Assembly: GCA_903831815.1 (NCBI GenBank)
Contig: CAIKZC010000002.1
Location: forward strand, 7,244-71,243
From: an uncultured bacterium
GTDB lineage: Bacteria > Patescibacteriota > Minisyncoccia > Phycocordibacterales > UBA11359
Length of the DNA: 64,000 bases
Direction of reading: 5' to 3'
The notes beneath the pieces are model-generated. The model worked only from the letters and a program-made list of their open reading frames with translations, did not search any database and was not told where the DNA came from. The translations under genes were made by a program, and so were the position numbers. Numbering within the stretch: the stretch's first letter is position 1; each line of letters starts with the position of its first letter. This document shows, in pieces, positions 1 to 64,000 of the stretch.

Positions 1-551
1 TTGCTTTGGTTAAACAAGGTTAACGCTTCGTTACCATCTCCGAAATCACTTGAAGAAATGTTCGCTAAACTATTATTCAAAATGATGGCTGTACCTTTTA
101 GATCATCGGCCACTAAATGGTCAATTTGTAAATTTTCTCCATTAGCAAAAATTGCTTGATTAGAACCTTTCAAATTCATGTGAGAAAGTGTCGATGTCCC
201 GTGGCTAAAATAGATATTCCAGTCATCATTTTCCGTGTTAGAAGAAAAATAGACCGGCAAATTTTCAGTACCGTTTACATTCAAACTGCCCAAAACCGTC
301 ATTGACCCTTTTGCGCCAGAATCATCATTAGCAAATTTAATTTCAACTCCTGGGTCTACCGACAAAGTAGCTCCTTCATATATGACCATGCCGCCTCGCA
401 CTACATACGGACTATTCACCAAATCCAAAGTAAGATTTGTGGATATTTCAGCAGGAATATTAGTATCCGCGAAAGTGACCGTTACACTAAAAAATAAACT
501 TACTAGTAAAAAGCTGATAAATACGATACCTGCATAAAATAATTTTTTCAT
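1..551 (-). CDS. secreted surface protein with beta-helix-like Gly/Asn/Ser-rich repeats; start codon inside window, C-terminus beyond the window edge (partial)
   Basis: ATG at 551..549. The frame stays open down to position 1. N-terminal signal peptide MKKLFYAGIVFISFLLVSLFFSVTVTFA. Repetitive G/N/S/T-rich beta-strand-like segments. Absent from the ORF track because it is truncated by the window edge. Confidence 0.5.
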   Translation of the reverse strand, partial: MKKLFYAGIVFISFLLVSLFFSVTVTFADTNIPAEISTNLTLDLVNSPYVVRGGMVIYEGATLSVDPGVEIKFANDDSGAKGSMTVLGSLNVNGTENLPVYFSSNTENDDWNIYFSHGTSTLSHMNLKGSNQAIFANGENLQIDHLVADDLKGTAIILNNSLANISSSDFGDGNEALTLFNQS

Positions 552-576
552 GCAGAAATCATAAACAAGCACCCCT

Positions 577-613
577 AAAATATTTATAAAAAAATATTAA
601 AGAAATTCTAAAA
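577..613 (-). promoter_or_regulatory. shared AT-rich promoter-like motif, copy 1, upstream of the 1..551 gene
   Basis: TAAAATATTTATAAAAAAATATTAAAGAAATTCTAAA, near-identical to copy 2 at 13306..13341. Read on the gene sense strand it contains TTTAGAATTTC...TTTTTTTATAAATATTTTA, a -10-like TATAAAT box, about 25-60 nt before the ATG. Confidence 0.45.
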
Positions 614-856
614 ATTTTCTAAAGAAAAAATAAAGCAGCCATATGCTATCTTTAGAAAGATTTTATTTCTCGTTCATTAGTATTTTCTACAGAATTTCAG
701 AATATTATTATCGCGCTGCCACCGAAGCGTCGATACTATCTTGATAATATCCGGAAAAGGCCATTATGGCGAAACTCACGCTTATAATAAGTATGAAACC
801 AATCGCGAACCTAAAAAAAGTTTTGTCGAAAAGGTCTAACATGAAATAATTATAAC

Positions 857-888
857 AAAAACCCCGACCTCTTACGAGGTCGGGGTTT
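857..888 (-). terminator. rho-independent terminator after the 911..2683 gene
   Basis: Perfect inverted repeat AAAACCCCGACCTC-TTAC-GAGGTCGGGGTTT followed on the minus strand by a T-run. Lies directly 3' of the stop at 911. Confidence 0.7.
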
Positions 889-910
889 AAGCTTTTAAGC
901 AATCCGAAAA

Positions 911-2683
911 TTATTCTCCATTAAGGATCTCACGAGTCATCGGTCCAACTCGGCCCGGTGTCGGCAAACCCTTTGCTTTTTGGAATTTAATAACAGCCGC
1001 CTTGGTTAAACCACCAAAGTATCCTTTAGCCACTCCGTTTGGCATAACTAGGAAACCGCTATTTTCAAGGAAAGTCTGGAGTGCCGAAACATCATCGCCT
1101 TCCGAGCCAACAAAGAGGTCTCGTGAAAGTTTTGTTGCCAATGAATGCGAAGAAGGTGTCGCAGGCACGGCCGGACTAACTCCCGGCACGGCAGGTGTTG
1201 CAGGTACCGCAGCATTAGGATTTCTTGCGCTGCTTCCACCACCATGAGAACCACTACTTCCATTAGCGCTTATAATGTAGACCTTAGTCATTAAACTAGA
1301 AACGTTGGAATACGCATCGCATCCGACCGCTTTCAAAACAAGGCTTCGGCTAATAGTTAAGGCAGAGCTATACAAATTACCGCTGGCACAAGCAGGAATC
1401 GTACCATCGTTCGTATAATAGATATTTGCAGCACCAACCGAAGAAAGAGTTGCTGTTGTTTCATGAGAATAAACCGTACTTGCGTCAAGACTGGAAACTG
1501 GAGTTACAGGAGACAATGCATCAGTTATCGAAGTTGTAGCAGTTGAAGTAAATGCATTTCCGGCAACATCTGTTACCGCACTTGTAGGCGCAATAGTATC
1601 ACCGCTTTGTACAGTCGCAGTAGAACCTAGAGTTACGGTTACCTCAGTATTTGTTGGACTGTTCCAAGCCAATGTTGAATTTCCAAATGTATGAGCATCT
1701 AACCCAAGAGTTGTCGTGGAAACTGTAGATGTATCTATTTTTTCGTCAAAAGTAATCTTTATATCATCACCAACTGAAATATTAGTATTATGATCATTAT
1801 CCGTCGTTGAATCCCAAAGTACACTTGATACCGTTGGTGCAGTCGTATCATAAGTTACGCCAGTTACAGTCGTTGTTGCCGAAACGTTTCCCGTTGCGTC
1901 AGTTGCACTTCCAAAACTAAAAGTATAAACCGAACCATTCACAAGTGTCATTGCAGATACACATCCATTTGTAAGACTGGTTAAGTTAAGCGCTGAATGT
2001 GTTCCATAAGTGAGAGCCGATCCTGCAAGAACACATGAGTGCACGCTTGCATCTGCTGTTCCACCAGTACTTGAAGCGACAATGAGACCAGAAGCGACCG
2101 CTTCACTCAAAGAATAGCTCACATCCGAGGATGTTGTGGCAACACTATTAATATATGCGTTTGTTGTAGGAGAAGTCACAGTAATAGTGGGGACCTGCGC
2201 ATCCGCAATAGCAATTGAAGCACTATGCAATACCACCGCGTTTGTTGAACTACCAAGAGTTGTAACCAGACCACTAGCCGCAACATACAAACCATGAGAC
2301 GCATCATAACTTGCGCTGGTTGAAGCGAATGAACCTTGTGCAAAAGTAAGAGTTATTGTCCAAGGCGCAGATCCATTATGTGTAATCGCAGCACTTATAG
2401 GACCAAGCGGAGTTGAACCATTAGTATTCTGATCAATGTGCCAAGAAGAGCTGGCCACGGAAAAAAGATCACCGTCATTGCCGGCACCCATTTTGGTTGG
2501 ATCAAGTGTGACGAGCACCGTACTTGAAGATGTAATACTGACTGTCGATATTGTAGTAGAGGCCACGGCCGCAGAAGCCATCACCGGCACAACAAAAAGC
2601 ATCGACACGGAAAAAAATCCAATTGCCAACATAACGATTTTTTTGTAATTCATATTAAACGAACTTATTAATAATAAAAACAT
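911..2683 (-). CDS. cell-surface protein: N-terminal signal/TM, Thr/Ser-rich Ig-like repeat region, C-terminal peptidoglycan-binding domain (PG_binding_1-like)
   Basis: N-terminus MFLLLISSFNMNYKKIVMLAIGFFSVSMLFVVPVMASA. C-terminus DDVSALQTFLENSGFLVMPNGVAKGYFGGLTKAAVIKFQKAKGLPTPGRVG matches the peptidoglycan-binding fold. Long T/S/V/A-rich middle. Confidence 0.7.
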   Translation of the reverse strand: MFLLLISSFNMNYKKIVMLAIGFFSVSMLFVVPVMASAAVASTTISTVSITSSSTVLVTLDPTKMGAGNDGDLFSVASSSWHIDQNTNGSTPLGPISAAITHNGSAPWTITLTFAQGSFASTSASYDASHGLYVAASGLVTTLGSSTNAVVLHSASIAIADAQVPTITVTSPTTNAYINSVATTSSDVSYSLSEAVASGLIVASSTGGTADASVHSCVLAGSALTYGTHSALNLTSLTNGCVSAMTLVNGSVYTFSFGSATDATGNVSATTTVTGVTYDTTAPTVSSVLWDSTTDNDHNTNISVGDDIKITFDEKIDTSTVSTTTLGLDAHTFGNSTLAWNSPTNTEVTVTLGSTATVQSGDTIAPTSAVTDVAGNAFTSTATTSITDALSPVTPVSSLDASTVYSHETTATLSSVGAANIYYTNDGTIPACASGNLYSSALTISRSLVLKAVGCDAYSNVSSLMTKVYIISANGSSGSHGGGSSARNPNAAVPATPAVPGVSPAVPATPSSHSLATKLSRDLFVGSEGDDVSALQTFLENSGFLVMPNGVAKGYFGGLTKAAVIKFQKAKGLPTPGRVGPMTREILNGE

Positions 2684-2780
2684 ACACGCAAAGGAGACTT
2701 CCCTTTTCGTTAATCAAATTATACAGTATGTGGAACAATCTTTATATCAAAAGTTATCCACAGTTATAAATTCAGGCAAC

Positions 2781-2806
2781 AAAAAACCGCCCTAAGGCGG
2801 TTTTTT
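2781..2806 (-). terminator. rho-independent terminator after the 2849..4711 gene
   Basis: AAAAAACCGCC-CTAA-GGCGGTTTTTT hairpin flanked by A- and T-runs, so it could work bidirectionally. Sits 43 nt 3' of the stop at 2849. Confidence 0.65.
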
Positions 2807-2848
2807 GTTGAGCGAATAAATGGTTAAACCATCTATAAGCTTGAGCTG

Positions 2849-4711
2849 CTAGTAAGCTGGGGTCTCAACTAGATTTGCAATAGCAGTATTTGCTACGTTC
2901 GTGATTGTACCACGTACTAATCCAGTTACACCACCGGCAGATGCCAACTTTACAGTAAGAGTAAAGTTTGCAGTATCACCAGCAGAGATGGTGAAGTCAT
3001 TCGAACCATCCTTTGTCAAATCAGTGCTGTCAAGTACAGCATCAGTTGTAGTTGCGCCTGTAACATTGAAGACGACAACCTTTGCGCCAGCTGATTGGCT
3101 AGCCTGACCTGATGTCTTTCCAGTACCGAACTGATCTTGTGAAAGGGTAATATCGCTGTCACCCAAAGCTGCAACTTGGAAGGTCATCTTTAGGGTTCCA
3201 TCAATATGATCAGTTACGTTTGGAGCTACGTAAGAGCTAGATACAAGTCGTACCTGTGGTCCTGCGATAGCGAATGATTGTGTTTCGCCAGCTGCTGAAC
3301 CGGTAGGATTGATAGCATCGCCATTTGAATCCTCAGGAGCAAAAGCATCTGTTGAATCTGTATAACTTACAGAAGCAGTAGCTGCATCGCTTGATCCGAA
3401 GTTGGTTGAATCATTAACAGTTGCGTAAACACGGAAGACTGCAGTTGTGTTTGCGGCAATATTGAATGTGTCATCCAAGTTGAATGTAGCTGCTTGACCA
3501 CTTGTAAGTGTTGATCCATCGATAGTTGCGAGAACGGTTGAACCATTTCGAAGTTGCAATTCACCAATAACTCCTGGAGTACTTGTAGAAGTAGTTGGAG
3601 TTACTTGAATTGAATCGAATGATACAGCTGAATCGCTAGCCTTGACTTTGAATTCAAGCATCAAAACATCCTTTGTTGAAGCGGTGTCTGATACTTCAAC
3701 TCTCTGTGCTAATGGACTTCCTGAACCCTTTGAAACAACAACTTTAGCATTGCCTGATAGGGCTAGGCTAGTGAATTTGAAGGTCGCAGTTTGTGAGTTT
3801 GGATTCTCGGTAAGAATAGCACCAGTCGAATCTGTGAATCGAATGTTGCTGACAGTAAGAGTCCAGTTTGCATTAAAGTCGGTGGTGTCGATATTTTCGA
3901 CAGCATCAACAGTGACATAGAAGGTCTTCTTGTTGCCTGAACCGTCTCGAACAACTGCGTTTGAAAGCGAAATTGTCTTTGAGTAGGCATTACCAGACTT
4001 CGTGAAGTCAGCTACATCAGCTGAACCGATCTTGGTTGAACCATCCCATACGCTAACAGTGTTAACATATCGGCTAAGTCGTAGTGATGATGCGCTTGCG
4101 CCATCAGCTAGGAAGCTAACCTTAACGCTGGTAACAGCGATGTCAGATCCATCAGCCTCAACCTTGAAGCCGTAAACCTTAACATTGCTTGAACCTTCGT
4201 CAACAGATGACTCAACATCAGTTGCGGTCTTTGTAACAGTTGCGCTACCTGCGCCACCATTAAGAGAACCGTTTGATGCGCCTGGAGCTGACATACAGTT
4301 GCTTGCCAATGTCATACCATTTGGACATAGAGCACCTGCAGCTGCGCCTGGGGCAGTTGAACAGTTACTTGCTAGTGTCTTGCCATTTGGGCAAAGAGCA
4401 CCTGCAGCTGGAGCGCCGTTAAGAGCACCTCGAGTTATAGAACCAACGAAACCAGCTGCTGGCGTAATGCCATTTGCAACTTGGTATTTGATAACAGCAG
4501 CCTTTGTTGCAGCACCGAAGTATCCCATGCTGACGCCAGCTGGCATTGTCAAATAACCACCGCTAACGAGGGTTGTTTGAAGTGCAACTACGTCTGCACC
4601 TGTACTACCAACTGTAAGATTTGTATTGATTGCTGCGCTTGCAACAGTTGTGATGGTCAAAGCCATTGCAACTACGAAAGCTACGGCAAGAATTTTTGTA
4701 GATAATTTCAT
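2849..4711 (-). CDS. cell-surface protein: signal peptide, N-terminal peptidoglycan-binding domain, Cys-containing tandem repeats, long Ser/Thr-rich Ig-like region
   Basis: MKLSTKILAVAFVVAMALTITTVASA signal peptide. VVALQTTLVSGGYLTMPAGVSMGYFGAATKAAVIKYQVANGITPAAGFVGSITRGAL matches the PG-binding fold. Repeated APAAGALCPNGKTLASNCSTAPG units. Confidence 0.7.
   Translation of the reverse strand: MKLSTKILAVAFVVAMALTITTVASAAINTNLTVGSTGADVVALQTTLVSGGYLTMPAGVSMGYFGAATKAAVIKYQVANGITPAAGFVGSITRGALNGAPAAGALCPNGKTLASNCSTAPGAAAGALCPNGMTLASNCMSAPGASNGSLNGGAGSATVTKTATDVESSVDEGSSNVKVYGFKVEADGSDIAVTSVKVSFLADGASASSLRLSRYVNTVSVWDGSTKIGSADVADFTKSGNAYSKTISLSNAVVRDGSGNKKTFYVTVDAVENIDTTDFNANWTLTVSNIRFTDSTGAILTENPNSQTATFKFTSLALSGNAKVVVSKGSGSPLAQRVEVSDTASTKDVLMLEFKVKASDSAVSFDSIQVTPTTSTSTPGVIGELQLRNGSTVLATIDGSTLTSGQAATFNLDDTFNIAANTTAVFRVYATVNDSTNFGSSDAATASVSYTDSTDAFAPEDSNGDAINPTGSAAGETQSFAIAGPQVRLVSSSYVAPNVTDHIDGTLKMTFQVAALGDSDITLSQDQFGTGKTSGQASQSAGAKVVVFNVTGATTTDAVLDSTDLTKDGSNDFTISAGDTANFTLTVKLASAGGVTGLVRGTITNVANTAIANLVETPAY
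4297..4415 (-). repeat. in-frame tandem direct repeat, 2 x about 57 bp, inside the 2849..4711 CDS
   Basis: Near-identical 57-bp units (..CCATTTGGRCAWAGAGCACCTGCAGCTG..) encoding the duplicated Cys-containing ALCPNG(K/M)TLASNC peptide. Confidence 0.6.
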
Positions 4712-5245
4712 ATTTATAATTAATTAATACTGACCTTATAATTTTTCTCTTTATTTTTTAAATATTGTTAATGCGAGAAAAATTATTCTTACTTCTTACA
4801 ACAGAGTATTGATTAAAAACTTTTTAAACAATAAGTCTGTCGCCTTTGACTAAGTCTTAGTACTTCAGTATCGCCTAAAGTAAAAAGATTAGTTGGATAA
4901 TTTGGACCGATTTTCTAGAGCTAACAACCATGAAGGAAAAAGATATTCGGAAGAATTTTTAACATCGTTTATTAAATTGTCAACGTTCTTATTCGTACTG
5001 AAAAATACTCCGTTCGCTTGTACAGATATGACGGTAACATAACCTAAATGTTACAGAAATTATCTATCCAAAAAAACGTTAGATTACAACGCAATATGGG
5101 CATATATTAATACACGCCAATAATGCATAGGAATCATTATATATCTTGGCCTATAACCGTGCAAATGAGGCTGTGGATAACTCCACAATTAGCCCTATTT
5201 TCACGGCCGCCCAATCATCGCATATTTAGGCCGAAAAGTCAAAAA

Positions 5246-6073
5246 CTAAACCAGGGAATAGAGGCTCCAACGGCGCTCCCCTGTTTTCTTAAGGACACCA
5301 GTAGCGACAAGCGAAATTAACTCTCTCTGGATCGTTTTTTCACTGCAATCTTTGATCTCTCGTGCAAAATCTTTGATACCCAGCGTTTTACCATCATTTA
5401 ATAGTCTAATTATATTATCGTGACGACTGTTCTTTATGTCCTTTATATTGTCTTTTTGCACTTGTTGTGTCTGTTTGTCCTTTACACTTTCCGATGTCCT
5501 ATAGTGTCCTTTAGTAGGAAATAGCTTTGCTAAAGGATAATTTGATGGTGATGAAACAGATGAGACTTGTGACGAAATTCCAGAATTGTTGATCGAATTA
5601 CCAATCGGGGTTGCCACGTTGAAAAAATCTTGTGGAAAAACCGAAGAACCATTTGCGGTGATTTCTTCGTGAATATTTTGCAAATTGTCCATAAGCAAAA
5701 CGAGCTCCTTTTGAATGATGGAATAATTCATAGAGGAAATATGATCTGCCGTTGACGCAATTTTTAGCAAAGAAATCGTTTCAGACATGGATGACATAAG
5801 ATTGATAAGAGTTTGTCTTGATTGCACTACAGTTGTCTTTTTGAGCGACAAAACATCCGACATTAGTCCTATAGAAAGTTTACGGATCTGAAGTTTGATT
5901 GGTTCCGTGTCCGATATTAAATTGGTTATAAGATAAAGGGCAGCGATAATTTTTTCTGTCTTTTTGAAAATGAAGAGATACGCAGGGTCACTAAAGATTA
6001 CCTTTGACTGGATTTTATCAAGGCTTTTTTCATCATATTTCTTTAAATAGCTATCCTGATGTTTGGAGACCAT
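5246..6073 (-). CDS. hypothetical protein with C-terminal winged helix-turn-helix DNA-binding domain (putative transcriptional regulator)
   Basis: C-terminus ...IIRLLNDGKTLGIKDFAREIKDCSEKTIQRELISLVATGVLKKTGERRWSLYSLV looks like a wHTH (DeoR/MarR-like). The N-terminal 200 aa are unrecognised. A KD-rich low-complexity stretch precedes the HTH. Confidence 0.45.
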   Translation of the reverse strand: MVSKHQDSYLKKYDEKSLDKIQSKVIFSDPAYLFIFKKTEKIIAALYLITNLISDTEPIKLQIRKLSIGLMSDVLSLKKTTVVQSRQTLINLMSSMSETISLLKIASTADHISSMNYSIIQKELVLLMDNLQNIHEEITANGSSVFPQDFFNVATPIGNSINNSGISSQVSSVSSPSNYPLAKLFPTKGHYRTSESVKDKQTQQVQKDNIKDIKNSRHDNIIRLLNDGKTLGIKDFAREIKDCSEKTIQRELISLVATGVLKKTGERRWSLYSLV

Positions 6074-6301
6074 ATTAGTGTTTTAAATGTCTTATATAGA
6101 TTACGTGTCCTTTACTTACCTGTCCTATAACATTTCCACCTGTCTTTTAAAATAAATTAGAACGAATTTATGTCCATTATAGTATAGGACAAAGTTGAGC
6201 GTCAATATATACAAATTTGATAAATGTGCTCTTGATAGGGCACACTATCTTAAGATAAGATAAAATCTTTCTTGAGGTCTTTATGGAAATTTTAATATTT
6301 C

Positions 6302-6327
6302 TTTAGAATTTTTTTATAAATATTTTA
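6302..6327 (+). promoter_or_regulatory. shared AT-rich promoter-like motif, copy 3 (shorter), upstream of ftsK
   Basis: TTTAGAATTTTTTTATAAATATTTTA 57 nt before the ftsK ATG. Same gene-relative orientation as copies 1 and 2. Confidence 0.4.
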
Positions 6328-6383
6328 TCCCCTCTAGTATATGTTTATTATGTCCTCGTATGATATTATTACTCTAAACACAT

Positions 6384-8636
6384 ATGAGCAAACGAAATAA
6401 ATCATCAAAAGAAAATGACAATGAGGCTATGAGTCACCTCAAAGAAAAGACTCTCCATGCAATCGTAGCAGTCACACTCTTTGTTATCGCAATCTACTTT
6501 GTTCTTTCCGCAATCAGTCTGGCCGGTCGAGCTGGCATTGATACGTATATCATCTTCTCTCAACTTTTTGGTGTCGGATATTATCTCATACCTATCGTTC
6601 TTATTATTCTAGGTATCTCGTTCTTTAGATCAGCTCAGCAGAAGATCGCCATGTGGCAATCGATCGGTGGGCTAGTCTTGTTCTTGTCCGGACTCGGTAT
6701 CATCTCGACTATCTCTTTTATGATCTCAAAGGATCTAAGTCTTGTCGGCGGTGTTGTCGGCTACTATGTTTCTTTGCCGCTCATTAAAATATTTTATGTG
6801 TATTTCACCTTAGTATTTCTGTTAGCACTGGTTCTCATATCAATACTAGTAATCTTTGACGTGCACCTCGCCGATTTGATCTGGTGGCGTAAAGATGAAG
6901 ACGAAGAAAATGAAAAGAAAGATGCTAAAGGAGTTTCAGCCGACCTTGATGCAGCGGAACTCAAAAAAATGGATGAGGCTCGCAAAGCCAGTGACAAAAA
7001 TACCGCTAATAATGACGATAAACAAAAACTCAAAGACGCGACCGACACCAAGAACAAACAGGACGAGTTTACTTTATCAATGCCAGCGCATATCGGGAGA
7101 GTTAGCCATAATGAATTCGTGCCACTCCCCCTCTCTCTCCTTGAAGGCGATAAAGGCAAACCGGGAGTCGGAGACATCAAGGCCAATGCCAACATTATTA
7201 AGCGCACACTTCAAAACTTCGGTATCTCAGTTGAAATGGATGAAGTTTCGATCGGACCTTCTATCACTCGCTATGCCCTGAAACCTGCCGAGGGTGTAAA
7301 ACTTTCTCGCATCGTCGCTTTACACAACGACCTCGCTCTCGCTCTCGCCGCTCACCCGATCCGTATCGAAGCACCTATCCCCGGTAAATCGCTCGTCGGT
7401 ATTGAAATTCCAAATAGTGTCAAAACAACAGTCGGTCTTGCCAATCTTATCGGTGATCCGGAATATCAGAATTCCAACAAGCCGCTCCTTGTCACTTTAG
7501 GTAAAGGTATTTCTGGAAAGTCCTATTTTGCCAACCTTGGCAAAATGCCTCACCTTCTTATCGCCGGCGCCACCGGTTCCGGTAAGTCCGTGACCATTCA
7601 CGCCATCATCACCTCTCTGCTTTATCGCAACACGCCAGAAAATCTCAAATTCATCATGATTGACCCAAAGCGTGTTGAACTCACGCTTTACAACAAAATC
7701 CCTCATCTACTCACTCCGGTCGTGACTGAAGCCAAAAAAGCTATCCTGGCACTCAAATGGGCGGCAAAAGAAATGGATAGACGTTACGATATTCTGGAAT
7801 CAGAATCCGTGCGAGACATTGAGTCATATCATAAAAATATTCTGGCTCCAGCCGTTAAAAAACTTGATGATGAGGAAAGGGCCGAGCTCGAAGCCGCAGG
7901 CAAAATACCGGAAACCCTTCCATATATTGTCATTGTCATCGATGAATTGGCCGATATCATGCAAGCCTATCCCCGCGAGTTGGAATCTGCCATTGTTCGC
8001 CTCGCTCAGATGTCCCGCGCTGTTGGTATTCACCTCATCGTTTCAACCCAACGTCCTTCAGTCAACGTCATTACCGGTCTTATTAAAGCCAACATCCCTG
8101 CCCGCATTGCCCTCCAGGTGTCATCTCAGATCGATTCTCGTACGATTTTGGATGCATCGGGTGCAGAAAAATTGCTCGGCGCTGGCGATATGCTCTTCCA
8201 GTCTGGCGATATGTCTCAACCAAACCGTATTCAATCTGCCTTTATTTCCGAAACTGAGCTCAAAAATGTCGTAAAATTCCTCGTTGAAAACAATGATGCA
8301 ATCCCAGAAGCTGGTATCGATCTCAGCAACACCCAACCACAAGAAAAGAATTCGATTTTTGACGCGGTCAATAACGCAGATGAATTTGGAGACGATGACG
8401 ATGATTTATATGAGCAAGCTCGAGAAGAGATAATTCACGCCGGCAAAGCTTCAACTTCATATCTTCAAAGAAAACTACGTATCGGTTATGCTCGTGCCGC
8501 TCGCCTCATGGATATGATGGAAGAGCGTGGAGTAATCGGTGCAGCCGACGGTTCACGACCTCGCGATGTGATTGCCGACAAACCTAGCGAAACAACAGGT
8601 GCGGAGAGTACAGAAAATCTGCCACCTGCGGCCTAA
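6384..8636 (+). CDS. ftsK: DNA translocase FtsK/SpoIIIE
   Basis: N-terminal multi-TM region, linker, Walker A LLIAGATGSGKS, Walker B VIVIDELAD. C-terminal gamma wHTH TSYLQRKLRIGYARAARLMDMMEERGVIG. Confidence 0.9.
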   Translation: MSKRNKSSKENDNEAMSHLKEKTLHAIVAVTLFVIAIYFVLSAISLAGRAGIDTYIIFSQLFGVGYYLIPIVLIILGISFFRSAQQKIAMWQSIGGLVLFLSGLGIISTISFMISKDLSLVGGVVGYYVSLPLIKIFYVYFTLVFLLALVLISILVIFDVHLADLIWWRKDEDEENEKKDAKGVSADLDAAELKKMDEARKASDKNTANNDDKQKLKDATDTKNKQDEFTLSMPAHIGRVSHNEFVPLPLSLLEGDKGKPGVGDIKANANIIKRTLQNFGISVEMDEVSIGPSITRYALKPAEGVKLSRIVALHNDLALALAAHPIRIEAPIPGKSLVGIEIPNSVKTTVGLANLIGDPEYQNSNKPLLVTLGKGISGKSYFANLGKMPHLLIAGATGSGKSVTIHAIITSLLYRNTPENLKFIMIDPKRVELTLYNKIPHLLTPVVTEAKKAILALKWAAKEMDRRYDILESESVRDIESYHKNILAPAVKKLDDEERAELEAAGKIPETLPYIVIVIDELADIMQAYPRELESAIVRLAQMSRAVGIHLIVSTQRPSVNVITGLIKANIPARIALQVSSQIDSRTILDASGAEKLLGAGDMLFQSGDMSQPNRIQSAFISETELKNVVKFLVENNDAIPEAGIDLSNTQPQEKNSIFDAVNNADEFGDDDDDLYEQAREEIIHAGKASTSYLQRKLRIGYARAARLMDMMEERGVIGAADGSRPRDVIADKPSETTGAESTENLPPAA

Positions 8637-8640
8637 CATC

Positions 8641-9084
8641 ATGACGGCTTCCCAAAAACTCATTCTTAAAATTTCAATAGTCATCATAACCCTATTGCTC
8701 ATTTTGGGTTATGGACTATTTCAGGCTCGCAACCTCATAAACGGACCGGAAATCAGCGTTTCAACGCCAAAAAATGGCGAGAACCTATCTAACCCTCTCA
8801 TTGTGGTGGCCGGTTCAGCAAACAACATCACTCACATTAGTCTCAACGATCGACAGATCTTTGTTGACAAACAAGGCAATTTCTCGGAGAAATTGCTGGT
8901 GCCTTCCGGCTATACTATAATTAAGCTAGAGGCACAGGATAAATTTGGCCGAAGCACAAAAAAGCTTATCGAGCTAAATTACACTGCTCCGCAGGCAAGT
9001 AGTACGTTAATCGGTAATGCAAGTACAACTGGCATGACCGCAACAAGTACCGTAGCCACAAGCACACAGAAGATTATTCAGTAA
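8641..9084 (+). CDS. membrane-anchored hypothetical protein with an Ig-like extracellular domain
   Basis: Start taken at MTASQKL immediately after the ftsK stop; the ORF-track start at 8572 overlaps ftsK. One TM helix [21 protein letters not shown]. Ser/Thr-rich C-terminus. Confidence 0.45.
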
Positions 9085-9095
9085 TTACAAAATTT

Positions 9096-10139
9096 ATGGC
9101 AAAATTTGGAAAAGAAAAAGCTCCCCCAAAAGAAAGTAACGCAAGCATTAAAGATACGTTGGACGCGATTCGCACAAAGTTCGGTGATGAGTCTATTATG
9201 ATGCTTGGCGAAAAACCAAGAGTTGATATCAACGCCATCTCTACCGGTTCAATTGGACTAGATGCCGCACTTGGTGTTGGCGGACTCCCCCGCGGTCGTA
9301 TCATCGAAATTTTTGGACCAGAGTCATCTGGTAAAACAACTTTGGCTTTGCATGTCATCGCCGAAGCCCAGAAAAAAGGTGGTATCTGCGCCTTTATTGA
9401 TGCTGAGCATGCTATGGATCCTGTTTACGCCGGAAACTTAGGCGTAAAAATTGGAGAATTACTTTTGTCACAACCAGATACAGGTGAACAAGGTTTAGAG
9501 ATTTGTGAATCATTAGTCCGTAGCGGCAAGCTTGACGTGATTGTTATCGACTCTGTCGCAGCGCTGACTCCAAAGGATGAAATTGAAGGAGATATGGGTG
9601 CACAGCACGTCGGCAAGCAAGCTCGACTTATGTCGCAAGCTTTGCGTAAATTGACCGCTATTGTCGCCCGCTCAAAAACTATTGTTATCTTCATCAACCA
9701 GATTCGTATGCAAATTGGTGTGATGTTCGGTAATCCGGAAACAACTCCTGGCGGAAAGGCTCTCAAGTTTTACACTTCCGTTCGTTTGGATATCCGTCGC
9801 ATCGCTCAAATTAAAAAAGGTGAAGAAGTTGTGGGTGGACGTTGCCGCGTGAAGGTTGTAAAGAACAAAGTCGCTGCCCCATTCCGTCAGACCGAATTTG
9901 ATTTGATTTACAACGAAGGTATTTCCAAGGAAGGTGAAATTATCGCCCTCGGTGAGAAAATGGGCTTGATTAAAAAAACTGGTATCAGTTATGCCTATGG
10001 TGATGAGAAATTGGGACGAGGCTATGATGCTACTCGTACGTTTTTGAAAGAAAATACCAAAGTTTCGGACAAGATTCTGAAAGAGATTCGTGAACAACTG
10101 GCTAAAGGAGATGTGAAAATGGAAAGTGGTGGAGAGTAA
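9096..10139 (+). CDS. recA: recombinase RecA
   Basis: [12 protein letters not shown] Walker A. Full-length match to the RecA pattern ([14 protein letters not shown]..., [10 protein letters not shown]..., [11 protein letters not shown]...). Confidence 0.95.
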
Positions 10140-10150
10140 ATAAATCGCTA

Positions 10151-10247
10151 CAAACAGGCAGTCCTGAGGGCACAGGTAAATTTCCTGCTGGAAATTTCCT
10201 TCACACTCGCGCCGTCGCGCTCCGTGAGTCCCTCAGGACTGCCTGTT
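10151..10247 (+). repeat. structured palindromic repeat element, copy A (about 100 nt; 68-nt conserved core with two internal hairpins; outer 19-bp stem)
   Basis: AAACAGGCAGTCCTGAGGG-[core GGGCACAGGTAAATTTCCTGCTGGAAATTTCCTTCACACTCGCGCCGTCGCGCTCCGTGAGTCCCTC]-AGGACTGCCTGTTT then TTTCGCTTT. Lies 12 nt after the recA stop, same orientation as recA. Four related copies elsewhere in the window. Confidence 0.8.
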
Positions 10248-10585
10248 TTTCGCTTTACCTCCTCTTCACTTGCATTTGCGAATCATCTGAGTAGTATGAT
10301 AAACAGAAATGATTGTTCTAATACCCTCTAACCTTGGGAGACTTATCCATGAGAACTTCAGTGTGGCCCGATTGGTTTCATCATCACGGAACCAAAGTCC
10401 GCGTCAAAGACGGATGCTCTCCAAATCTACTCATTCTGGAAAGTAGCGCCGGAAGTCTGGTGATACGGCGAAAGAGCGACAACAAATGGACTGTGGACTG
10501 GTAAGTCAGCCAATCCGAGGAAACAGGTGAATTTTCGACCGGAAGACGAATCTTCACGTCAGATGAACTTCGGATTGCCTTTGGA

Positions 10586-10789
10586 TTGAAGGAAACTGGG
10601 ACGCCCTCTGATAGTCCCTCTTTCTTTGACAAGTGGGACTGCGACCGCGCGTTCCAGGGGAAATTCGTCGCAAAAGCTCAGTATCTAAACATTCCGGAGG
10701 GCGGCTCCGGTTTTGATGGAAACCCCAACATATCCATTGAAATCGATGATGCTATCCGTGATGCGGTGAGGAACATTGTGGAATACTGA
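10586..10789 (+). CDS. hypothetical small protein (TTG start), weak call
   Basis: 67-aa ORF followed by a terminator-like hairpin. It is in frame with an upstream 51-aa ORF (10349..10501) across a single TAA. No recognisable domain. Confidence 0.25.
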   Translation: MKETGTPSDSPSFFDKWDCDRAFQGKFVAKAQYLNIPEGGSGFDGNPNISIEIDDAIRDAVRNIVEY

Positions 10790-10813
10790 GTTTTTCCAAC
10801 ACCTATCGAACCT

Positions 10814-10854
10814 AGCCGACCCAATTACGGGCCGGCTTCTTTTTTTGTTTTTTC
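10814..10854 (+). terminator. rho-independent terminator-like hairpin
   Basis: AGCCGACCC-AATTAC-GGGCCGGCT followed by TCTTTTTTTTGTTTTTT. Confidence 0.5.
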
Positions 10855-10910
10855 TAGTAGACAAATCCCCTATTTTGCCCTAGAATGGCCTTACATTAAC
10901 CAAAAATATC

Positions 10911-11483
10911 ATGCTTGAATACAACGAAATCACCGTTCACAAGTACATTATCTACGAGGATCAGCCATTTGAAGTAATGGATTCTCACGTTTTCCGCAAA
11001 CAACAGCGCAAGCCGGTCAATGCCGTCAAAATGCGTAATATGATCAGTGGCAACATGAAAGAAGTTTCTTTCCACGTTACTGATAAAGTAGAGGCAGCTG
11101 AGCTTTCAAAGCGCGATATTAAGTATCTCTATACCAACCGAGGCGAGATTTGGTTCTGCGAAATCAACGATCCTTCAAAGCGTTTTCAACTTTCAACCGA
11201 GCTTGTTGGTGACAGAATTAAATTCATGAAGCCAAATTCCCTTCTAAACGTTCTAATTTTTGAAGAAGGAATCATTGGTGTGGAAATGCCAATCAAAGTC
11301 GACCTCAAAGTCACCGATGCTCCTCACGCCGTTCGAGGTGATACATCAAAAGGAGGAAACAAACAGATAACACTCGAAACTGGCGCAATTATCAACGGTC
11401 CAATGTTCATTAACGAAGGTGATGTTGTCCGCATCAACACCGAAACCGGCGAATACACCGAACGTGTCGGCGGAAAATTTTAA
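10911..11483 (+). CDS. efp: elongation factor P
   Basis: 190 aa. N-terminal KOW-like region plus two OB domains. ...GGNKQITLETGAIINGPMFINEGDVVRINTETGEY matches the EF-P C-terminus. Confidence 0.85.
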   Translation: MLEYNEITVHKYIIYEDQPFEVMDSHVFRKQQRKPVNAVKMRNMISGNMKEVSFHVTDKVEAAELSKRDIKYLYTNRGEIWFCEINDPSKRFQLSTELVGDRIKFMKPNSLLNVLIFEEGIIGVEMPIKVDLKVTDAPHAVRGDTSKGGNKQITLETGAIINGPMFINEGDVVRINTETGEYTERVGGKF

Positions 11484-11540
11484 TTGACTTCTTTTTTGAA
11501 AGGAATATAATCATATTTGATTATGGGCTTCGGCCTCCGA

Positions 11541-11565
11541 GAAACCACGTTAAAAGCGTGGTTTC
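11541..11565 (+). terminator. hairpin after efp (weak terminator)
   Basis: GAAACCACG-TTAAAAG-CGTGGTTTC. The downstream U-tract is poor. Confidence 0.3.
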
Positions 11566-11648
11566 GTTGTATCTACAAACAATTCTTTACACTTGATTAA
11601 CAGCGTAAATTCTAAAATTATGAAATTTGAGAAACTTTATTCCTATTT

Positions 11649-11859
11649 TTATTTTTTTTCGTAAAGCCAACCAACAAAAATACCTAAAAAAACTAATATC
11701 ACAAGAAGCCATAAAGAAATCGGAATCTCTATTCCACAAAGACCACCTCTGTAACCAGAATTCGAACATTTAAAAAAACTATGGAGTAATAAACCGATGG
11801 GGAAAAAACTAACAATCAAACCGACTGCCCCTCCCCTCAACCAATATCTTTTTGTTTTC
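11649..11859 (-). CDS. small two-TM membrane protein (hypothetical)
   Basis: Internal Met of the 126-aa track ORF: MKTKRYWLRGGAVGLIVSFFPIGLLLHSFFKCSNSGYRGGLCGIEIPISLWLLVILVFLGIFVGWLYEKK. The upstream part of the track ORF is occupied by repeat element B, so it was trimmed. Confidence 0.35.
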
Positions 11860-11914
11860 ATGGGTTTATAATAACACACTGTTTGATGATTTGTTGTGCA
11901 CATCTTTTGCGGAC

Positions 11915-12010
11915 GAGAGTGCCTATGCAGGGACTCACGGAGCGCGACTGGCGCGAGTGTGAAGGCAATTTTCAGCAGAAAATTGACCTGTGCCCTGCAT
12001 AGGCACTCTT
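11915..12010 (-). repeat. structured palindromic repeat element, copy B (reverse orientation, downstream of rpsR)
   Basis: Outer 17-bp perfect stem AGAGTGCCTATGCAGGG / CCCTGCATAGGCACTCT. Core is about 90% identical to copy A. Hairpin 1 is changed to CAATTTTC-TGCT-GAAAATTG, compensatory relative to A's AAATTTCC-TGCT-GGAAATTT. Confidence 0.8.
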
Positions 12011-12028
12011 GGTAGCAAAAGTAATACA

Positions 12029-12057
12029 CAAAAAAACCACCGAGCGGTGGTTTTTTT
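12029..12057 (-). terminator. bidirectional rho-independent terminator downstream of rpsR
   Basis: AAAAAAACCACCG-AGC-GGTGGTTTTTTT. Confidence 0.7.
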
Positions 12058-12070
12058 GTTAATTCGCAAA

Positions 12071-12271
12071 TTATCGAACCACAAACGGCATCAAGCCCAA
12101 GAATCTCGCCCGCTTCAAAGCATTAGCGAGTTGTCGCTGATGATTGGCTGAAACACCCGTACGCTTGCGCGCAATAAGACGACCATGTGGGTTAACAAAT
12201 TTCTTGATAACCTCAATGTCCTTGTAATCAATATATGCAACTTTGTTTTGTGATAGGAAATTTTGCTTCAT
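12071..12271 (-). CDS. rpsR: 30S ribosomal protein S18
   Basis: 66 aa. ...YIDYKDIEVIKKFVNPHGRLIARKRTGVSANHQRQLANALKRARFLGLMPF is the bS18 signature. Confidence 0.9.
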   Translation of the reverse strand: MKQNFLSQNKVAYIDYKDIEVIKKFVNPHGRLIARKRTGVSANHQRQLANALKRARFLGLMPFVVR

Positions 12272-12276
12272 AAAGT

Positions 12277-12765
12277 TTAAAATGGAATATCTTCTGCGTT
12301 AATTTCTTCTTCTGGATACTCGATCGCACCCCCTACATCCGCCCCTGCGTCCTTGGCAGCACCTGCTGCACCTTTGCCCCCCTTTTCTGTCTTACTTGCT
12401 GGGGCTCCCGTACTTGCTCCTACCGCACCACCTTCTCGACGAGGACCAAACTGGACTCTGTCAGCCACGATTTCCGTGCGATACTTCTTTTCGCCTGATG
12501 TTTTGTCATCCCAAGAACGTGTTTGCATGCGACCTTCAACCAAAACTGATGCTCCTTTTTTCAAATATTGTGCTGCGGTTTCTGCTTGGCGACCAAATAC
12601 TACGACGTTGTGATAATCTGTACTCTCCTGCTTTGCTCCGTTCTTGTCTTTCCAAACTCGATTGGTAGCAACAGCGAAACTTGTGACTTGAATCCCCGAA
12701 GGCAAAGCCTTCATTTCTGGGTCTCGTGTTAAGTTTCCGATGACGATTGCTTTGTTAAAATACAT
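12277..12765 (-). CDS. ssb: single-stranded DNA-binding protein
   Basis: OB-fold MYFNKAIVIGNLTRDPEMKALPSGIQVTSFAVATNRVWKDKNG... Gly-rich linker. Acidic tail ending DIPF. Confidence 0.9.
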   Translation of the reverse strand: MYFNKAIVIGNLTRDPEMKALPSGIQVTSFAVATNRVWKDKNGAKQESTDYHNVVVFGRQAETAAQYLKKGASVLVEGRMQTRSWDDKTSGEKKYRTEIVADRVQFGPRREGGAVGASTGAPASKTEKGGKGAAGAAKDAGADVGGAIEYPEEEINAEDIPF

Positions 12766-12774
12766 ACGATTTGA

Positions 12775-13248
12775 TTAAGCAACAGTTAGATCGCTGACAG
12801 TCTTGTCGATAGACTTATCCATATCTTCTGTTGAAACTGGATGTTTTGCACCGCCTTCTGCCATATTTTTGTCAGAAGTTTCGATATCCAATTTGCTCGA
12901 GAGCAAAGTATGCTCACGAACAGTGTTAATAAGGAGGAGGCGTAAGATAGACTCGACTTCTTTCACCTCTTTTTCAATGAGACGCACCTCGACAGGAGCG
13001 GCTTCAAACTTGATCCAACCAAAATAGGCGCTGTCGAAACGTCGGTTTACTGTCCCGATTTTTTTAACCATAGTATAAGCCAAAGAACGAAGTGATGCTG
13101 TCTCGTCAGACAAAACTGTCGCTTTATGCTTGCTGAGAACGTCCTTTATAGTACTAATTTCCGCAGCAATTTTTTCTGCTGGAATTGAAGGCACTATTAA
13201 ATAGCCAATCTCATATACTTTTACGTCTCGTTCCGCTGTTTTTTCCAT
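12775..13248 (-). CDS. rpsF: 30S ribosomal protein S6 (with C-terminal extension)
   Basis: First gene of the conserved rpsF-ssb-rpsR arrangement. N-terminal 100 aa fit the bS6 fold pattern (YEIGYLIVPSIPAEK...). Confidence 0.75.
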   Translation of the reverse strand: MEKTAERDVKVYEIGYLIVPSIPAEKIAAEISTIKDVLSKHKATVLSDETASLRSLAYTMVKKIGTVNRRFDSAYFGWIKFEAAPVEVRLIEKEVKEVESILRLLLINTVREHTLLSSKLDIETSDKNMAEGGAKHPVSTEDMDKSIDKTVSDLTVA

Positions 13249-13305
13249 AAATTACAGCCTATCACAGGCCTTTTGGTTATGCAATAGTTATAGCAAATTA
13301 GGGTT

Positions 13306-13341
13306 AAAATATTTATAAAAAAATTATAAAGAAATTCTAAA
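13306..13341 (-). promoter_or_regulatory. shared AT-rich promoter-like motif, copy 2, upstream of rpsF-ssb-rpsR
   Basis: TAAAATATTTATAAAAAAATTATAAAGAAATTCTAAA, 34/37 identical to copy 1. 58 nt upstream of the rpsF ATG. Overlaps the 3' end of tatD. Confidence 0.5.
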
Positions 13342-14145
13342 GATTTTTAGAGCGTTATTTACAAGATTTTTTTTCATTTCTTCTGTTGAAATACCCTTTA
13401 TTTGAGCCATTTTTTCGACTACTTGTTCAACATAGGACGGTTCGTTGCGTTCACCTCGATGTGGAATTGGAGCCACAAACGGCGCATCAGTCTCACTCAT
13501 AATCATATCAAGCGGAGCGTATTTTACCGCTTCATCATAGGCTTTTACAAAAGTTATGACGCCGGTAAACGATACGGAAAAACCAAGATTCAGGTATTTT
13601 TGCTCAATTTCTGTTGTCCCCGTGAAAAAGTGGGCATTACCCCGCAATTTTTCGCCGTATATTTTCTTTTTTGCCGCTAAAATATCCAAAACATCTTCGT
13701 GAGCATTGCGCACATGCAACATCATCGGTTTGTCATACTTCGCCGCAAAGTCGATTTGTTTTTCAAAATCTTTTTTCTGGCGAATTTTATCTGCTTCGGT
13801 AATTGTGTCGCTCGGAATATTAGGATCATTTTTCGATCGACCGTAATCCAAACCACACTCACCTATCGCTACCACTTTTGGATGCACGACCAGTTTTGCA
13901 AACCCCTCTTCATTAAAAGTTTGTGTCGACACATCATCAGGACCATCGTGTGGATGAAGCCCGATAGCTGTATAAACATTTTTATGTTTCTCGGCAATTT
14001 CAATCTCTTTTTTTGAAGTTTCCAAATTTACGCCGACACTAATCGTCCAAACTCCCCTTTCCAACATACGAGCAATAACCTCCTCACGATCCTTGTCGTA
14101 GTCGGGAAAATGCAAATGTGAATGGATATCAAAAAATTCAGGCAT
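13324..14145 (-). CDS. tatD: TatD-family metal-dependent DNase/hydrolase
   Basis: FDIHSHLHF start motif, conserved His/Asp/Glu positions, 273 aa. Confidence 0.8.
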   Translation of the reverse strand: MPEFFDIHSHLHFPDYDKDREEVIARMLERGVWTISVGVNLETSKKEIEIAEKHKNVYTAIGLHPHDGPDDVSTQTFNEEGFAKLVVHPKVVAIGECGLDYGRSKNDPNIPSDTITEADKIRQKKDFEKQIDFAAKYDKPMMLHVRNAHEDVLDILAAKKKIYGEKLRGNAHFFTGTTEIEQKYLNLGFSVSFTGVITFVKAYDEAVKYAPLDMIMSETDAPFVAPIPHRGERNEPSYVEQVVEKMAQIKGISTEEMKKNLVNNALKIFRISL

Positions 14146-14161
14146 GATAGAGGTTCCGCCG

Positions 14162-15622
14162 TTAATCTTTTCGCATAAAGAGAGGTTTTTCGGGCATCGA
14201 GTTGTTTTTTATGATGTCTTTGATTTTTTCGGAAGTTTCCGGAAGTAACGGAGCCAACATGCAAGCGACATTGTAGAGACGAACAGCTAATTCAGAAATT
14301 ATTTCAATCGCTTTTTCTTTGTCAGTTTTGATTAATTTAAAGGGAGCAGTTGTCTGAATCATTGTGTCCAACTCCCCAATTTCGGCCCACACAATATCTG
14401 CCGCTTTTTTAAGATCGAAACTTTCGATTGCGTCTTTATAATTTTGTGGAATGTTATTTTCAGGAATTTTTATAGGCTCGACGAGATTAGTCGAAGCCAT
14501 TTTCATGACACGACTCACTAAGTTACCGAGACCGTTGGCTAAATTGGCGTTGTACGACAGTTTAAATTGCTCGAGAGTAAATGGTGAGTCTTCGAAAGGT
14601 TGCAATTCGCGCAAAACGAAATAGCGCAAGGCATCAATACCGTATTCAGAGACGATATCGCGAGGATCAACCACATTACCGAGACTCTTGCTCATTTTGA
14701 CGCCGCCGGCCCCCGTCACGAAGCCGTCGACTACGATAGTGTGCGTCGGCGGGAGGCCGGCGGAAACTAGCATTGCCTGCCACATAGCCGATTGCTGTCG
14801 CAAATTATCTTTGCCGCAGTATTGCACCGGTGTGCCACTGACCCAAAACTTTTCGAATTGCTCCTTATTTTCCGGCCAACCTAAAGTAGTAATATAGTTA
14901 GTCAAAGCATCAAACCACACATACATCACCTGTTTGTCGTCTCCCGGCACCGGCACGCCCCAAGGCATTTTGCTGGCTAAACGCGAAATACTGAAATCCT
15001 CCAAACCGCGTTCGACAAAAGCCCGTATCTCACGCAAACGGTTATCCGGCACAACCATTTTTGGATTCGCTACATACAAATCAAGTAATGCTTTTTGATA
15101 TTTGGAAAAACGAAAAAAATAATTTTCTTCGTCAATAAGTTCAATCGTTAGATTTGGGTGAAGCGGACATTTGCCATCAACAAGTTCCGAATCCGTTTTT
15201 TCCAACTCACAACCGACACAGTATTTTATTTTATAGGTTTTTTTGTAGATATCGCCGGCTTTTTCGCAAAGTTTCCAAAACTCCTGCGCCGCTTTTATAT
15301 GATGAGCATCCGTCGTTCGTACAATATGTATATCCGAAGTCATACCAACCTCTTTTATAAACTTCTGAAAGTTTGGAGCGAAGCCGTCAACGTACTTTTG
15401 CGGCTCTATCCCCTGCTCAGCTGCTTTCTTAAAAATTTTCAAACCATGCTCATCAGTTCCGGTATTAAAAAACACTTCATATCCCATCAGCTTTTTATAT
15501 CGCGCAATGACGTCGGCGCGAACAAACTCCAATGCGTGCCCCAAATGCAGATCAGCGTTCACGTACGGCAACGTTGTTGTAATATAAAAGTTATTGGAGT
15601 GACTCTCGTTTTTCATAGGCAA
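14162..15622 (-). CDS. metG: methionyl-tRNA synthetase (catalytic core only, no C-terminal tRNA-binding domain)
   Basis: HIGH motif LPYVNADLHLGH, KMSKS motif KMSKSLGNVV, Cys-containing CP knuckle. 486 aa ending just after the anticodon-binding helices. Confidence 0.85.
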   Translation of the reverse strand: MPMKNESHSNNFYITTTLPYVNADLHLGHALEFVRADVIARYKKLMGYEVFFNTGTDEHGLKIFKKAAEQGIEPQKYVDGFAPNFQKFIKEVGMTSDIHIVRTTDAHHIKAAQEFWKLCEKAGDIYKKTYKIKYCVGCELEKTDSELVDGKCPLHPNLTIELIDEENYFFRFSKYQKALLDLYVANPKMVVPDNRLREIRAFVERGLEDFSISRLASKMPWGVPVPGDDKQVMYVWFDALTNYITTLGWPENKEQFEKFWVSGTPVQYCGKDNLRQQSAMWQAMLVSAGLPPTHTIVVDGFVTGAGGVKMSKSLGNVVDPRDIVSEYGIDALRYFVLRELQPFEDSPFTLEQFKLSYNANLANGLGNLVSRVMKMASTNLVEPIKIPENNIPQNYKDAIESFDLKKAADIVWAEIGELDTMIQTTAPFKLIKTDKEKAIEIISELAVRLYNVACMLAPLLPETSEKIKDIIKNNSMPEKPLFMRKD

Positions 15623-15637
15623 AATTTTATGACTAAA

Positions 15638-16750
15638 TTATAGTACGACGTGTGATTCCGCAACTTGTGCTTGAACAGCTTCTTTGGCGGCCGGATTTTT
15701 GCCACGCTCAACGTCGCGCAAATATTCCATACCAATAGTCGCAAGAGGCACCGATATGACAAGGCCCAAAAATCCGGCCAGCTCATACCCGGCAATAAGA
15801 GAAATAATCACAATAATCGGATTGATTCCAACAATTTTGCGAACAACTAAAGGATAAATCAATTGATTTTCCAGTTGATGAATCAACAAATACATACCGG
15901 CGACAATAAGCGCCAAAGTAAAACCGCTATCAAGATACGAAAAGATCACCGCCGGGATAGCACCAATTATAGGCCCAAAAAGCGGTATAAATTCGCAAAT
16001 AGCGATGAACAAACTCAAAATTAATGCATCTTTAATTCCGAGTAAAGTTAGACCTAGATATGTGAGCAATCCGACAATAATGCTTAGCAACAATTGTCCT
16101 TGCATCCACTGACCTATTTTTCTTTGCGAACGTTTCCAAAGATCAAGTACGTATGGCTCATGTCGCACCGGCGCAATTATTTTCAAGAAATTACCGACTC
16201 CATCACGTTGAACTGACAAATAAAATGACAAAACAAATATGACGATGAAACTGACAACTCCTCCGACAAGAGATGAAGCTGCGTTGATAAATCCGCCGGA
16301 AATGGATGAAAATGAGTTACTGAAAGCGGCAACAGCATCTTTAAAAGACAAAGCTCCGGTCAAAGCTTCAACAAAAGGTTTCCATGTCAGTACTCCAAAC
16401 TGGTTGCTTGTATTATTGATAGCGGTGTATTTTTGAAGTGAATCGAACAAAGTCAAAACTTCCTGAAAAAGTTTCGGTAAAACGAAATAGAAAATTCCGA
16501 CAACTACTAGCGCGCTTACGAGATAAACAAAAAGAACCGCCAGCAATCGAGGTATTCTGCGCTGTTCAAACCATGAAGCCGCTGGCTCAATTGCCGATGC
16601 AATTATAACTGCCGTGAGCAAAACGAGAATAAGGTTTTTGAGAATCAGAACGACGGCAAAAAGCACAATGATAAGCAGTGTTCTCACAATGCTATCTGTT
16701 GAAATTGAGAACGTAACTTTATCCTTGTTCATACAAGGCAATAGTAACAC
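15638..16750 (-). CDS. AI-2E family transporter (PerM/UPF0118 membrane protein)
   Basis: 8 predicted TM helices. Conserved family pattern ...LIIVLFAVVLILKNLILVLLTAVIIASAIEP... Confidence 0.65.
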   Translation of the reverse strand: MLLLPCMNKDKVTFSISTDSIVRTLLIIVLFAVVLILKNLILVLLTAVIIASAIEPAASWFEQRRIPRLLAVLFVYLVSALVVVGIFYFVLPKLFQEVLTLFDSLQKYTAINNTSNQFGVLTWKPFVEALTGALSFKDAVAAFSNSFSSISGGFINAASSLVGGVVSFIVIFVLSFYLSVQRDGVGNFLKIIAPVRHEPYVLDLWKRSQRKIGQWMQGQLLLSIIVGLLTYLGLTLLGIKDALILSLFIAICEFIPLFGPIIGAIPAVIFSYLDSGFTLALIVAGMYLLIHQLENQLIYPLVVRKIVGINPIIVIISLIAGYELAGFLGLVISVPLATIGMEYLRDVERGKNPAAKEAVQAQVAESHVVL

Positions 16751-18120
16751 TAAATAGTGATTTTTGAAAGAATGTCCGAAATGGCTACCCTCTCCTGTTT
16801 TCCGCTATCGCGTTCGCGTATAGTGACCATATTATCGGTCAAAGTTTCAAAATCGACGGTGATGCAATATGGTGTACCAATTTCATCCTGTCGTCGATAA
16901 CGTTTACCAATATTACCGTTATCATCAAACATAATTTGAGGAATTTGTTTTTTGATCATATCGTAAACTTCACGAGCTTTTTCAACCAAATTTGGTTTGT
17001 TTTTTAGAAGAGGAAAAACCGCCGCTTTGATTGGAGCAAGATTTGTTGGAAATTTTAGAAAAACACGTTTCTCACCCCCCAATTCATCTTCGGTGTATGC
17101 TTTGGAGATTACAGCAAGAACATGTCTCCCTAAACCAAAAGTTGGCTCAAGAACATGGGGCACAGAACGCGTGTTATCAATCGGATCCAAATAAGATAGA
17201 TCCTTGCCGCTATTTTCAATATGATTTTTAAGGTCAAAATCGGTTCGATATGCCAAACCGGCAATTTCGTCAAATTTCTGCGGATAATTAAAATGAAAAT
17301 CAACTGTTCGTTTTGAATAATGAGCACGATCACCTTCTTCGATTTCGATTTCTTTAATATCTTCTTTGGTGAATCCGAGCAACTCGAACCATTTATGCAT
17401 TTGTTTTAACCAATATTCAAATTGTTCTTTCCATTGTTGTTCTTTAACAAAATATTCAAATTCCATTATCTCAAGCTCACGAACGCGAAATATAAAATCG
17501 CGAGGCGCTATTTCGTTACGGAATGAACGACCGATTTGAGCCATACCAAAAGGAAGTTTTGGATGATATGAATCTAAAATATTTTTGAAATTAACAAACA
17601 TTCCCTGAGCGGTTTCAGGTCTTAAATAAACAGTCGTATCCCCTCCTTCAATAGAACCGACCGAGGTTCTGAACATCATGTTAAATTGTTGTGGTGCAGT
17701 TAAATCATTGCCATCCGGGCTTTTAATTTTCTTTTCAACAATAATTTTACCCATTTCTTCCAAACTCATACCTTTTGGATCAACGCCAGCTTCTTCGAGC
17801 AAATGATCCGCTCGGAATCTTTTTTTGGTCTTTTTGTCTTCAACAAGCGGATCAGAAAAACCTCCAACATGACCGCTGGCTTCCCAGACTCGAGGATTCA
17901 TGAGAATAGCCGAATCAATACCAAACATATCATCACGAGAATCAACAAAAAAACGCCACCAAAGATTTTCTATATTTTTCTTGAGAGCCAAACCAAGAGG
18001 ACCATAGTCCCATGTGCCGGCAAGTCCTCCATATATCTCCGAGCCCTGATAAATAAAACCGCGTCGTTTGCAAAGCGAAACTAGTTTCTCCATGAGTTCA
18101 ATGTCTTTGGTCATATTCAA
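16750..18120 (-). CDS. glyQS: glycyl-tRNA synthetase, dimeric class II (GlyQS type)
   Basis: N-terminus ...RRGFIYQGSEIYGGLAGTWDYGPLG is characteristic of alpha2 GlyRS. Class II motifs and a C-terminal anticodon-binding domain. Stop overlaps the start of the AI-2E gene. Confidence 0.9.
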   Translation of the reverse strand: MNMTKDIELMEKLVSLCKRRGFIYQGSEIYGGLAGTWDYGPLGLALKKNIENLWWRFFVDSRDDMFGIDSAILMNPRVWEASGHVGGFSDPLVEDKKTKKRFRADHLLEEAGVDPKGMSLEEMGKIIVEKKIKSPDGNDLTAPQQFNMMFRTSVGSIEGGDTTVYLRPETAQGMFVNFKNILDSYHPKLPFGMAQIGRSFRNEIAPRDFIFRVRELEIMEFEYFVKEQQWKEQFEYWLKQMHKWFELLGFTKEDIKEIEIEEGDRAHYSKRTVDFHFNYPQKFDEIAGLAYRTDFDLKNHIENSGKDLSYLDPIDNTRSVPHVLEPTFGLGRHVLAVISKAYTEDELGGEKRVFLKFPTNLAPIKAAVFPLLKNKPNLVEKAREVYDMIKKQIPQIMFDDNGNIGKRYRRQDEIGTPYCITVDFETLTDNMVTIRERDSGKQERVAISDILSKITI

Positions 18121-18152
18121 TATCCTAGTACATTTAGAGAGCTAACGCAAAA

Positions 18153-20054
18153 TTATCTATTCACCACGCCCCATCCACTCTTAAATTGCGGGTCATCAAT
18201 GATATCCGTCGTCACAGAATCTGCTGACGATGTCAAAGCGGAATTTGTATATGTATCGTTGGCCTTTAAAGTGCTGTCTCCCATCAAGATCGGTATTGTG
18301 CCAACTTGAGAGAGACTTGGTAAGATCGAAACTTGGAAAGAAACTTGTCTTGGCGCGGAAGTGAATCCTGTATTGGTTTTAATATTTCCAACATTCCAAT
18401 CAACTTCGCCGGAAATAGGATCGTAAGTCAACGCTTCATTTTGTGGACTCACATTATTTAGAAACTTCACATATGAAGGCAAAACTGCCGACACCACAAC
18501 GTTTGAAATGTTGTTAAATGTATTGGAAATAGACCAATTTATCGTATACGTCGTATTTTGTTCGACTTTTGGCGGGATCGGTCCGGTATTATTTAAAGAT
18601 CCGGAACTATAAACGGCATTTGCCATAAGAGCAATATTTGAAGCTACGACGACACTGCGAGAAATGCCTGAAGAGATCGATATATTCCCGCTGCTTCCGA
18701 CCTGCGTAGCATTGACATTAGTGGACAGATTTATCTTCTGACTGCTTTTGGAATAAGAAGCGCCAACCGAGTACGGCAAAGTTTTAAAACTAAACTGCAC
18801 GGTACCTTTATCGCCCGGACTCAAAAAACCAAGTGCTGGAAGATTCCTTTTATCCCAAGTAATCGTATTGTCGGCCGATTGATAAAATCCTTGCGTCGAA
18901 AAAATATTATTTTTATCCAGTATCACGCCATCAAATTTCACCACGATCACGGCATCCGAAATGGAGGTCGACATATTATTGCTGTACGAAAGAGTCGCGT
19001 TGACAATATCCCCCGCCCTCACCGGATAAGGGTTTGAATTATTGTTATCGAAGGTCAAATCCAATCCGATAAAAGGTTTTTGGATCTTAACTGTTTCCGT
19101 ATCGGCATAAAAAACCGTTGCGATTTTATGAGTGTCTATGGGATTGTTAATGCCGACATTAAATTTGAAAGCTCGGTCCTCATTTTCTTGACCTTCAATT
19201 TTTCCGCTTACCATTATAGTTTTGTTTTCACCGGGAGCCAGATCGCCGATTTGCCAAACATTATTGTCTAGGCTTGCCGAAGGAACGGCATTTTTGAAGG
19301 TAAATCCAAATGGATATTGAGCATTAAGAGCCAAATTATTGAGAACTTCCGTGGAGTTTGAAGTTACAGTCACGGCAAAGGAAACATCCTGTCCAGAATT
19401 CACCTCCGCGACATGAGAAACGACCACCGAGACCGGGCTGGCGCCAAGAGTAAATAAATAATCTTTATTTCTTGCGAATAAGTTAGTCGAACCTAAAACA
19501 TGATACTCAACCGAAATTTTTATTTTTTCTTGAGTTCCTTCGAGTCCAAAAAATGCCGCATTAAAAGTGCGATCCAAATGGCCACCCGTTGCGAGGTTAC
19601 CGAGAGATATATGATCTTGAACTAAGGGTTCGGTTTGCGAAGCGTCCTTTCTGGCGCCATCCGGGTATTCGATATTTAAATATGCATCCTGCAGATCAAC
19701 CTGATTTTTGTTATCTATGGAAACAGCAAATGTCGAATCTCTACCCGCATCAATCGTCGGAGATCCGGTAACGGCAATATCGACATTGTCGGCTGAAATA
19801 GTGTTATAGCCGTTGTAATAAATGAATCCGGCGATACAAACTGCGACAAAAAAGAAAATGAAAGAAAACCAGACCAAAATTTTACCCAAAGGCCATTTGG
19901 TTTTTTTAATTGTATCAATTGGCGGAGTCCAAGTATCCTTTACTTCGTAAGTTTTATTGGGAAGATCATGAACGGGACTATCGGGCTTGAAATTTTGACG
20001 TGAATAAAGAGTCTTTTTTAAATCTTCAATTTTATTTTTATCGTCGGGGAACAT
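18153..20054 (-). CDS. large membrane-anchored extracellular hypothetical protein
   Basis: Single N-terminal TM (ILVWFSFIFFFVAVCIAGFIY) followed by about 570 aa of beta-rich repeats (Ig/DUF11-like). No catalytic motif recognised. Confidence 0.4.
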   Translation of the reverse strand: MFPDDKNKIEDLKKTLYSRQNFKPDSPVHDLPNKTYEVKDTWTPPIDTIKKTKWPLGKILVWFSFIFFFVAVCIAGFIYYNGYNTISADNVDIAVTGSPTIDAGRDSTFAVSIDNKNQVDLQDAYLNIEYPDGARKDASQTEPLVQDHISLGNLATGGHLDRTFNAAFFGLEGTQEKIKISVEYHVLGSTNLFARNKDYLFTLGASPVSVVVSHVAEVNSGQDVSFAVTVTSNSTEVLNNLALNAQYPFGFTFKNAVPSASLDNNVWQIGDLAPGENKTIMVSGKIEGQENEDRAFKFNVGINNPIDTHKIATVFYADTETVKIQKPFIGLDLTFDNNNSNPYPVRAGDIVNATLSYSNNMSTSISDAVIVVKFDGVILDKNNIFSTQGFYQSADNTITWDKRNLPALGFLSPGDKGTVQFSFKTLPYSVGASYSKSSQKINLSTNVNATQVGSSGNISISSGISRSVVVASNIALMANAVYSSGSLNNTGPIPPKVEQNTTYTINWSISNTFNNISNVVVSAVLPSYVKFLNNVSPQNEALTYDPISGEVDWNVGNIKTNTGFTSAPRQVSFQVSILPSLSQVGTIPILMGDSTLKANDTYTNSALTSSADSVTTDIIDDPQFKSGWGVVNR

Positions 20055-20089
20055 GAATAATATTATACCACAGGAGTAAACTCGCGCTT

Positions 20090-20692
20090 CTAGAGTTGTG
20101 TTTCTTTGATAGAAGAATTGATGAAATTGATGGCTTGCGAGCGAAAATTGGACATATTTTCAATCATTTCGGACGATAGCGCATCGTTGATGCACCATAA
20201 AAGCTCGGTTGGTGGCGCAAAATATCCGAGAGTATAGAGTATTTGGAGGAGCAAGATGAATTCGAGATTCATGACCTGTTTGATCGTTGGCAATTTGTTT
20301 TTTGTTCCACAGGTTAAATAGATTAAACCTTCGGAAAGATGATCGAAAAGCGCTTCGTTCTTTTCTTCGCCGTTTACTAGCCGGCGCACTAAACTTAAAA
20401 CACGAGATATCATGGCGACACTTTGCGGAACATCTTTTATTTGCCAATAAATATTGGAAATTTCACGCGCATTGACCACACGCCAACCGGCGCGACCGCG
20501 CACCAGAGAAACTTCAGAGATGGAAAGCGGTTGCAAACTGAAACGTAACTTTGAAGTTGAAAGACGCACCCCTTGCGCGGTCGCCAAAACCATTCCAAGT
20601 TCACGCGTAAAGATCCAATAATTTTTATTGGCTTCGCGAACATTAATAGCCTCGATGACTATTCCCCGCGTATGGTAGATATGATGACTCAT
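20090..20692 (-). CDS. recO: DNA repair protein RecO
   Basis: TRGIVIEAINVREANKNYWIFTRELGMVLATAQGVRLSTSKLRFSLQPLSISEVSL matches the RecO N-terminal OB-fold pattern. 200 aa. Confidence 0.6.
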   Translation of the reverse strand: MSHHIYHTRGIVIEAINVREANKNYWIFTRELGMVLATAQGVRLSTSKLRFSLQPLSISEVSLVRGRAGWRVVNAREISNIYWQIKDVPQSVAMISRVLSLVRRLVNGEEKNEALFDHLSEGLIYLTCGTKNKLPTIKQVMNLEFILLLQILYTLGYFAPPTELLWCINDALSSEMIENMSNFRSQAINFINSSIKETQL

Positions 20693-20698
20693 ATTTTT

Positions 20699-23600
20699 CT
20701 AAACTTTTTTGAGTTGTACTGTAAGGTGAAGGTCTTCGGCGACCACGGGGGTGCCGGTCGTGTTTTGAACGAAGGACGGCGCACTGACCAAATTTACTTT
20801 TTTAACAAGTTCATCATTATATTTTTTAATAAAAGCCACCGTCATATCATCACCGGAAAATTCCATCGATGCCTTATCTTGCGGATTAAATTCCATCTCT
20901 TTACGAACCTCTTGAATAGCGCGCATGAGCTCGCGCAATTTCCCCTCTTCGATAAGTTCCGGTGTCATTTTAACATCAACAAGAACCGTAACATCGTTTG
21001 CCGTCATGCTTTCGTTATTTTTTTCTTTCAATCCTAAACTTCGCTTAACCAATTTTACGTTCAATTCCTCGGCAATGATCGACTCAAATTCCGGAGAAAG
21101 CATATTTTCCGCATCATATTCAATTCCAGCAAGCGGTTGACGAACTTTTTTGCCTTCTTTGGCTCTAAAAGCCAATCCAACTTCAACGATTTTTCGCACG
21201 GTGTTCATGTCGGTCAAAATTTTGACATCATAATTCTCACAAACCGGCCAAACACGTAAATGAACACTTTCAGCATCTGTTTCATTTTTAACTTTCTGGT
21301 AGATATCTTCGGCAATAAAAGGCATAAATGGTGCGATCAAAATTGAAAATTCAAACAAAACATATCGCATAGTAGCCAAGGCAGCCTCTTTGTCCGCAGC
21401 ATCGTCGCCTTTGAAACGATCACGTGATCGACGCAAATACCAAACGGAAAAATCTTCAATGAAATCATCAATCGGACGCGCCGCTTTGTCTAGCATGTAA
21501 GCGCCAAGAGCGCCGGTAATAGTGTTACAAGTTTGAGATAATCGAGCTAAAATCCAGCGGTCTAAGACATTTTCACTATTTTTGTAAGCTGCAGAATTGT
21601 CGGCATAAAGTGCGTAAAAAGAATAAATATTATTCAAACGCATCAAAAGTTTTTTAACGACCTCATCAAGACCTTTTTCGGAAAAGAGCAGTTCTTCGGA
21701 TTTTACGGCCGGACTCGACATCAAATAATAACGTAGAGCGTCGGCGGAATATTTATCGACGGCTGGCATTATTTCGGGAAAATTTTTCAATCTCTTGGAC
21801 ATCTTTTTGCCGTCTTCTGCCAAGACCAAACCGTTCACTATCACATTTTTGTATGGCGACTCATTGAAAAGCGCCACACCTAAAACAATCAAAGTGTAAA
21901 ACCATCCACGAGTCTGGTCTAGTCCTTCACCAATAAAATCAGCCGGGAAATTTTTGTGTTTTTCGGCATCAAAAACCGTTTTTTCAAAAGGATAATGATT
22001 TTGCGCATATGGCATCGAACCGGAATCGTACCAAGTATCAAAAACATCCAAGACACGCGCAAATTTACCGCCACACTCACAAGGCCATGAAATATCATCG
22101 ATATAAGGTCGATGGAGGTCAAGCTCCAATTTTTCATTGCGAGGGATATGATAGAAATGATGTTGCTTTACTTCTCCCGGATGCAAATAATCTTCATCTT
22201 TGGTTGCCGAAATTGCCAATATTTGTTTGCGAGTAAGCCCTTGCGCACCCATTCGCATAAAGAAAAGCGGATCGTCGTGACTTACGATCAAAATATTTTT
22301 ACCCTCATTTTCCTTATCAATGCCTATCAAAAATTCAGTCACGCGATTTCTCACGTTTTCCACCGTCTCCCCACCATTTGGTGCTTTGATATAGCGTTCC
22401 TCTTTATTTTTAAACAATGCATGATATTCCGCGCAACTTTTGCCATCCATTTCACCAACGTTCAATTCGCGAATTCGTTTATCAAAAATGATTTTTTCAA
22501 TCGGAAACCCAATCGTTTCCGCCACGATCTCGGCCGTTTCTTTGGTCCGAACAAAATCAGAAGCGTAGATAATATCGATTTTTTTGCCTTTCAAACTTTT
22601 AGCCGATTTCGCCACGTCATCTCTACCTTTTTCGGTAAGATGATGTTGATTTTCAACTTTTGAACTCAAAATATTTTTAACATTATGCTCGCCTTCGCCG
22701 TGACGCATCAGGAAATAAGTATTCGAGCTTCTAACCTTTTGTTTGAGGTCGTCGATCGAACCGAGTACTTCGATCTTTTTACATTCCTTGCAACGCCAGA
22801 TCGGCATGGCTGTACCCCAATATCGCTGTCGTGAAATACCCCAATCTTTGGCGCCTTCCAGCCAATTTCCAAAGCGCGCTTCACCGACATAATCCGGCAC
22901 CCAATGAATTTTATTATTTTCCGCAACCAAACGCTTTTTGATTTCAGTCACTTTTACGAACCATGAAGAAGTCGCATAGTTGAGAAGCGGCGTATCACAT
23001 CGCCAACAATGGGGATATGAGTGAATTATTTTTTCTTTAGCAAAAAGATTGCCCTTACCGGCCAAATATTTGATGATCTCGATATCGGCTTTTTGATGAT
23101 CGCCTTTCGGTTTTACGTCCTGCCCAGCAAATTCAATGACTTCCTTTTTAAATTTTCCGTCGGCGCTGACATGTTGAACAAATGGAATTTTTTTCTCCTG
23201 TGACAATTGCAGATCATCCTCGCCAAAACCGGGCGCAATATGCACTACTCCCGTACCATCTTCGATCGTGACAAATTCGGCTTCGTATACATGCCAAGCA
23301 TTCTCTTTGTTCGGCAATTCAGTATCTTTGTAATATGGAAAAATCGGTTCGTATGATTTACCGACCAATTTTGTACCCTTAAATTCATCTTCAACGGTAT
23401 ATGCCGACTTTATCGTCGACAATCGATTTTTGGCCAGAATAAGTTTAATGGTTTTTTCTGGATTTTTCTCATCAACGATGGAGATTTGGACATAATCAAT
23501 CTTCGAATTTACAGCTAAAGCAAAGTTACCAGGCAATGTCCAAGGTGTCGTCGTCCAAGCCAGCAAAAAAGTGTCCGGTACAATCTCGTCTTTTTTATCC

Positions 23601-24295
23601 TTCAACTGAAACTTCACATAAACCGAAATATCGGTGATATCTTTGTAACCTTGGTTGACTTCAAAGTTGGAAAGCGTCGTGCCGCAATGCGGACAGAGAT
23701 GCACCGATTTATAACCTTCGTAAGCCAGATCTTTTTTGAAAAGCTCTTTGAACGACCACCAAACGGATTCCATATAGGTCGAATCCATGGTCATATAATA
23801 ATTGTCCATGTCCACAAAACGACCGAGACGCGGAATTATTTTTTTCCAATCGGCGTAATATCGCAAAACGCTTTCGCGTGCGGCTTTGTTAAATTTTTCG
23901 ATACCGTATTCCTCGATCTCTTTTTTATTCTTAAGCCCAAGTTCCTTTTCGATCAAATTTTCTATCGGCAAGCCATGACAATCCCAACCCCAACGACGAG
24001 TGACGTGATAACCTTGCATCGTTTTGAAACGTGGGATCACATCTTTCATTGTGCCGGAAAGGATATGACCATAGTGTGGCAAACCGGTCGCAAATGGTGG
24101 ACCATCGTAAAAAGTAAACTCACCTTTTGGCGCGTCTTTTTGCAAAGTTTTTTCAAAAATTTTGCTTTCATCCCAAAAAGCCAAAATCTCTTCCTCGCGA
24201 GCGGCTAATGCGCTTTTCAAAGGAACTTCTTTCGCCGGTTTAACGGATTCACTTCCCTTTTCTTTTTTAACTTTGTCTGTCGCCATATATTGAAA
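20699..24295 (-). CDS. ileS: isoleucyl-tRNA synthetase carrying an internal histidine-phosphatase (PGAM-like) domain insertion of about 200 aa
   Basis: HIGH PFATGLPHYGH, KMSKS KMSKRLKNFP, editing domain. The insertion lies between WGISRQRYWG and VLDVFDTWYDSG and carries RHGEGEHN and ILIVSHDDPLFFMR motifs. Start taken at MATDK (24295); the track ORF extends to 24367. Confidence 0.85.
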   Translation of the reverse strand, partial: FQYMATDKVKKEKGSESVKPAKEVPLKSALAAREEEILAFWDESKIFEKTLQKDAPKGEFTFYDGPPFATGLPHYGHILSGTMKDVIPRFKTMQGYHVTRRWGWDCHGLPIENLIEKELGLKNKKEIEEYGIEKFNKAARESVLRYYADWKKIIPRLGRFVDMDNYYMTMDSTYMESVWWSFKELFKKDLAYEGYKSVHLCPHCGTTLSNFEVNQGYKDITDISVYVKFQLKDKKDEIVPDTFLLAWTTTPWTLPGNFALAVNSKIDYVQISIVDEKNPEKTIKLILAKNRLSTIKSAYTVEDEFKGTKLVGKSYEPIFPYYKDTELPNKENAWHVYEAEFVTIEDGTGVVHIAPGFGEDDLQLSQEKKIPFVQHVSADGKFKKEVIEFAGQDVKPKGDHQKADIEIIKYLAGKGNLFAKEKIIHSYPHCWRCDTPLLNYATSSWFVKVTEIKKRLVAENNKIHWVPDYVGEARFGNWLEGAKDWGISRQRYWGTAMPIWRCKECKKIEVLGSIDDLKQKVRSSNTYFLMRHGEGEHNVKNILSSKVENQHHLTEKGRDDVAKSAKSLKGKKIDIIYASDFVRTKETAEIVAETIGFPIEKIIFDKRIRELNVGEMDGKSCAEYHALFKNKEERYIKAPNGGETVENVRNRVTEFLIGIDKENEGKNILIVSHDDPLFFMRMGAQGLTRKQILAISATKDEDYLHPGEVKQHHFYHIPRNEKLELDLHRPYIDDISWPCECGGKFARVLDVFDTWYDSGSMPYAQNHYPFEKTVFDAEKHKNFPADFIGEGLDQTRGWFYTLIVLGVALFNESPYKNVIVNGLVLAEDGKKMSKRLKNFPEIMPAVDKYSADALRYYLMSSPAVKSEELLFSEKGLDEVVKKLLMRLNNIYSFYALYADNSAAYKNSENVLDRWILARLSQTCNTITGALGAYMLDKAARPIDDFIEDFSVWYLRRSRDRFKGDDAADKEAALATMRYVLFEFSILIAPFMPFIAEDIYQKVKNETDAESVHLRVWPVCENYDVKILTDMNTVRKIVEVGLAFRAKEGKKVRQPLAGIEYDAENMLSPEFESIIAEELNVKLVKRSLGLKEKNNESMTANDVTVLVDVKMTPELIEEGKLRELMRAIQEVRKEMEFNPQDKASMEFSGDDMTVAFIKKYNDELVKKVNLVSAPSFVQNTTGTPVVAEDLHLTVQLKKV

Positions 24296-24382
24296 CATAC
24301 TAGCATTTTTCCTGATTTTATAAAAGAAAAGCCCGACGGTAAAGTAACCGAAGGGCTGGAATGCCACGAATGCGAAACATTA

Positions 24383-24763
24383 TCAAAATGCCGGAGTCGA
24401 ACCCTTGTGATCCCACATGCTTCCCCGGAAAAGAGCGTTGCGAACCCTGCGTCGCCGAAGAGCAAGTTTGTTCCCCGCCACAAACGTGTAGGGCCTCAGG
24501 GTCGGGACGTCGTCGGTGGAGTGCCAAATCTTCAGATCGAAGTGGCTATTCCGCCGGCTTTTGTCGATCAGCCGCATATCTTTGTAGAACACTTCACAAA
24601 CGGTATGAGGCAGGCCCTTGCTATCACGCAAGGTCATTGGCTCGGAAAACATGATCCCCTTCCCAATACTGTTCTCGGTATGAGTATCATGCCCCTCAAT
24701 GAAATACCTCTCCGGCCTGGTGCCTGGAGGATAAACCTTCGCCGCCTTCTTTTTTCTGGTCAC
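24383..24763 (-). CDS. GC-richer orphan hypothetical protein (126 aa, GTG start)
   Basis: RBS AAAGGAG 7 nt before the GTG. Downstream hairpin plus T-run at about 24330-24365. Locally higher GC than the flanking ileS/argS. No recognisable domain. Confidence 0.45.
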   Translation of the reverse strand: MTRKKKAAKVYPPGTRPERYFIEGHDTHTENSIGKGIMFSEPMTLRDSKGLPHTVCEVFYKDMRLIDKSRRNSHFDLKIWHSTDDVPTLRPYTFVAGNKLALRRRRVRNALFRGSMWDHKGSTPAF

Positions 24764-24838
24764 GATTAACTCCTTTCAAGTTCAAAAAATTACCATGGTT
24801 CTACCCAACACTAAACAACATTTCAGCGTTTTTTGCAA

Positions 24839-26566
24839 CTACATCTTTTCCGGAACGGAGATACCGAGCAATTTTAAGCCGTGATTCATTATCTGCACGA
24901 AACCGGCTGTCAAAGCGACCTTATAGGAAGCGGTTTCATCAGTTGGATCCACGATTTTGTTGGCGACATAATATGAATTGAATTCTCCGGAAAGTTGGAG
25001 CAAATAAGTTACTATATTCTGCGGAGCAAGATTAACGGTCGCGTGTTCAACGACTTCTTCGAAACGCGCAAGTAATTTTTCAAATTCTGAAACCTCGGCC
25101 GGAATATTTTTCTGAGATGGTTTTATCCCCTCTTTCTTGGCTTTTTGCAGAACCGAGTTGGCGCGCACACTACCGTATTGCAAATACGGACCCGAATCGC
25201 CTTCGAACGAGAGTGATTTTTCAAAATCAAAAATGATGTCGTTACCCGGAGCTTGTTTTAAAATTGAAAACTTAATCGCGGCAATCGCAACCGTATCAAG
25301 AATTTGTTTTTTCTCTTCCCCATTTAATTCACGGTCAGCAATTTTTTCGGCGACCATTTTCTCAACATCATGAATTAAAGATTCGCCGGTGATCACATTA
25401 CCTTTACGCGAACTCATTTTTCCCTCAGCAAAACGTAACATGCCATGGGAAATGTGTCTCATTTTATTAGCCGTTTCCGGAAAAATAAATTCGATAACCT
25501 TGAGCAAAACTTTAAAATATTCATTCTGCTCATTTCCCGTAACTGAAATCGACAGATCAAACGGATAGGTTTCAATTTTACGTTTGGCAAGACCGAGTTC
25601 TTTGGCTTCATAGGTCGGAATACCCTGAGAATTAACAAAAACACGAGTATGTAAGCCGTATTTCTCGCCCTTAAAAACAATCGCTCCCTCGCTTTTTTCA
25701 AATATTCCTTTTTGCAAAAATTCATCAACCAAAAACATGCCAATCGGCGCCATTTCGCTTTCGTAAAATTCAAAATCAAACCGCGTGTCGAGTTTTGGAA
25801 ATATTTCGTGAAAATGTTTTATACTGATCTCCCTACCCCACTTGTATAATTCTTCAATCTTAGCATCGGAATGTTCAAAAATTTTCTTATTTATTTCTTT
25901 TATGTTGTCCGCCAAAATCGGATCACTTTCAAAAGCGGTGTTGCCTTCGGCGTAGACACGACCAATGTAAGCAATTTCAGTCTCTTTACCGGATTTATCG
26001 TACGGAGTTTTCATCATACCCCAAATCGCTTTGGCTACATGCAAGCCCACATCACCTCCATAATATGCGCGTTTCACCTCCGCTCCGGCATTTTCAAAAA
26101 GTCGAGAAATAGTTTCTCCGATTGCATTCGACATCAAGTGCCCGATATGAAATGGTTTGAAAGGATTTGGATCGGTGTATTCGATCATCACCTTTCTGCC
26201 TTTGTGCAAATTATTTTTGCCGTATTCGCTACCATCTTTCAAAATCTGTTCGACAGTTTTGGCAAAAAATTCGCGGGTAAAATAAAAATTAATGAAACCG
26301 GGACCCGCGATCTCGATCCTCTCAACTTCAGAAAGTTTGTTTTTGCGAAATACTCCGCTTTTACGCTGTTTTTCCAATTCCAAAACGATCTTTTCGGCCA
26401 AGACACGCGGATTTTGTTTAGTAATTTTGGCGTGGATCAAAGCGGCGTTGGTGCTCAAGTCTCCGTGCTCAACGTCGTTCGGATATTCCAAACTAAAATC
26501 AATGACTCCGATCTTTAGATCAGCCAGCGCATCCCCGATTGCTTGTTGTAATTTTTGTTTGATCAT
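24839..26566 (-). CDS. argS: arginyl-tRNA synthetase
   Basis: HIGH motif PFHIGH, N-terminal Arg_tRNA_synt_N-like domain, DALR-type C-terminus. 575 aa. Confidence 0.9.
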   Translation of the reverse strand: MIKQKLQQAIGDALADLKIGVIDFSLEYPNDVEHGDLSTNAALIHAKITKQNPRVLAEKIVLELEKQRKSGVFRKNKLSEVERIEIAGPGFINFYFTREFFAKTVEQILKDGSEYGKNNLHKGRKVMIEYTDPNPFKPFHIGHLMSNAIGETISRLFENAGAEVKRAYYGGDVGLHVAKAIWGMMKTPYDKSGKETEIAYIGRVYAEGNTAFESDPILADNIKEINKKIFEHSDAKIEELYKWGREISIKHFHEIFPKLDTRFDFEFYESEMAPIGMFLVDEFLQKGIFEKSEGAIVFKGEKYGLHTRVFVNSQGIPTYEAKELGLAKRKIETYPFDLSISVTGNEQNEYFKVLLKVIEFIFPETANKMRHISHGMLRFAEGKMSSRKGNVITGESLIHDVEKMVAEKIADRELNGEEKKQILDTVAIAAIKFSILKQAPGNDIIFDFEKSLSFEGDSGPYLQYGSVRANSVLQKAKKEGIKPSQKNIPAEVSEFEKLLARFEEVVEHATVNLAPQNIVTYLLQLSGEFNSYYVANKIVDPTDETASYKVALTAGFVQIMNHGLKLLGISVPEKM

Positions 26567-26596
26567 TTATTGTTTATTTTTCTCTCTATCCTAACA

Positions 26597-27025
26597 TTAT
26601 TTTCTGCCAGTGCTACCAAATTGGCCCATTCCTCGAGCGCTTTCGGATAATTCTGAAACTTCCTCTAGTTTAGCAATTTCAACCGGAAACAGAACAACTT
26701 GAGCAACTTTATCCCCCTTTTCAACCGTGTATGGTTTATCACTCAAATTTACCAAATGAACGTTGTATTCGCCTCTAAAACCGGCGTCAAATACCCCACC
26801 CATTGTGTGAAGTCCGGCTTTGGAAATACTGCCTTTGTCTTTGATGATACCGGCATATCCGATCGGAAATTCCATTGCAAAACCGTTATAAAAGCGATGA
26901 TGTTCACCGGGATTTATCGTCACTTGCTCAAGCGAATACAAATCAAGACCAACATCACCGGCATGTGCATAGCTCGGTAATTTCGCTTCCGGATTCAATC
27001 GTTTAATTTTTACAGTCAGTGCCAT
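26597..27025 (-). CDS. dut: dUTP diphosphatase
   Basis: AGDVGLDLYS, RSGLA-like KSISKAGLH, C-terminal GMGQFGSTG motif. Start at MALTVKIKRL (27025); the track ORF runs to 27070 and overlaps the upstream small ORF's stop. Confidence 0.85.
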   Translation of the reverse strand: MALTVKIKRLNPEAKLPSYAHAGDVGLDLYSLEQVTINPGEHHRFYNGFAMEFPIGYAGIIKDKGSISKAGLHTMGGVFDAGFRGEYNVHLVNLSDKPYTVEKGDKVAQVVLFPVEIAKLEEVSELSESARGMGQFGSTGRK

Positions 27026-27035
27026 TTTTATAAAA

Positions 27036-27254
27036 TTATTCTTCAGAAAAAACCTCCACACAAAGAACATTTTGGTCGTTGACCATTACTAAACGCCCGT
27101 CAGTCGTATTGAATTTAGTAAATTGTCCCTGGGAAATAGAACTGGAAATAACGCCTTTTATCGTTTTCTTAGTACCGCCCATAAAAGTAATGATTTGGGT
27201 CACAGTTTTTCCTTTTGACTCCACTGAAGATTTTAGATCAATTTGTTTAGGCAT
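27036..27254 (-). CDS. small hypothetical protein (72 aa)
   Basis: Complete ORF between glyA and dut on the same strand. No motif recognised. Confidence 0.3.
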   Translation of the reverse strand: MPKQIDLKSSVESKGKTVTQIITFMGGTKKTIKGVISSSISQGQFTKFNTTDGRLVMVNDQNVLCVEVFSEE

Positions 27255-27260
27255 ATTTTT

Positions 27261-28460
27261 TTATTTTTTACCTTTTTTCTTCGACGTTTTGCCGCGGAGA
27301 ACAGCATCGATCTTTCGAGCAATGGCAATCATATCTTTTTCTCTCTTGCCTCGAGTCGTTTCAGCCGCCGTACCCAAGCGAATGCCAGATGGGTCCATCG
27401 GACTTCGAGTTTCGTTCGGGATTGTATTCATGTTCACAATAATTCCGGCTTTCTCCAACAACTTGCTGGCCACGCTTCCGGCAATACCCTTGCCCATCAT
27501 CCAAGTGTCCATCAAGATCAAGTGACTGTCCGTACCGCCCGAAACAATTCTCCAACCGAGTTTTACCAACTCCTCTGCTAGCACTGATGCATTTTTCTTG
27601 ATCTGATGTGCATATTTTTTAAATTCGGGAGATGCTGCTTCTTTTAGAGCAATGGCAACGGCCGCAATCTGATTCATGTGCGGACCACCTTGCATACCAG
27701 GGAAAATAGCTTTATCGATTTTTTTGCCAAGTTCTCGTTCATCATTTTTGGCAAAGATCAAAGCACTACGCGGACCACGAAGAGTTTTGTGCACGGTCGT
27801 TGTCACAACATCCGCATAATCAAAAGGCGTAGGATACGCTCCTCCAGCCACAAGCCCGGCCACATGCGACATGTCTACCATCAAAATTGCACCAACACTG
27901 TCGGCAATTTCACGAAACTTTTTGAAATCGATAACGCGAGGATAGGCGGTAAATCCGGCGACAATTAGAGCCGGTTTTTCTTTTTCGGCCACCGCTTTTA
28001 TTTCTTCATAATTAAGCTGTTCGGATTTTGCATCCACGCCATAAGCGACTTGCTGCCAAGCTTTTCCGGAAATCGAAACTTTGTGGCCGTGAGTTAAGTG
28101 ACCACCATGCGAGAGGCTCATACCCATGATTTTGCCACCAAGCGGCACTAGAGCTAGATACACTGCAACATTGGCTGGCGATCCGGAAAGTGGCTGTACA
28201 TTAACATGCCACTTTGCCGGAGAAAGTTTAAAAAGTTTCAAAGCGCGTTTTTGCGCCAAAATTTCTATTTTGTCGGTAAAAGTTTGTCCGCCATAATATC
28301 GGTGACCGGGATACCCTTCGGAATATTTGTTAGTGAGCTCTGAACCGAGTGCCGCAAGCACATCAGCTGAAACAAAATTTTCAGAAGCGATGAGGTTGAT
28401 GACTTTTTTCTGTCTTTCCTTCTCAGCCTTCATAAGTTTACCGATTTCTTTATCTTTCAT
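27261..28460 (-). CDS. glyA: serine hydroxymethyltransferase
   Basis: PLP-site TTTVHKTLRGPRSALIF. N-terminus ...LIASENFVSADVLAALGSELTNKYSEGYPG. Confidence 0.9.
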   Translation of the reverse strand: MKDKEIGKLMKAEKERQKKVINLIASENFVSADVLAALGSELTNKYSEGYPGHRYYGGQTFTDKIEILAQKRALKLFKLSPAKWHVNVQPLSGSPANVAVYLALVPLGGKIMGMSLSHGGHLTHGHKVSISGKAWQQVAYGVDAKSEQLNYEEIKAVAEKEKPALIVAGFTAYPRVIDFKKFREIADSVGAILMVDMSHVAGLVAGGAYPTPFDYADVVTTTVHKTLRGPRSALIFAKNDERELGKKIDKAIFPGMQGGPHMNQIAAVAIALKEAASPEFKKYAHQIKKNASVLAEELVKLGWRIVSGGTDSHLILMDTWMMGKGIAGSVASKLLEKAGIIVNMNTIPNETRSPMDPSGIRLGTAAETTRGKREKDMIAIARKIDAVLRGKTSKKKGKK

Positions 28461-28516
28461 GGCAGTAGCGCACCGTGGCGCAAGTTATTGAATATGTGTA
28501 AAGTTTATCACAAAAA

Positions 28517-28548
28517 AAGAGGACTCCGTAGCTTGACGGAGTCCTTCT
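28517..28548 (-). terminator. rho-independent terminator after the 28583..28927 gene
   Basis: Minus strand reads AGGACTCCGTCAAGCTACGGAGTCCT followed by CTTTTTTTGTG. Confidence 0.6.
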
Positions 28549-28582
28549 TGCGTTTCGCGCCATCGCCCACCTAATCCTTGAT

Positions 28583-28927
28583 TTACCACTGCCAGGGCTC
28601 ATCGTCGGTAAATACGGTTTTACCCCCGCTCTCGGTTGTGGTTACCGAACGAACGTCATTTCTTGACGTGACAATGCGATGTTCAAGTGAAGACGGCGCC
28701 CAATCACTATCACTTAACCTCTGCATGTCTCCAGACAGTGGTTTGATGGCCGACTCAGGCAGTGCGACATCTGCATTCGAACTACCGCCGTTCGTAACCG
28801 GCGGGTTTTCAGGTGATGGTTTTAAACCATCCCGCGACAGATTTACCTGCAAAGATTCTGAGAAGTTGCTATCAACGCGACGACGACCGCTACTGCTTCG
28901 CAGTAAACAACCAACGTGATGCATCAT
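28583..28927 (-). CDS. GC-richer orphan hypothetical protein (114 aa, low-complexity, probably disordered)
   Basis: RBS GGAGGAAGACATC then ATG. Own terminator downstream. GC visibly higher than the neighbours. No domain recognised. Confidence 0.4.
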   Translation of the reverse strand: MMHHVGCLLRSSSGRRRVDSNFSESLQVNLSRDGLKPSPENPPVTNGGSSNADVALPESAIKPLSGDMQRLSDSDWAPSSLEHRIVTSRNDVRSVTTTESGGKTVFTDDEPWQW

Positions 28928-29039
28928 GATGTCTTCCTCCCAAAAGGTTTATCTAGTTCCAACTGTTCTGTAATTATAATAACTTTTAAAAACATTTCTC
29001 GCAACGTTACAAAAAAATGTCTTGTGATAGAATTAAAAA

Positions 29040-29546
29040 ATGATTTCAATTATCTCGGCTGTGGCAGAAAATGGAATTATCGGAAAAAACAACGATTTGC
29101 CTTGGAAAATATCCGCGGACCTTTCGTATTTTGCAAAAACCACCAAAGGCAAGCCCGTGATCATGGGTTTAAATACTTTCAAATCGATATTTTCACGCAT
29201 CGGCAAGGCGCTTCCCGGGCGAAAAAATATAGTTTTAGTTTTTGAAAAAGACCCGACACTGGTCGGATGCGAGCAAGTTAAATCATTGCAAGAAGCTTTC
29301 GATCTAGCGGGCGCAAAAGATCAAGAAGTTTTTGTGATCGGTGGAGCAAGCATCTACAAACAATCAATAGATTTTGCGGATAAACTATATATCACAAGGA
29401 TCCATGCTTCCCCGGACGGAGACACTTCGTTCCCTGAGATAAAAGAAAGTGAATGGAAAATTGTTTTGTCGGAAGATCACACCAAAGACGATACAAATGA
29501 ATTCGATTATTCATTTACCATTTATGAGAGAATTAGCGTAAAATAA
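29040..29546 (+). CDS. folA: dihydrofolate reductase
   Basis: MISIISAVAENGIIGKNNDLPWKISADLSYF..., VIGGASIYK, 168 aa. Confidence 0.85.
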   Translation: MISIISAVAENGIIGKNNDLPWKISADLSYFAKTTKGKPVIMGLNTFKSIFSRIGKALPGRKNIVLVFEKDPTLVGCEQVKSLQEAFDLAGAKDQEVFVIGGASIYKQSIDFADKLYITRIHASPDGDTSFPEIKESEWKIVLSEDHTKDDTNEFDYSFTIYERISVK

Positions 29547-29569
29547 ATATATTAGTTAACTTAACCACC

Positions 29570-30472
29570 ATGTACAAACAAGTAAGTGAACGGAAAGCAG
29601 ACAGCCAGTACCAGGATTTATTACGAAAGATCTTGAAGGAAGGGCGAAGTTCTGGAGTCATACAGGGCGAAGACGCGATTCGCATCATCGGATTACAACT
29701 TCGATACGATATGAGCAACGGTTTTCCGATGATAACCGAACGAGATATGTCCGGACCATTTCTTAAAGCGGCTCTCGGCGAACATATCGCTTTTTTAAAC
29801 GGCGCTCGCACTCAAGCAGAACTGGAAAAATTTGGATGTAAATTTTGGTCACGTTGGGTCACCAAAGAAAAATGCGCTATTTTCGGATTGCCTGAAGGAG
29901 ATTTGGGACCAGGTTCATATGGCGCTGCTTGGGCCAACTTCCCCACTTCAGAAGGCGAACCGTTCAATCAGATCACTCATTTAATGCAACAAATAAAAGA
30001 AAAGCCGTATCTTCGTACGCACATTCTCACACCTTGGATTCCTCAGTACACAATCCAGCACAATGGTTTAAATCGTAAGGTTGTTGTCGCTCCATGTCAC
30101 GGTTGGGTTCACGTCGTCACCTACCCCGAACAAAAAGAGTTTGCGATTCACCATTTCCAACGCAGTTCCGATATGCCGGTGGGAGTGCCATTCAATATAA
30201 TTCAATATGCCGCATTTGGTCTTATGTTGCAAAAATTGATCGGCTGGAAATTTGTTGAATACATTCACACTTTTTCAGATGGACATATTTATGAAAGCCA
30301 AGTAAAACACGTTGAAGAATTGTTGCAACGAGAACCGCGTAAACTTCCGACAGTTCGCATAGATGAAGAAGCTACTAAAAATATTACGGATATCAGAGAT
30401 TTCCGACAGGAACACTTTATTGTCGAAGATTACAATCCACACCCAAAAATGACCATTCCGACACCAGTTTAA
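29570..30472 (+). CDS. thyA: thymidylate synthase (ThyA family, divergent)
   Basis: Active site APCHGW and FQRSSDMPVGVPFNI (conserved R, S, D and N; Asn retained, so dUMP-specific). DLGPGSYGAAW folate-site region. Confidence 0.8.
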   Translation: MYKQVSERKADSQYQDLLRKILKEGRSSGVIQGEDAIRIIGLQLRYDMSNGFPMITERDMSGPFLKAALGEHIAFLNGARTQAELEKFGCKFWSRWVTKEKCAIFGLPEGDLGPGSYGAAWANFPTSEGEPFNQITHLMQQIKEKPYLRTHILTPWIPQYTIQHNGLNRKVVVAPCHGWVHVVTYPEQKEFAIHHFQRSSDMPVGVPFNIIQYAAFGLMLQKLIGWKFVEYIHTFSDGHIYESQVKHVEELLQREPRKLPTVRIDEEATKNITDIRDFRQEHFIVEDYNPHPKMTIPTPV

Positions 30473-30483
30473 TCCCAAAAAAA

Positions 30484-30936
30484 ATGATCGAGAAAAAATT
30501 CGTAAACACCAACAATACCCAAGATCGCCCTGATGGAAAATACAGCGGTGTTATTGCCGACATCCAAAAAGACGGCGTTTGTCCTTTTTGTGCCGAACAA
30601 TTAAAAAATTATCACAAAAATCCGATCATCGAGGAGACCGAACACTGGTTAGTGACCAATAATATGTACCCCTATAAGAACGCTAAACATCACATTTTAC
30701 TCATTCACAAGGTACATATAGAAAATATAAAAGAGATGAGCGAGAAAGCCTGGTCAGAACTTCACGCGATCTTTTTAAATGCAATTGAGCGATCAGATAT
30801 CCCGGGCGGCACGATGTTTATCCGCTTTGGAGATACAAAATTTACCGGTGCCAGCGTTTCGCACTTGCATGCACACCTCGTTTCATCTGATCCAGAAAAT
30901 CCTGGATACACACCACTCCTCACCAGAATTGGTTAA
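30484..30936 (+). CDS. HIT-family (histidine triad) nucleotide hydrolase/transferase
   Basis: Histidine triad HLHAHL near the C-terminus. Cys pair CPFC near the N-terminus. Confidence 0.6.
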   Translation: MIEKKFVNTNNTQDRPDGKYSGVIADIQKDGVCPFCAEQLKNYHKNPIIEETEHWLVTNNMYPYKNAKHHILLIHKVHIENIKEMSEKAWSELHAIFLNAIERSDIPGGTMFIRFGDTKFTGASVSHLHAHLVSSDPENPGYTPLLTRIG

Positions 30937-30938
30937 GC

Positions 30939-31763
30939 CTATTTAACCAAAATTATATCAATTTCGTATTGTTTAAAGAGTTTTTCCGCGTCTATCAAAG
31001 AGTAACCACTCGAATAGAAAACTTTTTTGATGCCGGCCTCTACGATAAGTTTGGCACAAACCGGGCAAGGAAAAGTTGTCGAATAAATTGTGGCACCATC
31101 AAGTGACACACCCTTTTTGGCTGCCTCGGCGATAATGCCGGCCTCGGCATGAATCGAGGTGTATAAATCGAGATGTTCCCCAGCATCAAAATTGTTGCGT
31201 GGATCACCATTTTCATACGGACTATTAGGTGACGGTAAGTGACGATTATACCTAGCAAAAAGCACTTTATCCCCTTTTACCGCTACTGCCCCAATTTGTC
31301 GCCACCAATCCGAACTCTTATCCGCCGCCGCAAAGGCCAACTTCATCATTTGTTTATCAAAATCTTTCTGAGAGATTACCCTATTTGGATCGATTATATT
31401 TTCACGTAGTGTAATTGGTTTGTCCCATCGTAAAAAAACTTTTTCAAAGGTTATTTGGCAGTCTGGTAAATATTTTTCAGCAAAGTACCTCATTAAATCT
31501 TCATCCGGCATGACAATTTCCGCATCTGGAGATATTTTGCCAATATCCTTTTTTTCCAACACTTCAATTTCGGAAACAATATTTAATCCTTCTATGGCTT
31601 TTTTCATATCTCCAGGAGCCACCAATCGAATTTCACGTTCCATGCGCGGAAATTCGAGAATTAAATCTCGTCCAAGCAAATACACTGTACCTGGGTACTT
31701 TTTTAACAAAGAAACGTAACCAGCATGCAATACCGGAATATAGGCAATAAGAATTTTAGCCAT
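30939..31763 (-). CDS. deoxycytidylate (dCMP) deaminase with an N-terminal extension of about 130 aa
   Basis: C-terminal CDA-fold zinc motifs HAE(AG) and PCPVCAKLI. The N-terminal 130 aa are unrecognised. Confidence 0.65.
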   Translation of the reverse strand: MAKILIAYIPVLHAGYVSLLKKYPGTVYLLGRDLILEFPRMEREIRLVAPGDMKKAIEGLNIVSEIEVLEKKDIGKISPDAEIVMPDEDLMRYFAEKYLPDCQITFEKVFLRWDKPITLRENIIDPNRVISQKDFDKQMMKLAFAAADKSSDWWRQIGAVAVKGDKVLFARYNRHLPSPNSPYENGDPRNNFDAGEHLDLYTSIHAEAGIIAEAAKKGVSLDGATIYSTTFPCPVCAKLIVEAGIKKVFYSSGYSLIDAEKLFKQYEIDIILVK

Positions 31764-31767
31764 ATGA

Positions 31768-32361
31768 TTATCCTTTTTTAATTTTCTCCAGAAAATCTTG
31801 AGTGAGTTTTACAACTTCGCTTGCCAACTCCTCTGCCCCTTCTATTGTCAGATTGCGAATGCGAGCAGTTGTTGAGGTGGTCGCTTGCGGCGGCATCGTC
31901 ACAATTTTTCCACAAACATCTTTATATTCCGATTTCATTTTTTCATCAAAATCACTTGTGCTAGAAGATGTTACCAACACATCTGGTCGAACCAAACGGA
32001 TCAAATCACCAATATCATGACTAGCCTCACGAACGGTAACAATATCAACATGACGTAAATGAACCAACATTTTCAGACGTTCCGTTTCAGGAACAATGGG
32101 ACGATTAGGGCCTTTACGGACTCGCGTTAGCTCATCCGAGTCTACACCAACGATAAGAATGTCTCCGTAACTTTTGGCAACTTCCAAATAAAGCGCGTGT
32201 CCTTCATGAATCAAATCCCAAACACCTTGAGTTAGAACGACTTTTTTCCCTTGTTTTTTGAAAGTTTCAACAAGTTTTTTTAATAGACCTTGGTCATTAA
32301 TCAATCTGTGTTGAAAATTTGTTTCTGGCGCGAGAATCTTTGCGGTGTGTTTAGGCGACAT
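31768..32361 (-). CDS. cytidylyltransferase-like nucleotidyltransferase (TagD/RfaE-II-like HIGH-motif family)
   Basis: TQGVWDLIHEGHALYLEVAKSYGDILIVGVDSDE matches the (T/H)xGH nucleotidyltransferase signature. Confidence 0.55.
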   Translation of the reverse strand: MSPKHTAKILAPETNFQHRLINDQGLLKKLVETFKKQGKKVVLTQGVWDLIHEGHALYLEVAKSYGDILIVGVDSDELTRVRKGPNRPIVPETERLKMLVHLRHVDIVTVREASHDIGDLIRLVRPDVLVTSSSTSDFDEKMKSEYKDVCGKIVTMPPQATTSTTARIRNLTIEGAEELASEVVKLTQDFLEKIKKG

Positions 32362-32394
32362 GAAAGGTATTGAATTATTATTAGCCTAATTATA

Positions 32395-33504
32395 TTAAAC
32401 TTTAAAGTGTTTAGCTAGTCTTGGACCGGATTGAACAATATAGTTGGAAGAAATGGCGTCATAAGACTGCGGCGGCATGCCGGTCATGCGTTCAAATTTG
32501 ACCTTAGCGATCGGTTGACCGTGACGAACTATCAAATCTTCGAGTGGACGCACCTCGAGCGTCAGCGGCCTGCCTTTACCCTCGGCTCGCACTCCCCAAC
32601 CCCACCCCGGATCAATAAAACCGGCGTAGTGAGAGCGAAATTCGGCGCTACGAACATCCATCGGGATCATTTCACAAGCGAGTTCCGGCGGTACGCGCAC
32701 AGCTTCGTGGGTAGCCAGAAGATAAAATGCGCCTTTTTTCAGATAAGCTAAACCGTTCTTTATTTCAATTTTTTTGAAGAATTTTTTGTGATCATAATGA
32801 TCGATCTGCGAGAGATCAACCACGTTGTCGGAAACAATTCCCTCATAACCCGGATTGTCTCCATCCAAATCCAAAGTCATAACGATGGCGCCATCCTTCT
32901 CGCTGACAGTCATATCTTCATAGTTATATGGTGTACCTTTGTTCTGATACCAAAGTAATTTGTAATTTTTGACCGCCACTTCGACTTCAAAAGGATTGAG
33001 TCGAGTGTCCATATTGAAAAAACGGATCTGGTTGAGCGAAACACCTTCGTATAATTTTATCGGAAAAGTTTTGGGAATGACGAAGATCCAAATCTCGCCG
33101 GTAAAACCCGGGGTCACCGAATCGTATCGCGCTACCCCGTCGGCGATAAGGCGCACATGCAAATCAATACGACCGGAAGTTGAGCGCGGATTTAGGAAAC
33201 CGTAGACCGAATGAGGTAATTCCAAAGTTTCTTTGAGACGAATTAAATAAATCTGATCATGTAAAAGCGGTTTGCTGATCGGATGTTTTTTCTTGTTGAT
33301 TTTCGATAAAATCTTTTTAATCGTTTCACCTTTGGCCGGTTGGAAAATACCATCCACGGAATAAATCTCGTCGGAAATAGTGAGGTCGAGTGAAGCCGGG
33401 CGCACATTTTCTTCTTTGGCATTTTGAATGAAGCCGGCGCGAATAAGCTCGATGATAGTCTGGCTTGGGAGCGTGCCTTTTCCGTTTAAAATGCTGACAT
33501 TCAT
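32395..33504 (-). CDS. long-form 2'-deoxycytidine 5'-triphosphate deaminase (DCD family, dUTPase fold, about 360 aa)
   Basis: VRPASLDLTISDEIY resembles the dCTP-deaminase substrate loop. Length and two-lobed repeat fit the 360-aa DCD family rather than the 190-aa Dcd. Confidence 0.45.
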   Translation of the reverse strand: MNVSILNGKGTLPSQTIIELIRAGFIQNAKEENVRPASLDLTISDEIYSVDGIFQPAKGETIKKILSKINKKKHPISKPLLHDQIYLIRLKETLELPHSVYGFLNPRSTSGRIDLHVRLIADGVARYDSVTPGFTGEIWIFVIPKTFPIKLYEGVSLNQIRFFNMDTRLNPFEVEVAVKNYKLLWYQNKGTPYNYEDMTVSEKDGAIVMTLDLDGDNPGYEGIVSDNVVDLSQIDHYDHKKFFKKIEIKNGLAYLKKGAFYLLATHEAVRVPPELACEMIPMDVRSAEFRSHYAGFIDPGWGWGVRAEGKGRPLTLEVRPLEDLIVRHGQPIAKVKFERMTGMPPQSYDAISSNYIVQSGPRLAKHFKV

Positions 33505-33552
33505 TATCCTTTAATCATAGGCCTATGGAAAGAAAAAAGCAAAAAAGGGACA

Positions 33553-33580
33553 AAAATAAAGCCGACACTTCTGTCGGCTC
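33553..33580 (-). terminator. terminator hairpin after the 33607..34095 gene
   Basis: AGCCGACA-GAAGT-GTCGGCT followed by TTATTTTTGTCCCTTTTTT on the minus strand. Confidence 0.5.
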
Positions 33581-33606
33581 TACTTCCATTTTTATGGAAC
33601 TCCATT

Positions 33607-34095
33607 TTATACGGCCAAACGCATTCGAGACTGACCTCGAACAAACTCCGGAAACAAAGGATGTTGAGTTTCATCATCTTTTTGCATCCTGGCAAGCTTG
33701 TCCGCCACCAAAGTGGCACCGTCGGTTCGTAAATCACGATATCGACGAAATTCAAAGCCCGGCTGACGAGTGTCAATGATGAGATCAGACACAAGAGATC
33801 CTTCGCGAGCAATAGCCAAACATGGCATACCCCTCGCCTCAACTTGTGTGGCCATTTCATAGCCAAGACCGGTTGCCGGATGATCACAGACTGCAACCAT
33901 CAGACAACATCTCATGACACAATCATGAATATCGTAACGATATATCTCGTAGGGAGGAAAATCTCCCAAACCCAAAAATGAAAGTACGGTGCAAAACGAC
34001 TTGACATTGATCTTGAAGCCCTCGATCTCCGCGCGAAATTCTGGCGGAGCATGAGTCAAACCACAACCAATATAAACCTTGCGATCAAAGAACAT
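33607..34095 (-). CDS. nucleoside 2-deoxyribosyltransferase-like / Rcl(DNPH1)-like deoxynucleotide N-hydrolase
   Basis: RBS AAAGGAG 8 nt before MFFDRKVYIGCG. VAVCDHPATGLGYEMATQVEARGMPCLAIA matches the catalytic Glu-containing GxGxExG(y)A motif of the NDT/Rcl superfamily. GC-richer than the neighbours. Confidence 0.55.
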   Translation of the reverse strand: MFFDRKVYIGCGLTHAPPEFRAEIEGFKINVKSFCTVLSFLGLGDFPPYEIYRYDIHDCVMRCCLMVAVCDHPATGLGYEMATQVEARGMPCLAIAREGSLVSDLIIDTRQPGFEFRRYRDLRTDGATLVADKLARMQKDDETQHPLFPEFVRGQSRMRLAV

Positions 34096-34177
34096 GGCCA
34101 GCTCCTTTTGTAAAAAGCCAAAGTTAAATCCTAAATATAATATAAGCCCAACTGAATAAAAAAGCAAAAAAGAGCCC

Positions 34178-34225
34178 CGGGTTTTGTTCGTCGCTTTCTT
34201 GCGACGAACAAAACCCGGGGTATAC
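34178..34225 (-). terminator. strong rho-independent terminator (21-bp perfect stem) after the 34228..34770 gene
   Basis: CCCCGGGTTTTGTTCGTCGC-TTTCTT-GCGACGAACAAAACCCGGGG. The minus strand continues CTCTTTTTTGCTTTTTT. Confidence 0.75.
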
Positions 34226-34227
34226 CC

Positions 34228-34770
34228 TCACCCGACACAACGAAGCAACTGGTCACAACCGAAAACAATCTTGCGATTCATGTCCCACCACTTGTCCCAT
34301 GGTCTGGCGACTTCAGCCTGAAGACAAAGCCGGCCATGATCATCTCCAAAGATCCTTAGGATGCAAGGATCGCTCGCCGAATCAAGGCGTTGATTCATGA
34401 CAAACCACAGGTCAATGCCCCTGTAAGTCGGCCGGCGGCTAAGGTGAACTGCGACAGCCAAAACGGCCTCGCTTGGACAGATCCGACCGCCTATACTTGG
34501 AATGTAACTCCAGATCTCGTGAGTGGCGGGGATGGATTCAAACAGCATATCGAGGCGAGCCGCAGCCAAATTGAGCGGTATCACACTTCGACACAGGCTA
34601 CTGAATCCCCTACTTTTGATCACGAAGTCGGCCTCCGGCAAAACATGAACGCCCACGGCATTCAAAATAAGTGCCCATTCATCCTCTGTTTTGTATGCCG
34701 CTTCGATCTGCATCCAAAACATTTCACGCGCACTTCTGACAGTACGTTTCTGGATTGTCATCTGTGACAT
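34228..34770 (-). CDS. GC-richer hypothetical protein (about 180 aa)
   Basis: RBS AGGAGG 7 nt before ATGTCACAGATG (MSQMTIQ...). Strong terminator downstream. No domain recognised. Confidence 0.45.
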   Translation of the reverse strand: MSQMTIQKRTVRSAREMFWMQIEAAYKTEDEWALILNAVGVHVLPEADFVIKSRGFSSLCRSVIPLNLAAARLDMLFESIPATHEIWSYIPSIGGRICPSEAVLAVAVHLSRRPTYRGIDLWFVMNQRLDSASDPCILRIFGDDHGRLCLQAEVARPWDKWWDMNRKIVFGCDQLLRCVG

Positions 34771-34884
34771 CGCGCATTCCTCCTGAAAAGAACTCCGTTT
34801 AAAATTCAAAACGATTGACGCTGACATTAATTAAACGTCCGCCAGATTACATTGTCAACGAATAAGTATTTAAAAAACAAAGTA

Positions 34885-34980
34885 AAAGAGCAGTTTTGAG
34901 GGACTCACGGAGCGCGACGGCGCGAGTGTGAAGGAAATTTCCAGCAGGAAATTTACCTGTGCCCTCAAAACTGCTCTTTT
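34885..34980 (-). repeat. structured palindromic repeat element, copy C (reverse orientation, 3' of rplK)
   Basis: Core identical to copy A over 68 nt. Outer 19-bp stem AAAAGAGCAGTTTTGAGGG / CCCTCAAAACTGCTCTTTT. T-run on the minus strand after the element. Confidence 0.8.
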
Positions 34981-35002
34981 ACTTTGCTTTCTACTCTTTT
35001 TA

Positions 35003-35428
35003 TTATTTAACCACCTCCACCCCCATCGATCGTGCCGATCCTTCAATGATCTTCATAGCGGCTTCAATATCGTTGGCGTTTAGATCAGGAAGTTTCTTTT
35101 CAGCTATTACACGAATTTGAGCTTTGGTAATCTTGCCGGCTTTGGTAATTTTGTTCTTGCCGGAACCTTTCTCGATCTTGATAGCCTTAAGAATCATGTT
35201 GGAAGCAGGCTCAGTCTTGTAGGTCATCTTGTAGGTACGATCCTCGAAAACTTCGATGATCGTAGGTACATTTTCACCGGCGCGAGCTTTGGTTTCGTCG
35301 TTAAAACGCTTGACGAATTCGCCAATGTTAATACCGGCCTGACCTAGAGCAGGACCGAGAGCTTGTCCGGGAACGGCTTTACCGCCGGGAATAATCAATT
35401 TTAATCTTTTTGTAACTTTTTTTGCCAT
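35003..35428 (-). CDS. rplK: 50S ribosomal protein L11
   Basis: MAKKVTKRLKLIIPGGKAVPGQALGPALGQAGINIGEFVKRFN... is the uL11 signature. Confidence 0.95.
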   Translation of the reverse strand: MAKKVTKRLKLIIPGGKAVPGQALGPALGQAGINIGEFVKRFNDETKARAGENVPTIIEVFEDRTYKMTYKTEPASNMILKAIKIEKGSGKNKITKAGKITKAQIRVIAEKKLPDLNANDIEAAMKIIEGSARSMGVEVVK

Positions 35429-35484
35429 AGAATTTTCGAAAAATATGTATAAATTTGAAGCGTAACAGTGAAAAAGAGTCTACC

Positions 35485-36030
35485 TTAAACCTTCTTAACT
35501 TGCAAGAAATCCAATTCGACTGGGGTTTCTCGACCGAACATTGAAACCAAGACTTTCACCTTGCCTCTTTCCTCATCAATACTGTTAACTGCACCTTCCA
35601 AATCCTTGAAAGGACCGTCGGAAATCATGACTCGGTCATTTATCGCCAAATTAATTGCGTGTTTGACGTCGCCTGAGTTCATGCGTTTAAAAAGAACTTC
35701 AAATTCTTTCTTGTCGATAGGCACAGGATAGACACCGGATCCAACGAAACCAGTGACGCGAGGCGTGTTGCGAACAACATACCAACTATCATCAGTCACG
35801 ATCATATCCACCAAAATATATCCGGGATATATTTTCTCTTCCTCTTCAACACGTTTGCCGGCTTTGACTTTGATTTTCTTTTCAGTCGGCACAAGTACGT
35901 TAAAAATCTTATCCCCCATTCCGAGAGATTCGATGCGCTGTTTCAAATTACGAGCCACGGCATTTTCGTATCCGGCATAAGTGTGGATGACGTACCAGTT
36001 TCGCTCGGCTTCAATTTGCTGTTTTGCCAT
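35485..36030 (-). CDS. nusG: transcription termination/antitermination factor NusG
   Basis: NGN domain WYVIHTYAGYENAV, KOW domain ...RVMISDGPFKDLEGAVNSIDEERGKVKVLVSMFGRETPVELDF. Confidence 0.9.
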   Translation of the reverse strand: MAKQQIEAERNWYVIHTYAGYENAVARNLKQRIESLGMGDKIFNVLVPTEKKIKVKAGKRVEEEEKIYPGYILVDMIVTDDSWYVVRNTPRVTGFVGSGVYPVPIDKKEFEVLFKRMNSGDVKHAINLAINDRVMISDGPFKDLEGAVNSIDEERGKVKVLVSMFGRETPVELDFLQVKKV

Positions 36031-36058
36031 AATATTTTATCTTAAGATAGTGTTAAAC

Positions 36059-36238
36059 CTATGAAATTAAACTTTTCAAAATTGTTGAAAAAATAGAGTC
36101 GAAGGCGCCGAGCAGGAATGCGACTACGGCCGAAAGAACAATGACCACGACAGTGTAACCAATGGCTTGAGCGCGAGTTGGCCAGTTAACATGTTTGAGC
36201 TCAGATCGAGTGTCTCTTATATATTCGGTGATTTTCAT
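36059..36238 (-). CDS. secE: preprotein translocase subunit SecE (59 aa; below the ORF-track cutoff)
   Basis: Manual translation: MKITEYIRDTRSELKHVNWPTRAQAIGYTVVVIVLSAVVAFLLGAFDSIFSTILKSLIS. Conserved secE-nusG-rplK order. Confidence 0.75.
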   Translation of the reverse strand: MKITEYIRDTRSELKHVNWPTRAQAIGYTVVVIVLSAVVAFLLGAFDSIFSTILKSLIS

Positions 36239-36328
36239 ATAATTTGCGGTTTTTTACTTGGTTTCTTTTACTAAAAAACCCCGCTGGGGGCTTTTAGTAC
36301 CATATCATATTGGTAGAAGAATTGCAAG

Positions 36329-37108
36329 TTATTGAATTTCGTAGGTAATCGACACGTCAGAAGTCGAGGTGTTCTGCCCTACCGGAATTGACGGTGTCGG
36401 AGCCGCAGAATTTGCTCCCATACCTAGAACCATATCTTTTGAATAATAGACAGGTCGTGCGGAACCACTTTCAGAGAAGCTGGTAATGCGGACCAAGCGG
36501 ACCCCAAGACCACTAGCAATAGATTGCGCCTGCGCTTTAGCTTGAGCGATAGCTTTGTTACGAGCTTCCGTTTTGACAGCGGAATCATCTTCAACAGTCA
36601 AAGAAAGTCCGCTTAAATTGGTGACATTCTTTTGTCCTAAAACACCGAGGATTGTTCCGGCAGTATCAATAGCGCGAATTTTAACTTGAACAGTATCAGA
36701 AACTGTATAACCAACCAAAATCTGTCGAGAAGGTGGACACAAGCCAACCGTACAAACCGAACCTTGATATTCATATTTCGGATTTATATCATACGAAGTT
36801 GTTTGAATATCTTTGTCGGCAATACCGGAAGTTTTAAGCGTTGCCAATACATCATTCATTTGTATGGTAACTTGATTTTGAGCATCAGCGACAGTTTTAG
36901 CGGTTTTTTCTATAGAAAAACTAACCGTGGCAATATTTGGAACAGCAAAAGCGTCACCATGTCCGGAAACTGTGATCGTATTTGTTGAAGGAGCACTGCC
37001 GATAAAACCCGTTGCTTTCAACGTATAAATAACCAAACTTAAAACAAAGATTGAAACTAAAACTCCCAACGTCATTATAAGTGCCTGAAAATATTTCCAA
37101 TCACGCAT
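36329..37108 (-). CDS. SIMPL-domain (DUF541/BP26-like) periplasmic or surface protein
   Basis: N-terminal TM, then the pattern ...ITVSGHGDAFAVPNIATVSFSIE...AQAKAQAQSIASGLGVRLVRITSFSESG typical of the SIMPL family. Confidence 0.55.
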   Translation of the reverse strand: MRDWKYFQALIMTLGVLVSIFVLSLVIYTLKATGFIGSAPSTNTITVSGHGDAFAVPNIATVSFSIEKTAKTVADAQNQVTIQMNDVLATLKTSGIADKDIQTTSYDINPKYEYQGSVCTVGLCPPSRQILVGYTVSDTVQVKIRAIDTAGTILGVLGQKNVTNLSGLSLTVEDDSAVKTEARNKAIAQAKAQAQSIASGLGVRLVRITSFSESGSARPVYYSKDMVLGMGANSAAPTPSIPVGQNTSTSDVSITYEIQ

Positions 37109-37150
37109 ATTTTTTTAAATTAAAATGATAATTAAATTATTATAACACGT

Positions 37151-38317
37151 CTATTCAACGGTAGACGTTGTAGACGAACTAGAAGTACCTGTAGAAGTTG
37201 CTATTGATGTAGACACATCGCTATCAACTGGCATAATTACGGTTTTCTCTCCCGCTTCCAAAATTTTTCCTGCTTCACGAGCGGTATCTTCCGCTTGTTT
37301 TAAAAGCACAAAAGAATCGCCGTAGTCTTTGACATCGAGTTTTGCATTGCCTTGAGACAAGAGATCAGAAGCTTGTTGAAGTTTGATCTCGGCTTTGTTT
37401 ATGTATGTGCTTGTTGCAACATTAATTGTGGTCGTGCCGATGATGGTCGAAGTCGCTTCAGTCGAGCTAGAGATCAGAGGAGTTATGTAAGGCAATTCAA
37501 CGCCACCCAATTTTTCATCGGTTGTCGTTGCAGTGCTAGAGGTAGCCGAAGCAAGTGAGACTTGAACAGCGGAAATGGCATCCTGAGCGGCTTTTTGTTG
37601 GCTAAGCAAAACCTCAATAGACAAAGTCGTACTTGAATTTCGTGAATCGATACCGGCTCGGTCTAAAGAAAGAGCCGTGGCTTGAATACTGACTTTTGTC
37701 GCCAAATCTTGTACGGCATTGTTAACTGTTGCATTACCGTCTACCAATGTATCCAAAATAGCTTCGTGAACTTTTAATGAGGATTCGGCTTTGGAAGAAG
37801 TATCGACTGCAGCCGCGCTATTATTGTCGGTTTCTAGTTGTTTAACACTGTCCTTGATGACGGCCAAGTTGGAATCAATCTTGCTTTCAGCTTGAGCAGT
37901 TGTGGTAGCATCGAGTGTGCCGGCCATAGCCATAGTTTCCACTTCTTCAAGTCGACGAACCGCCAGCTCGGTGTGAAGCTGAGCTTTTGACTGAGGAGTG
38001 AAAGCGAACAATCCCAGAACATTTTCGTTGACGCTGGTCTTAACTTGATATAGAGGTTGTCCAGGAAGAGCTTTTTCGGCAGCGGTTGAAATGCCTCCAA
38101 TTAGAAGCACGGCCAAAAGCGCCATGGAAACGTATTGAGGTTTTACATACAAAGAAATATTTCGCCAATAGAACATCGGTGAATACGGCGAAAGAGTATC
38201 GCGTTCCGAATAGGCGATCTTAGAAAGCAATCGCGCTCGCATAGCCTCGCGCTCATCGAACGTTAATCCGATTTTTTGTCCTAAGTTATAAAGTTTTTCT
38301 TCAAATTTATTAATCAT
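37151..38317 (-). CDS. putative anti-sigma factor (cytoplasmic N-terminus, one TM, extracytoplasmic Ala/Ser/Thr-rich domain)
   Basis: Start overlaps the upstream ECF sigma gene by 4 nt. TM YVSMALLAVLLIGGISTAA. Confidence 0.45.
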   Translation of the reverse strand: MINKFEEKLYNLGQKIGLTFDEREAMRARLLSKIAYSERDTLSPYSPMFYWRNISLYVKPQYVSMALLAVLLIGGISTAAEKALPGQPLYQVKTSVNENVLGLFAFTPQSKAQLHTELAVRRLEEVETMAMAGTLDATTTAQAESKIDSNLAVIKDSVKQLETDNNSAAAVDTSSKAESSLKVHEAILDTLVDGNATVNNAVQDLATKVSIQATALSLDRAGIDSRNSSTTLSIEVLLSQQKAAQDAISAVQVSLASATSSTATTTDEKLGGVELPYITPLISSSTEATSTIIGTTTINVATSTYINKAEIKLQQASDLLSQGNAKLDVKDYGDSFVLLKQAEDTAREAGKILEAGEKTVIMPVDSDVSTSIATSTGTSSSSTTSTVE

Positions 38318-38814
38318 ATATGTAATATCTCCTGCAACATTTTGATTGCTCGATTGAGTTGGACTGAAACTGAATTTTCCGTACGTTTGACGATCTCTCC
38401 TATTTCCGACGGTGAAAGTCCTTCCACAAAACGCAATGTGACGACCTGTCGATATTTTTCCGGAAGCTTTGCGATCGCCTGACGAACTTTATCAATCTCC
38501 ATAAACTCCATGATTTTCCCTTCGTCGTCATCTTCTATATCAAAACCACTTTCTTGCATCATATCCAGCGAAACCATTTTCTTGCGACGATACTCGTCGA
38601 TGATCAAGTTGTTGGCTACCCGATAGACCAATGCGGTGGGATTTTTAATATCTGTGCCCCTGTCAAAATACTCCCAAACTTTCAAAAAAGCTTCTTGAGA
38701 AATCTCCAAGGCCCGTTCACGACTACTCAAACGAAAAAAGCAATGTCTGAATATCGCAGAGGAAAGCGTGTCATAAAGAGCTATAAAAGCTTGTTTTGTT
38801 TCCTCTTTGTCCAT
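38314..38814 (-). CDS. RNA polymerase sigma-70 factor, ECF subfamily
   Basis: Region 2 ...AFLKVWEYFDRGTDIKNPTALVYRVANNLIIDEYRRKK. Region 4 HTH LPEKYRQVVTLRFVEGLSPSEIGEIVKRTENSVSVQLNRAIKML. Confidence 0.85.
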   Translation of the reverse strand: MDKEETKQAFIALYDTLSSAIFRHCFFRLSSRERALEISQEAFLKVWEYFDRGTDIKNPTALVYRVANNLIIDEYRRKKMVSLDMMQESGFDIEDDDEGKIMEFMEIDKVRQAIAKLPEKYRQVVTLRFVEGLSPSEIGEIVKRTENSVSVQLNRAIKMLQEILHI

Positions 38815-39273
38815 ATATAGACGGTCTCAAAGGGCCGTTCTTACAGCATATAATACCACAAAAAACCAATACATAAAGCCCATTTTTGCATAAAAAAAGG
38901 CGGCAGGTGAGTATCATCCCTGGTATACAAGAGATTGAGTCACCAGACCGCCGTTGCTTCTAACGTCTATGCGAATGATCCGCAAGAAAATGCAAACCAT
39001 CGGCACCATGAACAAAATGGTCCAAACCTCCCTTCTCGTCTTTCGGCCAATCCATTCATGAACAGGCGCGATGATAAGTGTTGTGTCACCTCATGTGACA
39101 CGGTTCAACGATACGCTCTAACCGATGTTAGGGTCGTCGCGAGGTAGCACCATGACGGAACCTCCCTTCTATACTCAAGGATATTCCCACAAATATCGCG
39201 TGTCAAGTTCATAACAAAGCTCGCCATGCAGCCATCTTAAAAAAACTTTTAAATTACAAAATCAATTAGAAAA

Positions 39274-40251
39274 CTAATTATGCCATCTTCCGAAGATTCC
39301 GGCCGGTAAAAGTCTCCCGGTTTTTTCTTCTTCAATCGTGAGTTCCCCTACTTCAATAGAGCCGCCCCAATCAGCGGTTAAATTTTTTAAAATATTTTCT
39401 AAAGCGATAGCGGAATATCCAGCTGCATATCCGTTAATTAAAAAGAAAAGTGGTTTTGGCGCCATAATTTGCTTGCAAAGTTCAACTAATTGCAACAAAC
39501 TTTCTTCGATTTTCCAGACTTCACCGTTTGGTCCGCGTCCAAAAGCCGGCGGATCCATAATAATGCCGTCGTATTTTTTGCCTCTTTTAATTTCTCGCTT
39601 CACAAAAACAATCGCATCATCCAAAATCCAACGTATTTTTTTATCAGAAAGTCCGGAAATGTCGGCGTTGTCTTTAGCCCAGCTGATTGCCGATTTCGAG
39701 CCATCAACGTGACAGACATCGGCGCCGGCCTGGGCGGCGGCCAAAGTCGCGCCACCAGTATAACCAAATAAATTCAAAACAGAAATTTTCTCACTGCCGG
39801 CGCCGACATTTTTTTTATGATCCATTATTACATTTCGCAACCAATCCCAGTTTCCAACTTGCTCGGGAAAAACGCCGACATGTTTAAAGGCCGATGGTTT
39901 GATCCAAAACTTCAAACCACCTAGGATTATCTGCCACTTATCAGGCACATTCACCTTTAGTTTCCAAGCACTTTTTTCCTGTCTGCCACCTTTTGATTTT
40001 TCATCCTTTGATTTAGCTTCTTTTATACCTTCATTTTTAGCCATTTCATGAGCAAAAACACCTTGAGCCTTCTGCCAAACTTCAATAGGAGCACTTTTAG
40101 TCCACAATGCCTGCGGATCCGGACGAGCCAAAGTAAACACGCCGAAACGTTCCAGCTTCTCGCCTGCCCCGCTATCAATAAGAGCGTAATCAGCCACCGA
40201 TTTTGTAATCAAAATTTTTGGATTCATATGATGTGAGTTTATAAAATCCAC
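39274..40251 (-). CDS. class I SAM-dependent rRNA methyltransferase (RlmI/RlmK-like)
   Basis: SAM-binding site LNLFGYTGGATLAAAQAGA, DGSKSAI, IIMDPPAFG (the DPPxF motif of this family). Confidence 0.65.
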   Translation of the reverse strand: MDFINSHHMNPKILITKSVADYALIDSGAGEKLERFGVFTLARPDPQALWTKSAPIEVWQKAQGVFAHEMAKNEGIKEAKSKDEKSKGGRQEKSAWKLKVNVPDKWQIILGGLKFWIKPSAFKHVGVFPEQVGNWDWLRNVIMDHKKNVGAGSEKISVLNLFGYTGGATLAAAQAGADVCHVDGSKSAISWAKDNADISGLSDKKIRWILDDAIVFVKREIKRGKKYDGIIMDPPAFGRGPNGEVWKIEESLLQLVELCKQIMAPKPLFFLINGYAAGYSAIALENILKNLTADWGGSIEVGELTIEEEKTGRLLPAGIFGRWHN

Positions 40252-40278
40252 TATAACACAAAATTAAATAAGCACACC

Positions 40279-41595
40279 CTATTCTTCTCCAACCTCTTCA
40301 TCCAGCTCTTTTTCAAATTCTTGCTCCATGCGACGAGGCGACAAACTGGTAAAGAAATGAAAGAGAACAATAAAAAGCGTAATCCAAAAAACACCGAGTG
40401 CCATGCCAGCTAAAACATCGGATAACCAGTGCGCATTAAGATACAATCGACTTAAACAAATTAAAAGTCCTGATAATACGCAAGCGGAAATATAAATTCG
40501 CCGCCAAACTAAATTACGAATTGAATCTTTGAAAAAATAAATGATGAGTCCAAAGAATATCACGGCCAGAGTGGCGTGACCGCTCGGAAAACTAAAGTCT
40601 GAAGTGACAACTAGTGAAAACGGCGGTCGAGCAACGTGAATTATTCTTTTCAAGATTGTAAAAGAAATTATACCGGCAAAAAGAGACGAAGGCAGAAGAG
40701 CCAAAAAAAACCAGCGACGACGATACATAAAATATCCAGCTAAAAAACATCCAACAATAGTCACATTGGTCGGTGTGGCCAGTGCGGTAATAAAAATAAA
40801 AATATTTGTGAGAAACGGTGTTCGAATATTTTGGAAGAAATTATTTAAAATCAAATCAAATCTGTGAATCCTGCTTCCAATCACAACCGACTCGGTAATT
40901 TTGGCTACGACGTAAATAGAAACGAGGTTCAGTAGAAGCGGATAGACTTGGTAACGTTGGATAATATGTTTATTCTTTTCGGTAAATCGGCTAATGAATT
41001 GATAGCTATAGATAATCAAAATGCTTAGGACAAGGGCAACAAAAAATATTACACCAAAATAACGCGACGCAACTTCGAAACCTTGTCCAAAAATAAATCC
41101 AACCAAGATATTTACGGTTGCCCACGACAAGGCGCTCAGTGCCGCAAAAGGTAAAAATAAATCAAGGTTAATATCGGCAGAACCGGCCGCAAACGGCACC
41201 ACGCACCGTGTTAGAGCGTGAAAACGGCCTCCAATAAGGGCTTTTCGAGGATGCGCTTGAAGAACTTTTTTGGCTTTTTCAAAATGAACCGGTTTAAAGA
41301 AAATATACTTTCCCATTCTGATCAAAAACTCATAACCAAATTGATTTCCTAGAAAATAAGCAGTGGTGTCACCAATAAAGGCGCCAATCGAAACAATAAT
41401 AACTGCCGGCCAAAAATGCAGAATGCCAATCTTAACAAAAAATCCGGCTGCAATTACAATCACTCCACCAGGAATTACTAACCCGACTAGAGGTAAAGAT
41501 TCGAGCAAAGAAAAAATAAAAATAATAATATAACCCCACTGCCCCAAAATAGCGAGTGGAAGATTTAAAATAGCGTCAACTAAGTGACTCAGCAT
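40279..41595 (-). CDS. fusion membrane protein: DedA/VTT-family domain + PAP2 (BcrC-like) phosphatase domain
   Basis: N-terminal DedA-like segment ...LLESLPLVGLVIPGGVIVIAAGFF.... C-terminal PAP2 motifs KxxxxxxRP (LKRIIHVARP), PSGH (FPSGHA), SRxxxxxHxxxD (SRLYLNAHWLSD). Confidence 0.7.
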   Translation of the reverse strand: MLSHLVDAILNLPLAILGQWGYIIIFIFSLLESLPLVGLVIPGGVIVIAAGFFVKIGILHFWPAVIIVSIGAFIGDTTAYFLGNQFGYEFLIRMGKYIFFKPVHFEKAKKVLQAHPRKALIGGRFHALTRCVVPFAAGSADINLDLFLPFAALSALSWATVNILVGFIFGQGFEVASRYFGVIFFVALVLSILIIYSYQFISRFTEKNKHIIQRYQVYPLLLNLVSIYVVAKITESVVIGSRIHRFDLILNNFFQNIRTPFLTNIFIFITALATPTNVTIVGCFLAGYFMYRRRWFFLALLPSSLFAGIISFTILKRIIHVARPPFSLVVTSDFSFPSGHATLAVIFFGLIIYFFKDSIRNLVWRRIYISACVLSGLLICLSRLYLNAHWLSDVLAGMALGVFWITLFIVLFHFFTSLSPRRMEQEFEKELDEEVGEE

Positions 41596-41619
41596 ACAAT
41601 TTTATTTTTACAAATAAAT

Positions 41620-42426
41620 TTACAAAAAAGGAATGAAGGCGAAAGCAACAATAATTCTATAAATACCAAATGAAGTAAAATTATGCGTTTTAACATAACT
41701 CAAAAACCATCTAGCGCTAAAATAAGCTGTGATAAATGCGGTAACTAGACCAACAAACAATAATCCATACTGCCCCGTTTCAAGATGAGGAGAACTTTTT
41801 ATTAACTCATAACCAGAAGCGGCAGCCATTGTCGGTACTGCCAGCAAAAAAGAAAATTCTACGATTGCCGCGCGCGAGACACCGAGCGCGCGACCAGCCA
41901 CAATCGTCGCTGCCGAACGCGAAACTCCGGGAATTATGGAAATAGCTTGAGCCAAACCGATCATGACCGCTTTGGTATAAGACATACCAGACAGTTCGGC
42001 AAGTGATTCTTGTGTCGGTTGTTTATCTTTATGAAAAATTTCAAAAAGAATGAGCAATGCTCCGCCAATTCCGAGCGCCCAAACAGCCAAAGTATTGTTG
42101 CCGAGAAAATCTTTAAATAATTTGTATAAAATTAAACCGATTATGCCGGTCGGAATAAAAGCCGCTAAAATTTTTGTCCAAACCGCACGCAAAGCGGACA
42201 TACGAGACCAATATAAAGTTACGATGGCTAAAATGGCACCGAACTGAATTACAATTTCAAAAGTTTTTAAAAAATCATTATCGATAAGACTCATTAACCT
42301 TGAAGCCATCATTAAATGTGCTGTTGAAGAGATCGGCAAAAACTCGGTTAGTCCCTCCACTGCCCCTAAAACCAACGTTTGAAGTATATGCATAGGCATA
42401 AAGTATACAATCAGAATGGCAATCAA
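41620..42426 (-). CDS. uppP: undecaprenyl-diphosphate phosphatase UppP/BacA
   Basis: LGAVEGLTEFLPISSTAH and downstream BacA-family motifs. The true start is probably an internal Met (MPMHILQ). Confidence 0.85.
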   Translation of the reverse strand: MIAILIVYFMPMHILQTLVLGAVEGLTEFLPISSTAHLMMASRLMSLIDNDFLKTFEIVIQFGAILAIVTLYWSRMSALRAVWTKILAAFIPTGIIGLILYKLFKDFLGNNTLAVWALGIGGALLILFEIFHKDKQPTQESLAELSGMSYTKAVMIGLAQAISIIPGVSRSAATIVAGRALGVSRAAIVEFSFLLAVPTMAAASGYELIKSSPHLETGQYGLLFVGLVTAFITAYFSARWFLSYVKTHNFTSFGIYRIIVAFAFIPFL

Positions 42427-42536
42427 GCAACATTGTGTTATTGTGAAAAATTATCATTGCTCCGCAGGTATAAAAATTGATATACTTTTATTCACCTAAG
42501 AAAAAGCAAAATTTATTAACCAATATTTTTTCACGT

Positions 42537-44867
42537 ATGAGTCCAACGACAAAAGCGGAAATAAAAAAAATTTCCAAGGCAGCAGATCTTATAAAAACGA
42601 TCCAAAAACGAGACGGTTCGCTTGTCGATTTTAATTTTGAAAAAATTGTTATTGCAATTAACAAGGCGATGAATGCTGTCGGTGAAGGTTCCGAGGACGA
42701 AGCCCGTATTGTCGCCACCAGAGTACTTTCCGAACTCGTGCGCATCAAGAAAAAATTCAAAAATTTCGTCCCGACCGTCGAAGGCGAACAGGATATCATC
42801 GAAAAAGAACTTATTTTAAGTGAATACGTGAAAACCGCTAAAGCTTACATTCTTTACCGCGAAGAAAGAAACAGAATTCGAGAAAAAAGACTCGAAGTTC
42901 CTGAAAATGTAAAAAAAATGGCGGAAGAAAGCAAAAAATACTTCCGCAACTCGCTCGGTGAATTCGTTTACTACCGATCTTACTCAAAATGGATCGACGA
43001 AGAAAATCGCCGAGAAACTTGGATTGAAACAGTCGATCGATATATTGCGTTCATGAAAGAAAATTTGGGCAACAAACTCAAAGACACCGAATACAAAGAG
43101 GTTCGTGAGGCGATTTTAAAACACGAGGCAATGCCATCGATGAGACTTTTGCAATTTGCCGGCAAAGCGGCTCGCGCGACGAACGTTTGCGCATACAATT
43201 GTTCGTTCATCGCTCCGACATCTTTTCAAGACCTCGCCGAGATCATGTACATTTCCATGTGTGGAGCCGGATCTGGCTGGGCAGTAGAAAGCACCAATGT
43301 TCAAAAATTTCCACAGATCGAGCCTCAGACCGGCGAAAAACTTCCGACATTTGTCATTCCCGATAGCAAGGAAGGTTGGGCCGACTCGCTTACTCTCGGT
43401 ATGAAGACTTGGGCCAGCGGCAAAGACATTGCTTTTGACTATTCACAACTTCGACCGGCAGGAGCACGACTTGCAACCATGGGAGGAAAATCATCCGGTC
43501 CTGCACCACTCATGAGACTTCACAATTTTACCCGCGACACAATGATGTTAAGACAAGGTAAACGTCTACGAAACATCGATGTACATGACATTATATGTAT
43601 GATTGGTGATTGTGTCGTTTCCGGTGGAGTTAGACGAAGCGCCATGATCTCGCTCTCCGACCTCGATGATGCCGAAATTCGAGATTCAAAGAAAGGTGCC
43701 TTCTACGTTGCTCATGGACACAGAATGTTGGCTAATAACTCGGCTGTTTATATCAATAAACCAAGTAATGAAGACTTCCTTAAAGAATGGATGGCTCTCA
43801 TTGAAAGTCACTCGGGAGAACGCGGTATTTTCAATCGAGGATCATTGGCTAAAACACTGCCGGAGAGACGTATAAAGGTCTTGAAACAATATAAAGGATA
43901 TTTTGACGCTTCAGGACAAAATATCATTGGACCGATCGGCACCAATCCTTGCGGAGAGATCATTTTGCAATCAAAACAGTTCTGTAACTTGTCCGAGATC
44001 GTCGCTCGAGCCGAAGATACCGAAAAAACTTTGTTAAAGAAAATGCGTATAGCCACGATCATCGGAACCTACCAATCATCTCTCACTTTCTTCCCTTACC
44101 TTTCAAAACAATGGCAAGAAAATTGCGAGAAAGAAAGATTACTGGGAGTTTCCGTAACAGGTCAATGGGATTCGCCTGTTGCTCGCAAACCGGAAGTTTT
44201 GAAAAAACTCCGCGAAGAAGCCATAAAACAAAATAAATTGTTCGCAAAAAGATTCGGTGTTGGCGAATCAACCGCCATCACTTGCGTAAAACCATCCGGG
44301 ACTCTTTCACAAACCGTTGATTGCTCATCCGGCATGCATCCACGACATTCTCCTTACTATATCCGACGTGTTCGCATCAGCGCCACCGACTCATTGTTCA
44401 AAATGCTTCGCGATCAAGGTGTACCCTATTTCCCGGAAGTTGGACAAACAATGGAAAATGCTTCAACTTATGTTTTGGAATTCCCTGTCGCCGCTCCGGC
44501 CGGTTCGATTTATAAAAACGACATTAGCGCCATTGATCAACTTGAGCACTGGAAGATCGTAAAAGTAAATTACACCGAACACAATCCATCCGTAACGGTT
44601 TCAGTTGGCGATAATGAATGGATCGAAGTAGCAAATTGGGTTTACAAAAATTGGGACATTGTCGGAGGTCTTTCATTCCTTCCACGAGACAATCACGTCT
44701 ATCAACTTGCCCCGTATGAAGCTATCGACAAGAAACGATACGAGGAACTTTCAAAACGACTTGAACACATCGATTACTCAAAGATCATTTCTTACGAGAA
44801 GAAAAATGAGCAAGATCTAAAGAGAGAGTTGGCGTGTGCGGGAGGTGTTTGTGAGACAGCATTATAA
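42537..44867 (+). CDS. nrdJ: class II (adenosylcobalamin-dependent) ribonucleotide reductase with N-terminal ATP-cone
   Basis: ATP-cone IQKRDGSLVDFNFEKIVIAINKAM. Catalytic NPCGEI motif. C-terminal Cys pair ACAGGVC. Start taken at MSPTTKAEI; the track ORF begins at 42477 with an implausible extension. Confidence 0.65.
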   Translation: MSPTTKAEIKKISKAADLIKTIQKRDGSLVDFNFEKIVIAINKAMNAVGEGSEDEARIVATRVLSELVRIKKKFKNFVPTVEGEQDIIEKELILSEYVKTAKAYILYREERNRIREKRLEVPENVKKMAEESKKYFRNSLGEFVYYRSYSKWIDEENRRETWIETVDRYIAFMKENLGNKLKDTEYKEVREAILKHEAMPSMRLLQFAGKAARATNVCAYNCSFIAPTSFQDLAEIMYISMCGAGSGWAVESTNVQKFPQIEPQTGEKLPTFVIPDSKEGWADSLTLGMKTWASGKDIAFDYSQLRPAGARLATMGGKSSGPAPLMRLHNFTRDTMMLRQGKRLRNIDVHDIICMIGDCVVSGGVRRSAMISLSDLDDAEIRDSKKGAFYVAHGHRMLANNSAVYINKPSNEDFLKEWMALIESHSGERGIFNRGSLAKTLPERRIKVLKQYKGYFDASGQNIIGPIGTNPCGEIILQSKQFCNLSEIVARAEDTEKTLLKKMRIATIIGTYQSSLTFFPYLSKQWQENCEKERLLGVSVTGQWDSPVARKPEVLKKLREEAIKQNKLFAKRFGVGESTAITCVKPSGTLSQTVDCSSGMHPRHSPYYIRRVRISATDSLFKMLRDQGVPYFPEVGQTMENASTYVLEFPVAAPAGSIYKNDISAIDQLEHWKIVKVNYTEHNPSVTVSVGDNEWIEVANWVYKNWDIVGGLSFLPRDNHVYQLAPYEAIDKKRYEELSKRLEHIDYSKIISYEKKNEQDLKRELACAGGVCETAL

Positions 44868-44895
44868 GAAATAATAGCTGTAAAAAGAAAAAGTA

Positions 44896-44990
44896 AAAAG
44901 CAGTTTTGTGGGCACAGGTAAATTTCCTGCTGGAAATTTCCTTCACACTCGGCCCGTCGGCCTCCGTGAGTCCCTCAAAACTGCTTTTTA
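44896..44990 (+). repeat. structured palindromic repeat element, copy D (3' of nrdJ, between convergent genes)
   Basis: Core identical to A except hairpin 2 reads GGCC-CGTC-GGCC instead of GCGC-CGTC-GCGC, which is compensatory. Outer stem AAAAAGCAGTTTTGTGGG / CCCTCAAAACTGCTTTTT followed by a T-run. Confidence 0.8.
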
Positions 44991-44998
44991 CTTTTTCT

Positions 44999-45565
44999 CT
45001 ACACACCTAGTGCTTGTGATGCCGAAGCTATCAAATAAATACCGATAAAGTTGAGGATCAAGGTCATAGGGATCAAATAGCGGGTTTTCATTTTTGAAAT
45101 TCCCATCAAACTGAGACCGATCTCGTCCGGCAGAGGAGAAATGATCACCACTGCTCCTACAAGCGGCCCGAACCATCGTAAAAAAGTAAAATGCGTCTTG
45201 CTTAAAATCTTCTTAAATCTTGAATCCTTGATCGCCCCCCTTACATCTTCGGAAAAAACATCTCGAATAAAATAAAAAATAATCAAGTCGCCGAGCATGG
45301 CGCCAAAAGCCCCCCATGCAGCCAGAGTAAAAGGGTCGATGCTTTTGGAAAGATGGGCAATGGCGATAGATGCTGGTGAGATTGTAAAAATACTTGTCCA
45401 AAAAAGTCCGGCGATAAAACTTTCAACAACAGACCATCCTTGCGAAACACTCAAAATTTTATCCAGAACACCAAATCTCACCAAAAAAATCGTGAACACG
45501 ATACTTAGACCCAAAATAAACATGTCACGTCGAAGATTTTTGTAGTAATCGATCTTTTTGATCAT
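44999..45565 (-). CDS. hypothetical integral membrane protein (about 5 TM)
   Basis: Hydrophobic segments throughout. No motif recognised. Confidence 0.4.
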   Translation of the reverse strand: MIKKIDYYKNLRRDMFILGLSIVFTIFLVRFGVLDKILSVSQGWSVVESFIAGLFWTSIFTISPASIAIAHLSKSIDPFTLAAWGAFGAMLGDLIIFYFIRDVFSEDVRGAIKDSRFKKILSKTHFTFLRWFGPLVGAVVIISPLPDEIGLSLMGISKMKTRYLIPMTLILNFIGIYLIASASQALGV

Positions 45566-45756
45566 GCAGAAAGTATACCATAAAGAACTTTGTGTCAGCG
45601 CATTTGTCTTTATCCAACACCTGTCAAGGAGAGATCGAAAAAGTTGTGCACTTCACTAAAATAAAAACATTGAAAAAGACTCAAACGGGGCTTAATGAAA
45701 GCTGTTTAGAACTTTATTCACTTGTTATTAACATCTTACTCACATAAAAAGACTTG

Positions 45757-45783
45757 ACTAAAAAAGGTCGGGGTTATACTTAC
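45757..45783 (+). promoter_or_regulatory. sigma70-like promoter candidate
   Basis: TTGACT-(15/16 nt)-TATACT upstream of the 45841 ORF. An AAGGAGGG element lies 30 nt before the ATG, too far for a normal RBS. Confidence 0.35.
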
Positions 45784-45840
45784 AACACGCCCGAAGCCTC
45801 AAAAGGAGGGTTAAATAAAATTAATAATAATTAATAAAAA

Positions 45841-46041
45841 ATGAGAAAAACAATAATCAAAGCGACAAGTTATGTTTATGAGCATCTCACAAATGTTCTA
45901 TCAAAGGGTTTGCAGACGGCAATCCCGAAGGATGTTTTGGAGAAGGAGGGTTTGGACGTTGACGAGCTTAGCGAATATTTTTACACTAAGCGCGGACCTT
46001 ATGGACTTATTCATTTCTTGGGCATAAGAAAAGCAATTTAG
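45841..46041 (+). CDS. small hypothetical protein (66 aa)
   Basis: Complete ORF downstream of a sigma70-like promoter. No motif. Confidence 0.3.
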   Translation: MRKTIIKATSYVYEHLTNVLSKGLQTAIPKDVLEKEGLDVDELSEYFYTKRGPYGLIHFLGIRKAI

Positions 46042-46078
46042 GATTGAAGGTTAAAATTATTAGCTAACCTTAAATAAC

Positions 46079-46270
46079 ATGTGGCAAAATTGGGTAAACG
46101 CAATTCTTGGTCTCTGGATAATGCTCTCGTCGTTCTTAGGTATGAGCTTGAGCGCCATGATGACTAACTTATTGATCGTTGGTGCGGTAATTGCAATCTT
46201 GGGGTTCTGGGGGGCATATAGTGCAAGTCGTACATATGACTCATCGGAAAGTAGACATATGCATGCATAA
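46079..46270 (+). CDS. small hypothetical two-TM membrane protein (63 aa)
   Basis: MWQNWVNAILGLWIMLSSFLGMSLSAMMTNLLIVGAVIAILGFWGAYSA. Confidence 0.35.
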   Translation: MWQNWVNAILGLWIMLSSFLGMSLSAMMTNLLIVGAVIAILGFWGAYSASRTYDSSESRHMHA

Positions 46271-46303
46271 GATCAAAGTGCAGAAAAGATAGAGAAGAAA
46301 AAA

Positions 46304-46406
46304 GTAGAAAAGCAGCTCTCGAAGCACACGGAAATCGCCTTACTGGCGATTTCCTTATCCTCGCGCCAGTCGCGCTGCGGAGTGCTTCTGCGAGTTGCTT
46401 TTCTAC
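46304..46406 (+). repeat. structured palindromic repeat element, copy E (divergent variant; between convergent genes, overlapping the rarA stop region)
   Basis: Outer stem of about 24 bp, GTAGAAAAGCAGCTCTCGAAGCAC / GTGCTTCTGCGAGTTGCTTTTCTAC (a few mismatches). Hairpin 1 GGAAATCGCC-TTACTG-GCGATTTCC. Hairpin 2 CTCGCGCCAGTCGCGCT conserved. Followed by TTTTTAGTTTTT. Confidence 0.7.
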
Positions 46407-46409
46407 TTT

Positions 46410-47546
46410 TTAGTTTTTCTTATAGTATTTCTTGCCTTTCAATTTCTCCGGCAATAAGTCTTCCTTGGTATATTTCTCATAACCTTTTCCGTAATCAAGA
46501 TCTTTCATGAGTTTAGTTGGAGCATTCAGAATATTTAAAGGTATTGGCAAATTACCGAATTTTTTAGCGTCATCCAAAGCAGTCATGTAGGCATAATATG
46601 CCGACTTGTTTTTTGGCGCTTGTGAAAGATATACGACACCATGTCCCAAATTGATTCCCGCTTCGGGATATCCTATCGTCTCTACTGCTCTAAACACCGC
46701 ATTGGCCAACACCAAAGCGTGAGGGTCTTCCATACCGACATCTTCACTGGCAAAAATCACCATGCGCCGAGCAATAAATTTTGGGTCCTCCCCCGCTTCG
46801 ACCATACGAGCCAGATAATACAGCGCCGCATCCGGTTGACTGGCTCGCATGCTTTTTATAAAAGCGCTGATGGTGTTGTAGTGTTCATCGCCTTTTTTGT
46901 CATAACGCAAATATTTCGATTGCAGAGATTTCTTGAAATTTTCTATTGTCATCTCTCCGTACAATCTTTCGGTATTTTCGATCAAAGCGATAGCTTGTCG
47001 AGCATCACCACCCGATGCCGCCACGAGCCAATCCTCCACCTCTTTCGAAATATCAAAACCTGTACGTCCGATAATTGTTTTTATTTCATTCTCGGCCAAT
47101 TCGTTGAGCACAAAAACTTGGCAACGCGAGAGAAGTGCCGGGATAACTTCAAAACTCGGATTTTCGGTCGTTGCACCGATTAAAGTCAATTTACCGGATT
47201 CAACATAAGGCAAAAGAAAATCTTGTTGAGCTTTATTAAATCGATGAATCTCATCGAGAAACAATATTTTGGCGCCAAAAAGTCCGGCCGGTGCATTCAC
47301 GATTTCTCGAATATCATCTTTTCCGGCCGACACCGCCGAGAGCTCATGATATTCAGCCTTGAGCGATTTGGCGTATATTCTAGCCAACGTCGTCTTGCCG
47401 ACTCCGGGCGGTCCCCATAAAATAAAAGAGAAAAGATGTTTTTTGGCCACAGCAACGCCGATCGGTTTATCATCCCCGACCAAATGTTCCTGCCCGACAA
47501 ATTCAGAAAGGTCTTTCGGCCGTATCTTTGAAGCCAGCGGTTCCAT
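46410..47546 (-). CDS. rarA: replication-associated recombination protein A (AAA+ ATPase RarA/MgsA)
   Basis: Walker [10 protein letters not shown], Walker [11 protein letters not shown], sensor and arginine-finger regions, C-terminal MgsA helical domain. Confidence 0.85.
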
Positions 47547-47567
47547 ACCTATATTATACGCCTCTCG

Positions 47568-48094
47568 CTAAATTAATCTCCTCTTTTTCTTATGAAGAAA
47601 TTCCAAGTCGCGAAGACGTTTTAGAGCCTCAAGACGCGTGCCGGAAGGACCACCAAGGTTCTTGCGAAGCCTTTCCGAAATGACGTAATATCCATTGCCT
47701 TTTTTAATAATCATAACGATACCCTGCCGTTTGCCAGGTGGAGAAATTACAACCAAAAAGAAGAGCTGGCGTAACGAAACGACAGCTCTGACAAATCGAC
47801 GATCGACAGCGAGCGAGGTCGTTATTGGACCGAACGCCTTTCTAACGTAATCTCGGCCTCCTTGGAACTTAACAGTTTCCATTCTGAGACGGAAAGATAT
47901 GGTCGCATACAATGAATCACTTCTTTGAGACTCAATCCCGTTTCCCCGATAAAACTCTCTGCCACTAGGACCAGCCCTCTTGATAATCCGGAGGATATAT
48001 CAATACGAGCAAATCTTTCATCTATTGAAGCTCGGTCAATCTTAACCCCAGTCTTGTTAGCTGACGGTAGTTCAGACATAATCCCCCCCTTCAT
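47568..48094 (-). pseudogene. two overlapping out-of-frame ORFs (90 aa + 114 aa), probably one frameshifted gene; the C-terminal part has a possible GIY-YIG-like nuclease motif
   Basis: The ORFs 47822..48094 and 47568..47912 overlap by about 90 nt in different frames on the same strand. A G7 homopolymer sits at the 5' end. The second ORF carries GIVMIIKKGNGYYVISERLRKNL. Confidence 0.3.
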
Positions 48095-48137
48095 GTACTT
48101 CTAATACTAGGCCGTAAGACGAATACTACCCTTACAC

Positions 48138-50900
48138 TTACACCGGTTTAGCAACAATAGGCTCAGGTTTTTTGGAATATTTTTCGGCAATGTCGGCTTC
48201 GATTTCGGCGCGGTCGCGACCAAATTTTAGGAATGAAAGTTCTTTGAGAGCATCAAGGTGATCTTTTGAATTTACTGGTGGTGGTAAAGTTTCAATATTG
48301 AATGGTTTAACCGGACGGCCATCAACCAACAATTTTACGTAAGCATTTCGATTGTCGATGTTCATGATATCGGCGGCGAGAAACGGTTCAAATTGTTTGG
48401 CTAAAAACTCGGCATCTTCGGCACCGGTTCTAAAGGCGGCAATGGAGCCGACGTTACCGAACACGGCGTCACGAATATTTTCTTCAAGTTGAGCGATAAA
48501 TTGATGAGCAACGGTCAGCGACAATTTATACTTACGAGCTTCTGAAAGAATTGTGGCAATCGAGTCGGTGGTGACGTTTTGGAACTCATCGATATACAAA
48601 TAAAACGGTGGCAAATTTTTATCAACTGAATCAACTCGCGAAAGTGCAGACATCAAGATCTTGCCAACTAAAATGAGACCAATCAAATTGGCATTAATAT
48701 CACCGAGTCTACCTTTAGCCAAATTAACCAATAATATTTTTTTACCATCCATAACCTCACGGAAATTGAACGATGATTTCTGCTGTGAAATGATCGGCCG
48801 CATAATGTCGTTAGAAAGAAATACATCAAACTTGCTAGTGATATAAGGCACAATGTTGGCCAGCGACGCTTCCCCACCGGCTTTATCAGCCACCTCTTTC
48901 CAAAACTGAACCACAATCGGATTTTTGCAATGCGAAAGTTTCATTTCGCGGAAAGGTTTGTTGGCCAAAACTTTGGAAACATCGAGTAACGTATTCCCCG
49001 TTTCCGGATCTTCCATGACAAGCAAGACAGCATTTCTAAAATATTGTTCGAACATCGGACCGCCAGCCACTTTCATATCAAACAATTTATTGAAAATACT
49101 GAGCATCTCGTTGACCACAAAAGTTTTTTGCTCCGGATGATTTATATCGTACTCAAGCATGTTGATGGCCATTGGCCGCGCACTTTGACTTGGATCAAAA
49201 TAAATAACATCTTCGTAACGCTCTTTTGGCACAGCCGCCAAGACATCCAAAATATCAATGCCATGAGGGTCAATCATACAAACTCCGGCGCCTTGCTGAA
49301 TATCCTGAATAATCATGTTTTTGAGCATGGTTGATTTACCTGTTCCGGTCTGTCCAATGACATACAAGTGACGCAAACGGTCCTCAGCGGTCATATAGAC
49401 CTTAGTTTCAACGTTGCGGTGTCTATTAACCCCCATGAGCGTTCCAGAAGTCGGCATACCAACCGGTGCCGGAGCAGAGCCGGATTTTGCCTGTCGCAAT
49501 TGCGGAGCAGCATTACCAGTCGTTTGAAAGTGCATCAGCGAAGCCAGTTCGTGAATGTTGAGAGGAATTGATTCATCTTCATCAAAAATTCTAAAAGAAA
49601 AATCATGCAAGACGGCGTTGGTGGCGGACGTTTTCACTCGTTTAAATTTCAAACCGTTACCGAGCGTATTGTTGAACTGATTAAATGTCGCCTCAATTTC
49701 AGCCAGGATTTTTTCGGCATCAATTTCCGTTTGACCGGAAACCACAATTTTAATTGAAACTTCGACGATTGGATTGGAAACTTTTTTGGTTACAAGCTCG
49801 ATAGCTTGATCATCCATTTTTAACGGTTCTTTTTTCTCTTCTTCGTCTTTCTTTTTTTCGGTTTTAGCAAAAACGTCTCTTAATCCTTTCCAAACTTCGC
49901 CACCTATTGAATCCGGAACGTCCAACGCATCTTTTGTTTTTACCCCTTTGTGGAGTTGTTTCAATGCACCGCTGTAAAGTTTTACATAATGATCATCAGC
50001 CGGCCTGACCATCACCTGCAAACTGGCGCCCTCACCTATTTTCTTAATCTTGGAAAAACTATTTAAAATAATATTAAGTGGATCGTATTCAAATTCTTCA
50101 TAAGTCTTGATTGGATAGATGGATTTACCAGAAGATACAGCATACGAAACAACCGATACACCGGCTTCATCAAAAACATTGTAGTCGCCTGAAACTTCAA
50201 TAATTTTGGCATTAGGGAAAATAGCCAAAAGTTGTTTTTCAAAAAGATCTTTTTTGACATCCGGTACGGAAACATAAAATATCGATTCTTCGCTGTGATT
50301 TGGATTGGCGATTTCCAGAGAAAAATAATTGTCCTCAGCATTTTTGCCACCAGCAATCGAAAGCATGCCGGCATAAAACTGTTCCATTGAACCGATAAAT
50401 TCTTTCAATGTTTTCTCTTCAGACTGTTTATCGCCTTTGGGTAGTGCAATTTCAAAAAGCGTCATGTGCAAAGCCTTATACAAAGTGCTTTTATCTTTCA
50501 AACCATCTAAAGGAAAACCCTGTTTCAAATATTGCACCAAAAAGCGATGAAAATCGTCATCAATATGAGGATCATTTAACTTTTCGATAACGGAAAGTGT
50601 GTTCCAGATCCCCTTCTCCTGAAGGAGACCCAGTAATTCGGCAATTTTTTCATCATGTTCCTCCGGCTCTAAATCAAGGACGATTTTCTCGATTTTTTTA
50701 TCCGAGAGCTGCATTTTAGGATGCAAAACTTCGTTGATTGGCTGTTTTTTATATTCCTCAACTGTTTTTTGAACCAAAGAATGCATCTCTTGTCGCGTTT
50801 CGGCCGTGCTGGCGTGTTCATAGACTTTGGCCCGCAAATATTCAAGTTCTTCTTCCGGAGTTTTAAATACCGGTATTTCGTTTGTTTGAAGTTTCTCCAT
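48138..50900 (-). CDS. 920-aa soluble protein with C-terminal VirD4/TraG/TrwB-type coupling-protein (T4CP-like) P-loop ATPase domain
   Basis: Walker A YVIGQTGTGKST. Walker-B-like FYLYIDEFQNV. TVAHQ...FRTG region parallels TrwB's VVAGLQS...FRS. No predicted TM helices. The N-terminal 480 aa are unrecognised. Confidence 0.55.
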   Translation of the reverse strand: MEKLQTNEIPVFKTPEEELEYLRAKVYEHASTAETRQEMHSLVQKTVEEYKKQPINEVLHPKMQLSDKKIEKIVLDLEPEEHDEKIAELLGLLQEKGIWNTLSVIEKLNDPHIDDDFHRFLVQYLKQGFPLDGLKDKSTLYKALHMTLFEIALPKGDKQSEEKTLKEFIGSMEQFYAGMLSIAGGKNAEDNYFSLEIANPNHSEESIFYVSVPDVKKDLFEKQLLAIFPNAKIIEVSGDYNVFDEAGVSVVSYAVSSGKSIYPIKTYEEFEYDPLNIILNSFSKIKKIGEGASLQVMVRPADDHYVKLYSGALKQLHKGVKTKDALDVPDSIGGEVWKGLRDVFAKTEKKKDEEEKKEPLKMDDQAIELVTKKVSNPIVEVSIKIVVSGQTEIDAEKILAEIEATFNQFNNTLGNGLKFKRVKTSATNAVLHDFSFRIFDEDESIPLNIHELASLMHFQTTGNAAPQLRQAKSGSAPAPVGMPTSGTLMGVNRHRNVETKVYMTAEDRLRHLYVIGQTGTGKSTMLKNMIIQDIQQGAGVCMIDPHGIDILDVLAAVPKERYEDVIYFDPSQSARPMAINMLEYDINHPEQKTFVVNEMLSIFNKLFDMKVAGGPMFEQYFRNAVLLVMEDPETGNTLLDVSKVLANKPFREMKLSHCKNPIVVQFWKEVADKAGGEASLANIVPYITSKFDVFLSNDIMRPIISQQKSSFNFREVMDGKKILLVNLAKGRLGDINANLIGLILVGKILMSALSRVDSVDKNLPPFYLYIDEFQNVTTDSIATILSEARKYKLSLTVAHQFIAQLEENIRDAVFGNVGSIAAFRTGAEDAEFLAKQFEPFLAADIMNIDNRNAYVKLLVDGRPVKPFNIETLPPPVNSKDHLDALKELSFLKFGRDRAEIEADIAEKYSKKPEPIVAKPV

Positions 50901-50926
50901 AGGTTTATTATATCCTACCGTCGAGA

Positions 50927-52015
50927 TTATTTCACTTCGCCGAAAATTCTCTTGTGTATTTGTGAACTGAGTTCACCGGCAATTTTTTCGCCTATTTCCT
51001 TCCCGGAAAACAATAGATAATTATAATCGGACGGATAGCCAACCAGTTCCATAAAACCAACCCCATTTACATTTTTGCCAGCGATAGTTCCAGAAACCTC
51101 AAGCGGTCCTTCCCAATAATTTATAGCCAAAAAAATCATTTCCTGATCGGACATAAGCGATTTGACGTGCAATTTTGCCTCGTACTCAGGGATTTCAATA
51201 TCCCAAGACAATGGATATTCCGCCTTAGTTAATTTGCTTTGCCAAATATCTGCACCGGGTTTTAAAATTAAATTTGAGAAATGAAACGATTCGTTTGCCT
51301 TAGTAATTATATCCACCAAATTCCCTTTCTCCCTCTTGTCATCATATTCGCAACACATAATATCCGTGCCATTGTTGAGCTGGAGAGAAAACCACGTCCA
51401 TTTATCTTTTTTATATGACACATCCGCCCACTGATGATCAAACCACGATTTGCCTTTAACTTTTATTTCTTTGCCGTCAATGAGTAATGTACCCGAAGTT
51501 TCAAGATCGGTTAGTGAGTAGTAATAACTTTCTCTGCCACAAACAGTGATATGTCCCTCTCCTCCTTCGAGCAGAGCCGGCTTTTGCGATTTTAAAATTA
51601 AATCCAGTTTTTCGGTTTTGATATGAAAAACATCGTTTTCAATTTCGGCGATTTCATTATTTTCAAAACCTTTTAAAAGAATGGGATTGATATAATTCAC
51701 GAACAAACGCTCTTTGGTAAAACTATCGTTCGAGACCAACGAAACATTCTGAACTTCTTTATAATTTTTCTGATTTTCAAGGTCGGATACAACTGAATGG
51801 GCAAAACAAATATATTTTTTACCGCCAAGTATTTTATTTACTGGCAAATGTTTCAAATAAGGGATTTCTACATTTTCCACATCCACTCGAAAAAGGCAAT
51901 TCATAAAACTGTATTTATGACCGTTTTCGTCTTCTAATACGCCGTTAAAATACCACCATTCAACTATAGAATCGTGCTCCTTGTGATCTCGCGGAAAAAT
52001 AATTTTCTTATGCAT
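50927..52015 (-). CDS. AttH/CrtC-like (hydroxyneurosporene synthase family) protein
   Basis: N-terminal HKEHDSIVEWWYFNG motif and C-terminal ...INYWEGPLEVSGTIAGKNVNGVGFMELVGY, characteristic of the AttH/CrtC lipocalin-like family. Confidence 0.5.
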   Translation of the reverse strand: MHKKIIFPRDHKEHDSIVEWWYFNGVLEDENGHKYSFMNCLFRVDVENVEIPYLKHLPVNKILGGKKYICFAHSVVSDLENQKNYKEVQNVSLVSNDSFTKERLFVNYINPILLKGFENNEIAEIENDVFHIKTEKLDLILKSQKPALLEGGEGHITVCGRESYYYSLTDLETSGTLLIDGKEIKVKGKSWFDHQWADVSYKKDKWTWFSLQLNNGTDIMCCEYDDKREKGNLVDIITKANESFHFSNLILKPGADIWQSKLTKAEYPLSWDIEIPEYEAKLHVKSLMSDQEMIFLAINYWEGPLEVSGTIAGKNVNGVGFMELVGYPSDYNYLLFSGKEIGEKIAGELSSQIHKRIFGEVK

Positions 52016-52058
52016 AAGTATTCTGATTATAACACCAAAATACTGATCATCTGAATAT

Positions 52059-52460
52059 TTATGACACTAATTGGGTGCAATGAGAACAACGACGAGCATC
52101 AATAGGAATTTCACTTAAACATTCTTTACATTTTTTGGTCGTAGGGTCGGGTGATGGTTCTTTGTGAGATCTGGAAACAAGCAAATTAATCGGTTTAACC
52201 ACAAAAAAGAAAATGGTCATTGCTACGAGAATAAAAGAAATCAGTGCATTAAGAAAATGACCATACATAAATTTACTGCCATTTATAGTGAATAAAAGTC
52301 CGCTAAAATCCGGGACTTTAGCTATAGCTGAAATAAATGGAGTTAAAATATCCGAAACCAGACTGGCTACTACAGAACTAAAAGCGGCGCCGATGACGAC
52401 ACCGACCGCCAAGTCAACAACATTACCGCGAAGTATAAATTGTTTAAATTCTTTTAACAT
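52059..52460 (-). CDS. mscL: large-conductance mechanosensitive channel MscL with C-terminal CxxC...CxxC extension
   Basis: FKQFILRGNVVDLAVGVVIGAAFSSVV matches the MscL TM1. C-terminus KKCKECLSEIPIDARRCSHCTQ has zinc-ribbon-like Cys pairs. Confidence 0.85.
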   Translation of the reverse strand: MLKEFKQFILRGNVVDLAVGVVIGAAFSSVVASLVSDILTPFISAIAKVPDFSGLLFTINGSKFMYGHFLNALISFILVAMTIFFFVVKPINLLVSRSHKEPSPDPTTKKCKECLSEIPIDARRCSHCTQLVS

Positions 52461-52487
52461 AAATTTTAATTAGTCGATAAACCTAAC

Positions 52488-52658
52488 TAAAAACCGAGTA
52501 ATTTTACTTTTATATACAAAGTGAGCATGCCAATCACAAAACCGGACACAAATATAAGGGTGCTGTTGAATTTAGCGCCACCCTTGACGAAAAAAGTGAT
52601 ACATAACACCACTACTAAAGCGATGGCGACTCCAATAAAAAATCCAGTAAGTGTATTC
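52488..52658 (-). CDS. small two-TM membrane protein (57 aa; below the ORF-track cutoff)
   Basis: Manual translation MNTLTGFFIGVAIALVVVLCITFFVKGGAKFNSTLIFVSGFVIGMLTLYIKVKLLGF. Confidence 0.3.
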
Positions 52659-52797
52659 ATGTAATTAAAATTAGATGATTAAATCTTTTATTCATTATAA
52701 CATACCAATGAGAGCGTATTATTTACGGCTATTGCCTTTATACAATTTATATGGTAAAGTATAAATAGAGTCGAACATCAAACACAAGGAGACAACG

Positions 52798-53172
52798 ATG
52801 AACGAAAGTGAGACGCTGGTCGGCAAAAAGATGATTGAACTCCGAGACGGACTTGCAGCGTGGGCGGAAGCGAATAGGGTTCTAGGCGCAGGGCAAAGAC
52901 TTGTCTTCACTCTTCGGATTGAAAACACGCCGACCGTTGTGTGCGAAGGGTCAACAACCACGACCACTGACATCACACCTCAGCAGGTCTATGACGCGAC
53001 TTTGCGAGTAAAACAGAGACACAAATCTGTGTCCTCACTGAAGGTTAGCACGGAACTTGGTTGTGGGAGTGCGTTAGCTATGCGAATTTACAAACGTGGG
53101 AGTTGGTTTCGAGCGGCATATTTCGCAGCGCAGGAAGGTAAACCCTTCCCAGAAAATCCGGCCAAAGCGTAG
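52798..53172 (+). CDS. GC-richer orphan hypothetical protein (124 aa)
   Basis: Strong RBS AAGGAGACAACG then ATG. Terminator hairpin GCCCCAGCCGAAACTGGGGC downstream at 53253..53276. No domain recognised. Confidence 0.5.
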   Translation: MNESETLVGKKMIELRDGLAAWAEANRVLGAGQRLVFTLRIENTPTVVCEGSTTTTTDITPQQVYDATLRVKQRHKSVSSLKVSTELGCGSALAMRIYKRGSWFRAAYFAAQEGKPFPENPAKA

Positions 53173-53290
53173 CCAGATCGCTTAACGAAGACATCGCAGA
53201 CGAGCAGAAGGAGTCCTCCCTACTGCTCTTTTTTTTATATAAATATAAAAAAGCCCCAGCCGAAACTGGGGCAGATTAAACAAAGAACAA

Positions 53291-53689
53291 CTAGTCTTCT
53301 TGGGGTCTTCTTGGAGCAAGATCGTAAACTTCCAACAATTTCTTTTTGGAAGCTATATTGACACTATTGCCCATACGTAAAGAGCAATGGATTAATTCCT
53401 CCGAGTTAATGATGATTGCCATGTGGGTCCACGGACGTAACAATTCGGTTTCCTTTCGTTTGAAAAAGACGGAATGCCCGATAGGCATCAAGGTAAACTC
53501 ATCGGGAGAAAGATGAAATTCAAACGGCGGAGGGAGGCTCTTGATAAGTCGAGGCAAATTTATTCCAACCCCAAAATAAACTTGCCGAACAAAGTGAACA
53601 CAATTGAATGTGTCCCAGTCAAAAGGTTTACCTAAATAATGACATGAAACAATAACGATACGTTCGGACAGTTCTTTAGAGAGAAACAT
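53291..53689 (-). CDS. NlpC/P60 (C40) family peptidase-like protein
   Basis: Putative catalytic Cys in FDWDTFNCVHFVRQVYF and His in WTHMAIIINSEELIHCS, in the family's order and spacing. Confidence 0.5.
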   Translation of the reverse strand: MFLSKELSERIVIVSCHYLGKPFDWDTFNCVHFVRQVYFGVGINLPRLIKSLPPPFEFHLSPDEFTLMPIGHSVFFKRKETELLRPWTHMAIIINSEELIHCSLRMGNSVNIASKKKLLEVYDLAPRRPQED

Positions 53690-53809
53690 GCCAAACTCCT
53701 TTCTTTTTTTAGTTAAAAGACGCAGAAAAACAGAGGTATGTATTATATAAAACTAGACCAAGTTGAAATTTTTTTATTTAAAATCATTTTTTTGGATAGA
53801 GTAACTTGC

Positions 53810-54580
53810 TTAAGTTAAAATTTGTTCAAGCTCTCCGACTTTCTTCAAATAAATAGAGCAACTTTTACAATCGCAATTTAGATCGGCTACGGGACGAGCT
53901 CCACCAAGAGGCTTCAACACATAATCTTTTACGACAAGCCATAGCTTAAATTTTTTGTTGAGATCAGCTTCCTTTAAAAATTTTTCAATAAGGACCGAAA
54001 AAGGTTTGTCCCAAGACCTTAAATCCTTTAATAAGCGCTTTGAGCTAACCTGCCATCTTCCAACGGTCCTATAACGCATTTCTATCAAATTCGTAAGATT
54101 GGTGTGCATGCCCGCAAATGCAGCAGCAGGGTCGCTTTGCAAATATCGTTCAATACAGTTGGTAAAATGATAAGCAAGAAAAATAATACCTTCATAATCG
54201 GCCGGCTTATATTTTGGTGCTTTTACTTTAGAGTATTTTTTCTTCAGCTCGCGAAGCTTACCTGTCTTATCAAAAATAATTATCGATTCGGCGATCATCG
54301 GTACTCGTTCTCGTTTCGCCACCTGTTTGTCCATCACGGCGATAATATGATCATAAGACATGAATGTAATATCCAACTTCACTCCGCGAATGAAAGGATG
54401 ACTCACATGCGTGCAGTCACTTTTATCCACCAGAACTTTTACATCAATATCACTTTCCTTCCCAAATTCTCCTCGAGCCGCCGAACCAAAAATATAAGCA
54501 CCAAGAAAATGCTTGTCATTATCTAGCTTCTTTAAATCTTCCAAAATAGATTTCTGTAGCTTTTTGTAATCCATAGCCAA
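53810..54580 (-). CDS. nucleotidyltransferase of the Pol-beta superfamily, ANT(4')/KNTase-like aminoglycoside nucleotidyltransferase fold
   Basis: GAYIFGSAARGEFGKESDIDVKVLV (GS...DxD NTase motif) plus a helical C-terminal domain. 256 aa, comparable to KNTase. Confidence 0.5.
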   Translation of the reverse strand: MAMDYKKLQKSILEDLKKLDNDKHFLGAYIFGSAARGEFGKESDIDVKVLVDKSDCTHVSHPFIRGVKLDITFMSYDHIIAVMDKQVAKRERVPMIAESIIIFDKTGKLRELKKKYSKVKAPKYKPADYEGIIFLAYHFTNCIERYLQSDPAAAFAGMHTNLTNLIEMRYRTVGRWQVSSKRLLKDLRSWDKPFSVLIEKFLKEADLNKKFKLWLVVKDYVLKPLGGARPVADLNCDCKSCSIYLKKVGELEQILT

Positions 54581-54712
54581 AGCATACCAAAATTGAAACT
54601 AATTTTACAGCAGGGTTAGAATGCCCGCTGTGATATGAATAATTGACTGAAAATTGGGTGACCACCCGGTTATGCTCCGGGGCTAAAAGCTCCACAAGCT
54701 TCTGTGCTGCTA

Positions 54713-55234
54713 TTACACCATGGTCACCATGTTTTGCCAAGGCTTTACGAAACTTAAAAACCTTCGCTTTTCAAGCTTATCATGATGTATGAGGTAATGG
54801 CAATTGTGACAGAGCCAAACTAGATTTTTTATATTTAAATTTGAGTGATCTTGATCGATGTGATGCACAACAAGAATTCTTGAATCTACCTTGTGACAAA
54901 GTAAACATTCTGCTTTTAATCCGCTTTTTAACACTATTTTTCTATAAATCGTCTGCCCACCCTTCCAACCTAAATGTTTTTTGCCGCTATATTCAACATT
55001 CCTCCATTTAGTCTGACAAGATTTTCCACAAAAATATTTACCACTTTTAGAACGACTAATTTGCGACATTGTTTTATAAATAACTTTGTTACAAACATAA
55101 CAATTGGTCTCTTTTCTAGTTCTTGTACCAAACTTCTTACAATATCTTGAACAAAATATCCCCCACCCTATTTTTTCATGACTAGGTTTTACATAAAAAT
55201 CATTATTGCAAATTTTACATTTATGAATTGACAT
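54713..55234 (-). CDS. HNH endonuclease with N-terminal zinc-ribbon repeats (paralogue 1)
   Basis: Multiple CxxC pairs, then VVHHIDQDHSNLNIKNLVWLCHNCHYLIHH (HNH motif). Confidence 0.7.
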   Translation of the reverse strand: MSIHKCKICNNDFYVKPSHEKIGWGIFCSRYCKKFGTRTRKETNCYVCNKVIYKTMSQISRSKSGKYFCGKSCQTKWRNVEYSGKKHLGWKGGQTIYRKIVLKSGLKAECLLCHKVDSRILVVHHIDQDHSNLNIKNLVWLCHNCHYLIHHDKLEKRRFLSFVKPWQNMVTMV

Positions 55235-55757
55235 TTATTTTAATTTTACTATTAAATCTCGTTAGTTCAGAGGAATTATTATGAACAAGAAAATGGCAAT
55301 TGTGACAAAGCCAAGTTAAATTAGATAAAGAGTTATTCTCTCTATTTTTATCAATATGGTGAACCGACAAAATACGGGGATCTTTTTCTCCACACAATAT
55401 ACAAATAATCGCAGTATCAGCCCTTTTCAAAATATTTTTATATGAGAACTTACCATTTATCCAATTTGAGTGATTTTGTCCCCTATTTTTACCGCCAAGC
55501 CATTTATTGCTACAATTTACGCCACAAAAAAACTTTTTATTCTTTGAATTATTTATATCTTTATTTTTCTTATAGACTTTCTTACCGCAAACAAAACATT
55601 CAATAATTTTACCTTTCTTCCTACCTAGAATTTGACATTTAACTGAACAATAATGTTTTTTGGCAAGAAGAACTTGCGATCTTTTTCTTACAAAATATCG
55701 AGAACATATTTCACATCGAATAATCATTGTTCCATTATAACACAATGGATGACTCAC
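55221..55757 (-). CDS. HNH endonuclease with N-terminal zinc-ribbon repeats (paralogue 2)
   Basis: CxxC pairs, then SVHHIDKNRENNSLSNLTWLCHNCHFLVHN. Collinear with and similar to the downstream paralogue; overlaps it by 14 nt. Confidence 0.7.
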   Translation of the reverse strand: MSHPLCYNGTMIIRCEICSRYFVRKRSQVLLAKKHYCSVKCQILGRKKGKIIECFVCGKKVYKKNKDINNSKNKKFFCGVNCSNKWLGGKNRGQNHSNWINGKFSYKNILKRADTAIICILCGEKDPRILSVHHIDKNRENNSLSNLTWLCHNCHFLVHNNSSELTRFNSKIKINVNS

Positions 55758-55784
55758 TGTTAGTATCGAACGTTCTGGATGATA

Positions 55785-56339
55785 CTATTTGTAATTAGGC
55801 GATTCTTCGGTAATTCCAGACTTGTGGTTACTTAGTCTAGCGAGAGCATAGAGAATGCTGGAAAGACGATTGAGAAAAGCGAGGGTTGTCGGTTGAATTT
55901 TAACCTTCCCCTCTTCAGCGACCGCGACGACTCGGCGCTCGGCACGGCGCGCGATCGTGCGCGCGAAATCAAATTTCGCCGCCATTTCGGTACCGCCGGA
56001 AATAAAGAAGGTTTTTATCGGCGGCATTTCGCGCTCACAGGCCACGATTATTGTTTCCATTTCTTTGATTTTTTCTTCCGGCACATCCATCGGAAATCCG
56101 GCCACCTGAGCTTGCACCATAAAAAGTGTTTGCTGCAGACCATGCAAGATCGCTTCAAACTTCTTGTTGGCAATCACAAAACTGCGTCTTTCTGAAGCAA
56201 CTTTGCAAATTCCAAGAAACGAGTTTATCTCGTCGAGTGAACCAAGGGCTTCGGCCACAATCGAGCTTTTAGACAACTTCTGGTCGCAACCATAAGTCTT
56301 TGTTGAACCGTCATCACCTTTTCCTGTGAATAGTGACAT
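55785..56339 (-). CDS. ATP:cob(I)alamin adenosyltransferase, PduO type
   Basis: N-terminus MSLFTGKGDDGSTKTYGCDQKLSKSSIVAEALGSLDEINSFLG matches the PduO-type ATR signature (TGDxGxT ... DELNS). Confidence 0.8.
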   Translation of the reverse strand: MSLFTGKGDDGSTKTYGCDQKLSKSSIVAEALGSLDEINSFLGICKVASERRSFVIANKKFEAILHGLQQTLFMVQAQVAGFPMDVPEEKIKEMETIIVACEREMPPIKTFFISGGTEMAAKFDFARTIARRAERRVVAVAEEGKVKIQPTTLAFLNRLSSILYALARLSNHKSGITEESPNYK

Positions 56340-56361
56340 ATAATTTTAGGTTATGAATATG

Positions 56362-56445
56362 TGCTCGGGACAGGACTTGCACCTGCACGCCCTTACGGGC
56401 TTACGCACCTCAAGCGTAAACGTCTACTAATTTCGCCACCCGAGC
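56362..56445 (-). tRNA. tRNA-Leu(GAG)-like, type II with long variable arm; atypical D-loop and T-loop
   Basis: 84 nt. Perfect 7-bp acceptor GCTCGGG/CCCGAGC plus discriminator A. Anticodon stem TACGC/GCGTA with loop TTGAGGT. Variable arm GCCC-GTAA-GGGC. T-stem GCAGG/CCTGT. D-loop lacks the GG dinucleotide and the T-loop reads TGCAAGT (G at position 55). No encoded CCA. Confidence 0.45.
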
Positions 56446-56446
56446 G

Positions 56447-57136
56447 TCATTTTGTCAATATCCGCACCGTCTGTTTATGAACTATAGCTAAACTTTGCTT
56501 AATTTTCAAGTTTTTTCTAGATAAGCAAGTAACATCCTGTTTGTAATACATACCTTTAACTAAAGCAATCCCCTCTTTTTTTGCGTATCTAAGTTGATAG
56601 CAACCATTCAACCTATTTGTATAGGTTACATGTCCATTTAATTTCAAAAACCTGAAAACAGATGCCTGAATCCAATCAATGAATTCCTTACTCGCAGAAG
56701 CAAGACTTAGATAAAACATAAAGCTAGATCTCCAACGTGGATCCCAATATGAATAACTACAACCATCACCGTCAAAACACCCTCTCAAAAAATCGAAGAA
56801 ATATTCGTCTGGAATTTTAATTTTTCCAATTGTTAAAGACTTTGCTGAAGTGATTCCAATACTCTGAAGAAATTCATAAAACAGCACGTCTCCAAACTGA
56901 ATTCTGAAAGACATATTCTTTCCGCCTCCAGAAAAAGTTTTACCAACTTTAATGTCAACAATATTAAGACATTTCACAAAATTATTTATCTGTTCTATAT
57001 CTTTTGAAACAAAAATAATATGTCGACCATCACACGAAAGACAACCATCCGTAACAATCAACCCAATCGAATACGCAAAATTTGCCGACCATTCAATTTT
57101 GATTTTTCCTTTTGGTTTTGGTCCTGTGATGCTCAT
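56447..57136 (-). CDS. LAGLIDADG-family homing endonuclease (single chain with two motifs)
   Basis: Motif 1 YSIGLIVTDGCLS, motif 2 FLRGCFDGDGCS. 229 aa. Stop codon 1 nt from the tRNA-Leu-like 5' end. Confidence 0.75.
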   Translation of the reverse strand: MSITGPKPKGKIKIEWSANFAYSIGLIVTDGCLSCDGRHIIFVSKDIEQINNFVKCLNIVDIKVGKTFSGGGKNMSFRIQFGDVLFYEFLQSIGITSAKSLTIGKIKIPDEYFFDFLRGCFDGDGCSYSYWDPRWRSSFMFYLSLASASKEFIDWIQASVFRFLKLNGHVTYTNRLNGCYQLRYAKKEGIALVKGMYYKQDVTCLSRKNLKIKQSLAIVHKQTVRILTK

Positions 57137-57190
57137 ATTTTCAATTATATTAATTAACTAAATATGAGTTTGGGAGTTATACACAACAAA

Positions 57191-57225
57191 AAACCTCCGA
57201 AACCGGAGGTTTTTGTTTTTTTCTT
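57191..57225 (-). terminator. bidirectional rho-independent terminator between rplS and the LAGLIDADG gene
   Basis: AAAAAACCTCCG-AAA-CCGGAGGTTTTTGTTTTTTT. Confidence 0.7.
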
Positions 57226-57248
57226 TTTTAATTTATTTCGTGGATTTC

Positions 57249-57719
57249 TTATTTTGCTGCTTCGGTCTTTTCGGTAACTTCGGCTTTTGTGTTTTCGGCT
57301 GGAACTTCTGCTTCCGGCACATCCTTGGCGGTACGGATATTTCTCATTTGTCGAGAAATTTCCTTGGCAGCCTTAGTACGAATATGATAGAGCTTTGCGC
57401 GACGAACTTTAGCGCGTTTGATAATCTTAATCTCGTCAATCATTGGAGAATATAACGGGAAAACTTTTTCTACACCAACACCGGAAGCAACGCGTCGTAC
57501 GGTAAAAGTAGCACCGGCTTCATTGCCATGTTTGTGAGCAAGAACAAGTCCTTCGAAAGACTGAAGACGGAATTTATCCTTTTCTTTGATCCTTTGAACA
57601 ACATCAACGGTATCGCCAGCGCGAATGCCGAGTTTTATTCTGCTATCCATGTTTACGGGAGTAATTTTCATATATATTGCGGTGAGGGAAACTTTAGCAT
57701 AGAGCGGCGTTTTAGGCAA
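57249..57719 (-). CDS. rplS: 50S ribosomal protein L19 (with C-terminal Lys/Glu/Ala-rich extension)
   Basis: ...GDTVDVVQRIKEKDKFRLQSFEGLVLAHKHGNEAGATFTVRRVASGVGVEKVFPLYSPMIDEIKIIKRAKVRRAKLYHIR is the bL19 signature. The real start may be an internal Met. Confidence 0.85.
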   Translation of the reverse strand: MPKTPLYAKVSLTAIYMKITPVNMDSRIKLGIRAGDTVDVVQRIKEKDKFRLQSFEGLVLAHKHGNEAGATFTVRRVASGVGVEKVFPLYSPMIDEIKIIKRAKVRRAKLYHIRTKAAKEISRQMRNIRTAKDVPEAEVPAENTKAEVTEKTEAAK

Positions 57720-58469
57720 CTATTTTGACGTTTCTGTCGATATACCAAGAGTTTTAAGGGCATTTGTAAAGTCGGCCGGATATGGCGCCGAAACAGAAAT
57801 TGGCTCATTTTCTAGGTTTTTGAACGAAATAGATTCGGCATGAAGAGCGAGTCTCTCAAATCCTAATATACCATTTCGGTTGGGTGCATAGACTGGATCA
57901 CAAACAATCGGATGACCAACGGATCGTAAATGCACCCGTATTTGGTGCGTTCGGCCAGTTTTCGGCATCACCTCAACAAAGGTAACCTCATCGGTTTTGT
58001 GAACGACTCGATACTCAGTCGCCGCTTCTCGCAGTGTCCCCCGTGCATCCGTACCAATTGCAAAGCGTCGAAAATCCGTTTTGCTGCGTCCGATTGGCGA
58101 ATCAATAATTTGACGATCAACTGCCACACGACCATAAACAAATGCGTAATAAGTTTTTTTAACTTTGCGGGTTTCAAATTTTTTCTGCAAATCTTCAAAT
58201 GCGGTCTGATTTTTTGCCACAACCAAAACACCGGAGGTTTCGCGATCGATTCGGTGCACTAATCCCCAACGTTTCACTGATTTGCCCTGCCCTATTTCAA
58301 TTTCACCTCCAATATTTTGGAGTTCAGGATATTTTTTAGAAAGCCAATCGGTGAGACTCCCAGTCGCCCGACCAACTTTTAATTTTTCGTCGGAGTGCAC
58401 CAACAAACCAGCCGGTTTATCCAGAATTAAATAATTTTTATCTTCAAAAAGAATTTTTGGCGTGATCAT
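57720..58469 (-). CDS. RluA-family pseudouridine synthase
   Basis: Catalytic motif LVHRIDRETSGVLVVAK. Pattern ILFEDKNYLILDKPAGLLVH. Confidence 0.85.
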   Translation of the reverse strand: MITPKILFEDKNYLILDKPAGLLVHSDEKLKVGRATGSLTDWLSKKYPELQNIGGEIEIGQGKSVKRWGLVHRIDRETSGVLVVAKNQTAFEDLQKKFETRKVKKTYYAFVYGRVAVDRQIIDSPIGRSKTDFRRFAIGTDARGTLREAATEYRVVHKTDEVTFVEVMPKTGRTHQIRVHLRSVGHPIVCDPVYAPNRNGILGFERLALHAESISFKNLENEPISVSAPYPADFTNALKTLGISTETSK

Positions 58470-58472
58470 AAA

Positions 58473-58745
58473 TTATAGTTGATCAAATTTAGTGTATTCT
58501 TCCTCGACTTTGCCCCACATGACATTCAGACTTTCGACTTGAGCATTTTCCGGACCAACACTGATAGATTCTAGAAAAGTTTTCAAAACATTTTCTTCCC
58601 CCTGTGCCACCACCTCAACCGTACCGTCTTCCATATTTTTTGCATACCCAAAAACACCGAGGCTATCGGCTTTTTCTTTAGCAAACTGGCGAAAGAATAC
58701 TCCCTGAACGTCGCCATGAACTATGCAATAAATTTCTTTTTTCAT
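58473..58745 (-). CDS. acyP: acylphosphatase
   Basis: VHGDVQGVFFRQF...GVFGYAKNMEDGTVEV. 90 aa. Confidence 0.85.
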   Translation of the reverse strand: MKKEIYCIVHGDVQGVFFRQFAKEKADSLGVFGYAKNMEDGTVEVVAQGEENVLKTFLESISVGPENAQVESLNVMWGKVEEEYTKFDQL

Positions 58746-58833
58746 AGGGTTACACTATCTTGAGATATCCTGCATACTACACCAAAAGTTGATTATTCTG
58801 AAATTATCGGTTAATGTATTGAGACATTTTAAT

Positions 58834-58909
58834 GCGCGATTAGCTCAGTTGGTAGAGCAACAAGTTTACACCTTGAAGGTCGCAGGTTCGAGTCCTGCAT
58901 CGCGCACCA
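58834..58909 (+). tRNA. tRNA-Val (anticodon TAC), CCA encoded
   Basis: GCGCGAT-TA-GCTC-AGTTGGTA-GAGC-A-ACAAG-TTTACAC-CTTGA-AGGTC-GCAGG-TTCGAGT-CCTGC-ATCGCGC-ACCA. Canonical cloverleaf with U33 and A37. Confidence 0.9.
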
Positions 58910-58926
58910 AATTAAGTTAACTATTG

Positions 58927-58998
58927 TGCCCCGAGCAGGAATCGAACCTACATACCCGGCTTAGAAGTCCGGAGTTTTATCCATTAAACTATCGGGGC
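58927..58998 (-). tRNA. tRNA-Arg (anticodon TCT)
   Basis: GCCCCGA-TA-GTTT-AATGGATA-AAAC-T-CCGGA-CTTCTAA-GCCGG-GTAT-GTAGG-TTCGATT-CCTGC-TCGGGGC-A. Anticodon loop CTTCTAA. One A-G mismatch at the base of the anticodon stem. Confidence 0.8.
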
Positions 58999-59021
58999 TA
59001 ACAGTAAACACACTACCAGTC

Positions 59022-59351
59022 CTAAAGCGAAGGGTCAATGAACACAGGTTTTTGTGTCTGCAAACTATTTAATATTTTCGCTTTGGCATCAAAATCTTGA
59101 ATTATCCTATTCAAATTATTTTTATCGATCGTTTCATTGTGCGGCGGAGTTTTAGATCCTTCATCAAAGATGTCTCCTGCCCTTACACCCAGAAAGACAT
59201 GCACACTGTAAGAAACGACAATGATCATGATCAGTAAAAAGAAAGTTAAAAGTATTTCCCAATCGAAACCTTGACCCCGACCGCAGATCGACAATCCGCT
59301 AAAATCAGTGCGACGGAAAATCTTTTTAAAGTAATTTTTGATTTTATCCAT
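59022..59351 (-). CDS. small membrane protein, last gene of the pilMNO-like operon (hypothetical)
   Basis: One TM helix (LLTFFLLIMIIVVSYSVHVFL). 109 aa. Confidence 0.3.
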   Translation of the reverse strand: MDKIKNYFKKIFRRTDFSGLSICGRGQGFDWEILLTFFLLIMIIVVSYSVHVFLGVRAGDIFDEGSKTPPHNETIDKNNLNRIIQDFDAKAKILNSLQTQKPVFIDPSL

Positions 59352-59352
59352 A

Positions 59353-59886
59353 TTAAATACTTTCAGTTACATTAATATCGAAAGTCGCTGTCCATGAAGA
59401 ACTGTAACCACCACTCGTAATAGGTGTCCTGTTGATCATAAATCCTTGCACATGAATATCATATGGCAAATTTTCGATCTGACTCATAAAATACATCGTA
59501 TTGCTCCAAGTCCCCGTAGTTCCCACTTGCAAACTTAAATTATTGCTAGTGTTAGCAACCCCATCAGAGGCAGAAATATTGTTCGTTTTACTCTCCAAAC
59601 CGCTTTTTGTTGCTAAAGATTCAATTTGACCAATAAAAGTAATTTCACTGTCTTTAGGCAATAAAAATATCGCGAGTTGTTGACGTTGTGATTCCGTTTC
59701 CTTTATGATCGCTCGCAAAGAACCCAAACGACTATTTTTTTGCTCACTAACATTGATCGCGTTGATCAAATTCGATGACGATTGAGTTTCTGTCACAATG
59801 AAATGGAACAAAAAATAATACCCTGTAACGGCGAAAAGATTGCAAACGATTAGTATGATCAAAATTTTGGTTGACTGAAACTTCAT
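59353..59886 (-). CDS. pilO: type IV pilus assembly protein PilO-like
   Basis: N-terminal TM, coiled-coil, then periplasmic domain. Position after pilM/pilN. Confidence 0.4.
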   Translation of the reverse strand: MKFQSTKILIILIVCNLFAVTGYYFLFHFIVTETQSSSNLINAINVSEQKNSRLGSLRAIIKETESQRQQLAIFLLPKDSEITFIGQIESLATKSGLESKTNNISASDGVANTSNNLSLQVGTTGTWSNTMYFMSQIENLPYDIHVQGFMINRTPITSGGYSSSWTATFDINVTESI

Positions 59887-60425
59887 TGATTTTTTGGATT
59901 CATTATAATGGTTATGGCAAAATCGATATTTTGGGCCTTGGCAAAATCCGACACAGGCAAATCGGCCGAGATGACTCCCTGTTGCAATTTTATTTTTTTA
60001 ACGAAATCAAGCAAAGTTTGTCGCGAACTAGCTCTTCCGGAAACAATAATTTGCATTTGACCATTAATCATTCTGTATAGGAAACTGCTTAGATTTATGG
60101 CCGTGCCGCGCGTTTTTACAATAATCTGGAGGGCATTAACAACTCCTATAGGTGTAGATGAGGACGACAAAATATTGATGTAAGAATTGGTTTTTTGGAC
60201 GATTTTTGACAATTCTAAGGTCTCGGCATTTAAATTTTGAACTTTTAGATCAGCTGATTGCGAATTTAAAATATCAATACGCGTTTGCGCAGTTAAAAAT
60301 GATGGAACAAGCAGGATCAAAGAAATTGCTTCCCCGGCCAAAGCGAGAGCGAGAGCAACCACAATAAACCTGTTTCGATACTCTCGAATTATTTTCTGTT
60401 TTTGTTCTTTTAATAAAAGGTTAAG
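59883..60425 (-). CDS. pilN: type IV pilus assembly protein PilN-like
   Basis: Start taken at MLNLLLKEQKQKIIREYRNRFIVVALALALAGEAISLILLVPSF. Short cytoplasmic N-terminus, TM, then periplasmic coiled-coil, typical of PilN. Confidence 0.45.
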   Translation of the reverse strand, partial: LNLLLKEQKQKIIREYRNRFIVVALALALAGEAISLILLVPSFLTAQTRIDILNSQSADLKVQNLNAETLELSKIVQKTNSYINILSSSSTPIGVVNALQIIVKTRGTAINLSSFLYRMINGQMQIIVSGRASSRQTLLDFVKKIKLQQGVISADLPVSDFAKAQNIDFAITIIMNPKNQ

Positions 60426-61425
60426 CATGATAGAAACGTAATAATGACAAACCAATAGCAGGAGCATAATCAAGCGATTCTTCAAAAGACATTTCCGGAA
60501 TTTGTTCGCTAAAATCCAAAACATTCACCCAAACATTGGCGAGTTCAACTCCACAACCTGCGATGTCCGCCAAATATTGTTTCAACCCCGGAGCGGTTGC
60601 CGCTTTGCCGGAAATAAAAACCTTCTTGATGGCCGTATTTCCGCTTTCATTACGACTCTGCCAGTATAATTTAAGTTTAACAATTTCATCCTTAAGAAGT
60701 GATAGTCTCTTTTCAATATCAGTCTGCTCACTCACACGACCAGCATTGACCGTAGATGTAAACTGCAAAAAACCATTGCTCACGATACCAAAACCGGTTC
60801 TAGTATCTCCAACATTTATGATGAGACATGTTTCCGTTTCGCCTCGCGGAATGACAGTTCTGGCAACAGCCTGAGTCACCAATTCACAAGAGACAGGTAC
60901 GATTGAAGCTGAATGGAAAAGATCCAGATAAGCGCCGATGACTTTATTGGGTACAACAGTTACCACAGCTTCGTCACGTTTGTGACTATCAACAGATCGA
61001 ATAGTATTAAAATCAAAAACTGATTTTGCTGCATCAACCGGAACGTTTTCGTCCAAACGAAGCTCTATGTTTTCGGCGATATATTTATCTTCGACATTAG
61101 GCAATTCCATTTTAAAAAGATAACCCTTCTCTTCCGGCAAAGATATGCTGGCAAATTTAAAACCGTGCTCCTTATGGATTTCAGCCAAAACTTTTTTAAT
61201 TTCTTCAGGCTTATTAATAAATCCGCCAGTAATTACGCCTTCTGCAAGTTTTTTCTCACCAAATGATTTGAGATGAAAACGATGACGCCCGGATTCGGTA
61301 TGCGCAATCTCGATAAAACGAACAGCCTGATCGGAAATATCTATGCCAACCGAAGGCATTTCCAAATAGGCCGGTGTTGGGAAAAAATCAAAAAATTTTC
61401 TTTTATGATGAACTGATGTGCTCAT
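60421..61425 (-). CDS. pilM: type IV pilus assembly ATPase-fold protein PilM (actin/FtsA-like)
   Basis: ...VGIDISDQAVRFIEIAH... N-terminal actin-fold start. 334 aa. Followed by the pilN/pilO-like genes. Confidence 0.6.
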   Translation of the reverse strand: MSTSVHHKRKFFDFFPTPAYLEMPSVGIDISDQAVRFIEIAHTESGRHRFHLKSFGEKKLAEGVITGGFINKPEEIKKVLAEIHKEHGFKFASISLPEEKGYLFKMELPNVEDKYIAENIELRLDENVPVDAAKSVFDFNTIRSVDSHKRDEAVVTVVPNKVIGAYLDLFHSASIVPVSCELVTQAVARTVIPRGETETCLIINVGDTRTGFGIVSNGFLQFTSTVNAGRVSEQTDIEKRLSLLKDEIVKLKLYWQSRNESGNTAIKKVFISGKAATAPGLKQYLADIAGCGVELANVWVNVLDFSEQIPEMSFEESLDYAPAIGLSLLRFYHA

Positions 61426-61463
61426 AGTCCAAAACTATGAACATATTATACCACAAGAAAAAA

Positions 61464-62264
61464 TTATTTTACTTTTGTACCGGGTGGAATAGTTGGGTCA
61501 ATGGAAAGTAAAGAAAATGTGCCTGCATCGGTCGAAACGGCGAGGATCATACCTTGGCTTTCAAGACCCATCATCATGCGAGGTTCGAGATTTGTGACAA
61601 AGCCGATCGTGCGTCCGATCAAAACATTAGCATCAGAAAAATGTTTGGCGATACCAGAGAGAACCTGACGAGATTTTTCTTCACCAAAATCAACTTCAAG
61701 CTTTAGAAGTTTATTAGATCCCGGAATCGGTTCCGCTTTGAGGATTTTGCCCGCCCGAATTTCAACTTTTGCAAAATCATCGATGGTTATTGAGGGTTTT
61801 TGCATTTGTTGAGGTTGCTCTTTTTTATTGTCTTCTACCCTGCTCTTTTTCTTGTCCAAATAACTTTGCAAAATTAGAGCGGCTGCCGATGCATCCAGCA
61901 GATCATGTTTCCCTTGGAAAAATTCAGCCTGATGCGAAGTTAAAAATTCCGGTTCGAAAAATATCGGGATGATCGGCGGCACCAGTGGCGGAGACAAAAG
62001 CACTAACGAGCTCTCCATGGCAGTTTTAAAATCTCGAATTTCGGTCATAATGGAATTATCCTCTCCTTTAAAATCTTTTGATTCACCCAAGACTATTTCC
62101 GCGACGTTTTCTTTTTTGATGATCTCAACGATTTCGGCCAAAACTTTTTCTTTAGTGCTTCTGGAGTTTTTTATGACGGAATAAGGCTGCCCAAAAGCCT
62201 GCCCTTCATCGCTTAGGGCTATGCCGATACGCTTTGTGCCGTAATCTATTCCTAAAATTCTCAT
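61464..62264 (-). CDS. ruvX: fusion ORF: Holliday-junction resolvase-like RuvX/YqgF + CsaA-type tRNA-binding (Myf) domain
   Basis: N-terminus MRILGIDYGTKRIGIALSDEG...DASAAALILQSYL is RuvX. C-terminus ...ITIDDFAKVEIRAGKILKAEPIPGSNKLLKLEVDFGEEKSRQVLSGIAKHF...LEPRMMMGLESQGMILAV is the tRNA-binding domain. No stop codon between them. Start trimmed to avoid tRNA-Ser. Confidence 0.6.
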   Translation of the reverse strand: MRILGIDYGTKRIGIALSDEGQAFGQPYSVIKNSRSTKEKVLAEIVEIIKKENVAEIVLGESKDFKGEDNSIMTEIRDFKTAMESSLVLLSPPLVPPIIPIFFEPEFLTSHQAEFFQGKHDLLDASAAALILQSYLDKKKSRVEDNKKEQPQQMQKPSITIDDFAKVEIRAGKILKAEPIPGSNKLLKLEVDFGEEKSRQVLSGIAKHFSDANVLIGRTIGFVTNLEPRMMMGLESQGMILAVSTDAGTFSLLSIDPTIPPGTKVK

Positions 62265-62334
62265 ATTCGCATTGTATACCAAAATGCCAAAAGTTGAAAA
62301 TAAAGAGAAAATATGGCAGTATTTCAAAACCGAC

Positions 62335-62421
62335 GGAGAGATGGCCGAGAGGTTTAAGGCAACAGTCTTGAAAACTGTCATCCGGGAAACCGGATCGTGA
62401 GTTCGAATCTCACTCTCTCCG
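62335..62421 (+). tRNA. tRNA-Ser (anticodon TGA), type II with long variable arm
   Basis: GGAGAGA-TG-GCCG-AGAGGTTTAA-GGC-A-ACAGT-CTTGAAA-ACTGT-[CATCCGGGAAACCGGATC]-GTGAG-TTCGAAT-CTCAC-TCTCTCC-G. Confidence 0.85.
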
Positions 62422-62451
62422 CAGAAAAAATATTTGTGATATAATTATCGC

Positions 62452-62922
62452 ATGAACATTGAAGGGATTTCGTGGCGAGCATATGAATTTGCTCACCAAC
62501 CAAAAACATCCGATTGGTATTGGGCCGTTGGCATCGTAACGCTCGGCGCAGTTTTAGCTTCAGTATTTTTCAACAATATTATTTTAGCAATTTTATTGGC
62601 TGTTTCTTCCCTCTCTTTACTCCTCCATGCCAACAAACCGCCAAGACTCTTGGAATATCATTTAACTTCTCGCGGACTCATCATCGACAAACAATTGTAT
62701 CCGATCGCGACCATCGAATCTTTTTGGGTCGACGAATACGAAAACGGCGTGGCAAAATTGATCTTGAAATCTACAAAAAAGATGATGGTCTACATAATCG
62801 CGCCGCTAGTGCCCGATGTTACGTCAGACGAGATCAGACATTTTTTCTTCCAAAATCGCATTCCGGAAGTCGAACACCACGAACCTGTTTCTCAACAGAT
62901 CATGGAATATTTGGGATTTTAG
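62452..62922 (+). CDS. hypothetical membrane protein (two TM then soluble domain)
   Basis: WYWAVGIVTLGAVLASVFFNNIILAILLAVSSLSLLL. Confidence 0.35.
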   Translation: MNIEGISWRAYEFAHQPKTSDWYWAVGIVTLGAVLASVFFNNIILAILLAVSSLSLLLHANKPPRLLEYHLTSRGLIIDKQLYPIATIESFWVDEYENGVAKLILKSTKKMMVYIIAPLVPDVTSDEIRHFFFQNRIPEVEHHEPVSQQIMEYLGF

Positions 62923-62949
62923 GGGTTGTGTGGTAACGTACTGCTGTTA

Positions 62950-63021
62950 GTCCTCGTCGTTCAATGGATAGGACATGAGTTTGCGGAACTCAAAATGTAG
63001 GTTCGATTCCTACCGGGGGCA
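62950..63021 (+). tRNA. tRNA-Arg-like (anticodon GCG), acceptor stem with two G-U pairs
   Basis: GTCCTCG-TC-GTTC-AATGGATA-GGAC-A-TGAGT-TTGCGGA-ACTCA-AAAT-GTAGG-TTCGATT-CCTAC-CGGGGGC-A. Good D, anticodon and T arms. Acceptor 2:71 and 5:68 are U-G pairs. Confidence 0.5.
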
Positions 63022-63031
63022 CATTTTGTAG

Positions 63032-64000
63032 CTAAAATTTTACACTTTGCAATTCCTGCACCGTTTTCTTGATTGTTGCGATTTCTTTATATCTTTCAGC
63101 AATTCGATTAGTAAGCGCTTTATCTTCCTCGGCTTTTTTCTCAATTAATTCAGTCTGATTCTCGGATTGTTTTTTCTTTTCTTGCATTTCAATTCCGGCT
63201 TTCTCGGCGTCTTGTCTTTGTATCTCAAAACTTCGGTTCAAAGCTTCGATGCTTGCTTTCAGTTTGGCGATAGCCTCTTTATTTTTTGCAATCTTCTCGC
63301 CCACCTCTTTCTCTATTCTCTCCATCTCAGATTGGAACTGTGTTTTTGAAGAATCGAGTTCTTTGGTTTGATCTTTTAACGATACAATATCTTTCTGAAT
63401 ATCTTTTTCTTTGGTCTCCAGAGCCTCCAATTCGAGAGATTTTCTTTTAACTTCCTCTTTGAGCACCGAAATTTGTTTAAGCAAATTCCTTTCTTGTTGC
63501 TCTTTCTCAACAATCGGAGATCTCTCACCGCTTTTATTATCCGCTTTTTTAGTTTGAGATGACCGACCTTCGGATATTTCTTTTTCAAAAGCTTTTATCC
63601 TTGCTTCCAGATCCTGTTTTTTAGTCTCAAATTCACGTTCAAGTTTCGCCAATTCATCTATCGTTTTTTCCAGCAAACCTTCCTTTTCGGAAATCTGCGA
63701 CTCCTTCTGCTTATTCGCCGCATCTTGTCTCAAATCTTCCATAGCCCCACCTTTCAGTGTCTCAATTTCTTGTTTCATCGCCACGTCTTCATTTTCAGCG
63801 CTTTTTAATTCCTCGGATTTTTCCTGAAGTTCTTTTCTCAGTTCAGATATTTGTCGAAGCAACTCTTTACCGTCCTTTTCCCTCATGGTAACAGCAGATT
63901 CCGCTTGAGTACCGTGTGTTTTGGCTTGCTTGTCTTTTTCAATCAAAAGATTTTTCTTCTTCTCCGTGTCGCGTTCAAGCTCCGTGTCTTCTCTTTCGAT
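63032..64000 (-). CDS. coiled-coil (Glu/Lys-rich) protein; the ORF continues past the window end (5' partial)
   Basis: Heptad-rich EK-repeat sequence (..LKEEVKRKSLELEALETKEKDIQKDIVSLKDQTKELDSSK..). No stop upstream of 63946 out to position 64000. Confidence 0.4.
   Translation of the reverse strand: MEREDTELERDTEKKKNLLIEKDKQAKTHGTQAESAVTMREKDGKELLRQISELRKELQEKSEELKSAENEDVAMKQEIETLKGGAMEDLRQDAANKQKESQISEKEGLLEKTIDELAKLEREFETKKQDLEARIKAFEKEISEGRSSQTKKADNKSGERSPIVEKEQQERNLLKQISVLKEEVKRKSLELEALETKEKDIQKDIVSLKDQTKELDSSKTQFQSEMERIEKEVGEKIAKNKEAIAKLKASIEALNRSFEIQRQDAEKAGIEMQEKKKQSENQTELIEKKAEEDKALTNRIAERYKEIATIKKTVQELQSVKF

Follow-up and report, generated by a model that had tools for sequence, protein, structure and literature searches.

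Gene content and setting of the island

The window (the whole 64,000-nucleotide stretch analysed) contains a chromosomal island of dTMP genes from a member of the Patescibacteria (Parcubacteria), a tiny symbiotic bacterium. The island is flanked by ileS-argS on one side and by rplK-nusG on the other. Features of the island, its flanks and a separate ribonucleotide reductase (RNR) gene are listed below.

20699-24367: ileS, beyond argS at the right end of the island (synteny)
24839..26566 (-): argS, conserved right anchor of the island (synteny)
26597..27025 (-): dUTPase (dut), 142 aa; PF00692, 91 bits; TIGR00576, 109 bits (cut-off 102.55)
27261..28460 (-): SHMT (glyA); PF00464, 537 bits
28512..28545 (-): intrinsic terminator (hairpin and T-run), then the SHMT promoter-like TGnTAAACT
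28583..28927 (-): orf114, strain-specific ORFan; GC 0.507, flat across codon positions
29040..29546 (+): DHFR (folA type); PF00186, 184 bits
29570..30472 (+): ThyA, "module type"; PF00303, 211 bits; catalytic residues complete
30484..30936 (+): HIT-superfamily protein; PF01230, PF11969; 11-nt gap after ThyA, co-transcribed
30939-31763 (-): dCMP deaminase, whole gene, two domains
30939..31361 (-): dCMP-deaminase catalytic domain, residues ~135-274; PF00383, 68 bits; HAE and PCxxC zinc motifs
31386..31763 (-): deaminase N-terminal domain, residues 1-126; degenerate cytidylyltransferase-like Rossmann domain
31768..32361 (-): cytidylyltransferase-family enzyme (ECT/HldC/TagD-like); PF01467, 59 bits; TIGR02199, 106 bits, below cut-off
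32395..33504 (-): long tandem-domain dCTP deaminase-like protein (long DCD; DCD_N and DCD_C); PF06559, PF22569
33607..34095 (-): Rcl/DNPH1-like putative deoxynucleoside-5'-monophosphate N-glycosidase, 162 aa; profile search, hhalign
34175..34220 (-): perfect 20-bp hairpin and T-run, terminator of unk180
34228..34770 (-): unk180, strain-specific ORFan; GC 0.514, GC3 0.547, atypical codon usage
34871..34993 (-): hairpin of ~120 nt directly 3' of rplK, kept in L092 and L099
35003..36030 (-): rplK (35003-35428) and nusG (35485-36030), conserved left anchor (synteny)
42477..44867 (+): class II (B12-dependent) RNR with ATP-cone; PF03477, PF17975, PF21995

All genes named in an earlier, sequence-only reading of this DNA are present where it placed them, with Pfam and NCBIfam support (profile searches instead for the Rcl-like gene), including the class II RNR at 42.5 kb (Pfam). 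Family membership likewise agrees with its view that the island covers the steps from dCTP/dCMP through dUMP to dTMP, plus folate recycling. Two routes to dUMP are predicted, one from dCTP via dUTP (long DCD, then dUTPase) and one from dCMP (deaminase). ThyA would convert dUMP to dTMP, with methylene-tetrahydrofolate regenerated by DHFR and SHMT, and the B12-dependent RNR elsewhere in the window would supply deoxynucleotides. A cobalamin adenosyltransferase gene also lies within the window. Pfam domain searches found no Tmk in this island; many related islands carry Tmk or other dNMP kinases, and the same locus in other lineages holds DNMK, other P-loop kinases, NT5C, dNK, FolD and an F420-ligase-like gene.

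The dUTPase reading frame extends to 27070, and the 142-aa form agrees with relatives (the L092 orthologue has 142 aa). The terminator at 28512..28545 is kept in L092 and L099, with compensatory changes in the stem. Comparison with the same two loci gave compensatory changes in 21 of 47 pairs of the hairpin downstream of rplK, which is probably a large terminator.

Conservation of a four-gene module

The N-extended dCMP deaminase, the cytidylyltransferase, HIT and ThyA together make up the part of the locus that is best conserved across Patescibacteria. Synteny was examined in 80 species-level genomes with the N-extended deaminase. These genomes were selected for the similarity of their deaminases, so the counts carry a bias. 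Around this gene, tblastn located the transferase in 79 genomes, HIT in 73 and ThyA in 71, followed by DHFR (47), rplK (44), SHMT (35) and dUTPase (33). The transferase and deaminase are co-directional in 79 of the 80 loci (median gap 2 nt), as are ThyA and HIT in 70 (median gap 8 nt); gaps of this size are operon-like. This previously undescribed module is built from two bicistrons: in one, the cytidylyltransferase precedes the dCMP deaminase with its cytidylyltransferase-like (CT-like) domain, and in the other ThyA precedes HIT.

HIT, the transferase and the N-extended deaminase had been taken for add-ons to a dTMP operon, and the synteny set places them at its center instead. The sequence-only reading had also named gene-for-gene conservation in relatives, with housekeeping roles for all accessory genes, as grounds for abandoning a dedicated function. 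We found such conservation for the core, but no housekeeping role is annotated for the accessory genes, which current annotation still leaves unexplained.

Module genes also appear to co-vary as a block with a history separate from that of their flanks. Their identities to the window are mutually correlated (Spearman 0.35-0.73), compared to ~0 against NusG, L11 and SHMT, although these correlations are not equivalent to a phylogenetic test. In L099, NusG (98%) and L11 (94%) are nearly identical to the window, in contrast to ThyA (50%), HIT (48%), the deaminase (43%) and the transferase (47%); L001 and L094 have the opposite pattern. The module belongs to the core chromosome, with at least 573 species-level genome matches, and is essentially absent from viral contigs (1 locus).

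Module proteins and their predicted roles

The best PDB matches of ThyA are canonical thymidylate synthases (E 1e-38), and among the NCBIfam thymidylate-synthase models listed only TIGR03284 passed (162.7 bits vs. 108.35). In a site table of 75 sequences, all 13 catalytic positions checked are kept in module-type ThyA, and Asn177 and the hydride-transfer and folate-binding residues are invariant. The active site fits dUMP chemistry, as had been anticipated from its asparagine, and the position of ThyA beside DHFR and SHMT fits dihydrofolate production. Of the four dUMP-phosphate arginines, module-type ThyA has systematically lost two. The ThyA of the window has Ile in place of R21 and Thr in place of R127; overall, R21 is I/Q in 66 of 74 sequences, with Arg kept in just one, while R127 is T in 71 of 74. 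Both arginines are kept in the ThyAs of two islands without transferase and HIT, where the deaminase is short if seen (L084). Classical thymidylate synthases tolerate substitution of R21 and R127, and for this reason the loss may be neutral.

The deaminase domain can be aligned end to end with true dCMP deaminases (PDB 4p9c, 2hvv, 1vq2 and 2w4l, E 5e-13 to 1e-9). It starts at residue ~135, so the ~130-aa N-extension noted earlier is real, and current annotation offers no explanation for it. Two independent methods assign this N-domain the cytidylyltransferase fold. Its invariant residues are P10, H13, G15, Y16, R46, P86, R112 and W113, and H13-x-G15, R46 and P86-D87 line up in register with transferase residues H52-x-G54, R87 and P126-D127. 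Sequence similarity to any cytidylyltransferase is not significant (hhalign probability 2%), and the second His and the ISTS-type motif are missing, i.e., half of the catalytic signature is gone. The N-domain profile matched 596 representative clusters, most of those listed being ~275-300 aa; shorter members are probably fragments. In one cluster representative, P0231 (469 aa), the transferase, N-domain and deaminase form a single protein, which could be due to loss of a stop codon or to misassembly.

The transferase, 4 nt directly upstream of the deaminase, has intact HxGH (HEGH) and TTSTTARIR motifs, and its profile matches ECT (1e-29) and HldC (4.5e-27) in the PDB. The HIT protein has an invariant N-terminal CPFC knuckle and the HxHxH triad, and its profile matches HIT proteins in the PDB (E 1.7e-6).

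Taken together, we favor, with a probability of about 0.6, a housekeeping dUMP-to-dTMP and folate cycle around the four-gene module, plus an add-on for deoxynucleotide sanitation/catabolism. The island would be a vertically inherited deoxypyrimidine/thymidylate locus between nusG-rplK and argS-ileS. For HIT, the transferase and the N-domain we infer the following roles. The N-domain would bind (d)CTP, serve for docking, or do both, tying the deaminase to cytidine-nucleotide status as well as to the neighboring active transferase. HIT and the transferase would process a nucleotide phospho-conjugate that either supplies the dTMP pathway or draws from it.

Alternatively, the transferase and perhaps HIT may be unrelated housekeeping genes (e.g., for envelope precursors) held by frozen synteny, with the N-domain a ligandless structural relic. 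The nearest solved relatives of the transferase (ECT, HldC and TagD) do make envelope precursors, so it could be unrelated to nucleotides, and the incomplete catalytic signature of the N-domain points the same way. Genes such as nusG, rplK, argS and ileS are equally syntenic without a functional link. We nevertheless consider this explanation unlikely, given the co-variation of the four genes as a block decoupled from their flanks, the short gaps in 79 and 70 loci, the triple fusion, and eight invariant residues that would be unexpected in a relic. Moreover, the two islands with canonical ThyA (one shown to have a short deaminase) lack transferase and HIT alike. That nusG, rplK and argS are unrelated yet syntenic in these small genomes makes adjacency alone weak evidence.

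A non-canonical substrate level seems quite improbable. Here the CT-like domain would let the deaminase use (d)CTP or a transferase-made cytidylyl conjugate, and a relaxed-clamp ThyA and HIT would process and release the product, leading from dCTP to dTMP/dTDP without free dCMP/dUMP and possibly without Tmk, which the window's island lacks. The zinc-motif region of the deaminase scores best against anti-phage dCTP deaminases (NF041025, 77 bits; PADLOC dCTPase, E 8e-24), in which a CDA-fold domain is joined to a nucleotide-binding N-domain, and the two clamp arginines are lost only in module-type ThyA. HIT chemistry, the release of NMP from NMP-X, also suits the product type of a cytidylyltransferase. 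However, such a route is drawn wholly from architecture, the deaminase aligns along its full length with true dCMP deaminases, and dNMP kinases are common in related islands. The standard triphosphate route is also already present (dUTPase and long DCD).

A variable slot beside rplK

The long DCD (PDB match 2r9q, E 3e-47) occurs in L088, L092, L099 and L102. Together with the Rcl-like gene it is found in every close relative covering the slot and in none of the 80 diverse relatives. In this genus-level clade, the variable slot beside rplK would have captured the pair. Acquisition, proposed earlier for the Rcl-like gene and its neighbor, is upheld for this pair and for the two ORFans, but not for HIT, the transferase or the N-extended deaminase.

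The Rcl-like protein, whose start is likely the ATG at 34095, has no Pfam or NCBIfam match. In a profile search of the PDB its 13 best real matches were all DNPH1/Rcl (E ~4e-4), and hhalign against rat Rcl gave a probability of 94% (E 1e-7, 124 columns), with Tyr8, Asp55 and Glu80 aligned to the catalytic Y13, D69 and E93. Members of this rare family turn up repeatedly among thymidylate genes: the gene adjoins the long DCD in five genomes, and elsewhere its neighbors are ThyA, ThyX, Tmk, DHFR, dUTPase, short Dcd, MazG or short dCMP deaminase. In L099, genes for a DeoC-family aldolase (a weak match, 28 bits vs. a cut-off of 23.8) and a NUDIX protein precede it. The most likely activity of the enzyme is to split unwanted deoxynucleoside monophosphates into base and deoxyribose-5-phosphate. 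This would either clean the pool once modified dC nucleotides have been deaminated or supply a DeoC-type aldolase. In mammals, hmdUMP is made by DCTD and destroyed by DNPH1 (PMC13184875). The gene neighborhoods make the suggested deoxynucleotide salvage, sanitation or catabolism plausible for this gene.

The same gene bears on whether the island directs DNA base modification or a modified-nucleotide pathway, also raised by the sequence-only reading. A ThyA-like hydroxymethylase and transferases would then act as in phage hypermodification or MilA/MilB-type nucleoside antibiotic pathways. As in MilA/MilB, a ThyA homologue is found together with an enzyme of the NDT/Rcl family; HIT and a nucleotidyltransferase are present, and ThyA is divergent, falling below cut-off for all but one NCBIfam model listed. 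We regard this as very improbable, since ThyA keeps Asn177 and its catalytic, hydride-transfer and folate-binding residues, its nearest structures are canonical, and DHFR and SHMT are co-located. The module is also chromosomal and essentially absent from viral contigs, and no glycosyl- or amino-transferases or hydroxymethyl kinases were found.

Slimmer still are the chances of an anti-phage, nucleotide-depletion defense island built on dCTP deaminases. Two cytosine-nucleotide deaminases lie within 3 kb, alongside ORFans and a variable slot, and the deaminase has PADLOC dCTPase and NCBIfam anti-phage matches. These span just 63 residues of the zinc motif, however, and the kinase-like N-domain is absent. 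Nor is the deaminase patchily distributed, being near-universal and in conserved synteny with ribosomal genes, and PADLOC had no further match in the island. We found no support for either base modification or phage defense.

Both ORFans, left unassigned earlier, remained without a detected homologue in database and cluster checks and have no demonstrable role. Each is a real ORF equipped with a Shine-Dalgarno sequence and terminator. For orf114, a singleton at 90% identity (the cluster used as homologue check), there is a promoter-like site of its own (29004-28976) and a GGAGG Shine-Dalgarno; it is absent from L092 and L099 and has no Rfam match. The homology search returned no homologue of unk180, nor was there a Pfam, NCBIfam, PADLOC or PDB match, and it is absent from L092, L099 and L102; its AGGAGG lies 8 nt upstream of the ATG at 34770. 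The Rcl-like gene and its neighbor had been called visibly GC-richer than the island, whose genes range from 0.39 to 0.45. This is the case for unk180, with its high GC and atypical codons, whereas GC in the Rcl-like gene is just slightly elevated (0.466) and its codon usage is normal.

Thymidylate genes and their chromosomal setting

The gene list drawn up from the sequence alone proved to be right, with Pfam and NCBIfam models assigning the named genes as follows.

Genes of the island, and the more distant RNR, as assigned by Pfam and NCBIfam. Coordinates refer to the window, with the strand in brackets.
26597-27025 (-), dUTPase
27261-28460 (-), SHMT
29040-29546 (+), DHFR
29570-30472 (+), ThyA
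30484-30936 (+), HIT protein
30939-31763 (-), dCMP deaminase, with the deaminase domain only from residue ~135
31768-32361 (-), cytidylyltransferase-family protein
32395-33504 (-), long two-domain DCD
42477-44867 (+), class II RNR with ATP-cone

Family membership shows two predicted routes to dUMP, methylation by ThyA, and a folate cycle of DHFR and SHMT; the thymidylate chemistry as such is textbook. The same enzyme families make up the classical dTMP-cycle sets (thyA-folA-glyA with dut and dcd/comEB; cd-td-frd-gp56 of phage T4), which share with the island the flow from dCTP/dCMP through dUMP to dTMP and from DHF through THF to CH2-THF. Unlike those sets, the island has a cytidylyltransferase, a CPFC-HIT protein, and a two-domain deaminase as permanent partners, its ThyA is without R21 and R127, and four of its genes appear to be inherited as a block.

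A cobalamin adenosyltransferase gene within the window fits a B12-dependent RNR. The island is flanked by rplK and nusG on one side and by argS and ileS on the other, and the remaining window is ordinary chromosome (FtsK, RecA, EF-P, MetRS, tRNAs, and pilus genes), with homologues that carry the names Parcubacteria, Paceibacterota, or Patescibacteria. Patescibacteria account for a large share of bacterial diversity and do not synthesize nucleotides from scratch, so that balancing and cleaning of the deoxynucleotide pools is central to their host dependence. Genes for a VirD4/TraG-like coupling ATPase (DUF87, T4SS-DNA_transf) and for PilM/PilO pilus proteins lie at 48138-50900 (-) and 60421-61425 (-); as DNA-uptake or transfer machinery, they would fit a life on scavenged DNA.

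Two further observations concern the surrounding genes. The 1222-aa IleRS (20699-24367, -) has a His_Phos_1 histidine-phosphatase domain inserted in the middle of its catalytic domain (residues 552-717), and the same insertion is recorded in the orthologues of four relatives (L084, L092, L094, and L095). Genes for tRNA-His (54656-54727) and tRNA-Leu (56361-56445) were found by ARAGORN and did not reach the Rfam gathering threshold.

Conserved core and variable slot

Gene content around the deaminase was compared across 80 species-level genome loci that encode its N-extended form, each searched with the window proteins. Results are listed below, and are to be read as counts for loci selected through the deaminase.

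Number of loci, out of 80, with a match to each window protein.
Cytidylyltransferase, 79
HIT, 73
ThyA, 71
DHFR, 47
rplK, 44
nusG, 42
SHMT, 35
dUTPase, 33
argS, 22
Long DCD, 0
Rcl-like gene, 0
Either unassigned ORF (unk180 or orf114), 0

Several of the loci that lack HIT or ThyA are ended by a contig edge. In 79 loci the transferase immediately precedes the deaminase on the same strand (median gap 2 nt), and in 70 ThyA is directly upstream of HIT (median gap 8 nt); these two pairs converge. HIT, the transferase, and the N-extended deaminase, which the sequence-only reading had counted as accessory, are thus the stable center of the locus.

DHFR, SHMT, dut, and kinases shift around this core, and gene content varies in a slot that separates rplK from the transferase. 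Its occupants in other lineages are DHFR, rplA, dNMP and other P-loop kinases, a deoxypyrimidine 5'-nucleotidase, FolD, a dNK-like kinase, or an F420-ligase-like gene; in the close relative L099 the slot runs from rplK through a DeoC-family aldolase, a NUDIX gene, and the Rcl-like gene to the long DCD. In the window genome rplA (L1) does not follow rplK (35003-35428), and L1 lies between rplK and the transferase in 15 related loci; in this lineage, then, the nucleotide island interrupts the classical rplKA operon.

The module of transferase, deaminase, ThyA, and HIT also has a history distinct from that of its neighbors, as illustrated by three relatives.

Percent identity to the window protein. 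Judged by the flanking genes, L099 is close to the window genome, and L001 and L094 are distant.
NusG: L099, 98; L001, 72; L094, 70
L11 (rplK product): L099, 94; L001, 56; L094, 53
Long DCD: L099, 89; L001, absent; L094, absent
dUTPase: L099, 87; L001, not covered; L094, 48
SHMT: L099, 86; L001, partial match only; L094, 68
ThyA: L099, 50; L001, 86; L094, 86
HIT: L099, 48; L001, 74; L094, 75
Deaminase: L099, 43; L001, 73; L094, 77
Transferase: L099, 47; L001, 80; L094, 80

L099 has flanks near those of the window and a very different module, while L001 and L094 have distant flanks and a close module. Over all 80 loci, Spearman coefficients within the module are 0.73 for ThyA-transferase, 0.60 for HIT-transferase, and 0.35-0.44 for the remaining pairs. 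The flanking NusG, L11, and SHMT correlate mutually (0.52-0.79), and the module genes are uncorrelated with these three (-0.08 to 0.21). Block replacement of the module would produce such a pattern, which is taken from identity correlations and not from a phylogeny. Comparison of the loci shows the four-gene module to be conserved and, as far as identities tell, inherited as a block, and this behavior is the strongest reason we have to think that the four genes act jointly. Pure synteny, by which they would simply remain neighbors, is an unlikely explanation in view of it.

Tmk is missing from the window's island. In L094 and L095, whose genomes have the four-gene module, Tmk (13558-14247) lies between SHMT and dUTPase and is split by the gene call into two ORFs (56 + 154 aa), which suggests a frameshift or pseudogene. 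Diversity-generating retroelement genes (bAvd and a reverse transcriptase) occur a few kb from the island in L092 (603-1956) and L099 (19318-20725), at positions that differ between these close relatives; none were seen in the window.

Enzymes of the four-gene module

The deaminase scores 67.8 bits against PF00383 (cut-off 25) and contains the zinc motifs HAE and PCxxC, with H205, E207, C233, and C236 invariant; its catalytic domain matches dCMP deaminases in the PDB at E-values of 5e-13 to 1e-9. It belongs to the dCMP deaminase family (CDA fold), and dCMP is the substrate predicted from that membership. Catalytic domain and zinc ligands are common to B. subtilis ComEB, the S. mutans enzyme (2hvv), T4 Cd (1vq2), and human DCTD (2w4l). 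The window protein differs from these in an additional N-terminal cytidylyltransferase-fold domain of ~126 residues, absent from every solved deaminase, and in an SDWWRQ(I/V)G motif where dCMP deaminases usually have an RS-C-R-VGA helix.

The 120 best database hits conserve this N-terminal extension from end to end. A profile of the N-domain finds 596 representative clusters (about 600 at 50% identity), which are annotated merely as “dCMP deaminase”; those listed are mostly 275-300 aa long. The domain has no Pfam match, and searches of the PDB with a single sequence and with a profile returned nothing meaningful; only the comparison of folds succeeded: a confident AlphaFold2 model of residues 1-126 (pLDDT 88, pTM 0.79) has a predicted nucleotidyltransferase Rossmann fold of the cytidylyltransferase type. 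Eight positions are invariant (P10, H13, G15, Y16, R46, P86, R112, and W113). Compared with the GCT/CCT/ECT/HldC cytidylyltransferase family (PF01467), the N-domain has an invariant HxGY in place of HxGH, has R112-W113 alone where the ISTS-type motif would be, and is fused to a deaminase. On this basis it is best seen as a degenerate cytidylyltransferase-fold domain, related in fold and not filed as a member of the family, and because its active-site loop residues are invariant it is probably still ligand-binding.

A recent duplication of the adjacent transferase was rejected as the source of the N-domain, since hhalign gives an insignificant 2% probability, although the motifs are in register (H13-x-G15/H52-x-G54, R46/R87, and P86-D87/P126-D127, N-domain/transferase). 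Outside the window, the 469-aa cluster representative P0231 has an intact transferase, the N-domain, and the deaminase on one chain, either as a Rosetta-stone fusion or through a lost stop codon.

The stand-alone transferase is a full member of PF01467 (59.3 bits, cut-off 21), with the HxGH, RP, and STT-R motifs of that family. The first and last read HEGH and TTSTTARIR, and H52, G54, H55, T164, and R169 are invariant. Its profile matches ECT (1e-29) and HldC (4.5e-27) in the PDB, and it falls below all equivalog cut-offs, including those of RfaE-II and TagD. The HIT protein belongs to its superfamily by the HIT (23.5 bits vs. 21.5) and DcpS_C (31.8 vs. 24) models, by PDB HIT proteins (E 1.7e-6), and by an SHLHAHLV triad in which H127 and H129 are invariant; scores for the Hint, Fhit, GalT, aprataxin, and DcpS branches are similar and weak throughout. 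Its CPFC knuckle is likewise invariant and presumably resembles that of GalT and CwfJ-type HITs.

ThyA scores 211.5 bits against PF00303 (cut-off 24.3) and 162.7 against TIGR03284 (108.35), and its closest PDB matches are canonical thymidylate synthases (E 1e-38). Individual sites were compared in the window protein and 74 orthologues, using the numbering of what we take to be the E. coli ThyA sequence, with each site letter checked by script. That the active site should fit dUMP had been proposed from the sequence, and this was borne out: Asn177, which specifies dUMP rather than dCMP, is present, as are Cys146-His147, E58, W80, Y94, Q165-R166-S167, D169, D205, H207, and Y209, and the orthologues show little or no variation at any of the 13 catalytic or folate positions checked. 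The clamp of four arginines for the dUMP phosphate (R21, R126', R127', and R166) is incomplete, with R126 and R166 kept, R21 replaced by Ile, and R127 by Thr. Position 21 is Ile or Gln in 66 of the 74 orthologues and non-Arg in 73; position 127 is Thr in 71. Both residues are mutable in thymidylate synthases, and their loss alone does not define a family. Both are kept in the ThyAs of L084 and L109, two Patescibacteria islands that have neither the transferase nor HIT (the L084 island carries a short deaminase). Sequence comparison thereby shows a changed phosphate site in the module ThyA.

A known system with some resemblance to the deaminase is the anti-phage dCTP deaminase (NF041025; PADLOC dCTPase), which shares the logic of a nucleotide-binding N-domain followed by a deaminase C-domain. 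The likeness is local to the zinc-motif segment, the match covering just 63 residues (202-265) of the window protein, and the N-domain is kinase-like in the anti-phage protein but cytidylyltransferase-like here. Membership would call for a patchy distribution in defence islands, whereas the window deaminase is core-genome and syntenic in at least 573 genome hits. Membership in that system was rejected on these three counts, and so was a phage origin, with IMG/VR containing a single locus that encodes the N-extended deaminase and no locus for the Rcl-like family. A dedicated role in base modification is very improbable for the island, and one in phage defence slightly more so: the thymidylate-synthase signature is intact, DHFR and SHMT adjoin, the distribution is that of the core genome, the genes are near absent from viral contigs, and PADLOC gave no further hits.

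The module nevertheless locks a thymidylate synthase together with a transferase, a CT-like/deaminase fusion, and a zinc-knuckle HIT protein, to which textbook dTMP synthesis gives no role. The CT-like domain may bind a cytidine nucleotide, dock the active transferase, or both, and HIT and the transferase may handle a nucleotide conjugate connected with the dTMP pathway. A more radical proposal, to which we give perhaps one chance in eight, places the substrates above the level of free monophosphates: the module would be an undescribed, Patescibacteria-specific thymidylate route in which cytidine deoxynucleotides are channelled from dCTP to dTMP or dTDP. In such a route, (d)CMP from (d)CTP would be placed on a phospho-acceptor by the cytidylyltransferase, or that enzyme would offer dCTP itself; the CT-like domain would keep the nucleotide in place for deamination, ThyA without its two clamp arginines would take a bulkier or less charged phosphate, and the CPFC-HIT enzyme would free the product.

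A search of open-access literature found no paper that connects Patescibacteria with dCMP deaminase and thymidylate synthase, and none on a cytidylyltransferase-deaminase fusion. Within the searchable literature, four features appear undescribed: the cytidylyltransferase-fold/dCMP-deaminase architecture, the fixed partnership of this deaminase with an ECT/HldC-like transferase and a CPFC-HIT protein, the Arg-depleted ThyA subfamily, and the block inheritance of the module. The locus is a well-defined enzymology lead in an uncultivated phylum, and not a demonstrated new pathway. If everything in it were conventional, annotation would still be corrected for the N-domain, the ORFans, and a clade-specific insertion, and the locus would still be marked as a hot spot that recruits deoxynucleotide genes.

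Long DCD, Rcl-like gene, and ORFans

The long DCD is a member of its family by PF06559 (131.7 bits) and PF22569 (125.6 bits), both above cut-off, and aligns end to end with Agrobacterium 2r9q (E 3e-47, residues 32-368), with which it shares the two-domain build; it remains below the NCBIfam equivalog PRK07559 (254 vs. 283 bits). The A. tumefaciens entry comes from structural genomics, and the activity of the whole family is putative. In contrast to known long forms, this one occurs in a Patescibacteria clade and is paired with the Rcl-like gene (33607-34095, -; 162 aa), which is immediately upstream of it in the window and in four related loci (L088, L092, L099, and L102).

The Rcl-like family comprises 11 clusters among 5.8 billion proteins, and none of the 11 members matches the Pfam NDT models. 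Among real proteins in the PDB, its profile finds only DNPH1/Rcl (2'-deoxynucleoside 5'-phosphate N-hydrolase; 5-hydroxymethyl-dUMP N-hydrolase), with E about 4e-4. Homology is supported by hhalign against what we take to be the rat Rcl sequence, the central part of which agrees with the PDB-search alignment (full-length alignment, 94% probability, E 1e-7, 124 columns). The catalytic Y13, D69, and E93 of Rcl correspond in the alignment to Tyr8, Asp55, and Glu80; E80 and G76-L77-G78 are invariant and Y8 nearly so, and the VY...D...PS-G-GYE constellation is common to both. The Rcl-like protein differs in its low identity (23%), in scores below the NDT thresholds, in very small family size, and in the replacement of the GSIRGG phosphate loop by C-(S/G)-L-T-H-A (C-G-L-T-H-A in the window protein). 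Rcl recognizes the 5'-phosphate through Ser87, Ser117, and the GSIRGG loop; at the position of Ser87, most members have Ser and the window protein has Ala-Thr. Within a known superfamily, the Rcl-like proteins form a new and small branch.

In other lineages, neighbors of the Rcl-like gene include ThyA, DHFR, dUTPase, a short dCMP deaminase, Tmk (twice), ThyX, a short Dcd, MazG, and rplK; in two genomes it lies between smpB and a PLD gene. This rare family adjoins cytosine-nucleotide deaminases, just as DNPH1 associates with DCTD. Rcl releases deoxyribose-5-phosphate, which deoxyribose-phosphate aldolase (DeoC) uses as its substrate. In mammals, DCTD makes hmdUMP and DNPH1 destroys it (PMC13184875). 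This precedent and the DeoC-family neighbor in L099 point to dNMP removal or catabolism, and the Rcl-like enzyme may clear unwanted dNMPs. By analogy, the pairing suggests that the DCTD-DNPH1 pool sanitation recently described in human cells may also work in bacteria living on scavenged DNA.

The Rcl-like gene and its neighbor had been thought GC-rich and acquired. For the Rcl-like gene (GC 0.466) and the long DCD (0.450), both with normal codon use, acquisition is shown by the phyletic pattern and not by composition. The compositional claim holds for the neighboring ORFan unk180 (34228-34770, -) and also for orf114 (28583-28927, -), both of which have a GC of ~0.51 (window, 0.41) and use synonymous codons atypically. 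Independent assemblies of the same population (L086 and L087 at their starts, L096 and L097 at their ends) repeatedly break near 33750-34210, from the ORFan to the first third of the Rcl-like gene, which hints at strain heterogeneity there.

A homology search with unk180 found no homologue but itself, orf114 is a singleton at the level of 90%-identity clusters, and tblastn of L092 and L099 found neither. Close relatives that are otherwise gene-for-gene matches lack both ORFs. A good Shine-Dalgarno sequence and a strong terminator accompany each of the two. Kinship of unk180 with the PaaX_M proteins that flank Rcl-like genes elsewhere was rejected for want of similarity, and so was an RNA or mobile element, the microRNA-model matches being hairpin-like chance hits and the context constant in the same population.

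High GC, an SHMT-sense terminator, and a fold z-score of -3 had made the 580-nt SHMT/DHFR spacer a candidate for a structured RNA or riboswitch. This was rejected: Rfam gave nothing there, whether at gathering thresholds or with E relaxed to 10, and nothing in 15 related loci, and comparison with L092 and L099 shows conservation only of the terminator hairpin and a promoter-like segment, with a different ORF or nothing as the body. orf114 is a variable ORFan with a promoter-like site, Shine-Dalgarno sequence, and terminator of its own. The SHMT-sense hairpin, 50-60 nt upstream of the glyA start, is found in the window (28512-28545) and in L006, L014, L056, and L077; close relatives keep it together with a -10-like box that has a TGn extension and a GC-rich mini-hairpin immediately ahead of the ATG. 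Directly after rplK is another hairpin, of ~120 nt (34871-34993, -), with 32-nt outer arms, a branched interior, and a T-run end. It belongs to no Rfam family and is kept in L092 and L099 with compensatory changes at 21 of 47 pairs; it is probably an oversized terminator, and could be a small RNA.

Follow-up and report, generated by a model that had tools for sequence, protein, structure and literature searches.

Short hairpin-forming repeats between genes are known from several bacterial groups. The closest described systems are the REP/BIME elements and REPINs of Proteobacteria, which are short, multi-copy extragenic hairpins that often lie at the 3' ends of genes or between cistrons, fall into subfamilies and vary in presence and absence. 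REP/BIME hairpins stabilise the upstream mRNA or act as terminators. The Correia elements (NEMIS) of Neisseria and the ERIC/IRU elements of enterobacteria are dispersed intergenic sequences of 100-150 nt that form long hairpins in transcripts and are polymorphic between strains, and they can act as terminators or processing sites. The genomes of Patescibacteria (candidate phyla radiation) are tiny, very few of these bacteria have been cultured, and to our knowledge almost no non-coding elements have been studied experimentally in them. Here, we investigated a structured intergenic repeat in one stretch of patescibacterial DNA (the whole 64-kb stretch, called the window), with emphasis on the copy designated D.

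Position and Fold of Copy D

Copy D lies between two convergent genes, namely nrdJ on the + strand (stop codon 44865-44867) and, on the - strand, a gene for a 188-aa membrane protein with a weak VTT-domain match (stop codon 44999-45001). Its hairpin starts 18 nt past the nrdJ stop codon and ends 1 base short of that of the convergent gene, so that the gap is exactly filled. This setting, followed by the run CTTTTTACTTTTTCTCT on the 3' side (44984-45000), had been given by the original prediction and agrees with the coordinates; the span marked there (44896-44990) likewise agrees with the repeat copy at 44895-44989. Two independent ENA metagenome contigs carry an identical D, its GGCC arms included. 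The longest ORF of nrdJ (42477-42540 region) has 796 aa with a TTG start, about 20 residues more than close homologues (770-776 aa), and the true start is probably downstream of this TTG.

The element as a whole is a hairpin of about 110-130 nt, in which variable outer arms, one of them often rich in A and the opposite one in T, carry a tip of 65 nt. For D, a long hairpin was predicted on both strands with RNA or DNA parameters alike. The predicted folding energy was -61 kcal/mol for the + strand and -71 kcal/mol for the - strand, and the z-scores were -8.1 (+ strand) and -9.5 (- strand) for RNA and -11.7 for DNA. The parts of copy D are as follows:

44886-44908, + strand: 5' arm of the outer stem, A-rich, 23 nt, paired with 44976-44998 in the RNA and DNA minimum-free-energy folds
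44910-44974, + strand: conserved 65-nt Y-shaped tip with a three-way junction (RNAalifold consensus and covariance models)
44920-44939, + strand: hairpin 1, AAATTTCC-TGCT-GGAAATTT, 8 bp, loop UGCU; 6 of 8 pairs covary in the family
44951-44962, + strand: hairpin 2, GGCC-CGTC-GGCC, 4 bp, loop CGUC; 4 of 4 pairs covary, with 98% of cells paired over 28 distinct sequences
44976-44998, + strand: 3' arm of the outer stem, T-rich, ending 1 base ahead of the stop codon that closes the convergent 188-aa gene

Within the tip, P1 is formed by GGG(C)AC and GU CCC, P2 consists of AGG(U) and hairpin 1, and P3 pairs UCAC with GUGA and continues through an internal loop (ACUC/UCC) to hairpin 2. An independent RNAalifold run gave the same three-way junction and the same hairpin 2, with 12 covarying pairs. 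Most nucleotides of the tip are predicted to be paired, and the unpaired conserved positions are few. A first pairing drawn by hand, in which the first CAC paired with GUG and AGU formed a bulge, was dropped for the RNAfold/RNAalifold structure, because the divergent subtype of the repeat has a continuous P1 (GAAGCAC/GUGCUUC, as in copy E below) and a covarying extension of P3.

Five Copies in the Window and Their Compensated Differences

An unfiltered model search of the 64 kb found exactly five copies of the repeat. Besides D, these are:

Copy A, 10147-10253, + strand: tip 10168-10232; hairpin 2 at 10209-10220 with GCGC arms
Copy B, 11890-12035, - strand: tip 11930-11995; hairpin 2 at 11942-11954, GCGC CAGTC GCGC
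Copy C, 34871-34993, - strand: tip 34900-34964; hairpin 2 at 34912-34923 with GCGC arms
Copy E, 46296-46412, + strand: divergent subtype, outside the earlier lettering A-D; hairpin 2 at 46363-46375, GCGC CAGTC GCGC

Four of the copies (A, C, D and E) start 8-26 nt past a stop codon and have T-runs on their 3' side. Copy A begins 8 nt past the stop codon of recA with TTTTT directly 3', and C lies immediately past that of rplK. Copy B comes after rpsR and after a distinct plain terminator (12023-12064), and it has no T-run. The outer arms of C and D are 86% similar over 125 nt, and the differences between them, one indel included, are mirrored between both arms. Copy E, situated 1.3 kb downstream of D between an ORF for a 63-aa SPW-domain protein and the convergent rarA, has outer arms that resemble those of C and D; its hairpin 1 is GGAAATCGCC/GGCGATTTCC, and its junction sequences differ from the main type while the architecture is the same.

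The pattern CTCGSSCCGTCGSSCTCC matched three times in the window, compared with 0.01 matches expected:

10206-10223, + strand: copy A, GCGC..GCGC
34909-34926, - strand: copy C, GCGC..GCGC
44948-44965, + strand: copy D, GGCC..GGCC

The hairpin-2 segment of D reads CTCGGCCCGTCGGCCTCC and that of A and C CTCGCGCCGTCGCGCTCC, and B has the same hairpin-2 arms as A and C with one base more in the loop. Copies A and C have the same 65-nt core. The core of D differs from it at 4 positions only (core positions 43, 44, 51 and 52; CG>GC in each arm), which amount to 2 fully compensated base pairs of hairpin 2; the probability of this outcome for 4 random substitutions is about 5e-5. The switch from GCGC to GGCC in both arms, which had been read from these copies at the outset, is exact. 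Moreover, the core of B has 4 substitutions that make up 2 compensated pairs of hairpin 1, together with 1 inserted loop base. Among the four cores A-D, 8 of 8 substitutions sit in compensated pairs.

Covariation and Distribution of the Repeat Family

A gapped search pattern in which both mini-hairpins were left free led to 13 metagenome loci and 1 MAG labelled Candidatus Saccharibacteria, while a stricter pattern with GGGCAC...GTCCC ends was too strict and had no genome matches. The first set for covariation was an 18-sequence MAFFT alignment. A first covariance model (R1) revealed divergent copies, E among them, and a second one (R2), built from 8 divergent copies only, recovers every main-type copy; it yielded 29 copies in 20 Patescibacteria loci (257 kb). 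Copy D scored 93 bits with R1 and 42 bits with R2.

In the 18-sequence alignment, 97.7% of the cells were paired, compared with 81% after shuffling and 40-52% with the partners slid, and double changes were found at 12 of 19 pairs. The covariation score was 0.47, against 0.17 for shuffled alignments (0 of 500 reached 0.47) and at most 0.17 with slid partners. In hairpin 2, all four pairs had changed on both sides and 98.6% of the cells were paired. Among the 29 R2 copies, which have double changes at 24 of 24 pairs, hairpin 2 was paired in 98.1% of the cells, the exceptions being one wobble (GUGC/GCGC) and one mismatch (CCGC/GCAG). At least 9 different complementary hairpin-2 arm pairs exist among these 29 copies, including GCGC/GCGC, GGCC/GGCC, CCGC/GCGG, GGAC/GUCC, AGGC/GCCU, AGAC/GUCU, AGAU/AUCU and GCCU/AGGC. 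Most of these variants are not self-complementary tetramers, so it is the complementarity between the arms that is kept, rather than a palindrome repeated in both arms; D alone could not distinguish between the two. Within the tip, hairpin 2 forms a true helix, whose sequence is free while the two arms remain complementary. A second compensatory helix within the core, as proposed by the original prediction, was thus confirmed by the covariation of both sets (about 98% paired, 4 of 4 pairs covarying), whereas the palindromic tetramers that it also pointed out hold for A, C and D and are not a kept feature of the family. The loops are shared across subtypes, with UGCU or UUACU in hairpin 1 and C(A)GUC in hairpin 2; the hairpin 1 of one locus (L016) has an unrelated stem sequence (CGTTCCG/CGGAACG).

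The GCGC and GGCC alternatives also occur in the divergent subtype (GGCC CAGTC GGCC in L017a; GCGC in L017b, in copy E of the window and in L022B), as would be expected with an exchange of alleles, so the D allele could be an imported patch and not one that evolved in place. According to this assumption, GGCC would have arisen through a gene-conversion patch of about 12 nt or through one-step template switching within the hairpin, and D alone would say little on selection. Both arms of hairpin 2 lie within 12 nt, and hybrid copies of the repeat exist (L020B). We nevertheless consider such an origin very unlikely. It concerns the D allele only and is compatible with both leading explanations discussed below, and the at least 9 complementary arm pairs, set against 1 mismatch and 1 wobble, need a force that acts against unpaired variants.

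The NrdJ and RecA homologues of the window were labelled Taylorbacteria, Parcubacteria, Pacebacteria or Patescibacteria, which indicates that the hosts are Patescibacteria. In these Patescibacteria (Parcubacteria/Paceibacteria-like hosts), the repeat is intergenic, dispersed, structured and lineage-specific. At gathering scores, Rfam 15 gave only four tRNAs in the whole window, and when D was scanned at a relaxed cut-off (E up to 10), nothing but unspecific matches to long hairpins (miRNA precursors), far below threshold, came up; by these two scans a known RNA family was ruled out. An origin from phages, plasmids or viruses was rejected as well, since blastn found no meaningful matches in phage and plasmid collections and the pattern had no match in viral contigs. 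Full-text literature searches found no description of this repeat, and their sole matches, TIGR arrays and tRNA group I introns of Patescibacteria, are unrelated to it. So far, the repeat is undescribed for Patescibacteria, and at present it belongs among the structured dispersed intergenic repeats and terminator hairpins.

Turnover at Orthologous Sites

In the relatives that were compared, the flanking proteins are 92-97% identical, yet the sites after nrdJ, recA, rpsR and rplK differ in what they carry:

After nrdJ: copy D in the window; plain A/T-flanked terminator hairpins without the tip in L017 and L019
After recA: main-type tip (A) in the window; the same tip on unrelated arms in L022; divergent subtype in L020; small plain hairpin in L021
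After rpsR: plain terminator and B in the window; plain terminator and hybrid subtype in L020; plain terminator only in L021; divergent subtype only in L022
After rplK: main-type copy (C) in the window; plain terminator and a B-like copy in L006; divergent subtype in L017

At the recA site, the tips of the window and L022 are identical at 67 of 68 positions. One outer-arm type occurs at different loci, after rpsR in the window (B) and after rplK in L006. At third codon positions, the recA, rplK and nrdJ genes of the compared genomes share 46-65% identity, indicating that synonymous sites are close to saturation, and yet the tips are 94-100% identical. The differences at the four orthologous sites show that the turnover of the repeat is fast. 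The near-identical tips reflect either strong purifying selection on almost every nucleotide or the copying of the tip or the whole hairpin between sites and genomes.

The main alternative, although not a probable one, is that the repeat is a mobile or copy-pasted element at the DNA level. Its Y-shaped hairpin would be a folded single-stranded DNA substrate, and a candidate enzyme would recognise the tip and copy it into intergenic hairpins or in their place; complementarity would be kept for folding during mobility or by hairpin-templated repair, and not for an RNA function in the host. Such an element might be likened to REP/REPIN with RAYT, IS200/IS605 ends, integron attC sites and the T-shaped ITRs of parvoviruses. 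The presence/absence and subtype replacement at the four sites, the same tip on unrelated arms (A and L022), the same arm type at different loci (B and L006), the DNA fold z-score of D and the mirrored arm differences of C and D are all in its favour. A Y1 transposase gene in one related contig also fits (L019 13261-13920; PF01797, 219 aa; 1 kb downstream of an nrdJ whose product is 81% identical to that of the window), but no copies of the repeat were detected near this gene or elsewhere in the 22-kb locus. Moreover, a Pfam screen of the 10 function-unassigned ORFs of the window found no transposase, RAYT or HUH protein, and the collections of phages, plasmids and viruses had no matches. Conserved terminal inverted repeats are absent, and a check for target-site duplications found no consistent direct repeat at the window copies; a CTCCG-like pentamer flanks the GGAG subfamily, where it may be part of the element itself.

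A further idea treats the tip as an independent, Patescibacteria-specific module, either a new catalytic or protein-docking RNA or a folded-DNA recognition site, which would be actively copied into the tips of intergenic terminator hairpins by a dedicated mechanism. We regard this as rather unlikely; such a mechanism would explain the near-identical tips on unrelated arms in genomes with saturated synonymous divergence.

Several observations on the surroundings of the copies were made in passing. The plain terminator after rpsR (AAAAAAACCACCGCTCGGTGGTTTTTTT) is kept across relatives (window 12023-12064; L020 13350-13385; L021 12865-12895), and the segment just 3' of it is swapped between repeat subtypes or absent. 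The rplK region of the window (33607-35428) has no rplA next to rplK; instead, it contains copy C and two ORFs (199 and 186 aa) that match nothing in Pfam, together with a perfect 20-bp hairpin at 34175-34220. The arrangement in L017 is the same, and the lineage may lack ribosomal protein L1 at this locus. In two related metagenome contigs, L005 (2226-2735) and L015 (373-1553), one main-type and one divergent copy are placed around rpsO or the xerC-like recombinase gene next to it; their arrangements differ, which is a local rearrangement around the repeats. The outer stems of E, L017a, L017b and L022A share a small, recurrent asymmetric internal loop, 5'-UC / 5'-UGC (CTCTCG...CTGCGAG). Hairpin 2 of the divergent subtype is flanked by the same UC/UGC loop, and a perfectly paired version of it (CTCTCGG...CCGAGAG) is present in L017, in the plain terminator of the empty nrdJ site.

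Orientation and Strand

In the clade of the window, each of the 12 complete copies points in the same direction as its upstream gene, and in the window itself this holds for 5 of 5 copies. In other clades, about 6 sense sites compare with 5 antisense sites. Some copies lie between divergent genes (L005/L015, L011), and others are antisense to both neighbours (L004, L007, L016, L005b, L015b), with intact tips. Based on these divergent and antisense positions, termination of the upstream gene cannot be the only reason for the family. The intact tips in both orientations would also fit the mobile element described above, but copies in the window ignore the uniform GC skew while they track the direction of the upstream gene.

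A replication-strand bias was rejected, as GC skew is uniform across the window, yet three copies lie on the + strand and two on the - strand. A gene-specific cis-regulator was rejected too, the flanking genes being unrelated housekeeping genes. The strand on which the element acts was sought in the balance of wobble and A-C mismatches in the outer arms and the tip, and neither strand was picked. The outer arms have 12 G.U-compatible mismatches in the forward and 35 in the reverse direction, an excess due for the most part to a single inherited site of one subfamily, and the tips have about 12 forward and 8 reverse. This symmetry of wobble pairs is again in line with an element that acts as DNA. 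Fold energy did not pick a strand either: the reverse strand is usually the more stable one, which is explained by its G/U-rich composition.

Another explanation is that the tip is a functional RNA module presented by the terminator-like arms, such as a binding site of a lineage-specific protein, a small RNA derived from the 3'-UTR, a self-cleaving ribozyme or a ligand-binding junction. The strong conservation of the 65-nt tip at near-saturated synonymous divergence, with stems that still covary, is what such a module would show, as are the loop sequences kept across subtypes and the constant sense orientation in the window's clade; a dispersed, multi-copy distribution is also seen for many small ribozymes. 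However, the invariance of the main-type junction was partly built in, for the search pattern required those bases, and the junction sequences differ in the divergent subtypes. The scarcity of unpaired conserved positions in the predicted tip, the lack of any Rfam match even at E = 10, the inconsistent gene association and the intact antisense copies also weigh against an RNA module, which we think unlikely.

A Proposed Role of Copy D as a Terminator or 3'-End Hairpin

The explanation to which we give about an even chance is that D is a bidirectional terminator or 3'-end hairpin with a family-specific branched tip, in which hairpin 2 is a real helix. Transcripts of nrdJ would contain D at their 3' end, as would, from the opposite strand, those of the convergent gene for the membrane protein. 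Already folded, the tip would draw the two outer arms together, and the long stem with its U-run could then function as a bidirectional intrinsic terminator and a protective 3'-end hairpin. D would thereby do the job of the plain hairpin found at the nrdJ site in close relatives.

Some features of canonical terminators are present in D. A stable hairpin follows just past the stop codon, and a U-run occurs on the 3' side on both strands, with the 3' arm and tail reading CTGCTTTTTACTTTTTCTCT and the 5' arm being its A-rich complement. The compact geometry of a short stem and a 3-8-nt loop is not, as D has a branched "loop" of 65 nt, and a consensus terminator scan did not call D. The suggestion that D is a bidirectional terminator fits the evidence and may be kept as the best-supported reading: its site, the A- and T-rich arms, the plain hairpins in L017 and L019 and the sense orientation throughout the window's clade speak for it, while the T-run is the 3' arm of the outer stem itself, B lies behind a terminator of its own, and copies elsewhere sit in non-terminator positions. 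Terminator function alone does not account for the near-perfect conservation of the tip. This conservation may reflect an interaction with a protein or another RNA, or a demand of the copying mechanism.

The repeat is abundant (5 copies in 64 kb), with a near-invariant centre and covarying stems. It is an unrecognised building block of gene 3' ends, or a new small mobile element that lives in terminator hairpins. In either case, it offers a covariance model for annotation, a marker of recent recombination or mobility, and an easily synthesised object of about 130 nt for assays of termination, cleavage and protein binding.

Other Features of the Window

Between copy A and efp lies a gap of 660 nt (10250-10910) with no convincing ORF and no Rfam match. 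In relatives, this gap measures 184 nt (L022) or 469 nt (L020), or contains an extra ORF of 151 aa (L021). In the window, it could represent the remains of a gene or an RNA that has not been described. A second, AT-rich repeat of about 40-75 nt (...TAAAATATTTATAAAAAAATWWTAAAGAAATTCTAAA...) occurs at 543-625, 6278-6346 and 13272-13347, just upstream of gene starts and in the orientation of the gene (the ORF at 1-572, ftsK and rpsF), which is suggestive of a promoter or 5'-leader element common to these genes. The region 54713-57136 holds two adjacent paralogous ORFs (173 and 178 aa) that match HNH endonucleases weakly and below threshold and contain repeated DNA (54779-54826, 55275-55322), as well as an ORF with a LAGLIDADG domain (229 aa); it forms a homing-endonuclease-like cluster near tRNA genes.

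Comparison with Known Systems

The repeat resembles the REP/BIME elements and REPINs in the properties given at the beginning, but REPs are simple imperfect palindromes of 20-40 nt that possess a conserved 5' tetranucleotide, usually occur in inverted pairs and are linked to a RAYT gene, whereas the repeat is a single hairpin of 110-130 nt with a branched conserved centre. No RAYT was found among the 10 screened ORFs of the window, and a Y1_Tnp gene is present in the relative L019, in a locus where no copies were detected. Correia and ERIC/IRU elements are similar to it in size, dispersal, transcript hairpins and polymorphism. In contrast to the patescibacterial repeat, which has variable ends and a conserved centre, they possess conserved terminal inverted repeats, joined in Correia elements by a duplicated TA target, lack a conserved branched tip and show no similarity to it in sequence. 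The presence/absence polymorphism at the nrdJ, recA, rpsR and rplK sites recalls MITEs, from which the repeat differs in that conserved terminal inverted repeats are absent and the arms vary (among A, B, C/D, L022, L014 and L010) while the centre is conserved.

The T-shaped ITRs of adeno-associated virus provide a structural analogy only: they too combine a long stem with two internal hairpins in about 125 nt and fold as single-stranded DNA. The repeat is chromosomal, dispersed and bacterial, no Rep/HUH protein was found, and there is no sequence similarity; an inversion of the tip relative to asymmetric arms (flip/flop) was looked for in the divergent subtype, and none was seen. Finally, D shares with canonical bidirectional intrinsic terminators the order of A-run, stem and T-run between convergent genes, and such plain hairpins occupy its site in L017 and L019. 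It is set apart from them by a stem of at least 23 bp, a 65-nt "loop" that is a three-way junction, two covarying mini-hairpins and a tip conserved across genomes.

Follow-up and report, generated by a model that had tools for sequence, protein, structure and literature searches.

The ERIC (IRU) sequences of Enterobacteriaceae and Vibrio are imperfect palindromes of about 100-130 nt that lie in transcribed intergenic regions in either orientation, are conserved across genera and form long RNA hairpins with a reported effect on mRNA stability. REP/BIME elements and REPINs, together with their RAYT transposases, represent a second type: multi-copy extragenic palindromes at the 3' ends of genes, which stabilise mRNA 3' ends, in some cases terminate transcription, and have been proposed to move as single-stranded hairpins. 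The Correia (NEMIS) elements of Neisseria and the Rickettsia palindromic elements are short, scattered in small or compact genomes and co-transcribed with their neighbours; Correia elements are moreover cut by RNase III and can terminate transcription. The subject here is a family of palindromic intergenic repeats that is widespread in Patescibacteria (CPR bacteria) and had not been catalogued before; it is best filed with the ERIC, REP/BIME and Correia-like repeats. It is unusual in that the branched tip of the hairpin, and not its stem, is conserved, and in that this conservation spans the CPR superphylum. The genomes of these bacteria measure about 1 Mb and hold very little non-coding DNA, and their gene regulation and RNA processing are little understood. 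Because these genomes are so compact, and because the tip is conserved while the stems change by compensation, this branched repeat is a rare candidate for a CPR-specific non-coding functional element. The copies discussed first, A to E, come from the window, that is, the whole stretch of 64,000 nucleotides that was analysed.

Each of the known systems differs from the CPR repeat in defined ways. ERIC sequences have a conserved overall consensus that includes their ends, a TA target duplication and no branched tip, whereas the CPR repeat has a variable stem and a branched tip conserved across a superphylum, in another host group. REP elements and REPINs conserve the stem and vary the loop; the CPR repeat does the reverse and so falls outside that definition. 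REP families are also specific to a genome or a genus, whereas the CPR repeat is found superphylum-wide. Correia and Rickettsia elements have conserved terminal inverted repeats and lack a conserved three-way-junction tip; Correia elements come with TA duplications, and Rickettsia elements often lie in frame inside genes. Comparison with the terminal inverted repeats of MITEs gives a mixed result: copies C, D and E share their distal arms while A and B differ, and across genomes the arms are unrelated and the centre is conserved. In architecture only, a long stem capped by two small hairpins recalls the T-shaped inverted terminal repeats of adeno-associated virus, which occur in flip and flop orientations owing to their palindromic arms. 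Those repeats, however, are the termini of a linear single-stranded DNA virus and the sites of Rep binding and nicking, whereas the CPR copies are internal to the chromosome, with no Rep-like context seen and no sequence relation to the viral repeats. Integron attC sites were also considered and rejected: the CPR repeat has a conserved centre, a variable base and dispersed copies in both orientations, whereas attC sites have their boxes at the stem base and form arrays of one orientation.

Copy E occupies 46299-46411 (plus strand), as delimited by its predicted fold and its covariance-model match. A preliminary description had located the element correctly, with slightly narrow bounds (46304-46406). 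The minimum-free-energy fold consists of a long outer stem whose tip is formed by two small hairpins at a three-way junction. This outer stem contains 28 pairs with small bulges, a higher number than the about 24 bp counted earlier, and it joins a 5' arm (46299-46327, plus strand; A-rich AAAAAGTAGAAAA, then G+C-rich GCAGCTC(T)CGAAGCAC) to a 3' arm (46382-46411, plus strand; GTGCTTC(T)G(C)GAGTTGC, then T-rich TTTTCTACTTTTT), with an imperfect extension to about 46421. Enclosed by the stem is a 54-nt two-hairpin module (46328-46381), in which the predicted fold places hairpin 1 at 46330-46354 (plus strand; GGAAATCGCC / TTACT / GGCGATTTCC) and, at 46358-46381 (plus strand), a short TCC/GGA stem around hairpin 2, (C)GCGC / CAGTC / GCGC. 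The folding energy is -65.8 kcal/mol (z = -10.5), and an equally good fold was found in 0 of 200 shuffles. All five copies have the same fold shape, with z-scores of -9 to -11. The three-way junction of E (outer stem, hairpin 1, CCUU, short stem with hairpin 2) is also that of A-D and of the copies in other genomes, hairpin 2 being defined in the family as GSSC / C(N)GUC / GSSC.

The element lies between two convergent genes. On one side is rarA (46410-47546, minus strand; stop codon 46410-46412), which encodes an MgsA-family AAA+ ATPase (Pfam MgsA_C, 2.6e-49, with AAA_assoc_2, AAA and RuvB_N); on the other is a gene for a small SPW-repeat membrane protein of 63 residues (46079-46270, plus strand; stop codon 46268-46270; Pfam SPW, 5.3e-09). 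E had been reported to end a few nucleotides from the rarA stop codon; this adjacency holds, but the base of the stem (46410-46411) actually overlaps two bases of that codon on the minus strand. Two genes upstream of rarA, the window encodes a 920-residue protein with DUF8128, DUF87 and type-IV-secretion coupling-protein domains (48138-50900, minus strand), and this gene is conserved at the same place in the Taylorbacteria relative discussed below.

The core segment of E is identical to the version in copy B, as previously noticed: the 17-mer CTCGCGCCAGTCGCGCT has exactly two sites in the window, one in E (46360-46376, plus strand) and one in B (11941-11957, minus strand), with 0.00 expected by chance. 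Since the region of E is A/T-rich and palindromic, and the exact word common to both copies is just 17 nt long, E could in principle be a random palindrome of A/T-rich intergenic DNA in which a short G+C-rich word of B recurs by coincidence. Several results speak against this. A degenerate core pattern was scanned against one genome per species and gave 112 stretches, of which about 50 are in Patescibacteria (CPR) assemblies, the remainder being high-GC chance or coding matches. A covariance model, R1, was then built from 48 CPR copies, with the window sequences left out. It has exactly five matches in the window, scoring 91.9 (C), 89.4 (B), 88.8 (A), 87.8 (D) and 57.3 bits (E; E = 6.5e-14, match 46308-46402), whereas the best non-family site, with filters off and both strands searched (128 kb), reaches 11.8 bits. 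High-GC loci of other phyla that hold the search pattern obtain at most 27 bits, so about 30 bits of the score of E come from outside the pattern. With a sequence-only profile made from 61 non-window copies, E scores 32.8 bits, against a maximum of 8.3 bits over 1000 dinucleotide shuffles and of 4.2 bits over 1000 controls in which the palindromic arms of E were kept and the core alone was shuffled. None of these 2000 controls reaches the score of E. Near-identical cores are, in addition, present in unrelated metagenome contigs. Because neither the shuffled nor the arm-preserving controls ever attain its score, E is a true member of the branched hairpin repeat family. Both the covariance-model scoring and the comparison with random AT-rich palindromes, which the preliminary description had put forward as checks, thus place E in the family, and a chance palindrome can be discounted for practical purposes on the model score, the pattern-only loci, the permutations and the metagenome cores together.

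The other four copies in the window, recovered by repeat detection and alignment, all belong to subfamily I. Copy A (10152-10248, plus strand) begins 13 nt after the recA stop codon. Copy B (11914-12011, minus strand), between efp and ssb, has an extra A in the hairpin-2 loop. Copy C (34884-34980, minus strand; repeat pair I11) lies just after rplK, with arms extending to 34871-34993. Copy D (44894-44990, plus strand; repeat pair I5) has the hairpin-2 stem GGCC/GGCC and is located between convergent ribonucleotide reductase and VTT-domain genes, its arms (44864-45020) touching both stop codons. Three of the five copies are between convergent genes, A and C being between co-directional ones. 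The outer stem of B has two tiers and reaches 11890-12035, as if the repeat had entered a pre-existing hairpin. Immediately adjacent, at 12030-12055 (minus strand), is a plain terminator, AAAAACCACCGCTCGGTGGTTTTTTT, so that B is probably not the terminator at its own junction. After rplK, in the usual place of rplA (ribosomal protein L1), we noted a gene (34228-34827, minus strand) for a 199-residue protein with no Pfam match, followed by a very strong 20-bp terminator (34175-34220); some Parcubacteria have been reported to be without L1.

Family copies also follow recA, the ribonucleotide reductase gene and rplK in distant CPR genomes (L028:4412-4508, L031:7719-7815 and L049:3600-3697), where the window has copies A, D and C; this recurrence could be due to chance, to selection for strong terminators or to targeting. 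The two recA-associated copies, in the window and in L028, have opposite orientations. The flanking genes, identified by eye from translations, are diverse housekeeping genes, for example recA, gyrB, proS, dnaE, dnaX, ftsW, relA, trmD and an xerC-like gene. A link to particular neighbour genes was rejected, as only recA, the reductase gene and rplK recur, about as often as chance plus the need for a terminator would give.

According to the pattern scan of CPR assemblies, the family ranges over Saccharibacteria, Paceibacterota, Colwell-, Yanofsky-, Taylor-, Uhr- and Nomurabacteria. Copy numbers are five in the 64-kb window, at least seven in a 645-kb Colwellbacteria scaffold and at least nine in one Saccharibacteria MAG. 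In an alignment of 63 copies to the model, the paired fraction of cells is 91.2%, compared with 54.8% in shuffles; for the same 63 copies the covariation score is 0.819, against 0.18 in shuffles and 0.09-0.21 when the partners are slid, and 23 of the 26 pairs change on both sides across the family. The hairpin-2 stem covaries as well (GCGC, GGCC, GGGC/GCCC, GGAC/GTCC and GCTC/GAGC, the last two from copies missed by the pattern). The long stem, typically of 30-45 bp in the family, varies between copies and genomes, while a branched tip module of about 65 nt is conserved; it combines a hairpin 1 that is free in sequence if paired, the CCUU junction and a sequence-conserved hairpin 2. The suggestion that the family is older than the near-identical copies A, C and D and diversifies while preserving its fold is thus well founded, considering its presence in Saccharibacteria and many Parcubacteria lineages, its strong covariation and its compensated stem changes.

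No description of this branched repeat family was found by full-text searching of the published literature. At the gathering score, Rfam 15 gave no relevant match in the whole window or in L118, tRNAs being the only hits beyond hairpin noise; with E up to 10, on both strands around A and E, only generic long-hairpin microRNA models appeared. A phage or viral origin was considered and rejected, the family being essentially absent from phage records and viral contigs: no blastn match was obtained in 50,697 phage records, and IMG/VR contained two pattern matches, with a sole model match of 18.9 bits. Three further loci (L014, L096 and L104, assembly CAYJLM01) come from a MAG labelled 'uncultured Gammaproteobacteria' with a GC content of about 0.48; their copies are of almost the same type as the Candidatus Uhrbacteria copies (L082, L088), and CAYJLM01 is probably a mislabelled or contaminated CPR bin.

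Within the family, the core of E is 49-56% identical to those of A-D in the model alignment and about 70% identical in direct pairwise alignment. By the direct pairwise measure it is about 82% identical to a metagenome copy, L124; in the model alignment it is 75% identical to another locus in the Taylorbacteria relative (L120:19498) and 62-67% identical to copies in Saccharibacteria and in an unclassified CPR genome. A metagenome scan with a subfamily-specific pattern yielded six more copies. On sequence comparison, E falls into a distinct, independently conserved subfamily II whose nearest relatives lie in other genomes, and the two subfamilies coexist in the window genome and in distant CPR lineages.

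The comparison of E with L124 is a clean natural experiment. Hairpin 1 of L124 reads GGAATTTTTC / TTACT / GAAAAATTCC, and over the 62-nt conserved core GCACACGG...TTACT...CCTTATCCTCGCGCCAGTCGCGCTGCGGAGTGC the two copies differ only by four fully compensated hairpin-1 pairs. This agrees with the earlier observation, also apparent from the fold, that E keeps the architecture of hairpin 1 with different stem bases. It follows from the same comparison that hairpin 1 is free in sequence but bound to pair, and that the rest of the tip is constrained in sequence. Because the core of L124 matches that of E except for these compensated pairs, E is not a decaying copy of A-D, nor did it diverge from them within the window genome. 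As a divergent copy it does testify to an older, fold-preserving family, as proposed, and it reveals a second conserved subfamily. Its distal arms, AAAAAGTAGAAAAGCAG, are nevertheless similar to those of C and D, and E is consequently a mosaic, with C/D-like arms and a core of subfamily II.

Judged by RarA homologues, the window belongs to Parcubacteria/Paceibacterota, in the vicinity of Candidatus Taylorbacteria. Five syntenic relatives, with RarA 83-87% identical, formed the comparison set. All five lack a copy at the rarA end (E site) and at the ribonucleotide-reductase end (D site) and have copies elsewhere; their intergenic DNA has diverged too far to compare empty with filled sites base by base. 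The SPW orthologue adjoins rarA in L120/L121, and plain bidirectional terminators are present there at the orthologous rarA/SPW and reductase junctions. In the Taylorbacteria relative, the plain bidirectional terminator of the rarA/SPW junction is CTAAAAAACACTC-ACAGA-GAGTGTTTTTTAG, and the plain terminator of the reductase junction is AAGCAACAAAAAACTCC-GTTATAAA-GGAGTTTTTTGTTGCTT. In L118, terminator-like arms surround a different structured insert of about 105 nt, which recurs in L119.

The insert of L118 and L119 is the core of a second palindromic element, unrelated to the branched family, which was observed at L118:12141-12250, L119:14113-14211 and L116:17183-17385. It occupies terminator positions in the relatives and is absent from the window; Rfam gave no match for it in L118. 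The L116 element has lost its own tip to an R1-type copy, so that one repeat is nested in the other. Among the copies of one Colwellbacteria genome, arm type and hairpin-1 type vary independently of each other. Diversity-generating retroelement genes (bAvd and reverse transcriptase) and a gene of about 234 residues are found in L116 and L119 at the position that corresponds to window region 38814-39274, where the window has 460 nt of intergenic DNA following a methyltransferase gene. That region has a strongly negative predicted folding energy (-148 kcal/mol for 496 nt, a value with no shuffled sequences as control), and an Rfam scan of 38750-39330 with E up to 1 gave no match. A link between the repeat family and the retroelements of the relatives was rejected because the positions are inconsistent.

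As regards function, E is built like a bidirectional intrinsic terminator. Its stem has the order A-tract, G+C-rich segment, T-tract, the G+C-rich part being GCAGCTC..GAAGCAC / GTGCTTC..GAGTTGC followed by TTTTCTACTTTTT on both strands, and the T count is 7 of 8 on both sides. Among the window copies, A, C, D and E have 6-7 T out of 8 on both sides and B has 3-4. In the whole family, T-tracts are present on both sides in 52% of copies, against 21% expected, and the T-tract is not clear on a given side in a third to a half of the copies. E shares with such terminators this order of tracts and stem and the location between convergent genes. It differs in that its loop is a conserved 65-nt two-hairpin module and not 3-8 nt long, and in that it belongs to a sequence family common to different loci and phyla. 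Known intrinsic terminators have loops of 3-8 nt; E, with its 54-nt module, lacks such a short loop, although it has the G+C-rich stem and U-tract on both strands. The element was not called by a consensus terminator scan, and the window genome also has plain long-stem terminators elsewhere.

We lean, with modest confidence, towards the reading that E is a palindromic repeat that has been gained and lost, of the branched-tip family (subfamily II), and that it is a putative two-way terminator. Given the order of A-tract, G+C-rich stem and T-tract, E would end both the SPW and the rarA transcripts, and it would leave each with a protective 3' hairpin. It would take the place of the plain bidirectional terminator that the relative has at the same junction, and this terminator gives independent support to a two-way terminator role, which we regard as plausible. 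If the repeat is indeed a terminator module, it would help to annotate the transcription units of thousands of uncultured genomes. Termination does not, however, explain the sequence conservation of the tip across the superphylum.

Alternatively, the tip might be a strand-specific functional RNA (a protein-binding 3'-UTR module, a small RNA processed by RNase III at the long stem, or a new self-cleaving ribozyme), the long stem being a mere scaffold for processing or presentation. A hairpin 2 and junctions conserved in sequence superphylum-wide, next to a hairpin 1 conserved in pairing only, are typical of functional RNAs, and the 28-45 bp stems have the length cut by RNase III. The reverse-complement strand also folds about 8 kcal/mol better in 56 of 60 copies (E being an exception, with -70.2 kcal/mol on the plus strand and -64.4 on the minus strand) and has more G-U pairs in the outer stems (144 vs 98), which hints at a strand-specific constraint. 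This asymmetry in G-U pairs is weak, however, and dominated by a few within-genome subfamilies, and the pairs are not commoner on the mRNA-sense strand (58 vs 55). The copies face with transcription in 14 cases and against it in 13 (approximate counts, from crude ORF calls), and in A and C the better-folding strand is antisense to both neighbours. No Rfam family, known ribozymes included, matches either strand at E up to 10, and the junction strands, read from the sequence, are too short for a hammerhead core. The hammerhead core, a kink-turn, attC and a loop-loop pairing of both hairpins were each considered from the sequence and rejected, because junction and loop lengths did not fit or covariation was absent. 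The orientation, G-U and mosaicism data fit a DNA-level repeat and argue against an RNA role specific to the sense strand; we consider the functional-RNA explanation unlikely.

A DNA-level repeat could also be purely selfish, that is, a MITE- or REPIN-like element moved by a transposase that recognises single-stranded DNA hairpins. Gene ends would then be only the place where compact genomes tolerate insertions, and any terminator activity would be incidental. Presence and absence do differ among relatives, one copy is nested in another palindromic element (L116), copies are mosaic, orientation does not depend on transcription, a single small genome holds several copies, and the covariation of the hairpins implies that a single-stranded form matters. 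Against this, no transposase was found beside the copies, whose neighbours are the housekeeping genes listed above. No direct repeats indicative of target-site duplication were seen at the copy boundaries, which are A/T-rich and poorly defined, in the window and in the Colwellbacteria alignments, and conservation is greatest in the centre and not at the ends, whereas MITEs and REPINs have the reverse pattern. Upstream of a sigma-70 gene, two relatives have kept orthologous copies (L119:17859 and L120:20350) that differ by three compensated pair changes in their arms, which points to selection on the fold. Copies lie at the same gene ends (recA, reductase, rplK) even in distant lineages, and the family is essentially missing from viral contigs and phage records. 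Taken as a whole, a purely selfish origin seems to us unlikely.

The favoured reading of E as a gained-and-lost repeat with a putative terminator function extends to the way in which the copies spread. At the DNA level, copies would come and go and exchange parts, either because one copy is copied into or converts another, or because a hairpin already present receives an insertion at its tip or has the tip replaced. The tip would be flipped whenever the long inverted arms recombine with each other, and this would account for both orientations relative to transcription. The repeat would be tolerated or selected at terminator positions, and its conserved tip is presumably recognised by a factor acting on single-stranded nucleic acid; no enzyme able to copy or move the element was identified.

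We also tentatively consider, as possible but doubtful, that the two-hairpin tip is a new CPR-specific module riding on terminator hairpins, either a recognition site or a structured RNA. As a recognition site, it may serve a system that acts on single-stranded DNA and puts new sequences into hairpin tips or exchanges those present there; as a structured RNA, it may represent a new class, protein-binding or catalytic, released from mRNA 3' ends. Should such a module exist, both subfamilies would be old and would have coexisted since before the split of Saccharibacteria and Parcubacteria. Recognition of the tip by a dedicated enzyme, or its activity as an RNA, would indicate new biology.

Finally, two other repeats were observed in the window. 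A tandem 66-nt repeat at 4263-4394, with two copies 71% identical, lies within a 620-residue ORF (2849-4711, minus strand). An A/T-rich sequence of about 40-70 nt (TTAAAATATTTATAAAAAAAT.ATAAAGAAATTCTAAA) is found in three intergenic regions (543-625, 6278-6346, inverted, and 13272-13347) with 75-90% identity (repeat families D2, I3 and I7), and it could be a shared promoter or regulatory region.
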